In this document: piece by piece, positions 1 through 64,000 of the stretch
Position numbering within the stretch: the stretch's first letter is position 1
Layout of the letters: each line of letters opens with the position of its first letter
Source: Adineta vaga
Taxonomy: Eukaryota > Animalia > Rotifera
NCBI GenBank assembly: GCA_021613535.1
Contig: CP075497.1
Span: forward strand, 13,640,001-13,704,000
Length of the DNA: 64,000 nt
Direction of reading: 5' to 3'
The notes under the pieces: generated by a model
The model's database searches: none
Told to the model about the DNA's origin: nothing
The model's input: the letters and a program-made list of their open reading frames with translations, nothing else
Translations under genes and position numbers: made by a program

Positions 1-57
1 TAAAACATCATACATAACTATTTTGCACCCAACACGATGACTGTTATAGGTGTTGAG

Positions 58-1181
58 TAGGGATGTCACATTACTTTTACTTTTTATTTATTTTGCTCAT
101 TAATTGATAATAAATTTATTACCATTATTACTTATTGCTTCTCACTAGTAAATACTTTAGTTTTGTTATTTTATTGATATTAGAGTTTCCACTCATTCTT
201 TGTAGTGCATTTTTCACTAATTTTGTATCGAGTTATTAGTAATTACTTTCAAATCATTATTACTTATTGCCAATAATAAAGTAATAATAAATTTGAAAGT
301 AATAAGTAATAACGAGTAATAATTATTATTATTATAATACAGTAATAACAATTGTAAAATAGCATCGATAAGAAGAATAGGTAATACATTGACTTCTGAA
401 TGTTATCTGTGAACCAAATATTATCTTCTAGAACCTCTCACAGATGCTAAGCGCATAAAAAAACAGTGCATTGGAAAATTATATACAATTTTATCTGCTC
501 ATTTGTTTGGATATAGATGGGTCAGTGACGAATCTAAACTTTTCATGATGAGATTCGTTTTTGCGGGGAATAGAGACGATTCAGATCAAACGATGCGTTT
601 TGAAATTCATTACAGATAGCCTCGACTCATTTCCCAGCCTTTTTTGCAAGAAGAAGAATAAGAATCTTCAGACTAGTCGCGACCACCCGCAGCATCATCC
701 CCTAAAATCGCTATTGGACCAAATGTGGATATAGATTGGATAGATGTAAATATAAGAGATGAGTATGCTTTACTCAACAATATATACTCCATCACATGCA
801 CACTTCCATCCACAACCATACCTATCTTCGTATTCACTCACCCAATCGAAACCACCTATATTCACACCCATTCACATAAATATTGGAATGAATCGTTATG
901 GGAAAAATAAAATCAAGCCTTTTCATGGTTACTTGTTGCGGATATGAAAATATAATCTATGACATAACGCTGTTTCCGTATATTACTTTATTAGTTTTTT
1001 TAAAGCTTCTACTTATTACTAGTAGTTATTACTGACAATTATTACTTTTATTACTTATTGATTTATTACCTTAGTACTATTTCAGCTTTATTACATTTCC
1101 TAATTATTATTTATTACCAGTAATAAGTAATAACACTTTTAATTATTACTAAGTAATAGTAGTGGTGATAGAACACCCCTA
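58..1181. mobile_element. hAT-like non-autonomous element (copy at 8842-9963)
   Basis: Termini TAGGGATGT...ACACCCCTA; ATTACT/AGTAAT subterminal repeats; degenerate 8-bp TSD gtgttgag/gtgctaag. Confidence 0.6.
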
Positions 1182-1920
1182 GTGCTAAGATTTTACCTAA
1201 CCTATGCGATTGTTTTTTTTTATCGTATCCAAACATGTTGATGTCATGCTGTCTTATAAGTTTCTATCAACCTTCACAATTTATACGACTTTTGTTTAAC
1301 AAAAGTAGCAAAAAAGAAACGTTTATATCACTTCCGTTCGTCATACATATAAATCATCAGTCATTGTAGCTTACTGAAGAAAAGTTATCTACTCTCCTTG
1401 CTTCGTAAACAAGCAGCTATAAAATATAAATTTTTTCTTCATTACTCATCAGTATATATTTATTCGATTCCCTTTCTAATGCAAAGTATTTCAAATGCCG
1501 GTTCATCCACTACAGTCTTAACCCTCTGGTTCTATAACAGTTACTAGGAGATCTAATGTTTCTCAGACATAGAACTAACAAAATAAAAACAAAAAGTACT
1601 AAGATCGCAAAGTTAGGAACAAAAAATATAAAACATGAAATTCCGTATGTTATCTGAAGAAAGACGGACTGGTGTGACGCAAATTATTTCTTACCATTAT
1701 ATAATGGCTATTTATTTTCCTTCTTTAATTCGCTACTATTAGAACGAGAAAAGTGATAAACATGCGCTTTTTATAAGTTGCTCTTCTATATGCGACCGAC
1801 TATATCCTATCGATCATCCTCTATCGAAGAGCATTTTAATTCGAGAAGATCCTTTCTAGAACAATTAGAACACAAAATCCGATCGGTGCGTTGCAACTGG
1901 AAACTTTTGAGAACCTAACC

Positions 1921-2289
1921 CAAGGGGGAAAAGCTGATTGCAATGGTTGCCGTTGATTGCTATCCGTTTTCTTTCTATCCGATGACAAGTTCAAGTATTT
2001 TCTAAAAATACATAAAGTTTTCATCACTAAACATCATGACAATAATCTTTTCACAGTATTAAACGGATAATAGATTTTTTGGTACCTGTGATTGTCAAAG
2101 ATTGTCAATGATTGCGGATGGTTGTCGATGATTGCTCTCCTTATTTTGACTACCAAACAACGGACTCAGGTTACATCTGATATGACTTGTTGTTTACATC
2201 ATTCAGCAATATGACAATCATATTTTATCAATGGATTTATGGCTGATTGTCAATTATTGCTTTACATGCAATCAACTTTTTCCTCCTTG
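1921..2289. mobile_element. MITE with CAAGG termini and 8-bp TSD (P-element-like)
   Basis: TIR caagggggaaaagctgattgca / tgcaatcaactttttcctccttg; perfect TSD ACCTAACC at 1913-1920 and 2290-2297. Confidence 0.8.
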
Positions 2290-2732
2290 ACCTAACCTAT
2301 CATTATAGCTTCACTAACTCACACTTCAAATCATACTTCAAAATTGTTCTTAACTTATATGTTTTTAAGAGTAATAGGGCATATTACGACGAAAATCTCC
2401 TTCTCATTTTGATATTGTCACACAATTTGATGAAATCATAATATTCCAGTATCATGCATTTCTCTTCATCTTCAATACTGACTTTACAAAACGATAGAGA
2501 TCACAATATGGAAGAATTCTCATATTTTTTAGTTGAGACTATTCCACATCATGAATTTCCAATGACATCATCCTCGTAACTTTGAACTTATGTCCTTCTC
2601 TATATCCATTAGCCATCATTAAAATCTCTTCAAAAAATTTCATATAAACAAAACATACACTCAACAGCTCACCTCTTTCAATTCTTTGTCGAAGACACAT
2701 TACTCTACTCTTATGTTCTCTTATCTTTTCAG

Positions 2733-3748
2733 GCGAAACACTATTACCACAAACAGCACTACACATATGGAATCATTTGAAATCAAGCGCTCAAATTTAT
2801 AACTTATATGGACCAGCAGAATGCACTCTATCTCCACATTTCATCTCATTACACAAGACGATCTTCATTTACATTCGATACCTATTGGTGGTCCACTTGT
2901 TGGATACACATGTCATGTTCTCGATACATACCTTCAACCAATTCTTATTCAGTATCATATCGGTGAACTATGGATTGGTGGCGATGCTGTATTCAGTGGT
3001 TATTTACGTCGACCTGATCTTTCAAAACAATCATTAATACATGTTTCTCATACAGAAAGTCTCCTGTATCGTACAGGTGACTTAGTACGAATTGAACGTC
3101 AGTCAGGTCTACTACTTTACGTCGGACGTCAAGATTTTCAAGTTAAATTGAGAGGACAACGTCTTGAATTGACTAACATCGAAAGTGTAATTATGCAAAT
3201 ATCAACTCTGGATGCTACGAACTGTGTCGTCATCAAATTTGATCATGCTGATCAAGAACATCTTATTGCATATATTGAAACTAGAAGTCAATTGAGTTTC
3301 AACATATTACATGATGAATGTGCAAAACACTTGCCACTCTACATGATTCCTTCCTTGTTTATCCCATTGAATAACTTTCCATTGAATCAAAACGGAAAAT
3401 TGAATCGAAAAGCTCTTCCATTACCCGATTTCACTCTTCTATCAACAATTACACATAATAACGATCAACCAAAAACAAATATCGAACAATGTATACATTC
3501 CATTTGGTGTCACGTTCTTCCACATCTTACATCGATTTCAGTTTCACAAAATTTCTTTTCTTTGGGTGGTAATTCATTATCTTTGATGAAACTTCATCAT
3601 TTATATCAAATAGAATTTAAACATAATCTCAATATGAGTGAACTTTTTCGTTATCCTACTATTCGTGATCATGCTCGATTATTTCTCGAACAAAAACATT
3701 CATCTTTAACAGATAACATACAATGGCAATCGCTTCATCTCAATGAAG
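2733..3748 (+). CDS. NRPS module 0: C-terminal half of A domain plus T domain (1-nt frameshift near 2829)
   Basis: Acceptor ttttcag|GC GAA gives G-E-T-L-L...YNLYGPAEC, then YRTGDL, QVKLRGQR, NQNGKLNRK, FFSLGGNSL. One base is missing relative to the copy at 11512-12528. Confidence 0.85.
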
Positions 3749-6700
3749 GTAATTCAAAAATATGAAAAAGAAAAACTAATCTTCTTTCTGTTGATATTCT
3801 CATAGGTCCTGCATCATTTGCTCAAACACGTATCTATCTAGACGAACAAATTCATTTTGCATCTTCATCAACAGCTATCTATCATATTCCTATTATTCTC
3901 GAAATCACTCAAACATCAATGTCATTATCAAGACTTCAACGAGCTCTTTTGGTTCTTATGAATAAACATAAAATACTTCGTACTCGTGTTGTATTTGATG
4001 AGAATGAACATCATCTTAGACAAGAAATTCTTCCATTTTCATCCATTTCAATGATTGATACAACAATTTCTCATGAAGAACATCTTCATCAACTTTGTTA
4101 TAATGAAGAAACTAATGCAACACTTTTTAATTTAATTCATGGAGATGTATTTCGATGTCATCTTATTCGAAAATCAATTAGTACAGATAACGATCTTCTC
4201 ATTCCTGGTAACATTCTTATTTTTAACTTTCATCATGCAGCTTTTGATGGCTCATCCATTGAAATTTTCTTCCATGATTTACAACGAGCATACACAATAG
4301 ATGATCAATTAGAACCTTGTTCACTCGATTATATAGATTATGCAGTCTATGAAAAAGAGATTAATATGAATGAAGCAACACAATTTTGGAAAGAACATAT
4401 GAATGATTTCATTAATAATATTCTTCCATTACCATATGATCGAATACCACATGATAATAATACTCGTTCTGGTCATGGCATAACAATGAGTTTTGGTTTG
4501 TCCCAAGATATTGTCGATCAAATGCTCACTTACATGATTGAAAATGATGTTACTCTCTTTCAACTTGGTTTCGCTATTTTCTATACTTATCTATTTAAAC
4601 TTACTCAACAAACAGATTTATGTGTTCTTACCGTTAATGCTAATCGTCATCGACCAGAATTACAAGATATTATTGGTTTTTTTGTCAATACATTGCCTTA
4701 TCGTCTATCAATTGATGGTTACTTAAGCTTTCTTCATCTTGTTCGACGTGTGAAAGAACTTGCTCTTACTACATTGCCACATACACATCTCCATTATCAA
4801 GACATTATTTCAAATATGACAATGAATACTTTGCAAACAATGTTTCTTATTGAAACTGAACATGACAATGTGGTTACTCTTGATTCTCATACTAATCTTC
4901 GTCCATTAACTTTTCTCACTACTGATCCACAAACTATTGCTAAATTCGATTTCACTTGCTCTCTTTATTTACAATCTCAAATGCGTTCCATAACTGTAAC
5001 ATTCAATGTTTCGAACGATCTCTTCGATATGAATACAACAGTTCTCATGATTAATCGTTTTAAATGTCTTTTCAATCAACTTTTCTCATCATCATCACCA
5101 TCATTCTTATTTCTTTCGCAATATTCATTACTTCTATCATATGAAATCGAGTTGTTTCATCAATTAAATAATGAAAATTCACTATGTTTATCAAATTCAT
5201 GGCCTATTCATCATCGATTTGTATATCAAGTTGACAAACATCCACAAAAAATTGCACTCATACTCGATGATCAATATTTGACTTATGCTGAATTATTGAG
5301 TAGATCACAATTGTTAGCTTTGTATTTAATTGAATATTATCATGTACAATCTGGTGATGTTATTGGTGTTTGTATCGATAGAAGTATTGAAATGGTAAGT
5401 CATTGATGACAATATTGATTTTGATTTTTCTTTTTTCTATAGATTATTAGTATAATATCGATTCTAATGTGTGATGCTTGCTACTGTCCATTATCACCTG
5501 ATCAATCTGCATCTAGACTTAATACACTAATTGAACAATTAGAACCAAGATGTGTTCTTATTCGTATGCAAACAGATACATTTATTTCATCGAAGAATAT
5601 CAATATTGAACAAGTACTATTGTTATCAAATTTGTGTGAATGGAAAGAAGATGATATTCGTGGAGATATGAAATCATTAGCTTATATGATATTTACAAGT
5701 GGCTCAACGAGTACGCCTAAAATTGTACCGATTAGTCATAAAAATTTTGATATCTGTATGAATGCACTTGTTCATTCTGGAATAATGATGAATAGTGATA
5801 TTGTACTACAAACAACTCCATCTTCATTTGATATTCATATGCAAGAAATTTTGGGTACACTATGGCTTGGTGGATGTCTATGTTTACTTCACTCAAAAGG
5901 AAATCTTGACATGAACTATTGGATATCGGTGGTACAACGACAAGAGATTAGTTTTATTATAAGTGTGCCCACTTTCTTCACTTCACTTATTCAATATATA
6001 GAGAAATCAGCTGATTTACATCAAGCATTATCAAGTGTTCATCGATTATGTTCAATAGGTAAGTTCTTTCTTTTCATATAAAGATTTATTTGTGCTATGG
6101 TATGTTCGGAATAAAAAGATTCAGTAGATAAGCTCTTCATACCATATTTGTCATGTCATGTCTTAGTTATGAAGGGAATTAGAATGGAGTTTGTCGTAGG
6201 AACTGTTCGTTAATGTTTCAGTTTTTGGGGACAATAGTGAGGATTTCGAGCATAGGCGATTGTGATCACAATAGAGTTGATTAGTTTTTCGAATTAATTA
6301 AAATCAGAATCGATCTGAATCTAGAAGTTTCGGTCCGAGTGGTGTTATGGAAGATGAAAAATAGCGATGACTTCTACGGCTTTTTAAAACGTTACAGTTA
6401 TTTTTGGAACTGATTAATTTGCTTTATTACACAACACATTGATTGATTATGTTGTTTCGCATTTTGACTATCTCTGTTAGATGGACATACGAACAATATA
6501 TAGAGTGTACGAGTACACGAATTGCGAGACTTTTTATTTAAAATTATGCTGCCGTTGAATAGCCTCCTACTTATGGTTAAAAATAGTTTCAGTTGCAACG
6601 GTTCTGATTTCCGTTCAGTTATATCACACTTCATGAATTTAATTGTGTTTCTGAGCTATAATAATGCATGAATTGGGTCTCTAATTTAGTCATCAGACCG

Positions 6701-9700
6701 ACTCCTTCAGAATTGTAGGCCTCTAAATCGAAACATTATGTACTAAGGTATAGTGTAACAATTTCATATTTTAAGCTTGTAGAATTGAGCCTTTATTCAA
6801 TAGTTCTTCGTCTTATGTGTAAAAAAAAACATTAGAAAGGGAGAGAAAACGAGAAACAATAACTTTGCGTAGGCATAATATACACATGCCAAGATATGAC
6901 ATATAACTTTGCAGTGATACAATTCTGTATAAGAAAGAAAACAGAAGTGATGATAAGGAAAGGATAATACTTGGTGTATAATCAATCCATATGAATAATC
7001 TCAAGAATAACAAACGGTACAATCTGGCCATTAACTGAGAAGCGACAATGATATAGATGGGATGTTATAGATAAATTGAATTGGAAGTGTTACATAGCGA
7101 TAAATCCTAACAAATTCAAATTCATAAGTTCTGATTCATAAATACATAATGCAAAATTTAGGAACTAATAAATGTTTGGATCTATTTCACTGCGGAAAGT
7201 ATGTAGAATCAAGAGTAATTCGAAATGCAATAGACGAAACGAAGAATATTTCGCATTATAGTAATTCCATGATTAATAGTTTCTTTTATAAATTCTTTAA
7301 ACTTGCGATCTTAGCAGGCTTTTGGAGAATAATTCACCTTTAAGCATTGCAGAGAATCTAATGGTAAAATAATTTAGATACAATACTACGTAAGGTAGAA
7401 AACTACAGTCAAGTATTACTTCTTTCTATTCAACATTCGAGAGAACCTTAGAAAGAGTTCATTATATGAAGATGTCCAAGTATAAGTAAGTTCTTATTTT
7501 GGTTATATATTTTGAATATACGACTTTTGACAACTGGATGAGTCAGATGAGTTGGGTTTAGATCAAATTATCTAGCATAGTTTTTATAGGTCGGTCCCTT
7601 TGCTAGATCTTTCTAACAGATCTCAGGCTAGGAATTAGTCCAGCCCGGTCGCGATCTTAAACCGGCCGGTTTTTACCGTTTTTTAAAATTGTTTATAAGA
7701 CAATTATATCATTGTTCTGTAGATGTCACACATTATGATTTACAAAAATGTGATATTAATACCATAAATTTAAGTTAGAAAGAAGAAAACGACATTGTAC
7801 GCAGTGGACATATTATTATTAATATTATTATTATTATTAAATCGCTATGATTTAAAAACGTTAGGCTTCAATTTTACTGATTGTCCATTTCAGCGAATTA
7901 AAAGCAATCCGTATGTACTAGGTACTTAGTATTGCAAGAAAATGGATCAGTATCTTAGGTAAATGTTACATTGTCGTTTATATAGATTTTCTGTAAATTA
8001 TGGAAAGTGTAGTCTGATATTTGCGTCAGCGTTACGTTTAATACACATTGTCAAATAGTCATCAAAGATTATAAAAGCTTTATCTAGCCATTTATTATTC
8101 TTTTTTCAAACTATTACTTGATTAAACATAAGTTGTAAAAAGATTGTTATGAATTAGAAAATAAACGACTTAAAACCAGTTCGCTTTGACTACTTCAATT
8201 TCAGAAAATAGCACAAATAAAGACATTTGAGATTTGCCAAAGTTGTTATCTTTTCCGCAAGCTTTCGATACTCATAAACTGTTTTTATTTCTATTAAACA
8301 ATGACACATGCTCAATAGTCATCTTCACATATATACGAGTATAAGAGTCAAATCTAAAGAATAATGCCTATTATTGACTGATATTTCGTTAAAACGTAAT
8401 TTGCTCACAATGATAGACATATTGAAACCAATATTGTATCAGTTGAGTTGTCATCAGTTAGACTTTAAAAAATGCTTTCGTCCAGCTTCTTCCCTGTCAA
8501 ATCACACTATACAACCTGCCGACTTTTTCCAGGTTTTTACCGTTTCAATCATATATGTAAACCAGTCGATCCAGACTGATTTAAAAAGCCAAACCGATTT
8601 AGCAGGTCGTTCAACAGAAATTCTACCACTTCCAAGTCTGAAAGACTCTAATAATGATATACGTTCATATAAATATGATCTGATTATGAACCATGTTATA
8701 TTAGCTAAATTCTTTCAACAATATATTTGACCAAATAACAATCAATCGCCTATGTTAGAAGAGCAAGCAATAAGATTCGGTTTTTAAAACATCATACATA
8801 ACTATTTTGCACCCAACACGATGACTGTTATAGGTGTTGAGTAGGGATGTCACATTACTTTTACTTTTTATTTATTTTGCTCATTAATTGATAATAAATT
8901 TATTACCATTATTACTTATTGCTTCTCACTAGTAAATACTTTAGTTTTGTTATTTTATTGATATTAGAGTTTCCACTCATTCTTTGTAGTGCATTTTTCA
9001 CTAATTTTGTATCGAGTTATTAGTAATTACTTTCAAATCATTATTACTTATTGCCAATAATAAAGTAATAATAAATTTGAAAGTAATAAGTAATAACGAG
9101 TAATAATTATTATTATTATAATACAGTAATAACAATTGTAAAATAGCATCGATAAGAAGAATAGGTAATACATTGACTTCTGAATGTTATCTGTGAACCA
9201 AATATTATCTTCTAGAACCTCTCACAGATGCTAAGCGCATAAAAAAACAGTGCATTGGAAAATTATATACAATTTTATCTGCTCATTTGTTTGGATATAG
9301 ATGGGTCAGTGACGAATCTAAACTTTTCATGATGAGATTCGTTTTTGCGGGGAATAGAGACGATTCAGATCAAACGATGCGTTTTGAAATTCATTACAGA
9401 TAGCCTCGACTCATTTCCCAGCCTTTTTTGCAAGAAGAAGAATAAGAATCTTCAGACTAGTCGCGAACCCGCAGCATCATCCCCTAAAATCGCTATTGGA
9501 CCAAATGTGGATATAGATTGGATAGATGTAAATATAAGAGATGAGTATGCTTTACTCAACAATATATACTCCATCACATGCACACTTCCATCCACAACCA
9601 TACCTATCTTCGTATTCACTCACCCAATCGAAACCACCTATATTCACACCCATTCACATAAATATTGGAATGAATCGTTATGGGAAAAATAAAATCAAGC

Positions 9701-12700
9701 CTTTTCATGGTTACTTGTTGCGGATATGAAAATATAATCTATGACATAACGCTGTTTCCGTATATTACTTTATTAGTTTTTTTAAAGCTTCTACTTATTA
9801 CTAGTAGTTATTACTGACAATTATTACTTTTATTACTTATTGATTTATTACCTTAGTACTATTTCAGCTTTATTACATTTCCTAATTATTATTTATTACC
9901 AGTAATAAGTAATAACACTTTTAATTATTACTAAGTAATAGTAGTGGTGATAGAACACCCCTAGTGCTAAGATTTACCTAACCTATGCGATTGTTTTTTT
10001 TATCGTATCCAAACATGTTGATGTCATGCTGTCTTATAAGTTTCTATCAACCTTCACAATTTATACGACTTTTGTTTAACAAAAGTAGCAAAAAGAAACG
10101 TTTATATCACTTCCGTTCGTCATACATATAAATCATCAGTCATTGTAGCTTACTGAAGAAAAGTTATCTACTCTCCTTGCTTCGTAAACAAGCAGCTATA
10201 AAATATAAATTTTTTCTTCATTACTCATCAGTATATATTTATTCGATTCCCTTTCTAATGCAAAGTATTTCAAATGCCGGTTCATCCACTACAGTCTTAA
10301 CCCTCTGGTTCTATAACAGTTACTAGGAGATCTAATGTTTCTCAGACATAGAACTAACAAAATAAAAACAAAAAGTACTAAGATCGCAAAGTTAGGAACA
10401 AAAAATATAAAACATGAAATTCCGTATGTTATCTGAAGAAAGACGGACTGGTGTGACGCAAATTATTTCTTACCATTATATAATGGCTATTTATTTTCCT
10501 TCTTTAATTCGCTACTATTAGAACGAGAAAAGTGATAAACATGCGCTTTTTATAAGTTGCTCTTCTATATGCGACCGACTATATCCTATCGATCATCCTC
10601 TATCGAAGAGCATTTTAATTCGAGAAGATCCTTTCTAGAACAATTAGAACACAAAATCCGATCGGTGCGTTGCAACTGGAAACTTTTGAGAACCTAACCC
10701 AAGGGGGAAAAGCTGATTGCAATGGTTGCCGTTGATTGCTATCCGTTTTCTTTCTATCCGATGACAAGTTCAAGTATTTTCTAAAAATACATAAAGTTTT
10801 CATCACTAAACATCATGACAATAATCTTTTCACAGTATTAAACGGATAATAGATTTTTTGGTACCTGTGATTGTCAAAGATTGTCAATGATTGCGGATGG
10901 TTGTCGATGATTGCTCTCCTTATTTTGACTACCAAACAACGGACTCAGGTTACATCTGATATGACTTGTTGTTTACATCATTCAGCAATATGACAATCAT
11001 ATTTTATCAATGGATTTATGGCTGATTGTCAATTATTGCTTTACATGCAATCAACTTTTTCCTCCTTGACCTAACCTATCATTATAGCTTCACTAACTCA
11101 CACTTCAAATCATACTTCAAAATTGTTCTTAACTTATATGTTTTTAAGAGTAATAGGGCATATTGCGACGAAAATCTCCTTCTCATTTTGATATTGTCAC
11201 ACAATTTGATGAAATCATAATATTCCAGTATCATGCATTTCTCTTCATCTTCAATACTGACTTTACAAAACGATAGAGATCACAATATGGAAGAATTCTC
11301 ATATTTTTTAGTTGAGACTATTCCACATCATGAATTTCCAATGACATCATCCTCGTAACTTTGAACTTATGTCCTTCTCTATATCCATTAGCCATCATTA
11401 AAATCTCTTCAAAAAATTTCATATAAACAAAACATACACTCAACAGCTCACCTCTTTCAATTCTTTGTCGAAGACACATTACTCTACTCTTATGTTCTCT
11501 TATCTTTTCAGGCGAAACACTATTACCACAAACAGCACTACACATATGGAATCATTTGAAATCAAGCGCTCAAATTTATAACTTATATGGACCAGCAGAA
11601 TGCACTCTTATCTCCACATTTCATCTCATTACACAAGACGATCTTCATTTACATTCGATACCTATTGGTGGTCCACTTGTTGGATACACATGTCATGTTC
11701 TCGATACATACCTTCAACCAATTCTTATTCAGTATCATATCGGTGAACTATGGATTGGTGGCGATGCTGTATTCAGTGGTTATTTACGTCGACCTGATCT
11801 TTCAAAACAATCATTAATACATGTTTCTCATACAGAAAGTCTCCTGTATCGTACAGGTGACTTAGTACGAATTGAACGTCAGTCAGGTCTACTACTTTAC
11901 GTCGGACGTCAAGATTTTCAAGTTAAATTGAGAGGACAACGTCTTGAATTGACTAACATCGAAAGTGTAATTATGCAAATATCAACTCTGGATGCTACGA
12001 ACTGTGTCGTCATCAAATTTGATCATGCTGATCAAGAACATCTTATTGCATATATTGAAACTAGAAGTCAATTGAGTTTCAACATATTACATGATGAATG
12101 TGCAAAACACTTGCCACTCTACATGATTCCTTCCTTGTTTATCCCATTGAATAACTTTCCATTGAATCAAAACGGAAAATTGAATCGAAAAGCTCTTCCA
12201 TTACCCGATTTCACTCTTCTATCAACAATTACACATAATAACGATCAACCAAAAACAAATATCGAACAATGTATACATTCCATTTGGTGTCACGTTCTTC
12301 CACATCTTACATCGATTTCAGTTTCACAAAATTTCTTTTCTTTGGGTGGTAATTCATTATCTTTGATGAAACTTCATCATTTATATCAAATAGAATTTAA
12401 ACATAATCTCAATATGAGTGAACTTTTTCGTTATCCTACTATTCGTGATCATGCTCGATTATTTCTCGAACAAAAACATTCATCTTTAACAGATAACATA
12501 CAATGGCAATCGCTTCATCTCAATGAAGGTAATTCAAAAATATGAAAAAGAAAAACTAATCTTCTTTCTGTTGATATTCTCATAGGTCCTGCATCATTTG
12601 CTCAAACACGTATCTATCTAGACGAACAAATTCATTTTGCATCTTCATCAACAGCTATCTATCATATGCCCTTTGCTCTTGAAATAGATCAACATTGTTC

Positions 12701-15700
12701 TCTTTCCTTCGAAAGACTACAAAGAGCAGTAAGAGCTTTAGTTGAGAAACATCAAGTGTTGCGAACAAAACTTACATTCAATGAAAATGATGATGTATTA
12801 CGACAATGTGTACTTCATTCATTTGATATACCGTTTGTTGAATCGACAATATCTTTCGATGATAAAGAGGCACTTAATCAAATCCTTTTCAGTGAGGAAA
12901 CGCATCCATCATTATTTGATTATAATCAAGGTCATGTGTTCCGATGTCACATTGTTCGTAGAGATTTAGATAATAAAAATCACGATCTATTAACATCTGG
13001 TGACATAATTATCTTCAATTTTCATCATATAGCTTTCGATGCCTACTCCATTCCAATATTCTTTCAAGATCTGCAACATGCTTATTCAACTAATTGTACT
13101 CTCGAATCATCATCATCATCTTCTTCTTCTTCTTCTTCTTTTCAATTATATTGATTATGCTATACATGAACGTGAAATTGATTTTAGTGAAATGAAAGAG
13201 TTTTGGCATGAACATTTGCTTGGTTATTCAGATCATATTCTTCCATTACCATATGATCGATATCCATTGAATAAAACACGATCTGGTCGTGGCATAATAA
13301 TTAGTTTTGGTTTGTCCCAAGATATTGTCGATCAAATGCTCACTCACATGATTGAAAATGATGTTACTCTCTTTCAACTTGGTTTCGCTATTTTCTATAC
13401 TTATCTATTTAAACTTACTCAACAAACAGATTTATGTGTTCTTACCGTTAATGCTAATCGTCATCGACCAGAATTACAAGATATTATTGGTTTTTTTGTC
13501 AATACGTTGCCTTATCGTCTTTCAATGGATGCATGTTCGTTGGTTTTAGATATTATTCATCAAATAAAAGAACTTAGTTTAGCTGTTCTATCGTGCTCTG
13601 TTGTACCTTATCAAGACGTCATTGGTCGAAACTTATTTTCTAGTGTGATATTTGCTGTTGAAGAGTTTAGCCAAGTTGCCATGGGAAATTATACTCAACT
13701 CGATAGTGGTGCTAGGTTGCATCCGATTGATATGAATACTAATAAAATAGGTCATAGTAAATTCGATTTGTCATGCGATATTTGTCATGGTGATTCTTCC
13801 GGTGGAATTACATTGTCAATTACTGGCTCACTTGATATCTTTGACCAGGCGACTATGGATGTAATGGCTCATCGTTTCGAATGCCTGTTTGATCAAATAT
13901 TTGATTTAAAGCCAATATCTGGGCTATCGTTACTTTTTAATGAAGAATACGAGATATTAAATGATTTGAACAATACTTCTGTGCATATAAGTAGTATTGG
14001 TTGTATGCATCATGATTTCATGAGACGAGCTGAGTATCATTCACAGAAGATAGCTGTAATTCTGGAACATCAATCATTAACGTATGGCGAAACATTTTAT
14101 TATGTGCAACTACTGGCCCTTCATTTAATTACTGATATAGGGCTTAGGATTGGTGATCGGGTATATCAGTATGTAGAGCGATCTATTGAAATGGTTATCG
14201 GTATTTGGGCTATTTTGATGAGTGGTTGGTAAGAGAATACTTTTTCTATTTTCTTTAATTATCTCCATCATGTGTATCTTCTTTTATACAGTGTTTATGT
14301 TCCCGCAGCTAATTTGGCAGAACATACCGATCGTCTTCGTGATCAAATTTTAGCAATTAATCCCACCACTGTATTGGTATCCGATGGAACTAGTTTTAGT
14401 GATTTTGAAATAGTATCATTAAATATTGGTCAATATTTAAACAAAGTCATGAACAATAATCACATTGTTAACTTCAATTGTTTATTACAACGAATTTCGT
14501 CAACAATGTCTGAAGATTATGCTCATATTATTCTCACATCTGGTTCCACAGGACAACCCAAAGCAGTAAGTCTATTGCTCTTGATCAGAATTGGATTTGA
14601 GTCTCACATAAAGTTTTCATCAGAGCCCGAAACAATGTAGTATTTTACTGATTCGACTCACCTCGGTTCCTTAATGCTCTACCTCGCTTCGCTCCGGTTT
14701 TCGGAGGAAGGATCAAAATCGACTGCGAATATGTCGCATTTATTTATAATACGATGTACTTTTGCGATATTGCCCATCTGGAATGCATCACATTTCAAAT
14801 AATCAGTATCACAGTTCTTTTTCTGATAATTAGGAAAGAAAACATTTTTATCCAAAAAAGAATAAAACGTAGTCAATAAAAATTTACAGTTGACATGTGT
14901 ACTATGTTGTTTACAGTAGCTCTAATAACAGAGTTATCTGGAAATACGCAGCTTGAGTAAATCGTTCGTCAAAAGTTCATTCAGTTGTTCATTGCAGCAC
15001 TGACTTTACTAACATCCATTACAACGTCGCACTGATGACACAGAAACACTTACTACAATTGATATACATATAGTCCGAAAAACAGTACATGGCGGTGTAT
15101 CAATATCTTCAACACTGAAATGCAAAAATTTCCAGTGCAGTCTGCGTCCCAGTGATTTTACTAATATCATATTAGTGAGAATTTTTCATTATTTTTACTG
15201 AAACTGCATGTCTAAAACAATCGATAAAAGTTGAGGTGTCACTTTTCACCCCAACTCGCTTTGCTTCGTTCGTTTTGGGCTCTAGTTTTCATGGTCGTCC
15301 GTATCTAAACATAAAAATATCTTCTTACCAAATTATTTGTTTACCATTTGTAGGTGCAAATTCGCCATAAAAACTTTGTTTCATATGCACGCAATCACTT
15401 ATTTGCAGCTCGTTTTACTCATGTCTATACTATAAGTGCCGATGATATCGTCCTTCAACATACTCAGTCTTCATTTGATGTTCACGTTGAGGAAGTGTGC
15501 GCAACATTAATGAATGGTGGTCAATTAGTACTTCTTCGTCCTTATGGTCATTTAGATGCGGACTATGTAACAAAATTGATTTGTGAGCACAATGTCTCTC
15601 ATATGAATCTGGTCCCTGCTCAAATTGCATCATTAAGTGAACAATTCCACTGTTATCCAATGCGTGCTCGCTCACTTAGAAGTGTTGCTTCAGCTGGTAA

Positions 15701-18700
15701 GTGTTCAACATATTAAAAAACGATAATTCTGAAAAGCTTTGTTCTTTTATAGGCGAATCAATATTGGTGCGCACGTCGCTTAAACTACTATCCTGTCTAC
15801 CACTAACCTGCACTCTGTACAATTCTTATGGACCTGCTGAAACAACTCAAAGTGCAACTGGTTTTGTTATTAGTCATTGTGAAACTACTTTGCACAACAG
15901 CTTATCAACAATAGTACCGATCGGTCGTCTACTGCCCAATTATCAAGCACTTTTACTGGATATTTTCTTACAACCAGTATGCATTGGTCAACCAAGTGAA
16001 CTGTTCATTGGCGGCAATGGCTTGTTTAATGGATATTACAATCGACCAGATCTCACCCAACAAGTGATGTTACACATACAAGGAGATCTGTGGTACAAAA
16101 CAGGAGATATTGTAACCTTGAAGAAGGATAAACAAATACATTTTCTTGGTCGCCGAGACTATCAGGTTCGTATCAAAATCTTGAATACGAAATATCAACG
16201 GGCTTTGCATACACGCCAGTTGACCCACAGAATCAGTAGGATCTATCAATAAATTCAAAAAAAACTCTTTTCTTTCGCAAAAGCTATAGTATTCTTCGAT
16301 CACATTAACGAGATAAATCTCTATCTCTTCTAAATTGATAGATCCCATTTATTAATTATTTTCCCGTAAGATTTCAAGAACCTCTCCACCCTAAAATATC
16401 ATAGTCCGTCCAAATATCAATTACATACATAGATATCTTTTCGATTCGATAATTCAAAGTACTTTCATTATTATATGAATAGAGCAAACTCTTAAACGTG
16501 ACCACCTTTCCTAATAGGTAAAACTACATGGTCAACGAATCGAATTAGAAGAAATAGAAGCTACCATACTAGCGTTTTCAAACAATATCGCCAATTGTAT
16601 TGTTCTGAAACTCTCGCATAATGATATAGAACACCTTTTTGCTTATCTCCAAGTGGGACCACACGAAATCAACACACAATCCCTCCGAGATTATTGCTCC
16701 ATACGATTACCTCAATACATGATACCTACACTATTCATTCAACTTGATCTTTTCCCTTTAAACACGAATGGAAAAATAGATCGAAAAGCTCTTCCATTAC
16801 CCGATTTCACTCTTCTATCAACAATTACACATAATAACGATCAACCAAAAACAAATATCGAACAATGTATACATTCCATTTGGTGTCACGTTCTTCCACA
16901 TCTTACATCGATTTCAGTTTCACAAAATTTCTTTTCTTTGGGTGGTAATTCATTATCTTTGATGAAACTTCATCATTTATATCAAATAGAATTTAAACAT
17001 AATCTCAATATGAGTGAACTTTTTCGTTATCCTACTATTCGTGATCATGCTCGATTATTTCTCGAACAAAAACATTCATCTTTAACAGATAACATACAAT
17101 GGCAATCGCTTCATCTCAATGAAGGTAATTCAAAAATATGAAAAAGAAAAACTAATCTTCTTTCTGTTGATATTCTCATAGGTCCTGCATCATTTGCTCA
17201 AACACGTATCTATCTAGACGAACAAATTCATTTTGCATCTTCATCAACAGCTATCTATCATATGCCCTTTGCTCTTGAAATAGATCAACATTGTTCTCTT
17301 TCCTTCGAAAGACTACAAAGAGCAGTAAGAGCTTTAGTTGAGAAACATCAAGTGTTGCGAACAAAACTTACATTCAATGAAAATGATGATGTATTACGAC
17401 AATGTGTACTTCATTCATTTGATATACCGTTTGTTGAATCGACAATATCTTTCGATGATAAAGAGGCACTTAATCAAATCCTTTTCAGTGAGGAAACGCA
17501 TCCATCATTATTTGATTATAATCAAGGTCATGTGTTCCGATGTCACATTGTTCGTAGAGATTTAGATAATAAAAATCACGATCTATTAACATCTGGTGAC
17601 ATAATTATCTTCAATTTTCATCATATAGCTTTCGATGCCTACTCCATTCCAATATTCTTTCAAGATCTGCAACATGCTTATTCAACTAATTGTACTCTCG
17701 AATCATCATCATCATCTTCTTCTTCTTCTTCTTCTTTCAATTATATTGATTATGCTATACATGAACGTGAAATTGATTTTAGTGAAATGAAAGAGTTTTG
17801 GCATGAACATTTGCTTGGTTATTCAGATCATATTCTTCCATTACCATATGATCGATATCCATTGAATAAAACACGATCTGGTCGTGGTATAACAATCAAT
17901 TTTGAGTTATCAGCAAAATTAGTTGATCAAATGTACAAATTTGCTGTTGAACATGAATTAACTCTCTTTCAACTTGGATTAGCTTCTTTCTATACTTATC
18001 TATTTAAACTTACTCAACAAACAGATTTGTATGTGAATTGTGTGTTTGCAAACAGAAATCGTCATGAACTTCAGGATATTATTGGATTCTTCGTCAATAC
18101 ACTCCCACATCATATGAATGTGGATCCCTTTCAATCATTTGAAGCATTTGTAATGTGTGTGAAGCAGCTTTCATTGATGATCATGTCTAATAGCCGACTG
18201 CCTTATCAGGATATTATTGGTGGTCAAAGCACTCAAATAATGTTTCTATCTGATAGTGATAGTGACAATGACAGGAGTCACTTTAGGCTTGATAATAATA
18301 ATACTCTTCATGTACTTTCGAGAGAAGAAAGTGATGTAGCAAAATTTGACCTGACATGTGCATGGTATGAAAATGTCAACGATCGAACCGTTAATATTTC
18401 ACTGAATGGCTCATCTGATCTGTTTGATAGATTGTCACTTTCAATGATGTATGATCGATTCGAACAAATGCTTGAGCAATTATTTAAGTTGTCTTCTTTG
18501 TGTGAGGCTTCATTGATATTATCCAATGAGAGGAAATTATTGACTGAAATAAGTTATGGTCCTGAACTAAGGTGTGGCAATGAATGGCAACCTATTCATC
18601 ATACATTTGTGTTACGAGCTGACGAATATCCGCAGAAAATAGCGGTAATTCTTGATGAACAGTGTCTTACCTATGGTGAACTTCTCAATCAAAGTCAACA

Positions 18701-21700
18701 GTTTGCTGTGTATTTGATAGATATGTGCGATGTAAAAGAGCAAGATATAGTGGTGCAATGTGTTGAGCGTAGTATCGAGATGGTGATTGGAATTATGGCT
18801 ATAATGATAGCTGGTGCTGTGTATTGCCCGTTGTCAATTGATCTTCCTTTAGAAAGAAAGTTATCACTGATCGAGCAAACCCATTCGAAATGTGTTCTTG
18901 TTGAAGACAGTACGGTAGATTTCGAAGGATATACGTGCATTGCATTGAAGAGTGTGATTATATTTAATGGCACCGCAGAAATGTCCGATATCCTGTCTTG
19001 TGTGAAAGTAAATTTGCAATCGACTGCGTATATTATTTTCACAAGTGGATCAACTGGTATGCCAAAGGGTATAGGTACGAGTCATCTCAGTTTTGCTCAG
19101 TTCTTGGCGTCTTTAGTGCAATCAAAATATATCGACTCGAATGAATTATCATGCAAGTGAGTAAATGCTCATTTGATGTTCATGCGTTTGAGACGATTGG
19201 TGGTTTAACACTTGGTGCTTCATTGATTCTCCTTCACTCTCACGGCAATCTCGATGCACATTATTTGTATCAAACTATTCTAAACGAACATGTGACATTT
19301 GTTAATTGGGTACCCACAACTATTGAAGCGATCTGCGAGTGTGTCATTACTAATAACGAAACCATGCCACCGTTAACTAGTTTACGATGTGTTGCAACAG
19401 GAGGTAATATTTCTAATAATATGAGATACTTATTTTCCACTACGATTTTGTATGTTTAGGCGAGTTGGTTTATGGAAGAATTGTTCATCTTCTATTCACT
19501 CATTTAATATCATCCTCATGCCGGATAGTAAATCTTTATTCACCCGCTGAATGCACGATATTTGCCCTTCATTACTCTGTTCCAAATTCTTCATCTAACT
19601 TGTCGGAAATGAACATAATTCCGCTAGGTCAATGTCTACCAGGACGTCAGGTAGCTGTACTTGACAAATACAAGCAACAAGTGATCCCAGATGGTAGCAT
19701 GGCTGGGGAAATTTACCTTGGAGGGTGCAGTGTTTTCTCTGGTTACATCACCCAAACGCAAGAAACCATGAAAGCGCTTTGTGTATTACCAGGACGTGAA
19801 GGGAACTTCTACAAAACCAACGACCTCGGTAAAATAAATTCTCAAGGATATATTCTGTTCAGCGGGCGTATTGATCATCAAATTAAGTTCAGGGGACAAC
19901 GTATTGAGATGGGTGAGATTGAGGCCATTATTCTCGGATCATCAGCTGTTATCAACAACTGTTTAGTCATCGATTATACCATGAATCAACAGCAACATCT
20001 GATTGCTTATATTCATACTACACAGCCTCAACCTAATTTACGAGATTATTGCACACAACACCTTCCATTATACATGGTTCCATCTCTTTTCATCATTCTT
20101 GATAAATTACCTTTAAACACGAATGGAAAAATAGATCGAAAAGCTCTTCCATTACCCGATTTCACTCTTCTATCAACAATTACACATAATAACGATCAAC
20201 CAAAAACAAATATCGAACAATGTATACATTCCATTTGGTGTCACGTTCTTCCACATCTTACATCGATTTCAGTTTCACAAAATTTCTTTTCTTTGGGTGG
20301 TAATTCATTATCTTTGATGAAACTTCATCATTTATATCAAATAGAATTTAAACATAATCTCAATATGAGTGAACTTTTTCGTTATCCTACTATTCGTGAT
20401 CATGCTCGATTATTTCTCGAACAAAAACATTCATCTTTAACAGATAACATACAATGGCAATCGCTTCATCTCAATGAAGGTAATTCAAAAATATGAAAAA
20501 GAAAAACTAATCTTCTTTCTGTTGATATTCTCATAGGTCCTGCATCATTTGCTCAAACACGTATCTATCTAGACGAACAAATTCATTTTGCATCTTCATC
20601 AACAGCTATCTATCATATGCCCTTTGCTCTTGAAATAGATCAACATTGTTCTCTTTCCTTCGAAAGACTACAAAGAGCAGTAAGAGCTTTAGTTGAGAAA
20701 CATCAAGTGTTGCGAACAAAACTTACATTCAATGAAAATGATGATGTATTACGACAATGTGTACTTCATTCATTTGATATACCGTTTGTTGAATCGACAA
20801 TATCTTTCGATGATAAAGAGGCACTTAATCAAATCCTTTTCAGTGAGGAAACGCATCCATCATTATTTGATTATAATCAAGGTCATGTGTTCCGATGTCA
20901 CATTGTTCGTAGAGATTTAGATAATAAAAATCACGATCTATTAACATCTGGTGACATAATTATCTTCAATTTTCATCATATAGCTTTCGATGCCTACTCC
21001 ATTCCAATATTCTTTCAAGATCTGCAACATGCTTATTCAACTAATTGTACTCTCGAATCATCATCATCATCTTCTTCTTCTTCTTCTTCTTTCAATTATA
21101 TTGATTATGCTATACATGAACGTGAAATTGATTTTAGTGAAATGAAAGAGTTTTGGCATGAACATTTGCTTGGTTATTCAGATCATATTCTTCCATTACC
21201 ATATGATCGATATCCATTGAATAAAACACGATCTGGTCGTGGCATAACAATCAATTTTGAGTTATCAGCAGAATTAGTTGATCAAATGTACAAATTTGCT
21301 GTTGAACATGAATTAACTCTCTTTCAACTTGGATTAGCTTCTTTCTATACTTATCTATTTAAACTTACTCAACAAACAGATTTATGCGTGGGTACAGTAA
21401 CTTCTAATCGGCAGCTAGCGCAATTGGCCCATATTATCGGTTTCTTTGTTAACACGTTACCGTATCGAATGATCGTGAAACCTGAAGAGGGTTACTTTTA
21501 TTTGATTAGGCTCTTAAAAGAGTTTTCTCTCAATGTCCAGCGTCATTCTTTTTTGCCTTTTCAAGATGTGATTGGTAACAAATCATCGATGCAGACAATG
21601 TTTCTTTTAATGGAAGACACTGAAGATACTACTGTTATGTTAGAGAGTGGAATGGTTTGTCGTTTATCATCAGTTAAAAATTTCGAAGACAGCACGGCAA

Positions 21701-24700
21701 AATTCGACGTTACATGTGCAATGACTCATTCTACTAAACAAAATCGTTCAATCTCTCTCGCCTTTGGCGGATCTCTCGATTTGTTTGATCGATCCACAAT
21801 AAATAGTATGATCGATCGGTTCGAACTCACATTGCTCCAACTGTTTTCAGCATCAGAGGCGCAGCCGTTAATGGACATTTCGTTGTTGACAGATAGCGAG
21901 TATAAGGTACTGAGGAATTTGCAAGGTGAAAAGCTCCATGCTGATATTATATCAACTGATTCTATTCATCATCAATTTGTTGTGCGAGCTTGTGATCATC
22001 CTCAAAAGGTGAGCATCATATTAGACGAACAATATTTGAGTTATGCTGAAGTTCTATATTATGCTCAACAAGTTGCTGTTCATTTAAAACATAAAGAAAA
22101 CGTAGAAAAACAAGATATTATCGGTATTTGTCTGGAGAGATGTGTAGAAACAGTTATAGGGGTTGTCGCTGTTTTAATGTGCAATGCAATTTATTGCCCA
22201 TTATCACCGGACGATCCTTTTGATAGATTACTTGCGCTCATTGATGAAGTGCAATGCAAATGCATTCTCGTTAATTCTATGACAAAGACGATTATTGCTG
22301 ATAAAAAAGTCATCATTAATGAAATTGTTCTGTGTACAATTCCAAATAGTATGGAATCATGTGAAGAATTATCGGATTATAAATCCAATATAGCTTACAT
22401 TATTTTTACTAGTGGCTCAACAGGCATGCCGAAAGCAGCACCAATTTCTCATTATAATTTCCTTCTTGCTATGGCATCATTTATTCAATCGAATATAATC
22501 AAATCTACTGAGATTATTGTTCAAATGAGCAAATGTTCATTTGATGTTCATGCGATGGAATTAATGGGGAGTTTGACACTTGGTGCTACTCTTGTTCTTC
22601 TTCGACCTAACGGAAATCTCGACATGCATTACTTATATCATACGATTCAAGATCACCAAGTAACGTTTATTTTTCTAGTGCCCACAGTTATTCAACTGCT
22701 CTGCGGATGGTTACACGATTATCAAATATTTTTAACTACGCTCCGATGTGTTGGTACAGGTGGTAAGCAAAATTTATAAAAACACTTGGTTTTGATACAT
22801 TTCTTTTAATGTAACATGTCAGAAGCTCAAAATATTTTGCATATTTCGAATGAGTAACAGTGTCAAAAGTATTTTTTAAAATTTAAGAGGTTAGCGAACC
22901 GATGACAATTTAAAATAGTTATAACTGGATCAAGGGAAAAACGATGGATTCCTGGGATTCCAAATCTGTAAGAGTACAATGAAAATCTCAAGAGTGGAAT
23001 GAGTATTCGGCAAGTACGATGAGTGTCTCTGAATTTTCATCGTGCTTCGAAGATTCCCATTGTATTTTGGAGATTCTCATCGTACTTCTAGGATTCTCGT
23101 CATATTTCCGGGATTCCAATTGTAGTACCCGGATTGTGGCTGTACTCCTCAGATTAACACTGTACTCCCTGGATTCTTGCTGTACTCTCAGGATTTTCAT
23201 TGTACTTCCAGGGAGTCGAAATTCCAAAAATCCGCCATTTACGCTTTGTCCGAATATACAACTGGAATCTTCGGAGTACAAGGGAGACCCAGAGGATCCA
23301 GGGAGCACGGTGAAAATCCAGAATATCCTGAGAGTACAAAACCCGCTGTTCCCCCCTTAAACTGGATTTAAAACATTCAATCCCATTTGTAACTATGAAA
23401 TTTTTAATGGATCTGAATGTATTTAATGAGTAATCGGTAATTCTTTTATTTTGATGAGCATGTTTTACAGAACAGAACAGAACAGAACAGTTGACAATGT
23501 ATGTCTTTGCAATGAACTCTATTCTTCGATTGCTCATTAAAAATGATTTTTTTTTATAACAATCGTGTGTATTTTTGGTGATAAATTTTCCCGAAATCTA
23601 GATTGAGTTTGACCGATCATTATAGAAAATTACTAATCAACATTTATGGAGGAGAATTATCTTACTTTTGCAAGTCATGATTTATGACTTGTGTTTATCG
23701 TTATGCGTTGTATTAGTTTACTGACTACGTGTTTTAATTTCCACACGTCGTAGCGAAACTCTCCTAAACCAAACCATATTATATATTGTATCTGGTTAAC
23801 ACTCACCTTCAAACTTTAAGTAGCCGAGAGTAGAAATAAGAAGTTGATTCTGCTTCAAGTCTGATGATTATGATTCGAGACGAGATTGATACTGAATATA
23901 AGTTATCACAGGCTTCAGATATCCCTTAGTCAGGAGTAGAATTATGTATATTATAATTCAAAATAAAACTCGTATGCTAAGTTATTATTTCTTCATTTTT
24001 TATTTTATTGATGTCTATATAAATACACTTATTGGTTGGCTTATTCAAATGCTCTTTTGCATTAACAACATGACGAAAGGAATAAAATAACTACGCATAA
24101 AAAATAATGCTATGGAAGAAAAAAGTGAAAGATGAGATCGTTAGTACAGAGTATGCAATCTTCTATAAGATAAAGAGAAGACAGAAAGATATGCTAAAAA
24201 GTTTAGCTCATCCCTACTGTATGAGATCATGTGTAACACCTTAAAGAAAATTGCGAAGGCTTTAGTCTTAAATTCTTGAAAATCCTGTAACGTTGAACGA
24301 AGTTTATCAATTTAAACAGTTAATGCTGTTTTTTCTTACTGATAACTTATCAAAACGTTGCTTCATATATTTTTGAAATCCTCAAAGCCTCTTGAAAGTT
24401 CGTGAGATCTGAAGTTCTCTGGTTGTGCATTGATTATAATTTAGTGTGGATATAACTAGTTAAAGAGTAGAAATTTGACTAATAGCCTCGAAGTTACAAG
24501 CACTGCTAAATAATAATATTCATTAATGAGTAAAGCAAAACTACTTCGGAGTAAATCTCATGACTATAATTATTAATCGAAATTAGCCATATGAGTAAGT
24601 TTTGAGTTCACAGATCGGATTTGCGTATACCTCTCAAATCAGTTAGAACTTTTTTTATAAATTTTCTCAGTTATTTCTTTTCATATTTTACTCTTCCGTT

Positions 24701-27700
24701 ATGCATTCAGTAAATTCACTAATTATTTCATTCTTCTTCCTTTTGATATTTTAGTTGTTCCTATTATGAGATTCGCACTGTACACACTGAGTTTTTCTTT
24801 TATGTTTGTTCATTTATTGCTAACATTTTTCGAACAAAGTATACTTATCTGTATATATAAATTTGACGAACGATTTTCCAGCTAAGAATTAAACAGAGCA
24901 ATCAAAACCGAATCTAGTTATTTGAAAATGCGTATTTATCAGTTTGAGAGTTAAAACTAGTGTAGATATAACTAGGGTAATAACTTTTTGGACAAATAGT
25001 TAGTAGAGTTGTAACTATGTACCATGGCTATAGCTGTCAACTGCAATTATAACCGTCAACTACCGAAATTTTGTCAATCTCACTAGCATTTAGATCTTCA
25101 GAACCTCAATTATGGAATTTAGTAAAGCGACATTTTGAAGTAAAATTTTCTTTCAATTCGTGTTATTATTTAAAACATTCTTTTCTGCTAAAATGAGAGA
25201 CGACTTTAGCTTGATACAACCACACACAATATTGAATTCATAGTTTATCTGTAAATTCAGTTGTATTATTCGCAGTGTGGGTGTTATAGCCAGTGTCGTT
25301 ATAACTCTAGTTATACCTGTTGTAACTTTTTGCTGATTTTCTTCACTAATAACTTTTTAGAAAATATTTTTAACTTTCAAACTGGTATTTATGCTATCTT
25401 GTATACTATATGCTTTTCTGTTTAAAAAAATTTAGTTTATCTGTTTGCTTCGTGTAGTATGGGAAACAGCTTTGGAAAAAGAAGAAGAATGCATTTTTCT
25501 ACACCAGATCATATTTGGTATCGTCAAAGAAGTTTTTTTTCAAACACAGAAGAATAGTTAAATATGAAATGTCATATATACTTTGAATCTACGATGATTC
25601 GAATTTTTTTGATGTGTATTAAATGAGTTTTATTCTGAACAGCAAAAAGTTAGAGTACCTGAAAATACAAACTTCCCAGTAAGTGTGTTGCAACCAGGGT
25701 TGCCGGGTCAAACTCTTAAAAATCGGAATTTTTGTTTCCTGCATTTGGAAAAAAACGGTTTGGATAGTGGCTTTGTAAGTTTTTTGACGCTTAAGGTAAA
25801 TGTTTTTAGTAGAGAAAGGTTTCTGAGTTTCATTACCCTCTCTATCCAGAGAATAAAAGCATAAGAAAGCTTTTATGAGAATGATGAAATAAGCATACTA
25901 GATATAACTCTATTGAAAAATATTATTTTCAAGAAGAGACAATGGATATTAAAACGGCAATCACTCAAAATAACCTATATATACATATGCTGTTCAGAAT
26001 ATTTGTTAAAGAAAAAGCAAAACTTCACTTCTCAACATATACTTTATAACAAACGATTCATTTAAATCTTTTTTGAAATATCTTAGATGAGATTTGAAAA
26101 AAGATGTCTATCATATTGGACCTTCTTTTCTTTCTTGTTTTATCTGCCAGCATAACGGGTGGCCCATAAAGAATGATAGTCTTAGTATTTTTTGGGTATT
26201 TCTTCCATTTTTCATTGGATTGGTTTAATTTTTTTTTCGAACGAATCGCCGTTCGATCCTCTACAAAACTGGGTATTTATTATTGTGTTCGATTAAATTG
26301 ATTTCATTTAAGAAAATGAAAAGTAAAGATTTATAAAAGCTCGTACTTTCAAAGTATAAAAATGGTGATGGACCAAAAAATATTTTTCAAGATCTCGCCG
26401 GTGTCATCAGTCTTCCGACGATCGGAAGGTGGTGCAAAAGCATCCGTGAAACCGGTTGCATCAATTTATCAAGATCATTCGGTCGCCCAAAAACCATTCG
26501 AACGAAAGCGGCAATTCGAAAGGTGAAACATCGATGGGAAAAGCGAAAGTCTGTTTCCTCTCGAAAACTGGCTCGTGAATTGGGTATTTCTCGAACGAGT
26601 GTTCAGAGAATACTCAAAAATGATCTAGGACTCCATGCCTATAAAAGACGAAATGAACCAATGCTCACTGATGAGCATAAAGAAAAAAGAATCTAATTTG
26701 CTAATTGGACACGAATAAACTTCCGAAAAGAAGACACGATGAAAATTCTGTTTTCTGTTGAGAAGATGTTCGACATTGATGGAGTATATAACTCTCAAAA
26801 TGACCGAATATGGGCGGCTAATCGTGCAAAAGCTGATATCAAAGGTGGTATTCGGCAAAAACGCAAATTTCCGCAAAAAGTTATGGTTTGGCTGGGGTTT
26901 GTTCTAAAGGGGTATCGCCTTTAGTGGTTTTCGAGAAAGGAACAGTCGATCATGATCGATACATCAAGGAAGTGCTTCCAGTCGCTCTCAAGTTTGCCAA
27001 CGACATGTTTGGAAACAACTGGACTTTTCAACAAGATGGTGCAAAGCCACACACTCATACAAAATCACAAGAATGGTGCACCAAGCACTTTCCTTCGTTT
27101 ATTGACAAGAATCATTGGCCTCCAAATAGTCCAGAGCTGAACCCATTGGACTACAGCATCTGGAACGAATTTTCTCAACTGATCGAGTGGGATGTAGTAT
27201 CATCTAAAAGAACATTAATCTCTGCTCTAAAACGTGCTGTTCGTAAAATTTCACCAGATGTTGTTTTTGAAAGTTGTTCATCTTGGACTAATCGATTGCA
27301 TCGATTGTCTCAAGACAAGGGAAATTATATAAGATAATCAAAATGCCTATTTTTGTAGAGAATTGATTAGGGATTCTTGTAAAAAAAAATTAGATCCATG
27401 GAGTGAAAAATGGAATGGATATTCAAGAAATACTAAGACTATCATTCTTTATGGGCCACCCGTTAGAATCATCTAACATAATATGATATTTGTTAAAAGT
27501 CATCTCGTAAGTTGTGATAACAACACAATCTTAAAATTACTACGAATCGGAAAAACTTTAAAAATTTGGACGATCTGACAGTCCCGGTTATAAGATAGAC
27601 TCTCTAGTTTATGTTATTGCGTTACTGAGAAAGTACTGTGCTAGACATAAGAAAAAGCTCATTAGAGAACATATCGCTAAGGAGAATGTTATCCTGTTAT

Positions 27701-30700
27701 CAACGATATCAAATTCAATAAAGCGATTGTTCTGTCAATCTTTTTCTCAAAAACAAACGTCTTTCTACTCTAAAGACAGGATGATATTTTTCCTTTTCAT
27801 TCAGACGTTAGAATCTTTCTAATATGAACATGTTTTACAATATTTTTATTTCTTTTTTATCTCCTTTCCCTACCATACTAAGTTGGTTGCAAAAACACAA
27901 TTCATTACTAATAGTACTGTCGAGATAAAAGTATTACTTTTTGGATCATATTATCATTTGCTCTTTCAATTCATTCTTTTATGTATTCTCGTCTTATCAT
28001 GACTGTTTTTTATGTTCATACCAACTCCTCTCTTATACAAGCTATATAATTTATACACCGAGTGCATTGTGAATGTGAATTAGTGAACACATAATGCTAT
28101 CAAGAACGTTAATAAAACTGCTAGTTCAGTTCGTCGTTCCAAATACAACAATCATAATTCTATAATGACTATTTAGGACGGTTTTCTTAAGATTCTTTGA
28201 AGGCAAGAAAGTTTCGTGGAAGAGAAAAACATTCCAGAAAACACACTTTAATCTATTTTTGTTCATTATTAAAACAATGAACTCATAACTTTATCCTTTA
28301 AAATTAAATCTTCCTAGGTGAGCAAGTTCTTGGAAAAACAATTCAACCATTCTGTAATTATTTACCATCGGCATGTCAAATCATAAACATGTTCGCACCA
28401 GCTGAATGCACAATATCTGCCCTGTATCATATTATTATTGTGGAAAATCAAAATATTCACACTTTACCATCCATCATTCCACTTGGTAGACCATTACCAG
28501 GTCGCTACGCGTTCGTATTTGATGATTTTCAACAACAAATTGTACCTGATGGAAAAGCTATAGGTGAGCTGTATCTCGGTGGTATAGGAATTTTTAAGGG
28601 CTACTTCAATAGACGCGATGAAACGAAACAAGTTCTTCTCAAACTACCTGTTTGCGAAGATTCCGTTTATGAAACGGGCGATTTGGCTAAAATCTCTGAA
28701 GATGGTGACATTATCTTTGTGGGACGAAAAGATTTCCAAGTGAAATTGCGAGGTCAACGCATCGAGCTAGGTGAGATAGAAAATGTTTTACTACATGCAA
28801 CATTACATATCATCAACACTGTTGTCTTAAAAATCACATATAATTTCGAGGATCATCTTGTCGCTTATATACAGTCACAACAGTGCATAACAAAACATTA
28901 TTTGCGACAATACTGTTTTTCCCATTTACCTAACTATGCTGTGCCATCGTTCTTCATAATACTTAATAAATTACCTTTAAACACGAATGGAAAATTGAAT
29001 CGAAAAGCTCTTCCATTACCCGATTTCACTCTTCTATCAACAATTACACATGATAACGATCAACCAAAAACAAATATCGAACAATGTATACATTCCATTT
29101 GGTGTCACGTTCTTCCACATCTTACATCGATTTCAGTTTCACAAAATTTCTTTTCTTTGGGTGGTAATTCATTATCTTTGATGAAACTTCATCATTTATA
29201 TCAAATAGAATTTAAACATAATCTCAATATGAGTGAACTTTTTCGTTATCCTACTATTCGTGATCATGCTCGATTATTTCTCGAACAAAAACATTCATCT
29301 TTAACAGATAACATACAATGGCAATCGCTTCATCTCAATGAAGGTAATTCAAAAATATGAAAAAGAAAAACTAATCTTCTTTCTGTTGATATTCTCATAG
29401 GTCCTGCATCATTTGCTCAAACACGTATCTATCTAGACGAACAAATTCATTTTGCATCTTCATCAACAGCTATCTATCATATGCCCTTTGCTCTTGAAAT
29501 AGATCAACATTGTTCTCTTTCCTTCGAAAGACTACAAAGAGCAGTAAGAGCTTTAGTTGAGAAACATCAAGTGTTGCGAACAAAACTTACATTCAATGAA
29601 AATGATGATGTATTACGACAATGTGTACTTCATTCATTTGATATACCGTTTGTTGAATCGACAATATCTTTCGATGATAAAGAGGCACTTAATCAAATCC
29701 TTTTCAGTGAGGAAACGCATCCATCATTATTTGATTATAATCAAGGTCATGTGTTCCGATGTCACATTGTTCGTAGAGATTTAGATAATAAAAATCACGA
29801 TCTATTAACATCTGGTGACATAATTATCTTCAATTTTCATCATATAGCTTTCGATGCCTACTCCATTCCAATATTCTTTCAAGATCTGCAACATGCTTAT
29901 TCAACTAATTGTACTCTCGAATCATCATCATCATCTTCTTCTTCTTCTTCTTCTTTCAATTATATTGATTATGCTATACATGAACGTGAAATTGATTTTA
30001 GTGAAATGAAAGAGTTTTGGCATGAACATTTGCTTGGTTATTCAGATCATATTCTTCCATTACCATATGATCGATATCCATTGAATAAAACACGATCTGG
30101 TCGTGGCATAACAATCAATTTTGAGTTATCAGCAAAATTAGTTGATCAAATGTACAAATTTGCTGTTGAACATGAATTAACTCTCTTTCAACTTGGATTA
30201 GCTTCTTTCTATACTTATCTATTTAAACTTACTCAACAAACAGATTTGTATGTGAATTGTGTGTTTGCAAACAGAAATCGTCATGAAATTCAGGATATTA
30301 TTGGATTCTTCGTCAATACACTCCCACATCATATGAATGTGGATCCCTTTCAATCATTTGAAGCATTTGTAATGTGTGTGAAGCAGCTTTCATTGATGAT
30401 CATGTCTAATAGCCGACTGCCTTATCAGGATATTATTGGTGGTCAAAGCACTCAAATAATGTTTCTATCTGATAGTGATAGTGACAATGACAGGAGTCAC
30501 TTTAGGCTTGATAATAATAATACTCTTCATGTACTTTCGAGAGAAGAAAGTGATGTAGCAAAATTTGACCTGACATGTGCATGGTATGAAAATGTCAACG
30601 ATCGAACCGTTAATATTTCACTGAATGGCTCATCTGATCTGTTTGATAGATTGTCACTTTCAATGATGTATGATCGATTCGAACAAATGCTTGAGCAATT

Positions 30701-33700
30701 ATTTAAGTTGTCTTCTTTGTGTGAGGCTTCATTGATATTATCCAATGAGAGGAAATTATTGACTGAAATAAGTTATGGTCCTGAACTAAGGTGTGGCAAT
30801 GAATGGCAACCTATTCATCATACATTTGTGTTACGAGCTGACGAATATCCGCAGAAAATAGCGGTAATTCTTGATGAACAGTGTCTTACCTATGGTGAAC
30901 TTCTCAATCAAAGTCAACAGTTTGCTGTGTATTTGATAGATATGTGCGATGTAAAAGAGCAAGATATAGTGGTGCAATGTGTTGAGCGTAGTATCGAGAT
31001 GGTGATTGGAATTATGGCTATAATGATAGCTGGTGCTGTGTACTGTCCGATAGCGGCTGATCAGCCTTTTCGAAGAATAGTCGCACTTATCGAACAGATT
31101 CCTCCTGCATGTATTATTGTTGATCGACTACATCAATATAATTTAGGAAGAGGAATATGCGTACATGATGCTATCGTAGAACCCAATCATACTGTTAGTA
31201 ATTCAAGTCGGTTGAGCTCTATTAAACCTGGTAGTATAGCGTATATTATTTTCACAAGTGGTTCAACAGGTGTGCCGAAAGTGGTCTCTATTAGTCATCA
31301 AAATTTTTGTTTTGCTCTGGAATCGATGAAACAGGTAGTTATTTATTCTGGGAATGATACTGTGTTGCAAATGAGTTCATGTGCATTCGACATTCATGCT
31401 CAGGAGTTGATTGGTAGCTTGGTAGTAGGTGCCACACTTGTTATGCTCCACCCACACGGTAACTTAGACATGAAGTATGTTGTGAGAACAATAATGGATT
31501 TCCAAATTAGTTTTGCTCAATGGGTGCCAACAACGACAGCAGTTCTTTGCGAATATTTGAACAATGAATATGTACCTTTTGTCAAGTGTCTTTCTACTCT
31601 TCGCTGCATCTGTACAGGAGGTAAGGCGCTTTTTTCTCTGTTAGAAATATTCATTTAATTTTATCTAGGTGAACAAGTACGTAGTAAAACTCTCACATCC
31701 TTACTTCCTTATTTGCCGTCTAAGTGTAAGATTTTAAGCATGTACGGCCCTGCAGAATGTGCAATCGCTGCTTTGTTCTACCCGTTGGAAGATATTGCAT
31801 CAGTAGGTGTAGTCTTACCACTTGGCCGATGTCTTCCTGGGCGGCACGTAGCAATACTGGATGATTACAGTCAAGACGTCATTCCAGATGGGCGGGCTAT
31901 TGGTGAAATATATCTTGGTGGTATTGGGGTTTTCTCAGGTTATCGAAACCGTGTGGAAGAAAATATACATGTACTAGTGCAGTTACAAGGTCGTCAAGGC
32001 ATCTTCTATAGAACTGGTGATCTAGCAATAATTAATACGCAATGTGAAATTCTTTTTGTCGGTAGAAAAGATTATCAAATAAAACTACGAGGACAGCGTA
32101 TTGATTTAAATGAAGTTGAATTTGTTATAATGAAACACGCGTCAAATTGTATTGTAGTGAAAGCAACACATGCTAATGCAGAGCATTTAGTGGCTTATGT
32201 GGAGACAACACAATATGATTATAATTGGCACAATTATTGTTCAACACATCTTCCGTTATATATGGTACCTACTTTATTTATAGTTCTGGACAAATTACCA
32301 ACTAATCAAAATGGAAAAATTGATCGAAATCAATTACCTACTCCGAATTTTAGTTTATTTTCATCGTCGATGAATGAGGAGAGAGAGTTATGTACAGAAA
32401 TGGAACATCGTGTCTGTTCGATTTGGTGTAGTTTATTATCACACGTTGAGTCTATCTCCAAAAATGAATCTTTCTTTTCGGTCGGAGGCAATTCATTGCT
32501 ATTGATCAAATTGTATCATATGTATCAGACAACATTTTCTTTCTGTACCAATACATTGACTATTAGTGAATTCTTTCTCCGTTCGACAGTCGCTGAGCAT
32601 GCTAGTCTTCTAACAGAACATGCCACTGTTCAGAATGAAGTATTAAATAATAGTTGGAAATCAATCAACATTATTGAAGGTTAGTAGAATTCTAGAGTGA
32701 ATCCATGAGGACCTATCCACTTACGTGTCAATCTAAAGCGATTGCAGTTGAAGCAGTTAACGCGGTACACTGATATAGAGGAATACCGCTATATCCCAGC
32801 ATTAAGAATACTTGTGTACTTAGCATAGCTAGTTAGTTTGAATTGATGACGACTAGAAACCGAGGTCTTTCTCGTTTGTTGTTCAACGTTTTTCGCTTCT
32901 AGCTTTCATATACTTGTCCTTACAATCTGGTACTCCATTTTATTCAAGAAAGTTGACATTAACACTAGGAATATATTTTGTTGAATCTTCTTGCTGTTTC
33001 AAATTATTGTTCTTTTGAGAGCTCATAGAAAAATACGTGTGAGAGCTGCATATTCACGCATTGATCTCACTTACATCCTCAGGAAACATGATTCTAGACT
33101 TGTTTTATATTTTGTAACGCAAGAAACTGCTCCAAAACTCGGGCATTTCAATACGAAGTATTTGATATTTTTCATCAAACGTATTCTCCAGACGATATAG
33201 GCATTCTGAAGTGAAAAACAATCGAGAAAAACCTTTTGAAAAAATGGATAAGTCCTTATGGATTCACCCTCTATACAATGAACTAAAATATTGAAGAATA
33301 TCTTCATTAAGGAATCGCTTCATTTGCACAAACACGTATCTATCTCGACGAGCATGTTAGATTCGCTGAGCAGAAAACAATCAGCAAGACAGCTGTCTAT
33401 CATATGCCCTTCGCATTTGATATTAACGAAGGATCCAGTGTGTCATTGAGTCGACTTCGTCGTTCGCTTGGCTCTGTCCTGAACAAACATGCTTCACTTC
33501 GAACTCGAGTCACATTAGACGAGAACGAAACAGGCATCGTGCGTCAAAAAGTATTGGATTTGTTCGAACTGCCAATTTTAGTATCTTTACAAATTAACAA
33601 TGAGCAGTATCTTGAAGAAATTCTGCACGATGAGATGACCAACTCAGATATCTTCAATATCGAGCAAGGACATGTATTTCGTTGCCACATTGTACGACGA

Positions 33701-36700
33701 AACTCGATAAAAAGTTATGAAGATGATCTCCTGCCAGGTGACATTGTAATTTTCAATTTCCATCATATTTCGTTCGATGGAGTGTCACTCTATGTTTTTC
33801 TTCAAGACCTACAACGGGCCTATACAACGGACTCAGAATTGGAGTTCACATCTCTTCAGTATATCGATTATTCAGTATATGAGCATCAATTAAATATGGA
33901 GGAATCAAACATTTTTTGGCACAATCATTTAAACGATTTTACCAACAGCAATGTATTTATTCTTCCTTGTGATCGATATCCTCGAGATTTGAACATGCGT
34001 TCAGGTCGTGGTACAACCGTACACTTCGAGCTGAGCAAGTCATTATCCGACAAGATATTTAGCACTGCGGAGCAATACAAACTTACATTATTTCAAATAG
34101 GACTTGCCAGTTTCTATGTTTTCCTTTTTAAACTGACTGAACAGACAGATCTATGCACATTATCTGTTAATGCGAATCGCTATCGACCCGAACTCGAAGA
34201 TATGATCGGATTTTTCGTTAATACTCTTCCTTATCGTATTAAAATTGATCCAATGTTATGTTTCTTCAGATTCATGCAAGAAGTTCAAGCTCAATGTCTT
34301 GCCATTTTACCTCATTGTCATGTACCATATCAAGATATTATTGCCAATAATTTCCTCAGTCAAACATTATTTGCAGTTGAACAAATCGATGGACCAAAAA
34401 GCGTAGATTTTTATGAATTGAGCGATAATGCAACTCTTCGCTCGCTAGTATTGAAAAATCAGGATACCAGCGCTAAATTTGATTTATCTTGCGACTTCAG
34501 TTACTCTATTCAAGGTCCTTCAATCATCGTCTCACTCAATGCTTCACTCGATCTCTTCGATCAAACAACGATCGAAAAGATGGCTAGACGTTTTGAATTT
34601 CTTTTTGATAATATATTTCCTTCCAAACATTTGTATGAAACATCATTACTTTTTGATGATGATCAGAAATTTTTACACCATTTCAACAATCTTTATGCCA
34701 ACAATGACAATATAGATTGTATTCATCATGAGATTATTCGTCAGGCTGACAAATCTCCTCAAATGATCGCTATAATTCTTGAAAATCAAACATTATCATA
34801 TGGTGAACTACTCTATTTTGCACAACAGTTAGGTTCTCATCTTGTTATTAATAACGGCGTAGGACTAGGGCATGTAGTGTGTCAACTATTAGAACGGAGT
34901 ATTGAAACAGTTATTGGTATTCTTGCAATATGGATGATTGGCGGAGTTTATGCTCCATTAAATTCTCGTGACCCAGAAGCAAGACTTAAAACTTGTCTTG
35001 CGATGACCCACACTCGATGTATCCTTGCTCATTTTGCTACGCGTAATATTATTTCTGATCCTTGTTATCTTGTTGTTGAAATTGACCAGATCCTCTATCA
35101 CTCTCACTCTACCAATAATGAATTATGCAGTATTAATGTTATACCCGAACATTTGTCTCATATAGTTTTTACTAGTGGATCAACAGGAACACCAAAAGCA
35201 GTGAGTTAATTAAAGCTAATTCATTTGTCTTGTACATAAAAACCTCTTTAATAGGTGCAACTTCGTCATCGAAACTTTGTCTCTTATATTCATTCATATA
35301 TCATTCAACCAAATGAAATTACTCTGCATCATACAGCGGTTACATTCGATGCTCACTTGGAAGAAATTGTTGGCCCACTCATTAAGGGCGGTCAAGTGAT
35401 TATACTTCCGCCAGATGCTCATCTTGATATGAATATTTTATCAACAACAATTATGCGGCATCAAGTCACTTATTTAGGAGGAGTACCTACTCAATTGACT
35501 TTATTGGAAAAATTTATAAAAACATGCAATAGCGACTGCTTGATGACACTTCGTACTATTTCATCTGGAGGTATATTTATTTTATCAAAAATATTCACCT
35601 AGTGAAATCTTTCTGTGGCTTTGTTTTAAAACATAGGTGAGTCGCTATTGACTAGCACAGTACAAAATCTTCTACCATATTTGAACACAACCTGTCAATT
35701 CTACAACTGTTATGGTCCTGCTGAGTGCACGGAAGGTGCAATCCAATATTTAGTCAGAAAAGATGAACTTATTTTTAACACTGTTGTACCCATTGGTCAA
35801 CCCATGTTGCATGTTCAAGTTCATCTGCTCGATGATTATCTTCAACCAACCATACCAAGCATACAAATCGGAGAAATTTTCATCGGAGGTAAATTGAATT
35901 TGTGACAATTGATAAAATCTAAACGTGAACAAAATACACCGAATAGCACGCTAAAATATCGAAAGATTTCTGTTATAGATTATCGTTCTTCATTTTCGTA
36001 TATATGCACAGTTGTTTGCAAAAAACTTAGAAAAATGTTTTTTTCAGCTATTACCCAGGCAGACAATAAACGGTCAGAACTACGTTTAAACAGTTTACAA
36101 TACCGTTTTCGCTGTTTTCACAGTTATAAACGGTTTTACCTTTGCGCTTATCACTCTTGAACCGTTTTAACACTTTATCGTACAGGTAGTTCGAAAATTA
36201 ACGGTGAGAAACGCTCTATTTTCGTTATTTCTTGATAAAAAACGTTTTAGTAAGTCTGCTAATACAAATGTATATTTTATAAACATATATACATCATGTA
36301 ACTGATATGTTCTTACTAAAGTTTATCTATAATTTCCAGAAGTTATAGATACTATTAGGTAGTAACTTCCGAATAGTAAGTGCAACCATTATGTAACTTG
36401 TATGGTTTAAAAGCATAATAATAAAGTATTTTCATATGATAAAGACTAGATTATGCCTCCTGTCAAGTTATGAAACGCTGCTATCAGCTGTTCGGAATCA
36501 ACAGAAAAAAATATTCAACAACTTGTATTAATATGAACATGGTTGATAAAAAAAAAGATAGAAAACGCAAACATGTCTCAGAGCGTAAGAAGTGTATTCA
36601 AATGAAGATATTTTCTAACAGCCGTATATCTGTAGATAGGCAGATGTAAAATAAGATAGCAATTTCATTAGAATATTTTTGTAATGATTATGTAATGATT

Positions 36701-39700
36701 TTCGAAGAACAATCCATTGTGTGTTTATGAGAATATATAAGCTTGTGAGAAATAGATGAAGAAATTTGTTGTATATCTTTTTCTGAGAATGAATATTTAG
36801 TAGAGTAAAATAAACGAACTATTTTCAATACTGAACTTAACGTTGAATAAAAAGAAACAGAATAGTTAATAGATCAAATCATGTACTTTCTGAAAAATTT
36901 GGATAACGATAAAAATAGTATTCAGTTGGTGTCGATACTTCACGAACACCAAAAGACAAGTTTTTCTTTAATTTGTTGTGGCTTGATCATGATAAATTGA
37001 TGTGATTGACAAAAGTGACCTTCCAGCACATTAGTACACTGATACAATACATTGTCAATATTGATGATATCTGCAATAGATGTTACTTTAATTTGTTCGA
37101 TGAGTAGCAAAACATTATCTTGTTCTACATTGAGTAATTTTATTGCACATCTAAAAAAACCCACCCGCAGATTCTTCGTATTGTAGGAATCATGGTACAG
37201 AATACATCCATCGTGTGTTCGACTTTTGTTAGGAAGTTTTTTATAAGAATATCGTAAACCATTGTAGAAAACTGTACGATATAATTCATATTCTTGATTC
37301 CGTAAATATTTTTCGACAAACAGTGATGATGGGATACGTTGATGGAAACGAATGTTAGAAGAAGAACTTTTAATAAAACGTGGACGAGCTTGCTTCGATG
37401 AAGAGTTGATCTGGTTTATAAATAATTTAAATGAATATAAAAAATTGTCGTGATCAAGAAAAATCCAACTGCGATGTAGTAATTCCAGATTATAGCAAAT
37501 TTCAGTTGATGGTTGACTTGGATCACGAAGTGTTCGAACAAGTGTACCTTCAAATTATGATAGTGAAAATAAATTTGACTTCTCTTTTTACTAGATAATG
37601 ACCAGTATCTCAGTATTGTGCGCAAAGTTTTGTATCAATCTTTCTTACAAATGTATAAGGCATATAAACATACCAATGAGTGATTCAAAATTGAAGGTCG
37701 AATAGTTCATTAGAGGACCATATTCACGTACAGATGACGCAACATGAACAACTGAGTGTACAACAGATACGATGTGTCGTTTTTAAAAGAGTTTTATTTT
37801 CATGTTAAGGTAGTATGTCATTATATTCATTAAGATCTTACTCTATAGAGTGGTCGGAATCGTTGTATAAAATATTTGAGTAGTACATCAATTGTCGTCA
37901 TCATTTTATCATCAATACATTTTGCCTCTGCTAAATGAAGAGCAAAAGCTAATGCTCGTAAATCCTTGTATTGATTACAATTCAATGCAGTTCGAAAGCA
38001 ACTTTGCAAATATATTTAAAAATAATTTTGTTAACACAAAGTCCAAGAAACACATACTTGTAGCCCATTAAAAGGCACAACCGTAATTCATTTGCTTTAA
38101 ATTGACAAAAGTGACGTAGACGTTGAGGTACTCGATAAGTTGATGTTGGAAAATGAATAGAATCAAATGCTACTTCTACTTGTTCTCTACGATCGAAAAT
38201 ACTCATACTGTTTGTAGTATTTCTTCTGAACGATGGTGGCTCCAACCATATTTTAAGTAGTTTTAGCTATAATAGACAAATAGCACCAACATAAAATCAA
38301 TTTGTATTAAGAAGAAATACGTATCTAAAACTTTAATTAGATTGAAGTTTTTAAACAACAGAAAAAATATATTTTATTGAAATAAGGCAAACGTTTTGAT
38401 ACAATATAAAATAGTATTTGAAACGAAACTTATGAACTTGCTCTACATATTTTTCTGAAAATGTAAGAACAAGACTATCAATAAGTTCTTTTGATAAAGT
38501 CTTAAAGCTTTTGTACACAAAAATAGTTAATACCGAAGAAACTTACGAATAATCCGGCATATAGATTATGAAGTGAATCCGTCAAAAACGAATGTCCCAT
38601 ATCGAAAAATCTAAGTCTTCTTAACAAACATGGGCCAACATATCCTTTTGCTCCATCAGTATGCACACTTGTAAGAGAATTCCGTCCTGCACGTTGCTTT
38701 TTATTCTATCATATAATAAAACCCAAAATAGCGAATTAAAAGACAAATTCAATTACATACCTTCGTCAGGTTTTCATTGCTTGATCATAACTTGTGTTTG
38801 AACGAGGTTCGAGTAGATTTGTTAGGTTGGGTGGAAAGCAACGTATAAAGCCTTTTCCTGCAGGTACACTTTCACCTTGAATTGTGAAACAGTTATATCT
38901 GTTGAACACAAAACTTTTAAGCAATTTTTATCTTACCAACTATATGACAATTGGTACATCCATAGAAGCCTACACTGTCAATCGTATTTTGAATCATTGA
39001 TTGTGTCGGTTTATCTGCAACAACACCAAGTAAATATACAGCAATACGAGTAGTAACTGAATGTTGGAATGAAGCGGAACTATCTGTTGATGATAAACGA
39101 ACCAACTCATCCACTATGCCATTTAGTAGTGGAGAAAATTCTGCTCGTTTTGGCTTTTGTGATCCATAAGAAATCATTCCGATAATCATATTTGGTAGTT
39201 GAAATCGAAGAGAACGAGGAATTTCATTTATTACCATTGTAGTAATCCATAATGACCGTGAAATTTGTTTAACTAAAACTCCATCTGAATTAAGTGTCAT
39301 TGTAATAAATCGTGTTTCTTCTGATTCTCTAGCCCGTGAATGCGCCGATCCGTCAATAATATCAGTCATTTGATCGAGATTTGTATTAGTAGAGATGAAT
39401 GGAACACGCTGCAAAATAGATTTAATTTGTTTAGAAAGGTTAAATGTGTAATTTACAGTTGGTGCTCTAATATAACATGTATGACTATGACAATCAACGT
39501 GCGGACATTTCCCCATGTTTGTGCTAATTCGACAGCAGGTTGGACAAACAATAGCTAATTTAGGTGCGAATATTGAGTTTCCACGTGGATTAATTATTTC
39601 TTATATTGAACGATAATCTGCAGGAACATTTTGTATACCAAGTAAACGTAATAAATAACAAATATCTGTAATGCAAGATTTGGATAAAGAATGTCGGTGT

Positions 39701-42700
39701 CGAAATAGCGAGAGAAGAACAGCTATTTCTAAAGTACTATGTATACGAAAATGATCTGATTTGATTTTCTCATCTTCCTCGTCTTTGGGATCGTTAATTG
39801 AATTGTCCGATGTTGTTGACGATGATGATGAGGTTGAAAATGATGTTTGACGTTCTCTTTGAGTTGAAACATCTTCATCAAATTGTTAGATGTTAATATC
39901 ACCGAGACTTTCATCATTTTCTTGTTCTTTATCAGAAGCGATTGATAACCAGTCTGTATCGTGATCATCATCATTTGAATTGGTGGAATCAAACGGCGTC
40001 GTATGCTGCTGTACAACATCGATCTCTCCATCAGAAAAATTCGACGGCACTAGAGAAATTTCACTTATAGAAGTAGATGATGATACCTTTTTCTTAACAA
40101 CAGAGGAACCAAATCCCGAGTACAAACTTTGAATGCTGTGGCGATATCGTAAAATATCTTGTGTTGCAGGTGAATTTATTGAAGACGTAAATCATCACAT
40201 TTCTTCAGAAAAAAAGAAATAACTTTTAAACTAACTGATGTCTTTTATCACAATTAACTGTTTCATTTTCTTTTCGGCAATAGTGTTTCGTTGCGAACGA
40301 CGAGAAAAACTCTTCCGAGTAAATGTGTTCGTTTTGATCTTCATATATTTATATTCAATCGACTTGATCTATAGTTTTATCTGCAGAACGACAAGCCGTA
40401 TAGTTAAAAAAAGATTTTCTCTATATTTTCATTCAAATATATTTATTGCATATGATTAAAAATCAAATAGTTCTCCTAACACAAGATGTCTTCTCCTTAT
40501 AGTTCATATACAGAACAATCAAGAAAATCTATTAACATTATATAGTTCAGACAAAAACTATAATAAATAGAAATATAAAAGAATCAATTTACAGGTATAT
40601 ATAGACATACATCAGGAGAAAAAGAAATGTAAAATAACTATCGTCAGAAAACAATTAAAATTTACAAAGTCATATAACGAAAACTATGAAAATAAATCTA
40701 TATTTCAACAAAAAAAGACTTATATTTGAATAACTACACAGCTAATATTGTATATAATTTAAATATGAACATACTATTCTTCGTCCATTCGATCGAAATC
40801 ACGACCAAATTGACTATTTGAGTGATTATCGTGTAAATCTTCTAAATATGTTTCCATCGTGGAGCTGCTGTTCTGAGATCTTAATTCATTCTCATTTTCA
40901 TTGTTCATATGTGGATTATTAGCATCAACTAAATTTAATTCCACATTCAAGAATTTGTTAATGTGATGTTTTCCTTGTCGTATCGATCCACCAATTGCTT
41001 CACGCATTCTTCTTTGGTAAACATAACCGGTGGATTACATTGACGCGGGAAACCTAAAAGAGAAAACAAAATAATATCTATTCATATTGATGATTCATAC
41101 CTCTACATACATAACACTAACATATATAGATCCTATCACTGCAAATGTTTAGAAATTCGCCTATTTCTATTTTCCAACTGTAAATACTTCTATCGACAAC
41201 AATATAAGTCTAGTCAAAGTATTCTTGTTATTTTTATTTAAGTCATTCTTCCAATAGAATATATTGATTAATACACTTCCGTGGCGACAATGATTTTCTT
41301 TTTCTTTCTGTCATATCGTCCGACGGAACAATGAGACGAAAGAAAAAAATATTTCGTCTTCTTTCTTTCTTTCTTTCTTTCTTTTCCTTCAAATCGATTA
41401 TTAATTCTATGACAATCGATCATTTCAATTTTATCCTCCCTCCTGATCATTTGAACTGATTTTCTCCTACGCTCCCACTTCCCTACCAAGTCGTCCTGTT
41501 CAAAACAATTCGAGGTAAGTGATAAATAATACTTACAGAAAATATCGTTAAGTAGATGTGGTTCTGCTTTAGCAAACTTCTTGATACTAATTAGTTTAGC
41601 ACGTTCATGATGTGTTGAGAATAATTTGTTAAATACGGCTGAAGCAGCTCGTTGTAGATTAAGATGACGACATTCTATCAATTCTTCTTCAGACACACCT
41701 ATTGCTTTTGCAAGTTGAGGAAAAGTTTTCGTATGAATTGAACTATTTGTATTTGTTAAGTTTTCCACCAGTTCGAGTAGAAAGGTTAAGCCATCCACAG
41801 ATGGACGTGCTACATAAACATATTATTATTACAAGAGAAATATTTGAGAATACATACGAAATGAACATGCACGATAACTATCAAATTCGGCTCGTAGTTT
41901 CATATAATCATCACGCCATGCCTTACATCGCTCAACTTCTTGATCGAGTGCTTTTCTCAGTTGTATGTATTCAGGTATAGTTTCAAGTAATGCTAAATTC
42001 GAAAAAGCAGAGCAAATCGTAAGATGTTTTGTGGATTTTCCACTAGACGAAATAGATTGAGTATTAGTGGTCGATCGAGAATTATCCCTAGAAAAGAAAT
42101 CTAGATTGTGTAACACAGATAAGAGAAATATTTACTTTTGCGCTGTAGATTTATTTCGTTTAATATTAAGTAATTGTCGATTACTAGGAGATTGAAGACA
42201 ACTAGAAAGAGTAAGAAATTTTAGTCAAAGAGGAAAGGAATATCAATAGATATTGTATCTTCTATCTTTCATTTATATAGATAGAAGAAGTGAACGGATA
42301 AGGCAGTGAATACATAGTAGAATATCTGACATGTTTTCTGAGAATTATTTTACCGGTTAGCAGATTCTCGCATAATTGATGGTGATGATAAGTGTTCTCT
42401 TACACGAGGTTCAGATCGACTAAGAATGAAACCTGTAATATGCCGAAATATTCTTAGATGAGAAACTTACGAATAATTAGAAATTTTAGTTCGACTTGAT
42501 GTAGGAATGATTGTTGGTAATGATAGTTGTGCAAGATGCGCTTCATTTGTTGTATCTAGAACAATTGATTCATTCCCATCATCCATTTCTGTTGCGTCAC
42601 AAGCATTGCTTGAATGAATTTGTGAAACAATCGGACTACAAGTCGAAATCACAGCTTCTAATGTTTCATATGCACGTTGTGTACGAACATCAGCATAAGT

Positions 42701-45700
42701 AGTCGTTGAATTCTTATGAATAACTGATGAGTTGAGTGGACGACTTTGTTTATTTGCGTTCGAGTTAGAAATGCCATTTTTCTTCGGACTGGATTTGGTA
42801 TCTAAAATACGAATGGTTTTTCACCGTTTAAAATCTATTACCATATTACCCTGCAAAGATTCTTCCTGACAGTCAACTAATAATGAATCTTTTTCCAATG
42901 AACTTTCTTCACTCGTATCACTTAGATTAATCCGTGTAGCAGTGTTTGAATGTGTATTTGGTTTGCCTTTTAAGATAGTCGTTGATCGTTTTGTTACTGA
43001 AGTTTGAGGGGTTTTTTTTGTTATAATTGAACTGTTCGGTCGTCTACGTTTTGAAGCTGCACGAGTTAAAGTCATTTGCACGAAAAATGAATATTAAGAA
43101 GAAAATTCACGATTTGTGCAAGTAAATAATGCAAAAGTAAACTTTCGCTAGCAGATGAAATAGAAATTATTATTGATTGCCTAATCAGTGAACTATTTAT
43201 AGTGTTGAAATCATAAACCAAGACGGACGATTAGGATGAAGCGTAAGCACCCCTTTTTATTGATTTTCACTTAGTACATATCAAATATAGCAGTGATGCC
43301 TCGAATTGAATGTGTCTTTTCTTTTTCGTCCGCCTATTCGGTTAATGATATATAGACAAGAACGGAAGAAGATACGTATATATATATCTAGGTGTATTAG
43401 CTGAATTCCTCGAGGGTACGACTGTTTTGATAGTACCTTTCTTTACAGTCGTCATTCTATTCTTATAATACTAATAGACTATAACAAATGGCTTGTTAAA
43501 AATCATTCTTAGCAACAATGCCGCATTTTCGTGAAACTATATGAACAACAATAAAAAACAAGCCATTGTGTAATTAATATATGAGAATTAAATAAAATCA
43601 TACGAGGAATATGTTTAATAATGAAAAGATAACTAGAGAAAGTTGTAGGTAACATATGAAGAAACTTGTTATTGAAATGGTGAAATCTATTTACATAACA
43701 TTCGTTTTTTCAGTACGCGGTGAAACGTTTTTAATATTTTTGAGGGTCAACTTCTCGAAAGATGCACTAGAATTTCTATATATGGAAGTGCGACTTTTTT
43801 CCTTTTCGATATTTTCATATGCCAATTAAAACGACATGAAATTATACCGTTGTATACTACTCGTCGTGGGCTATCTGCCACACTATAAAGCAATTCGAAG
43901 AACAAGTGTATAGAAGCAGATATTTGAGTAAGAAAGTTTCTAAGTTTTTTTTGCAAACAACTATACATGAGGTGAGTATTATCTCTTCACAGCAACGCTA
44001 CGATAAAGAACGAAGCTGTTTTTTAATTATTTTTCATTTTTGCTTGTGAATCAAGACAGCGAAACTGAACTTTTCATTGTTTAGATTAATTTGATTATGA
44101 TTGACAAAAAAATAGACCATGTAATTCCACTTAAAATTACGTTTCAGTTATAGAGTGAGGCAAATGTTATATAATTTCGTTTGTTTTTTTATTATTCAGA
44201 AAACTGATCCTATGATTCTAGTAGTACAAATCAATAAAAAAGAGCATATAAAAGGGTAAAATGATCATAATGAAGATAAAGAGGAATGCATATACACAAG
44301 CAGCAAATATTGATAAAATACCATGTAATAACACCTGAAAATGTGCTTTTATACGTTTTCAAAAAACGAAAAAATTTATCGTAAAAGCTAGAAATTTGCA
44401 AATATTATTATGCTTAAAGTCTCAAGTTTTCCACAAAAAACGTACATTTAAAGGTATTATCACATGTCTTTTTTATCGATTTATTGTTCTAGGTAGAAGC
44501 ATTGGAATATGCCCAGATAAAAAGTTTAATTTGTCGGATGGACAGATTCTGAAATTTTCTGAGCAACTGAATTTTACCAATTTCATAATTAGGAGCAACA
44601 GAACTAGCTAGTATAAAACTCAACTAAGTAACAATTTTTTGAATTACAGATTGATTACATATGAATCTTTTAGATCTTCTCAAACATTTTCTTGAAATGT
44701 TTCCTTCGATCCAACGCTATCTGAGCGCATTCAGATTGAGTTTTTCGAATAATGATATTGCATCGTTCAAGTTAGCAAGACTAATTAGATACGTTTTCTC
44801 AATAGAAAGAGCAGTAATCTCCAAATAACTTTTGATCTAGGTTAGATAGAATAAGGTAGCCGAAATATTTATACTTCCGAGCTCAATTGAATTTTTCTCA
44901 GAATCATAATTAAAATCAGTGTCAGACTAACGATAAGTAATTTCGCAGACACTTACTAAGGTTTTAACTTTATTCAAATTAAGACATTGAAAAGAGTGCT
45001 GAATTTCTTTTTGACTAGCGGCAGTTTCAGCTACATTATCAGCGAAAAATTGATAAATAAAATAGAGGTTAAAACACTAACTTGTGGACCACCTTTCTCA
45101 AAGTAGACAATCGAGATATTTTACTAACTTGCTAAGTTCTGTCAAACGAACATGAATTTAAATATATCGAATAGAACTGTATAAAAAATATTTGTTCAGA
45201 CTATCTGTTGCGATCACGAAATGTTCTTTGACATATATTTAATTTGTAGGTGCTGGTGTTTTTGCCGGTTATTGTAATGAATTCGATGATCATGACAGTG
45301 CAAAAGTTCTCTTTATGTTTGACAAGCAAATATTTTACCGTACAGGCGATTTTGCAAAGCTAAATGTGCAAAGTAAACTGCTCGAGTTTAAAGGACGTCG
45401 AGATTATCAAGTGAAATTGAGAGGACAAAGGATTGATTTGGGAGAAATAGAATCAACTATACTGGCTGCAACTCCCTTTGTTCAAAATTGTGTTGTTATG
45501 AAGCAGGAAGCACAAGATGCATACGACAATGATGCATTTTTAGTTGCTTATCTAACGGCACATCAGAATTCAGTTGATGACAAAGATAAACTTTGCGAAC
45601 AAATTGCTTTTTATTGCCAACAACATCTACCAACATATATGGTTCCTTTAAGGTGGTCCTTTCTGGATTCATTCCCAACGAATCAAAATGGAAAAATAGA

Positions 45701-48070
45701 TCGAAAATTATTACCTTATGTAAAACGCACTCCTTATCAAAAGATCGTCAGTCAACCGACAACATCTCTAGAAAGACAGCTTAGACAGATATTTAGCAAA
45801 GCATTTTCCATCGAGTCAGATGTTATTGATGTTACTCTTTCATTTGAACAACTTGGTGGTACATCCCTCGGAATAATACGCGCTCTTTCGCTAATTCAAC
45901 ACAGCGTGTACAAGCATATGGACATACATTTACTTTTAACTAATCCATCTGTTCGGCAGTTAGGTATGAAAATCGAATCTCTTCTTTATCTACATGATAA
46001 CGAATTACATGAAATGATAGAATATGATGATTCATCTTTATATCTTCAGCCTTCATTATTTATCGAAGCATTTGCTATGCTTCTTCTAATGATTTTGTGG
46101 ATATTTCCCGTATGGATTGCCTACACATCGATGTTACCGATAGTTATGATTGTTCTTTTTATTGTCTCATTTCATTTGTTCACATATACGATACTGGTGC
46201 ATATTCTGAAACCATTCGTTAAAGAACAAGACCAAGAACTTTTCTCCTTCTCTTATTATGCATGGTGGTTTCTTAGTCGATTGTGGACATTAAACAGCAC
46301 TTTTTGGCTTTGTTCTTTAGTTGGGACACCCTTCTATAATGCTTATCTACGAATGTGTGGTGCCCATATTGGCAACAATGTGCATATTTACACAGTATTA
46401 ATAGATGCTCCATGGCTTATTGATATAAGTGAAGAAACTTTTATTGGCGAGGAAGTCTATTTCAATCATATATCGTATCAAAATAAAACTTTTGAACTAC
46501 GTAGAATTTTGATCGGCCGTTCGTGTTTCATAGGGGCGTACAGTGTTCTCTACGAAGGTGCAGCAATGAGAGATGGATCTTTTGTAGAATCCTATTCCGC
46601 TGTCAAAGGCAATTTTATTGGTTCTGATGTGCAGTATACATCATGTTCATATCGGCCTACTTGGGTTTTAATCTTTCAATTTCTGTCGCTTCTGGCTGTA
46701 ACAACAGTTTACGCTATGTCACTTAAAATCGTTTTCGCTATACATGTACCTATGATTCCATTACTTTTATCTGTTCCCCTTCGTTTTCTTCTATGGATTC
46801 TCTTATCAGCCACTATTGCTTTACTGGCACTTAAATTTGTTGCTGGAAAAATAGAATTTGGTAACTATAGTTTTTATTCATGGAGTTATTTACGTTGTCT
46901 CTGGTTTCGTCGACTAATTATTTCATTTTTCTATTATCCGCTTTCGCAAATAGTGTGCGGCTATCAACGTTTCTCTCTCGTGATACTCTCCTGGCTAGGT
47001 ATGGATATTCGAGGAACCAATATAGAGATTGCTGATGTTATTCCGTTTCTCCTTTATCCTTCTCATCTTGTTTCAATTGACGATGATGTCACGACTTTCG
47101 GAGGTGTACATTTACTTCCTTTTTATATTAATACGAATGGCCAATGTGTTGTTGATAGCATAAAGCTAGGAAGAGGCGTAACTCTTGGTAATCATTGTTT
47201 AATTCATCCTGGCGTTCATCTTCCGTCTGGTACACTGGTGGCTACATTAACAAGAGTAACTCAAAATACTGAATGTGCCGACGGAAAAGTACTCCTTGGA
47301 TTACCTGCTCGTTCAATGCCATTCATTCAGCCGTCTTCTATTAGTAATTCGTATTCAACTACCAGCAGATTTACTGTTTTCAAAGCAGTAGTTCTGGAAA
47401 TTATTGCTAACACAATACCTTTACTCATTGTATCTAGTATTCAACTTGAATCTATGAAGAACTATTTTTTCATCATATTGTTTATGTTTGTATTGATCTA
47501 TTCTATTTTGGTTTGCGGACTCAATCGGTATTGTGTACAAACAAAACCAGGAGCGTATTCATTCGAAGAAACAACAAGTAATTGGTGTCATGTACTTATT
47601 GTAAAAATGACAATCAATTGGACAAACCTTCTCGAACCATTCCTAGGTGGCACTCAGTGGCTCATCTTTTTGGCAAGAGGTCTTGGTGTTCGAATCAAAG
47701 GTTCTGATGTAATTTTATCTTCCTTATCTAACGTCACAGATTATCATCTGATCACAATTGGCGAACATGTACGCATGCATAACAGAGCCATTTTACAGGT
47801 AAGTCGTTTTGAAATAATTTTGATACATCATACTTTTGTGAATAATTGAAGTGCCACACATTCGAACAACGTGTTTATAAATTAGCTCCAATCATTGTTG
47901 GTCCAAGGTCGATCATTAAATCAACATCATTCATTCTGCCTGGTGCTAAACTGGATGGTGCTAACGTTATTGAACCGTTGACATTGATCATGAAGGAAGA
48001 ACATCTACGTGAAGGTATTCATTATTATGGAAATCCTGCTCGAACTCAACCGGGCAATATCACTTATTGA
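2733..48070 (+). CDS. Giant spliced multimodular NRPS, 5'-truncated by the window: A(half)-T-[C-A-T]x6-Pls/PosA-like terminal domain
   Basis: Exons inferred from GT-AG sites: 2733-3748, 3806-5394, 5443-6058, 11512-12528, 12586-14228, 14292-14565, 15354-15696, 15753-16165, 16518-17124, 17182-19403, 19460-20479, 20537-22762, 28318-29343, 29401-31620, 31669-32679, 33312-35200, 35255-35570, 35637-35888, 45250-47798, 47852-48070. All exon phases agree after three 1-nt corrections (~2829, ~13140, ~19148), giving ~7,490 codons. Motifs seen: SFAQTRIY and HHxxxD[G/A] (C); TSGSTGxPK, YGPAE, TGD, QVKLRGQR, NGK (A); LGG[N/T]SL (T). Confidence 0.88.
3806..12528 (+). CDS. NRPS module 1 (C-A-T), split by 48-nt and 5.45-kb introns
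   Basis: GPASFAQTRIYLDE, FHHAAFDG, IGFFVNTLP, LTYAEL, FTSGSTSTPK, SFDIHMQE, CSIG|E (intron 6059-11511), YGPAE, GGNSL. Confidence 0.88.
8842..9963. mobile_element. hAT-like non-autonomous element (duplicate of 58-1181)
   Basis: Same termini and flanks as 58-1181. Confidence 0.6.
10700..11068. mobile_element. MITE, duplicate of 1921-2289
   Basis: Same TIRs and ACCTAACC TSD. Confidence 0.8.
12586..17124 (+). CDS. NRPS module 2 (C-A-T), four internal introns, 1-nt frameshift near 13140
   Basis: FHHIAFDA, LTYGE, LTSGSTGQPKA|VQIRHKNF, FDVHVEE, SAG|E, YGPAET, YKTGD, DYQ|VKLHGQR, NGKIDRK, GGNSL. Confidence 0.85.
14621..15284. mobile_element. hAT-like MITE in an NRPS intron
   Basis: TIR cagagcccgaaac / gttttgggctcta; perfect 8-bp TSD GTTTTCAT at 14613-14620 and 15285-15292. 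Confidence 0.8.
16199..16411. mobile_element. Possible short MITE (MULE-like 9-bp TSD)
   Basis: Direct repeat AAATATCAA at 16190-16198 and 16412-16420; only weak terminal inverted similarity (cgggctttg / catagtccg). Confidence 0.35.
17182..20479 (+). CDS. NRPS module 3 (C-A-T), 1-nt frameshift near 19148
   Basis: FHHIAFDA, FTSGSTGMPKG, FDVHAFE, TGG|E (intron 19404-19459), YSPAE, IKFRGQR, NGKIDRK, GGNSL. Confidence 0.85.
20537..29343 (+). CDS. NRPS module 4 (C-A-T), split by a 5.55-kb intron
   Basis: FHHIAFDA, FTSGSTGMPKA, FDVHAME, TGG|E (intron 22763-28317), FAPAE, TGDL, QVKLRGQRIELGEIE, GGNSL. Confidence 0.88.
22931..23359. mobile_element. MITE with CAAGGG terminus, 8-bp TSD and internal degenerate repeats
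   Basis: Termini caagggaaaaac / gttcccccctta; TSD AACTGGAT at 22923-22930 and 23360-23367; internal GTACTC..GGATTC units in both orientations. Confidence 0.75.
25695..27586. mobile_element. Old hAT-like non-autonomous element hosting the maT transposon
   Basis: Termini cagggttgccgg / ctgacagtcccg (degenerate); flanks gttgcaac/gttataag (5/8 match). Confidence 0.3.
26155..27463 (+). mobile_element. Tc1/mariner DD37D (maT-type) transposon, inactive
   Basis: 36-bp perfect TIR acgggtggcccataaagaatgatagtcttagtattt and TA TSD. Transposase 26316-27337 has stops (26334, ~26694), a frameshift near 26890 and the first catalytic Asp mutated (FSVEK). QQDGAKPH...NPLDY spacing is 37. Confidence 0.92.
29401..32679 (+). 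CDS. NRPS module 5 (C-A-T)
   Basis: FHHIAFDA, FTSGSTGVPK, FDIHAQE, TGG|E (intron 31621-31668), YGPAE, YRTGDL, NGKIDR; divergent T domain FFSVGGNSL. Confidence 0.9.
32695..33271. mobile_element. Tc1/mariner-type MITE in the T5/C6 intron
   Basis: TIR gtgaatccatgaggacctatcca / tggataagtccttatggattcac with TA flanks. Removing it leaves a ~53-nt intron like its paralogs. Confidence 0.75.
33312..45990 (+). CDS. NRPS module 6 (C-A-T), split by a 9.36-kb intron
   Basis: GIASFAQTRIY, FHHISFDG, FTSGSTGTPKA|VQLRHRNF, FDAHLEE, SGG|E, YGPAE, IGG|AGVFAGY (intron 35889-45249), YRTGD, NGKIDRK, FEQLGGTSL. Confidence 0.88.
36900..40344 (-). mobile_element. CACTA/EnSpm (CMC)-like transposase, intron-containing and degenerate
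   Basis: Motifs TLNSDGV..SLW..VINEIP..LRF, VVADKP...GFYGCTNC, FLTDSLHNLYAG, FKANELR, HVASSVREYGPLMNYSTFNFESLIG. Candidate terminus CCCAG at 36054 with AAACGGT/ACCGTTT subterminal repeats. Confidence 0.8.
40774..43081 (-). CDS. Second spliced ORF of the CACTA-like element (coiled-coil, possible BEN/TnpA-like accessory protein), probably degenerate
   Basis: Chain of same-strand ORFs joined by GT-AG introns, tandem with the transposase: basic N-terminus, S/T-rich linker, coiled-coil EYIQLRKALDQEVERCK, helical C-terminal domain. Confidence 0.45.
46042..48070 (+). CDS. Pls/PosA-type NRPS terminal domain (hydrophobic segments alternating with three hexapeptide/acyltransferase-like repeats)
   Basis: Hydrophobic helix pairs precede three repeats: GTPFYNAYLRMCGAHIGNNVHI...ILIGRSCFIGAYSVL; WLGMDI...LVSIDDDV...IKLGRGVTLGNHCLIHPG...GLPA; GGTQWLIFLARGLGVRI...LITIGEHV...LQ|CHTFEQRVYK...LTLIMKEE...GNPA. 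This matches my recollection of the TIGR02353/Pls pattern (GTP..LR.LGA.IG, QTHLF.DR.MK, SLVMKGE...G.P). Confidence 0.85.
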
Positions 48071-48183
48071 ACTCTTCATTATCATAATCATTTACTCATT
48101 GACTTATAAACACAATTTTAAGAACATTTTCAACTTCTAAACATTATAGACTTTAATCATTAGAAATAACTAATATTTCTTGG

Positions 48184-48189
48184 AATAAA
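48184..48189 (+). promoter_or_regulatory. Candidate polyadenylation signal of the NRPS
   Basis: AATAAA ~115 nt after the stop codon, followed by T-rich sequence. Confidence 0.4.
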
Positions 48190-48252
48190 TCACACTTTTT
48201 TTCAAAATAAGTTTCACACTATATTGCAAGGGTGAGGATATGACTCAAGCAT

Positions 48253-48297
48253 TCTACGGCGCGTTTCGAACTTTGCTAAGAGGTCTCATCAGGTAGA
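48253..48297 (-). ncRNA. Degenerate Penelope-type (type I) hammerhead ribozyme
   Basis: Minus strand reads TCTAC-CTGATGA-GACCT(cttagcaa)AGTTC-GAAACGCG-CC-GTAGA. Stem I is 5 bp; the cleavage triplet is GCC instead of GUC. Confidence 0.65.
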
Positions 48298-49200
48298 TTA
48301 GACTGAAATAATTATCCGAGATGATTGTGAAAATCATAGATAAATTATTTCAACAAAATATTATTGTTTTTTAATACAATTCAAACTTTTGAAATCATAT
48401 AAATCAGATGATGTTGTGTCTATTTGATTTACTAGCAGCGTTAAGCACTGTTTAGTATAGATATCTGGAATTTTTCAAATTTACCCCGAATATATAGAAA
48501 GTTTGGTTTACTTTTTCAAGTATTCCATATATTTTTCTATTCGTTCGTTTAAATATCGTCTTCTGAACTATATTCGTAGGATTATTGCAATAAATGTCTT
48601 AGGATGTTAGCATTCTTTACGTTATAATTTCCGTCAAGGTCATCATCGTAATTTTCGGTCACGACTATCATTTTTATTATCGTTGAATGAATTCTATGTT
48701 TTCTTTTATATATATTTGGAATGAAGAAAAGATAGCATGAGAATTAGAAGAGGAAATGATCATCATTATTCAGATATAATATGTTGTTCAGCAAAAAAAA
48801 TAGAAGAAAAAGACATTAACTACAGACAAATAAGGAAAGAGAAAATGATTAAGCAATTTTCAGTGTAACTATGTAAAGTAGGTTAAACTAATTTGATCGA
48901 AAAAAGAATGTCGAACATAATAAAGGTTATTTTCGTGGAACGTTTGTTCTATTTATATTCAGTGAACATCTTATTTTCATTCCTTTTCAACTAAAACGAA
49001 TTCTAACAGGATCATTGTCATCTTCGAACTCGATCGAGATACTGATTAGACTAAACTGTACAAAAAATTTCTTCGCAGGTTATCGTGTAAACGGACGGAC
49101 GGACACACTGACCGATTCTAGTTACACTAAATAAATAAAAATATAACTTCGATTAAATTTTTGCTTTTATTAAAACAGAAAATATTGAAAAAGAATAGTT

Positions 49201-50100
49201 TCAATCTGTAATCAAATTAAATCTTTGAATTCGACTATTTTGTTGATCAACAACATAAAGATCTCCTTCAATATCAAATGATAAATCAGTGGGAAAATAA
49301 AGCTCATTTGATTCGCTTCCATATCCATTTCTACCAACGATAATTTCACCTTCTGTCGCTCCTTTACTCCAACGCATTATTCGATGATTCCAACAATCTG
49401 CCACATAGATTTGACCAAAATCATCAACAATTATTCCTCTAAGAGAATCCAATTGATTCGTATTATTTCCTTGACCATTTCCTCCAGCTACAACTATGCA
49501 TTCTTTTGCATCTTTTTTCCATTTCATTACACGATGATTTTTACTATCTGGAACATAAATTGATTGTTCATCATCAACAATGACAAAGCTAGGTTGATTG
49601 AATTGATTAAGTTGATTTCCTTCCCCATTTCCACCAGCAACTAATATTCCTTCTTTTCCTTTTATTTCTCCCATTTTCCATTTTCTCATTTCATTCTTCT
49701 CCAAATCAGAAACATAAAGAAATCCTTATTTATCCATTGCCAAACCATAACACTTGATATTTTCAATAAGAATTTCTTGTTGATTTTCATTAAACCATCG
49801 AATTACTCGTCGGTTGTCTCGATCAGCAATGATCAATGAATTATTTTCTTGTCCAATTATAATAATATCTCTTGGATTATTCAATTGATTTGTTCTATTT
49901 CTCCATCCATTCCTACCTGCAACAATTGTTCCTTGTTCATTTAATTTCCATTTCATAATAAGATGATTCCATTGATCAGAAATAAAAATGTTCTTATTTT
50001 CATCAATAACAATTCCAACAGGACAAGCAAGTTGATTTCATTTATCTCTATAGAAATTTCCTCCAGCGACAGTCTTTCCTTCTTGTTCCCATTTCTTGAA
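49201..50100 (-). pseudogene. NHL-repeat (beta-propeller) gene, frameshifted
   Basis: Repeats VAGGNG.G..NQL..P..I.VD....IYV.D..NHRVMKW spread over several frames with stops. Confidence 0.85.
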
Positions 50101-50340
50101 TTTTATTTATAAAAATGGCCAATACTTTGTTGTTTCATTTGAAATGGTCTTTTTTCTATTGACACGAAGCTATCAAAGCAGATTTCAATAAACTCGAACT
50201 CTTGAATGATACAATACTAAATATCTAGTGAAAATATTAATACTCTCACACAGACTTCAATATCCATCGATATATCAGTAACAAATCTCAACTCATTTAA
50301 ATATGTTGTGGTCAACGGGATTACTGTAGTAACGGAACAG

Positions 50341-51067
50341 TCAATTTTCTCCTCGATCGATTTTAGTACATACCTGATCTAAAGCGTCGCCAATCATTTT
50401 ATTTGGAGGTCGTTCAGTTAGACGCGAGGTGACGTCTATCGACGATATCTCAAATCTGAATGGACTTTTTCGGTCAATCATGACGTTGGGTACTGTATAA
50501 AGCCAGATTTCATTCGATCTTGGAACATACGCCCAAGCCACATACCACTATTTCTTGTCGAGCCAGAATGATGTACGAAATGCCTCAATGAGCGAATTGA
50601 AATCGATGAATTTTCTGTCTATGTGCTGGTTGTTAAATGAAATGAAGAATTCAAATCGATCTATCTTCGACATTTGAGTGCAATTGAGTTGTTCCCAATA
50701 GGAGCGATGGAATACCGGCTCAAACAGGTCGAAGGTAGAAATTAGTTTCAGATGACAAAGTGAGTGTATGGGTAAAAGTAGTGATTTCAAATGTTTGTTT
50801 AGAAGCAAGTGAATAGCATTCAATAGTTACTGATTCCAACGAACTAGAGATTGTGGATGCAAACGACGTTATAGGTATTTTCTTTTCGTTTATCATGGAA
50901 TTTTGCATGACCAGCGTTCGTAATTTTGGTAACTGAGGGTGTGGGTGAGGGTGTGGGTGGGTGAGGGGTGAGTGTAAATCAAATAAGTTGAAAACAGATT
51001 GACCTATTTTATAATAATGAAAAAATAAATTCAATCTGCTGGATCTCAGCTTTTGCTTCTTCAGCAA
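50341..51067 (-). pseudogene. LRR/F-box-associated-like gene remnant of a type common in bdelloids
   Basis: Frameshifted ORFs with WEQL...FEFF...LIEAFRTSFWLDKK*WYVA and IWLYTVP motifs; family call is from recall only. Confidence 0.45.
50934..50967 (+). repeat. Interstitial telomere-like repeat (TGAGGG/TGTGGG)
   Basis: TGAGGG TGTGGG TGAGGG TGTGGG TGGG TGAGGG. Confidence 0.65.
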
Positions 51068-51150
51068 TTGATCTTTTATGTCGAATAAGATAAATTGAAT
51101 GTTGAGGAAATAGAATAGTGCTTATTTAAATTAATGTAGAGTTGAACTTT

Positions 51151-51204
51151 GCCGACGCGTTTCGTGTTCTTTTATTTAGAAAATAAATTAACACTCATCA
51201 GGGC
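51151..51204 (-). ncRNA. Penelope-type (type I) hammerhead ribozyme
   Basis: Minus strand reads GCC-CTGATGA-GTGTT(AT-rich loop)AACAC-GAAACGCG-TC-GGC: intact core, palindromic ACGCGT stem III, GUC cleavage site. Confidence 0.8.
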
Positions 51205-51449
51205 TCTACGCACTAAGCACAAAAAATAAACTAGAATAGAAGTAACAAAAATAACGAATAAACGGATAACAATATAAAGAATATAACGAAGAAACGAAAT
51301 TAGATTTTAAGGAAATAGAGAAGATCACAAAGCTTGAATAGAAATATAATATGTGAATAAGATGTATAAGAAGAAGAATTTATGGAACAAGTTAAATGAA
51401 ATAAAGATTGAATGTTATATAATATACTTTAGTTGATGAATATATATAA

Positions 51450-52232
51450 TTATCTTGAGCGGTACGGTGGTAATCCAGCTGCAGTAACAACACGTATAGG
51501 TAATGGTATGAAAGGAACAGAAGCTGGTTGAGGCAAAAGAATCGAAGCAGCTGCAGTTGATTGCTGGTTATACTTGACAAGAAGTTGACGTAGATTTGTT
51601 GTTGCTTCTGGAATGAAAACATCTGATTGAAGAAACTTTAAATATTTTGGTTTGGCTTCTTCAGATTTATTGTGTTTGAGAGAGAAAAAACTGATATTGA
51701 ACAGTTCAACTGGACTGGAAGATTTTCGCGTCGGCTGATGCCATTGCTGAAGTCTTTGTGTGCAGGATTCATACAGTTTGTTATTATCAAAGTCCAATAA
51801 TGTAAAACATAATGCAGCCACATGTTTGCATGCTGCGTAATCCCCACTTCCTGCTACACATTGACAAGATCCTTCTAATATATCAGAAGGTCGGTTGGTA
51901 TTTATGATTAGTTTTACCTAAAGCAAAAACTTCAATAAAAACAATATATATCTTAACGTACTCACTTCATAAGTGGTCGATTTTTTCATTTGTGCTCGAC
52001 ACTTAGCTAGTATTGTTCTTCTAACATATTCTCGAGCAACAGTGATGTTATGAATATAATGGTCTTTAAATAATAGATTTCCATTTTTCAGTGCTCCTCG
52101 ATTGAGAGATCCGTCTGAAGCGAGTACTGATGAAAAATATTCTGTTATTGAACCTAAGTCAATATTGAAAGGTCTTTTATAATCGATGATAGATACGAAA
52201 TCAAGTGATGATGATGAAGACGTCATATTCAC
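51450..52232 (-). mobile_element. SWIM zinc-finger ORF of an ISL2EU-like transposon (truncated)
   Basis: AKCRAQMKKSTTYEV|...SCQCVAGSGDYAACKHVAAL...SCTQRLQQWHQP; head-to-head with a THAP transposase; no YqaJ domain visible. Confidence 0.7.
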
Positions 52233-52280
52233 ATGTATAAAATGAGAAATGTAAAAGTGAGATAGTGATTAAATATAGAA

Positions 52281-52370
52281 TTTTTCTTTCATTTTATTCT
52301 TTTTCATTTTATTTCATTTTCATTTTATTTCATTTCATTCTATTCCATTTCGCTATTTCATTCTGTTCGC
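52281..52370. repeat. Degenerate (ATTTC/ATTTT)n tract
   Basis: Pentamer array between the two divergent transposon ORFs. Confidence 0.7.
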
Positions 52371-52587
52371 TTTCTTTCTTAACAAGATTACAAGATAAAA
52401 GAATGACACATGTTAAACACTAATTGATATATACAGGAGGGGTTGTTATTGATGTTAATTAGTATACTTTGTTAGATATTGATAGAGCTGCTCTAAGAAA
52501 TGAGATTGTGATATTCTTCTAATAAGCGAAATGAAAGTGTTCTTTTAAATGATATAATCGAAAGTTGAAGTTATTTTTCTTAACAAA

Positions 52588-53522
52588 ATGGTTAAAAAAT
52601 GTGTTGCTTGTCCTGAGAGAGAGACAAAATCAAATACATGTACTTTTCATCGATTTCCAGCTAATAAAAATTTACAAGAAACATGGTTAAAATTACTCAA
52701 TCGACTTGATCTGAAGGAGGTGTTACATCAAAGAGTGTGTAGCAATCATTTTGATTCATCTGCTTTTATTATATCGTCAAACAACAAAAGCTAATGTTAC
52801 TTCACAAAAAAGATTAAAAAGATTAAAGCATAATGCTTTACCTCTTAATATAGCAAATTCTGTTCCAACAACAACTGGTTTTATTTCTGTTCCAACACAA
52901 ACTGATTTGTGTTCTAATGATTTATCAGCATTATTTGATAAGATATCACTTTATGAGCAAACATTATTTAAAACTACTATATGTATTGAACGATTTCGAT
53001 ATGATGACGTCAACATTAGATATTACACAGGTTTTCGATCTTATGATGTTTTTTTGATGGTATATGAGTTATTACAGGTACTTTTATTATTATGCATTTA
53101 TAAGTTCTTATTCGAGAAATAGAATGTGTTAAAAGCTATATGTTAATTTTGGTAGTATATCGAAAAGATCTCTTTCATTAGTTGAACGAGGAAGAGATAA
53201 TATTTGATACGATGTGAATATTTCTTGGAATCTCGCTCATTTTATTTGTTTTTTTGTATTTTTATAGACTCAATATGAAGATCATTTTAAAAGTTATCTA
53301 TCTCATTCTGAACACACATCATCTAATGAAAGACAACCGCGAACATGCTTACTAACGAAAGAAAATGAGTTCTTTTTATTTATGATTCGCTTGCGTCGTG
53401 CTACAGACGAGCATGAATTGGTTAGTTGAATTAATTTAAGATCTTTCATAATCTTATATATTAATTTAGGGAATATTTTTTAACATATCTCAATCAACTG
53501 TCAGTCATATTATTATTGGTTA
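52588..53522 (+). mobile_element. THAP + HTH (Harbinger/ISL2EU-like) transposase, frameshifted and 3'-truncated
   Basis: C2CH THAP: CVAC...FHRFP...W...VCSNHF...LKHNALP; then YYTGF and LTKENEFFLFMIRLRR...ISQSTVS. DDE core is absent. Confidence 0.78.
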
Positions 53523-53524
53523 GG

Positions 53525-53781
53525 AGAGAGACGATAGCGAGAGATAGATAAAAGAAGAGAGACGATAGCGAGAGATAGATAAAAGAAGAGAGACGATAGC
53601 GAGAGATAGATGAAAGAAGAGAGACCGCTATGAAAAAGATATATACAAGATGGCCACGCTTTATATACATGAGCGTGGCCAACACNNNNNNNNNNNNNNN
53701 NNNNNNNNAAAGAAGAGAGACCGCTATGAAAAAGATATATACAAGATGGCCACGCTTTATATACAGGAGCGTGGCCAACAC
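53525..53781. repeat. 31-bp tandem repeat (x3) plus a duplicated 73-bp hairpin unit flanking an assembly gap
   Basis: Unit gagagacgatagcgagagatagataaaagaa; hairpin tggccacgct-N11-agcgtggcca on both sides of the N run at 53686-53708. Confidence 0.8.
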
Positions 53782-53784
53782 ACT

Positions 53785-54300
53785 TTAGTGAATAAGGCTC
53801 ATTGTTTCAATTTTTAAACCACTAACTTGTTTTAATTTTAATTTATCTAACATTTTCTTTAATGCTAAGACTCCTTTAACTTGTGGTTTCATTGTATATA
53901 GATCAATGACATCAATGGTTCATAAATTCGTATCGTGACGTAAATTTATTGAAGACCATTGTTGTAAATGTTTGATTAATTTGAAACCACATGTAATAGT
54001 TGTTATAGAAGTCATTTTATTAAATAAAGATCTTAAAAGATCATCGAGATATTTAGAAATTTTTATTGTTGGATGCTTTAAACCAGATATAATTGGACGT
54101 AATGAAGTTCCAGCTTTATGTGCCTTTAATAAATAATAAAGATGAGCTAATTCAATCTCATCAGTTTGTTTAAGGCATAATTGTTCATATTGTTTTTGTG
54201 TAATCCATATAATAAGACGTAAATCAAGTAAATATTTATTGGTACGTTGGATTAATTCAGATAATGGATTATTTGGACCAAGACATTGATAAGCTTATTG
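53785..54300 (-). mobile_element. Penelope-like (Athena-type) reverse transcriptase fragment
   Basis: ELAHLYYLLKAHKAGTSLRPIISGLKHPTIKISKYLDDLLR...L*TIDVIDLYTMKPQ..GVLALKKML..GLKIET: RT N-terminal motifs and motif A, with an internal stop. Confidence 0.85.
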
Positions 54301-54771
54301 ATTATCCTCACTTTGGTTGACTTATTTTATATTTAGTTAAGTAAACTTATATATTGCCCCGTTACTTATTCTATTATTATATAATCAAGCTTTCGTTAAA
54401 ATTTTGTTGTTTATTATTTTCCGTTTGGTTTCTTTATTTTCAAATAAATACACAGAACGCGTCGGCAAAGCAAAATCTGCATTTATTATTAATTACAAAA
54501 CTATTAAATAGAATTATCTTGTTATTTGGTATTAAAGATTGATTGCTGAAAAGCAAGAGTTGAAATCCAACAGATTAATTTGCATTTTACACATATAAGT
54601 TAATCTGTTTCATATTACCTCACCCTCGACGTCAAAGTTGTCTTTTATCGTATATTCAAAGATTCAGTTCGAGCAGCAGTCATTGTCTTTGGAACGATCT
54701 AACTTTTCTTTGCTCTCATCCAAATTTTTTTCAGTGTTTAATCTTACTACTTGTTCCAATCTGACTGTTCG

Positions 54772-55434
54772 ATGGCAGAGTGGAAAGCGGAGGTAATGAT
54801 CACAGAAGAGAAAGGAGGATGATTTGTCGTCAATGAACATGTGTCTGCAGGAGAAATTATCTTTACTTGCAAACCATTCGGGATAGTTCCATTCGTGTCA
54901 ACAAAAGATTTCATATGTGCAAATTGCATTCGCACTCCTAACGAGAGAACTTCTCCGGCTAAACTGATCGCGTGTCGACCGAAATGTCATTATACGTTTT
55001 ATTGTTCCGATGAATGTGAACAACAGGATTGAGAGAAAGTTCACAAGTACGAATGTTCGTTTCTTCACAAAATATTCGATGTTGGCTTCACTGATTATAC
55101 TCTTACCTATCCAAGACAAGTTATGCGTATGTTAACATCGCGATTTGATGAACTCATGACCGAATCTTGTGTTTCTATTTTTGAACATGTTTGGAAACTC
55201 TGTTTAAACTATGATAAATTGACAATGAAAACGACAAATGAATATGAAACAGTGGCCAAAATACTTACCAAATATGTTTTAACTCGACTCCTTCCTCATC
55301 GGACATGGAATGAAGGAATTTCACTCATATGGTTCAGTCCTTTCTACCCAATAGAGAAGATGTCGGAAACTTTCACTCAATGTTTCGAATTCATGGATGA
55401 ACACAATGACTTCTTCATGTTCGATTTCGCATGA
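54772..55434 (+). pseudogene. SMYD-like (N-SET + MYND zinc finger) pseudogene fragment
   Basis: EKG...GEIIFTCKPF..CANC...CRPKC...YCSDECEQQD*EKVHKYEC, with stops and frameshifts. Confidence 0.65.
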
Positions 55435-57278
55435 TATTTGTAAACAATTACTATTGAAGAGATCAACTTCTTCTTTCTTAGTACATTTGCAATGGATGGA
55501 TGGAATGAACCATGCTCGAAATACGCCGTGGCAATCTATTCACATGAAAAAATATTTATTTTAGCTTTTGTGTCGAGCGCTTTGGTTGCTATTGCGCACC
55601 ATATATATGTAGTTGTACATTACAACACCGGCTTTCATTTGTTATATAAATAATTGGTATAGCATGTAAGATCGAACAGAGAGTAGATTTATTTAAAGAA
55701 AAATTATTGTGCAACTCCAGTCATCCGACGTAAGCATAAAAACTCTGCCTCTGTATCTCGTACCAACATTGCATCCTAGAACAAACAACATTATTTGATA
55801 GAGGATTCAATAAGCTTTCTTCTCCAGCAAAAATATGGAGCTTTCGAAAGTCTATCTCTAGAATTCGAGATATTTTTCCAATTATTTCTAATGCTGATGC
55901 AAAATCGGTGTTTTAAGCGATATCATAAAATTGATTGTTGTGACTCATATAGATTAGGCAGAAAACGTTTTTTCTGCGTAACAATAGTGCAGTGTCCTTA
56001 AATAAAAAAGGTTCCATAACATGAATAAAGTGATGAACTGGTCTCGTTACAGATAACTTTTTCTATGTGAAAAAATGTTGCGGATGAGTCTTTCAACGCG
56101 ACTTGTTCTAAGATTTGCGGAACCTTCAAGGAAATTTTTTAATTCAACTCTTTTATATATTTTTGTACTAGAGACTTGGCTCTTTCGAACAAAAAAAGAT
56201 CAAGTCTCTGCGACGTTCCCTCGCAACATAACACCAAAAACAAAATTAATGCAAAACTTTTGCCCCACCCGTTATACCAGAAGACGCAAAGTCAAGCCTT
56301 GGACAATCTATGTTCGTTACTGATTAAAGTTGCGAGTCTAAAAGACATTTCCGAATTCTTTTCCACCTTTTTTTAATCTTCTAAGAAAAATAACTGATTA
56401 ACAATGAAATGTTCAATGACATCAATATTCATTTCTCTATCTTCTCGACCAAAGTGTTGGAAATCAAGTAGGAACTAATGGTTTGTTCTCATTCACTTCC
56501 CGTTACGTTATTATCGGTGATCTTTAGACTACTAGCGCAATTTTTATATGACAGTAGTTCGGAAAACGATTACTTATCATTAAACTAGGACGGGACAATG
56601 CCCTCAACGTAAAGAAGTTCAATCGTAGTAGATACTGACATTTCTCTATCGTCTTAATTGAAGCACCTTGAAGATCAAATATCGTTGTGATTACTATTTG
56701 ACAGTTGTTTCTCTTTCTCTGTGTATTTTTTTCGAGCAAGAGGGGAGAAATGAATGTTAAATCAATCAATCATAATGAAAACATGCTCACACACTAGACT
56801 GAAGTCGAGCATTGAATTCTGACTAAGACTTCTACATTCATCTGCAGATAGAAAGAATTTCTTTTTCTAGAAATGCAATCGATGAATAGTATGTTGCTTT
56901 AAACAATGTCATCAGTCAATCGTATTTTATTGATTTAATTGCAACTTCAACAGATGGATTATGAAATGTAGATCGTGCTTATTCAGAAATGTGCATTGAC
57001 GGACACATGTTGTATCATCTGAGATTTTTTTCAACTTTGACTCAATCGTCAGATGTCATTTTCTGGGGTTACTCTATCTAGTGGAAATCTTTAGCGCTAT
57101 GATACAATAAATAGATCATTAGTATCGTTTAACATCATCAATTTCAACATTCAATAAAATTATTCTTAATTCATTTCTTCTTCCTTTAATTATTGATCGA
57201 ATGAGCAGAAATTAAATCGATGTCTTAAAATTTTTCTTAAGTATATTTACATTGTTAATATCATCAGCTGTGAGTAAT

Positions 57279-57783
57279 ACCAGACATGGGCAAGTCAAGT
57301 CACAAGTCACTTGACTTGACTTGACTTGGAATATTTTTGAAGAGAAAATAACTTGACTTGGCCCGATTTGATTCAAGTCAAAAAATGACTTGACGTGACT
57401 CGATTTTTTATATCTAATCAAGTCACAAGTCAAGTCTAAAACTGTATAAATATATCCAAGTGTTTTATGCAGTTTAGTATTAATTTTAGGCTAAAAAGTA
57501 TCAAAAAATTTAAATTAAGAACCATAGAAGAACTTATGCAGTGAATTGGCGCCAAATATGGGAAGTCAACTCGATTTTTGACTTGACTCAAACCAAGTCA
57601 AGTCCATTTTCGACTTGATTTCAAGTTAAATCAGGTCAAGTCAAGTTATTTGTAACTCGACTTGAGCTATGACTTGGACTTGAAGATTTTTATATGTGAC
57701 TCGACTTGACTTGACTTGAAATTTTTAGACAATGTCTTTGACTTGACTTGGATCAAAAAGCTGATGACTTGCCCATGTCTGGT
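57279..57783. mobile_element. MITE with (CAAGT/ACTTG)n subterminal arrays
   Basis: TIR accagacatgggcaagtca / tgacttgcccatgtctggt; flanking direct repeat gagtaat (7-9 bp depending on where the ends are placed). Confidence 0.85.
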
Positions 57784-59097
57784 GAGTAATCATAAACAAT
57801 CTTTACACTAACATAAGTGATTATGATGAGATACTTTTTGTACAAGAAGATTTAACCTTATGGTTTTATGCTCTATCAGAACAGTTCTTTTCCTTCTATT
57901 TATTGGAATCATAGTCTTATTAGAATTTTAGATGATAATGATGAACTTCTTGTACTTACTAAAGCGGGTATTTATCTTCCAGCACATGCATTTCATTTGA
58001 TAACTTATACAAAAAAGTCCAACAACATCTCTATCAGTTCTCTACACAAGTGATCAATGTCTATTAACTCGACGAATGTGATTGCTGATTTATACTCAGA
58101 AACTTTAGGTTTAAAATGATGTCAACAGTCTTATATGTATATTCTTAATATTTAGGTATTTTTTCTATTCTATTTTCTAGTTAAAAGATATATACAAATG
58201 ATCATAATCGTATTTCAGCTACGCTGATTATAATAGATTTACTGATCAAATAGCATATGCACTTCTTGATGAACAAAATTTATTATTCAATGATCATCTT
58301 CAATCACAATGGTGTTCACAATATGTATCTCATTGTAAATATATTCATTTTCAAACTATAGTCAGTGTTCAGGGTGAAATATCTCTCTCCATCTTTACCT
58401 TCACCCTCACTCTCGATAAAACACTTCCATGTAGAAAGTATTTATTAATGCAAGAGAAATATCAGTTAACTGACGTTTTCTTTCATTCTTTAGATACCAT
58501 TTCGGTTTGTATGCGATTCTTCATTCTATTAATAGTGTTTCATTGCCTATATTTAATCATCTGTTGAAATTTCTCAGATTTAATCAATAATAAGTGCTGT
58601 TTTCTCTTTCCTTAGTCAAAGAATTGATTATTTATTGAAGGTTAAGACGATTAGAATTTATTGTCATCCTTCAATTTCATCTTCAGAGTATGAATGTCAG
58701 TGAAAATGCGATTGTAAGTGAAATGAAATTTGACAACACTCATTCTTCTTTATCTATGTGTCATGTTCTCTATGGGCAGAATCATAGTAATACTCTGATC
58801 ACACTCCAGCCATACCTACATCCTCTTCTTCATGTCCACCCACCACACCCTCTTCATTTCCTTCTCATCTTCATCCACGGATGACCCGACCATTGCCTCC
58901 TGCAACAAGCAGACTTTCTGTCACACCCTCAAGATTAGCAATCAATCTTTTATGTTTATTCTATCTGTTATTTATTCTTAAAGAATTATAATGGATGTAA
59001 AAATAAACACAAAATGTATTTTGAATATTTGTAAGAGCCTTTTGCTTTCGTTGAAGATACCGCAGGTTGCATCTTCGGCTCAAATGAAAGGAATATA

Positions 59098-60281
59098 CTA
59101 ATCACTCCACGCCGCCTATTCACAAAACTCAAGGTTTGACAAACTAATCCGTAACAAGAAAGCAGTAAACTTATTGGTCCTGGTTGTATATATCTGGTTG
59201 GCTTGGGATATAGGCATAGGGATCGAAGATGATGCCAGGTTCCTACGAGGAAAACAATCAAAGTCAGCGAAGAGGAAGAAATACATATATCTTTTTTTTA
59301 CTAGTTTAAAGATCGAGAAAAATATTCGGTGGTCTTTTCAATTCGACACTTCTCTACAATGTTCGCATGGAAATGTGTACTTGCATTGCCAGTATACACT
59401 CCAGGGATCGAAACTAAAAGTTATGGATTACCATTTCCACCATTTTTCACATCTAGTTGTGCGCAAGCGATGTAAAACTGAGCGCCACTATAGTAATATG
59501 CATCGTGGAGAGCTATACGTTCGACTCATAGAAGATATCTAAAGCGAATGATTTCGGATGATTTTATGCAGTCAGCAATACATACTGTCCAGTTGGAGTG
59601 TTCTTCGGTATAGTAAAGGTGATACTGTATAACACTTTGGACAACAAGATGATTAGGAGATGAATGCGTTAGAACGACTTACTGTCAGCAGGAAATGTTG
59701 GATAGTTATTTCCAGCTGGATCAGCATGAGCAGTGATCTCAAAAATCTTGAACCAGACATTGCCAGAGCCATCAAAGTCAGTGACTTTGCCTGGTGCCTT
59801 CGCCATATAGACGCTGATAACCTGTTGCGAATACTAGCATTATAGCAACTGAACCATCTCACTTCCGAAACAAGATGATTTACCCCGAGGTGGTAGAGAA
59901 CATTATTAGTATGAAAGGTGATTTCCTTGTCGGTATCAGTAGAGTAGACGTTTGGAGCAGATCCACCAGCACTGTTGAAGCATCTGAAGTTGAAATCATG
60001 CACATTCTTGATCTAAAGAAGCATTGATTCAGCTAGGTTGTGTCCATAGACGTGAATATCTATACGGACAGGATTACGCGTCTCGTAATTGTCAGTTCTC
60101 CGAACAACATACTAGGCAGGTGTCTGATCCACAGAAGACCAACAATCTAATTAGTCAAAAGAACGAAATGCATAGTGATCTGGTCATCGAATTAGTATTC
60201 TTCTTGGAACTTACAATGGGCGCAAACACCAGAGAACCATACAATCGTGATTAAAATCGACAGCAACTTACTAAATAACAT
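59098..60281 (-). pseudogene. Fungal-type AA9 (GH61) lytic polysaccharide monooxygenase pseudogene, multi-intron
   Basis: Spliced manually: signal peptide MLFSKLLSILITIVWFSGVCA then His1; VRRTDNYETRNP; DFNFRC; LYHLG|VISVYMAKAPGKVTDFDGSGNVWFKIFE; FTIPKNTPTGQ|YLL*VERIALHDA...GAQFYIACAQLDV..GG.GNP*LLVSIPGVYTGN|EPGI...YIQPGP..W. Stops at 59526-59528 and 59421-59423. Confidence 0.88.
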
Positions 60282-60949
60282 CGTTGATTAATAATAGCAG
60301 TATGGGCGGTAAGCGAATAAATCGAAAATAAATGAGAGCAACGGGACATGGTACACCTGATATTTGTTCTCATTATTTTGTGCTTTTATATGGAATAAAT
60401 GGTAGAACAATAGAGTATGGAAAGGCAAAACAGTATGAGAATGTGCGTAAGATAAAAGTCAAATCGGATGTGCATGTGGAAACGAAAGCATCAACAAGAT
60501 AAGTCTCACTATTAATCAATCCTAGTAATGTGAACTAACAAAATCTGACATTCATATTACGATGAACATTTCCAGAAATAAAAACAATTGACAAGCTCTG
60601 TTTGCAACTGTCCATGACTATTTGCCCAGATCTGATTTGAAATGAAAGGGAAATATCTCCCTCAGGGACGTTATCACTCCATGACAGAACACAATCAACA
60701 GAAATATGGCACTTCGACGATCACATTGAACATTCCTTAAAAGAAACTCATCGTATTATACAACCAGATTCAGATGCTTCTGCTATTCTACTACTCTATT
60801 TTGAAGCAAAAATGAGTCCACAGCTGATCACGCCACTACCCACGTGTTTTCTGCGAAACAAGCATAACTTTTCTACATCATTCCTATCTTTTCCCATCTA
60901 ATAACACTATAAAGCGATTCTCTTTTCCATCGCCTAACTAAAAGAGATT

Positions 60950-61440
60950 GTAACAAAATTCCGAGCTAGTATTGGTGGTTTGATATCATTTAATTGTTTT
61001 CTGTTGACAAGTCCTACACGAGATATTTCCGAAATATTTACAGATCAAGGCGTTTTCGTGTATTGTTTGAAATTCCAATTGATTCTTAAATTTCATCAAG
61101 TCCATTCACATCAATAATTAATGATTGTATTGAAGTTTTCTATGTCAATAACATCGAATCTGCGCTTAAACGTCCAAATGATTGTGATGAAGTCCTAATC
61201 TATTTTCAGAAAGCACTAGATATCGCACTCGGTCAATTTCCATTAGCACATCTACATACAGTTAATATCAACCAAAATACAAAGTCTCTTTTCTTTGATA
61301 AACGCGATTTCGACTTATCTGTTGATTATTCAAAGAAATTATTCGTTATACAAGAAATATCTTTGCCATCTGATCATTCTACAGTAGGTCAGTTATTTCA
61401 TAGTCGTACGTTTTCTCTACAAAATAAAGTGTAATGAAAT
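60950..61440 (+). pseudogene. Degraded TPR-repeat (possibly ART-TPR) gene fragment
   Basis: Fragments IGGLISFNCFL, YFQKALDI...HL, IQEISLPSDHSTVG in broken frames. Confidence 0.4.
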
Positions 61441-61806
61441 GAAACCCGATATGCATAGAAAAAACGTAGATTTCAACGATATTCGTCAGTTGTAAAATGA
61501 TATTGAAACTCGAAATACTACTGACTTTCTGCGAAATACAAAATGTTAGACATCGAATATTTTTTGGTCTCTTTCAATGAAATATTGGTTTCCAGTCTTC
61601 AGTTAATATCATATCATTTTCATTTCTAATTATTAAATTCCTAAGATTCGATGATCATTGACTATAGATTCAATGAGAATCTTAGAATAGGGTAGAAAGC
61701 ACGACTGAGAAAACTTTCTAAGAAGATATTATTTCAAATTTATTTGGCTTTAAACTGATGGATTTATTAGTTTAATGTTTATTTGTTCTGAAGTTCATTG
61801 GTATAA

Positions 61807-63078
61807 TCAGTAATATATGTGACCATCGTTGGCTTTTTTCACAGGATTTAGTCTTGATGGGTATGAACATAAAAGGTTTTCAAAAAGCTCTGTGTCTGTT
61901 TCCATGTTTTGCAAGACATCGATGATATGAATTTTCAATGTTTCTTCGCTATACCGATCATTTCCAGTCTCTGACAACATTCTTTTCTCAACTTCATCTT
62001 TCATGATTGTTCCAGTGTGTTCAGCTGCGTTCAAATCAGGTGAAATTCCGGACCAAATATTGTTACCCCAAAAATTGATATTGTTGTCTTGTAACAAGTG
62101 TTGAGTCACATTTGCTTTCATGTACGGTGCTTTATCATGAACAAATACGACTTCATTCACGTCAATCACATTTTTGCTATTTTTCAAGAACGAAAATATT
62201 GACCGGTTCAGGATTCGCCTTTGTCTTTCACTATCCCTTTCAGGGCAGGTGGTACAGCATAGGTACCACTAGTAGTGAATTGATCGAAAATCTTAGGTAT
62301 GTATTTTTTTAATTTGTGTTGGCATCCGATATCAAGCTAATTGTTGAGACGAGTAACGTGCGTATATGTGCTATCTACCTCGAAAAAGTTTAAATGATAG
62401 ATGAAAATTTGAAGTCCATTAATATGCACTAATTTCACACCGCATCATTCTATTCTGAAATCTCAATCCCGTCACGAAAGGGCTATGCAATGTAATTTTT
62501 TGGCGGTCAGTATGACAGAAACGCCAATGTATGCTTGATCCTTTTCAATATCTTCAACACAGCTGACCCCAACTCTACCGTTTTGATAATTCGGCTTGCG
62601 TACTGACCAAACGAAAAACTCATCAGCTGGTGCCAGATAGAAAAAATCCTCTTAAGTCCAGTCTTTTAACCAATTGCAAAGCCATAAACGATTGGAAATG
62701 TGAGTTTCTGTTTTCAGAGGCTTTTGTGTAACATAAAAAGGCTTTAGTCCTGCTCTGTGACGATAATTATCGGTCGTGCTTCGATGAACATACTCCTTCT
62801 GTTTCTTGGCTATTTTTTTGTTTGCCGCTCGCATTGAGAATGATGTTTTGGCTCTCTTGCGATAACTTAAGGTTACGACCACACGCTGAGTAGTCTGCAA
62901 AACATTCATCATAGGACTTTTCCAACCACTGAGAAACAAACCGTACTGAACGATGAACTTTTTCGGCAACCCATTGTCGGGTTATGGATGCAGCACTAGC
63001 ACCACGAGCCTCACGAAAAGCAATACATTTTACTCGGTCGATGGTTCTCTGTTCCTCGTTGTCATAAATTTCAGCCAT
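61807..63078 (-). mobile_element. Tc1/mariner DD37E-type transposase pseudogene
   Basis: HTH-like N-terminus, KPLKT..RL..W, LAPADEF, VHDKAP...SPDLNAAE (37-residue spacing); stops and frameshifts; paired TIR not found. Confidence 0.82.
62235..62482. mobile_element. piggyBac-like MITE inserted in the DD37E transposase
   Basis: Termini CCCTTTC...GAAAGGG; 4-bp TSD CTAT. Excision restores KLHCIVKDKGES. Confidence 0.7.
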
Positions 63079-64000
63079 TATGCGCGCTAAATCAGTGAAT
63101 TTCGAATAAAGAAGGTTTATAAATGACGAATGAACGCTTGCGAGATGTTAACAGAATTTTACAGCAGAAAAAGGAATAAGCATGCGGAGTTATATATATA
63201 TATATATTAGTGAGAGTGCAAAAGGAGAAGCTGCCCGAACATTCCTTAGACAGAATTGCATCCGAACACACTAGTTAGAAGAAGAGAGAATACATATATT
63301 TTATACACAACAGTCAGCAGAACGCAAGAAAAGAGAGGTATATATGTGTCCAGTAGTGCTCACGGTAATACTGTGTTGATAACAACGTTTGAGGCGAAAG
63401 AAAACCGTTATGACCTTAATAAAAGAAAATATCATAACGGTCGAAAAAATGCTTTATTCGAAGTTTTCGAGATTCACTTTGTTCTATGTAGGTGACAATA
63501 ATCTATCGGATCACTAACTGTACCTGTTAACTCCGTTTTTCACGAACTTTCATTTGGTATAAATTCAATATTGATATCATTTGCCACTGGAGTTGTACCC
63601 CCTGAGCAAAACATTTTTTTTAACTCTGTAAAAGAGGCTAGAATGGTGAGAAATGCATATCCTTAAGAGGGTGCGAGAAATAACCTACCTTCTTCAGGAA
63701 ATAGTTCATCTTCCGCAGAATATGTGTCTTCCATATCTCTAAGACCATCTCCAGCATTTCTGACCTGCTAGATATGCGCTAACGAAAAGTTTTTACGTTA
63801 GCTGAAAGTTTCAATTGGAACTACCTTGATTTTCAAAATAGACTGAAATCAGAGGAAGACGTTTCCGTTCTTTATTATAACGTGAAATACTACCTATTTA
63901 GTAAATGTTTTTTAAAGTGCAAACCAGGTGGGATTATTTTTTAAAAGCATATATGAGAAGAAATCCGTCGGCATCTGCGTGATTATCACGTGGCTTTGCC

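What the first reader, a model, noticed from the sequence alone, without database searches (positions are those of the whole stretch)
33312..48070. Multimodular assembly-line NRPS ending in a membrane-bound Pls/PosA-type (poly-amino-acid synthetase) domain
Seen: after at least seven A-T units, the last T domain (LGGTSL, Ser at 45864) is followed in frame by ~670 aa of hydrophobic segments alternating with three hexapeptide/acyltransferase-like repeats. No TE, reductase or terminal C domain is present. Known: this tail defines single-module bacterial enzymes such as epsilon-poly-L-lysine synthetase (A-T-TM/C1-C3), which iteratively ligate one amino acid at the membrane. Inference: a 7+-module C-A-T line fused to this tail, in an animal, would be a hybrid that anchors the synthetase in a membrane. 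It could release the peptide by ligation to an amine acceptor, or polymerise whole oligopeptide blocks into a sequence-defined, possibly antimicrobial or structural, polyamide. I do not know of a characterised enzyme with this architecture.
Basis: partly seen in the sequence, partly recalled or inferred. Interest (0 to 1): 0.93.

Follow-up and report, generated by a model that had tools for sequence, protein, structure and literature searches.

The report
Rotifer NRPS with Pls-type membrane tail

Summary
Window 33312-48070 (+) encodes the last C-A-T module of a large intron-bearing NRPS in Adineta vaga (chromosome 6, subtelomeric). It runs in frame into a ~670-aa tail of three transmembrane-helix pairs alternating with three left-handed beta-helix domains.

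- **Family:** the tail matches TIGR02353 (Pls/PosA) at E 5e-51, but scores 174 bits against a cut-off of 423. Its AlphaFold model overlays bacterial Pls/PosA tails at TM 0.84-0.88 over ~650 residues.
- **Transcription:** RNA-like contigs from three runs skip the 53-nt tail intron. They also carry the end of the exon that lies 9.36 kb upstream, so the tail is spliced to the last A domain.
- **Release domains:** no TE, R or terminal C domain is present.
- **Corrections:** the given coordinates hold one module. The array has 12 T domains and starts 34 kb upstream of the window. Five upstream modules carry small frame-breaking defects that may be assembly errors.
- **Distribution:** about 13 diverged paralogous tails in A. 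vaga mostly sit behind C-domain arrays. Rotaria and A. steineri have them too. No bacterial protein shown had a C domain.

Most likely role: membrane-anchored release by aminolysis. Block polymerisation is untested. The scan noted the same architecture on other DNA of this genome (s1-494342, s1-494399).

The parts
2732..32679 (+). Upstream modules M0 (A C-terminal part and T) and M1-M5 (C-A-T each) of the same array. T domains at 3475, 12255, 16851, 20206, 29070 and 32394. Giant introns at the SSGG|E position in M1 (~6059-11512) and M4 (~22763-28317). Frame-breaking indels at 2829 (M0), 13140 (M2) and 19145 (M3).
   Evidence: tblastn domain map; Pfam; GT..AG junctions; identical T|C linker introns; HHxxxD and GGxS motifs intact; indels against sister copies
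32680..33311 (+). 632-nt phase-1 intron between T5 and C6 (GT at 32680, AG at 33310-33311). It sits at the same position as the ~57-nt linker intron of the other modules.
   Evidence: Sequence read directly. The splice restores ..IIE-G-IASFAQTR, parallel to ..NE-G-PASFAQTR in five other linkers. No RNA evidence was obtained.
33312..35200 (+). Exon: condensation domain C6 (HHISFDG) and the start of adenylation domain A6, through motif A3.
   Evidence: Pfam Condensation 2.5e-52 and AMP-binding 7.9e-25; HHxxxDG
35201..35254 (+). 54-nt GT..AG intron in A6 (PKA|VQ position).
   Evidence: Sequence. M2 has a ~790-nt intron at the same position.
35255..35570 (+). Exon: A6 core with the substrate-pocket residues D235 A236 E239 T278 (FDAHLEE ... 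VPT).
   Evidence: Pfam; alignment to solved A domains; signature comparison
35571..35636 (+). 66-nt GT..AG intron in A6 (SSGG|E position).
   Evidence: Sequence
35637..35888 (+). Exon: A6 motifs A5-A7, ending ..GEIFIG-G.
   Evidence: Pfam AMP-binding. Its last 17 bases are the loose end carried by RNA contigs at 45248.
35889..45249 (+). 9361-nt GT..AG intron inside A6. Mostly unique sequence, not transcribed in the RNA-like runs over the part that was laid (42401-45247).
   Evidence: Splice sites. RNA contigs show zero cover of 42401-45247 and a junction overhang. Few repeats elsewhere in the genome.
38917..39516 (-). Decayed tnp2-type transposase fragment inside the giant intron.
   Evidence: Pfam Transposase_21, E 1.4e-5, below cut-off
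45250..45776 (+). A6 C-terminal subdomain (AMP-binding_C; A10 motif NGKIDRK).
   Evidence: Pfam; motif; RNA contigs start here with the upstream-exon overhang
45777..45962 (+). Carrier (T6) domain. Phosphopantetheine Ser codon at 45864-45866 (LGGTSL).
   Evidence: Pfam PP-binding 4.2e-6
46038..47798 (+). Pls/PosA-type tail, first exon: TM pair 1 (46038-46211), LbH domain C1, TM pair 2 (46659-46853), LbH domain C2, TM pair 3 (47370-47537), and the start of LbH domain C3.
   Evidence: Hydropathy; Hexapep and TIGR02353; AlphaFold pLDDT 86.9; atlas TM 0.84-0.88 to Pls/PosA clusters
47799..47851 (+). 53-nt GT..AG intron, placed just before the conserved CHTFEQR motif.
   Evidence: Skipped in contigs of three RNA-like runs but not in the DNA run. 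An AG acceptor precedes the same motif in all 11 paralogous loci examined.
47852..48070 (+). Last exon: end of C3 with the CHTFEQR motif (bacterial QxHLFEDR), stop TGA at 48068-48070. AATAAA at 48184-48189; RNA contigs end by 48190.
   Evidence: TIGR02353 positions 632-695, E 3.3e-11; sequence

Best explanation
**Shown.** The region is the 3' end of a horizontally acquired NRPS gene of Adineta vaga that has acquired animal-style introns. Its terminal module (C6-A6-T6) continues, in one spliced reading frame, into a divergent Pls/PosA-type terminal domain. That domain has three transmembrane hairpins alternating with three left-handed beta-helix domains, which model as one compact unit. The tail is transcribed and spliced to the A6 exon across a 9.36-kb intron.

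**Inferred.**
- Each hairpin returns the chain to the same side of the membrane. The whole synthetase would therefore hang on the cytosolic face.
- The tail stands where a TE, R or CT domain normally stands. By analogy with Pls and PosA, it would off-load the T6-bound peptidyl thioester by aminolysis. A general base would activate an amine nucleophile that attacks the thioester. The conserved His of the CHTFEQR motif is my candidate for that base.
- In this gene the terminal A domain carries the D235/A236/E239/T278 signature of bacterial Pls-type A domains. The last residue is therefore probably a diamino acid such as Lys or Orn. Its side-chain amine, from the same or another molecule, is the obvious nucleophile. 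The product would be a lactam, an isopeptide-linked dimer or oligomer, or an amide to a free amine.
- The six-helix bundle possibly couples release to export.
For: - **Host:** A. vaga. The 839-aa public model UJR38881.1 equals exons 45498-47798 plus 47852-48067. The genome is 100.8 Mb in 6 contigs.
- **Homology:** TIGR02353 E 4.8e-51 over profile positions 68-695. HMMER against 1.84 billion representatives found bacterial A-T-tail proteins at 20-29% identity.
- **Fold:** AlphaFold pLDDT 86.9, pTM 0.89. TM 0.84-0.88 over 639-651 of 670 residues to Pls/PosA clusters. PDB hits are only LbH acyltransferases.
- **Splicing:** RNA-like contigs of three runs cover only 45248-48190. They skip 47799-47851 and carry a 16-17-nt overhang identical to 35872-35888.
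- **Catalytic motifs:** HHxxxDG, GGxS and A10 are intact.
- **Constraint:** 42 of 82 columns conserved in bacterial tails are retained. CH[TS][FY]E[QH]R is retained in all 11 paralogous loci examined; the intact ones are 34-41% identical overall.
- **Terminal A signature:** DAET, as in 5 of 7 bacterial Pls-type A domains read. Asp217 and Glu221 are essential in PosA (PMC10522769).
- **No other release domain:**
Against: - No biochemical data exist for any bdelloid NRPS.
- The tail scores far below the TIGR02353 cut-off (174 against 423 bits). Half of the bacterial conserved columns have changed, so the chemistry may have changed too.
- Other bdelloid terminal A domains lack the Asp/Glu pair. 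A side-chain amine therefore cannot be the general nucleophile of the family.
- RNA depth is low (3-8). The runs are only guessed to be RNA.
- Only the A6-tail junction was seen. The T5|C6 splice and the upstream modules have no RNA evidence.
- Frame breaks in upstream modules leave the length of the real product open.
Confidence: 0.6

Rival explanations
1. Iterative block polymerisation. The tail repeatedly ligates whole assembly-line peptides through the side-chain amine of the terminal diamino acid. The product is a comb-like or sequence-defined isopeptide polymer, made and extruded at the membrane.
For: Pls and PosA tails polymerise by attack of a free acceptor amine on the T-bound thioester (PMC10522769; PMC8949500). 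This terminal A domain keeps the DAET signature of those enzymes. The whole-domain fold is retained.
Against: Other bdelloid members have non-basic terminal signatures. The acceptor pocket would have to take a bulky acylated Lys. Half of the family-conserved columns have changed. No product is known.
Confidence: 0.12
2. The tail has lost catalysis and serves only as a membrane anchor or export conduit. Release would then occur by hydrolysis or by a separate enzyme.
For: The score is far below the family cut-off. 40 of 82 bacterial conserved columns are not retained. C1 and C2 are more altered than C3.
Against: The CH[TS][FY]E[QH]R motif and other Gly/Asn/Pro/Arg positions are kept across paralogues only 34-41% identical. 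No TE, R or CT domain lies in the gene or nearby.
Confidence: 0.15
3. The locus is a decaying gene. Giant introns, a transposase relic and frameshifts mean that no functional multi-module enzyme is made, and the RNA is residual transcription.
For: There are five frame-breaking defects in upstream modules: an internal A-domain deletion near -31071, a 2-nt indel near -5873, and indels at 2829, 13140 and 19145. Introns of 5.4-9.4 kb occur in a genome whose introns are mostly ~50 nt. A tnp2 fragment lies in one of them. RNA depth is low.
Against: From 19145 to 48070 every exon is open and every junction is canonical. The giant intron is correctly spliced in three runs. 11 of the 14 differences between sister copies are indels, the pattern of long-read consensus errors rather than mutation. 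Catalytic motifs are intact.
Confidence: 0.1
4. The tail is a separate gene, as in the public 839-aa model that starts at Met 45498. It would act in trans or on its own.
For: GenBank annotates it so (UJR38881.1). An ATG-initiated ORF exists.
Against: That model would begin in the middle of an A-domain C-terminal subdomain. RNA contigs of three runs extend 5' of 45498 to the acceptor at 45250 and carry the upstream exon's end. There is no RNA cover in the 2.8 kb of intron before it. The split lands exactly inside the A-domain motif IGG|xGVxxGY.
Confidence: 0.03

Closest known systems
epsilon-poly-L-lysine synthetase Pls (Streptomyces albulus) and other bacterial Pls/PosA-family enzymes (TIGR02353)
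   Same: A terminal domain of ~700 aa placed directly after a T domain. It has six TM helices in three pairs alternating with three LbH domains. The QxHxFExR motif is present in C3. The A domain before it carries the Asp235/Glu239 (DAET) signature. There is no TE.
   Different: The bacterial enzymes are single A-T-tail modules of ~1300 aa. None of the 120 best bacterial proteins listed in the 1040-3307 aa range carries a Condensation domain. Here a C domain and further C-A-T modules precede the terminal module. Identity is only 20-29%, and the score is 174 bits against a 423-bit cut-off.
PosA, delta-poly-L-ornithine synthetase of Acinetobacter baumannii (PMC10522769)
   Same: The modelled tail architecture matches: a helical membrane bundle under three packed left-handed beta-helices. 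The substrate Asp and Glu that are essential in PosA (D217, E221) correspond to D235 and E239 here.
   Different: PosA is a single-module homopolymer synthetase. Position 236 is Met in PosA and Ala here, as in Pls.
Canonical Pls/PosA-type genes of Adineta vaga itself (C1:11.88 Mb and C1:0.88 Mb)
   Same: Same genome, host-like GC, and the same A-T-tail core.
   Different: They score 512 and 508 bits, above the cut-off. No C domain lies within the fetched DNA on their 5' side (about 5.5 kb and 4.7 kb). They nest inside the bacterial clade in a quick tree, while the hybrid tails form a separate long-branched clade.
Bdelloid horizontally acquired NRPS/PKS clusters (Nowell et al. 2024, PMC11258130; Genes 2023, PMC10531068)
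   Same: Subtelomeric position, intron-bearing genes, low basal expression, multi-module C-A-T arrays, module duplication and recombination.
   Different: Neither paper's main text mentions a transmembrane, hexapeptide or Pls-type terminal domain. Their screens used only the A, T and C Pfam domains.
Terminal condensation-like (CT) release domains of fungal NRPSs, and amine-accepting release C domains
   Same: It works like them, by inference. The domain after the last T would release the chain by attack of an amine instead of water.
   Different: The fold is unrelated (LbH pseudo-trimer against the chloramphenicol-acetyltransferase-like C fold), and this domain is membrane-embedded.

Membership tests
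Pls/PosA family terminal domain (TIGR02353 NRPS_term_dom) | Whole-domain HMM score above the curated cut-off (423.1 bits) | tested here: not met
   173.9 bits, E 4.8e-51, on the spliced tail (P0001). A bacterial member scores 523 bits.
Pls/PosA family terminal domain (TIGR02353 NRPS_term_dom) | Six TM helices in three pairs alternating with three soluble LbH (C1-C3) domains, directly after a T domain | tested here: met
   Hydropathy; AlphaFold secondary structure; TM 0.84-0.88 over ~650 residues to Pls/PosA atlas clusters; LbH PDB hits
Pls/PosA family terminal domain (TIGR02353 NRPS_term_dom) | Family-conserved residues retained (for example QxHLFEDR in C3) | tested here: inconclusive
   42 of 82 columns conserved in 16 bacterial tails are retained. 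The C3 His, Glu and Arg are kept in all 11 A. vaga paralogous loci examined. Which residues are catalytic is not known to me.
Pls/PosA-type synthetase (whole enzyme) | Single-module A-T-tail architecture without a condensation domain | tested here: not met
   C6 precedes A6. The assembly shows 11 further T domains upstream on the same strand, joined by conserved linker introns.
Pls/PosA-type synthetase (whole enzyme) | A domain specific for a diamino acid (Asp235 plus Glu239) | tested here: inconclusive
   The signature DAET is identical to 5 of 7 bacterial Pls-type A domains read. This is prediction only, with no assay.
Pls/PosA-type synthetase (whole enzyme) | Iterative synthesis of an isopeptide homopolymer | not testable with these tools
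   Needs product analysis.
Linear (type A) multi-module NRPS | Repeated C-A-T modules with HHxxxDG, A-core motifs and GGxS | tested here: met
   Pfam and motifs. In the assembly, five upstream modules are interrupted by small frame-breaking defects.
Linear (type A) multi-module NRPS | Terminal TE, R or CT release domain | tested here: not met
   None in the tail or downstream. No thioesterase hit near the locus.
Bdelloid horizontally acquired NRPS clade | Encoded in a bdelloid nuclear genome with spliceosomal introns and host-like composition | tested here: met
   A. vaga chromosome 6; GC ~0.32; GT..AG introns, one of them and the giant one confirmed in RNA

The most novel reading that the evidence does not exclude
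The hybrid enzymes are peptide-block polymerases. The Pls-type tail would repeatedly join complete assembly-line peptides through the side-chain amine of a terminal Lys- or Orn-like residue. The result would be membrane-extruded, sequence-defined isopeptide polymers, a class of animal-made material or antimicrobial with no known counterpart.
Probability: 0.1. Interest if true: 0.92.

Novelty: new variant of a known kind. Interest (0 to 1): 0.72.

Why it matters
NRPS chain release is thought to use a small set of domains (TE, R, CT). Pls-type tails are known only as single-module homopolymer makers.

This work shows that a whole gene family in an animal places that membrane domain at the end of multi-module lines, and that it is transcribed. 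That points to a further off-loading strategy, membrane-anchored aminolysis possibly coupled to export.

It also gives a concrete handle on what the large bdelloid-specific NRPS clade makes. That clade has already been linked to defence against fungal pathogens.

Two practical points follow:
- Public annotation cuts the tail off as a separate hypothetical protein.
- Domain screens based only on A, T and C domains miss it.

Tried and rejected
- **TE insertion killing the gene:** rejected. The 9.36-kb gap has exact GT..AG ends inside the IGG|xG motif and is spliced out in RNA.
- **Giant intron as a multi-copy transposon:** not supported. Only three short stretches recur in the genome. The tnp2 hit is a weak relic.
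- **Solved Pls-tail structure:** a sequence search of the PDB found none, only weak LbH acetyltransferases. Foldseek on the whole model gave E > 0.001.
- **Public gene context:** The look-up of encoding contigs on the public tail protein returned nothing.
- **Non-bdelloid multi-module-plus-tail proteins:**
  - No non-bdelloid hit above 2,100 aa appeared among the top 150 of 975 HMMER hits.
  - The 2005-6380 aa word search returned only Adineta.
  - None of the 120 best bacterial Pls/PosA proteins had a C domain.
  - Only the best hits are visible, so rare cases are not excluded.
- **Metagenome contigs L018 and L019:** they show T-C-A-T-tail (GC 0.39-0.41) and fall inside the bdelloid tail clade. 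Their organism could not be named.
- **Hybrid tails derived from A. vaga's own canonical Pls-like genes:** not supported by a quick FastTree.
- **Handling of the spliced model:** exon pieces were searched by reference only. The joined multi-module protein was never built or searched. For the tail I used the public record P0001, which equals the two exons joined.
Full report
**What is there**

The window is Adineta vaga chromosome 6, 13,640,001-13,704,000, about 200 kb from the end of a 13.89-Mb chromosome.
- The genome has 100.8 Mb in 6 contigs.
- The public protein UJR38881.1, 'hypothetical protein [Adineta vaga]', is identical to window exons 45498-47798 plus 47852-48067.

On the + strand, a tblastn map with the window's own C, A, T and tail pieces shows C-A-T modules from 2732 to 48070. 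Pfam confirms Condensation, AMP-binding and PP-binding.

**The tail**

After the last T domain (LGGTSL, Ser codon 45864) the frame continues for about 670 aa.
- Hydropathy gives three blocks of 56-65 aa, two helices each, separated by soluble stretches of 150-170 aa.
- Pfam finds Hexapep/LbH there.
- NCBIfam TIGR02353 (Pls/PosA NRPS_term_dom) matches the main exon (4e-32), the last exon (3e-11, profile positions 632-695) and the spliced public protein (173.9 bits, E 4.8e-51). This is far below the curated 423 bits. A bacterial member scores 523 bits.
- An AlphaFold model built on a 29-sequence alignment is confident (pLDDT 86.9, pTM 0.89). It repeats three times the unit of a TM hairpin, helices and a beta-helix.
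- The model overlays predicted structures of bacterial 'Pls/PosA family' clusters and an ascomycete cluster at TM 0.84-0.88 over 639-651 of 670 residues.
- PDB matches are only LbH acyltransferases. This agrees with the published PosA model of three packed left-handed beta-helices above a six-helix bundle (PMC10522769).
- No TE, R or terminal C domain is in the tail or in the downstream ORFs scanned. None of the genome's 8 thioesterase hits is nearby.

**Gene structure and RNA**

The last module is split by GT..AG introns of 54 nt (35201-35254), 66 nt (35571-35636) and 9361 nt (35889-45249). The giant one falls exactly inside the A-domain motif IGG|xGVxxGY. The tail has a 53-nt intron (47799-47851).

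I laid contigs of four public runs on 42401-48400.
- Three runs of one 2024 study behave as RNA. They have no cover of 42401-45247 and cover 45248-48190.
- All three skip 47799-47851.
- All three carry, before 45248, a 16-17-base overhang identical to the last bases of the exon ending at 35888.
- A 2013 DNA run covers everything without the joints.

The tail is therefore transcribed and spliced to A6. The public 839-aa model, which starts at an internal Met, is truncated. The giant intron holds a weak tnp2-type transposase relic on the minus strand and is otherwise nearly unique in the genome.

**Link to the upstream modules**

The DNA of the T|C linker is identical in five modules. It contains a short phase-1 intron that restores ..NE-G-PASFAQTR. 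Between T5 and C6 the same position carries a 632-nt GT..AG intron (32680-33311), restoring ..IIE-G-IASFAQTR.

The first Met of the exon (33404) would cut off the conserved start of the C domain. This is strong structural evidence for one transcript, but I have no RNA for this junction.

Other A-domain introns sit at shared positions. At the SSGG|E position they are short in M3 and M5 and 5.4-5.5 kb in M1 and M4.

**Size of the array, and a caveat**

With 50 kb of upstream DNA added, the array starts near window coordinate -34352 and holds 12 T domains over about 82 kb. Many modules are near-perfect copies of each other, including 8.78-kb units. Window 1-2725 equals 8785-11504 at 99.8%.

Five modules are interrupted without room for an intron:
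- an internal deletion in the first A domain;
- a 2-nt indel near -5873;
- 1-nt deletions at 2829 (M0) and 19145 (M3);
- a 2-nt microsatellite deletion at 13140 (M2).

Of the 14 differences between sister copies, 11 are indels. That is the pattern of long-read consensus error rather than mutation. I rate the frameshifts as probably artefacts, about 70%, but could not test this. The uninterrupted spliced frame that ends in the tail runs from 19145 to 48070, covering part of A3, T3, M4, M5, M6 and the tail. All C domains keep HHxxxD[GA], and all T domains keep GGxS.

**Distribution**

- *In this genome:* the tail has at least 13 diverged paralogues in A. vaga; the intact ones are 34-41% identical. 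Most lie downstream of same-strand arrays of 3 to 11 C domains.
- *Conserved motif:* all 11 paralogous loci examined keep an intron just before a last exon that starts CH[TS][FY]E[QH]R. This corresponds to the bacterial QxHLFEDR.
- *All-against-all search:* HMMER against 1.84 billion representatives gave 975 hits. The top ~40 that I looked up were Rotaria, A. steineri and A. vaga proteins, of 700-3646 aa. Below them came bacterial A-T-tail proteins of ~1300 aa at 20-29% identity.
- *Already in GenBank:* UJR17611.1 (3646 aa) is a (C-A-T)3-tail protein in one public model.
- *Outside bdelloids:* a length-restricted search for 2005-6380-aa proteins with this tail found only Adineta. None of the 120 best bacterial Pls/PosA proteins of 1040-3307 aa has a Condensation domain, though some have a fused PPTase.
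- *Tree:* bdelloid tails plus one unnamed metagenome protein form one clade with full support (SH-aLRT 100) against 16 bacterial tails.
- *Canonical copies:* A. vaga also has two canonical A-T-tail genes, at 512 and 508 bits. They group inside the bacterial clade.

**Mechanism**

*Established for Pls and PosA.* The tail makes an amide between the T-bound aminoacyl thioester and the side-chain amine of a free acceptor (PMC10522769, PMC8949500).

*Here.* The tail stands where a release domain should be. The most economical reading is membrane-anchored release by aminolysis.

*Terminal A domain.* It carries D235 A236 E239 T278. This DAET signature appears in 5 of 7 bacterial Pls-type A domains that I read. 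Overall, however, this A domain is closer to other bdelloid A domains. A terminal Lys- or Orn-like residue would supply the nucleophile, giving a lactam, an isopeptide dimer or oligomer, or an amide.

*Limit on generality.* Other bdelloid terminal A domains read DIQT, DLY or DVES. The nucleophile therefore cannot always be a side-chain amine of the last residue.

All of this mechanism section is inference.

**Literature**

The two papers on bdelloid NRPSs do not mention a transmembrane, hexapeptide or Pls-type domain in their main text. No paper in the library pairs rotifers with polylysine synthetase, and TIGR02353 appears in none.

Spliced models were searched exon by exon, by reference. The joined multi-module protein was not assembled or searched.

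Noticed in passing
window 1-20421 and 34 kb upstream (G000:C6:13605649-13660421): Module units are duplicated almost perfectly, including 8.78-kb units; 1-2725 equals 8785-11504 at 99.8%. The order of module types is S0,P,Q,R,Q,Q,Q,R,P,S,M5,M6. The T|C linker DNA is identical in five modules. This means either very recent tandem amplification or gene conversion, or an over-expanded assembly.
   Followed up: partly
G000:C1:11880579-11884550 (+) and G000:C1:880858-885343 (-); loci L020, L021: Two canonical single-module A-T-tail Pls/PosA-type genes lie in the A. vaga genome. They score 512 and 508 bits on TIGR02353, above the cut-off, have host-like GC of 0.32, and show a frame change at about 50 nt that looks like an intron. 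No C domain lies within the fetched DNA on their 5' side. They may make a cationic homopolymer in an animal.
   Followed up: partly
G000:C5:2477625-2481709 (locus L022): A third, much more diverged A-plus-tail locus (TIGR02353 fragments of 97 and 77 bits).
   Followed up: no
window 38917-39516 (-): Relic of a tnp2/CACTA-type transposase (Transposase_21, E 1.4e-5) inside the 9.36-kb intron.
   Followed up: partly
L018 (ENA ERZ27296358) and L019 (ENA ERZ926192): Two metagenome contigs (GC 0.39-0.41) encode T-C-A-T-tail with the same frame change inside the A domain. Their tail falls within the bdelloid clade. They probably come from an unsampled rotifer in an environmental sample.
   Followed up: partly
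proteins P0093 and P0163 (Marchantia polymorpha, MpACOS18, 2000-2465 aa): A liverwort protein carries Pls-type tail repeats. The structure atlas also lists a Streptophyta catalase-hexapeptide cluster that resembles part of the tail.
   Followed up: no
proteins P0052, P0173, P0175 and others: Some bacterial Pls/PosA synthetases of 1600-1950 aa carry a fused 4'-phosphopantetheinyl transferase domain (PF01648).
   Followed up: no
window 49201-49704 (-): ORF with NHL repeats (E 1.3e-16) just downstream of the NRPS gene.
   Followed up: no
window 60436-60636 (-) and 61807-62187 (-): A weak A-domain-like fragment and a weak DDE_3 transposase fragment.
   Followed up: no
window 53686-53708: A run of 23 N, the only gap in the window.
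   Followed up: no
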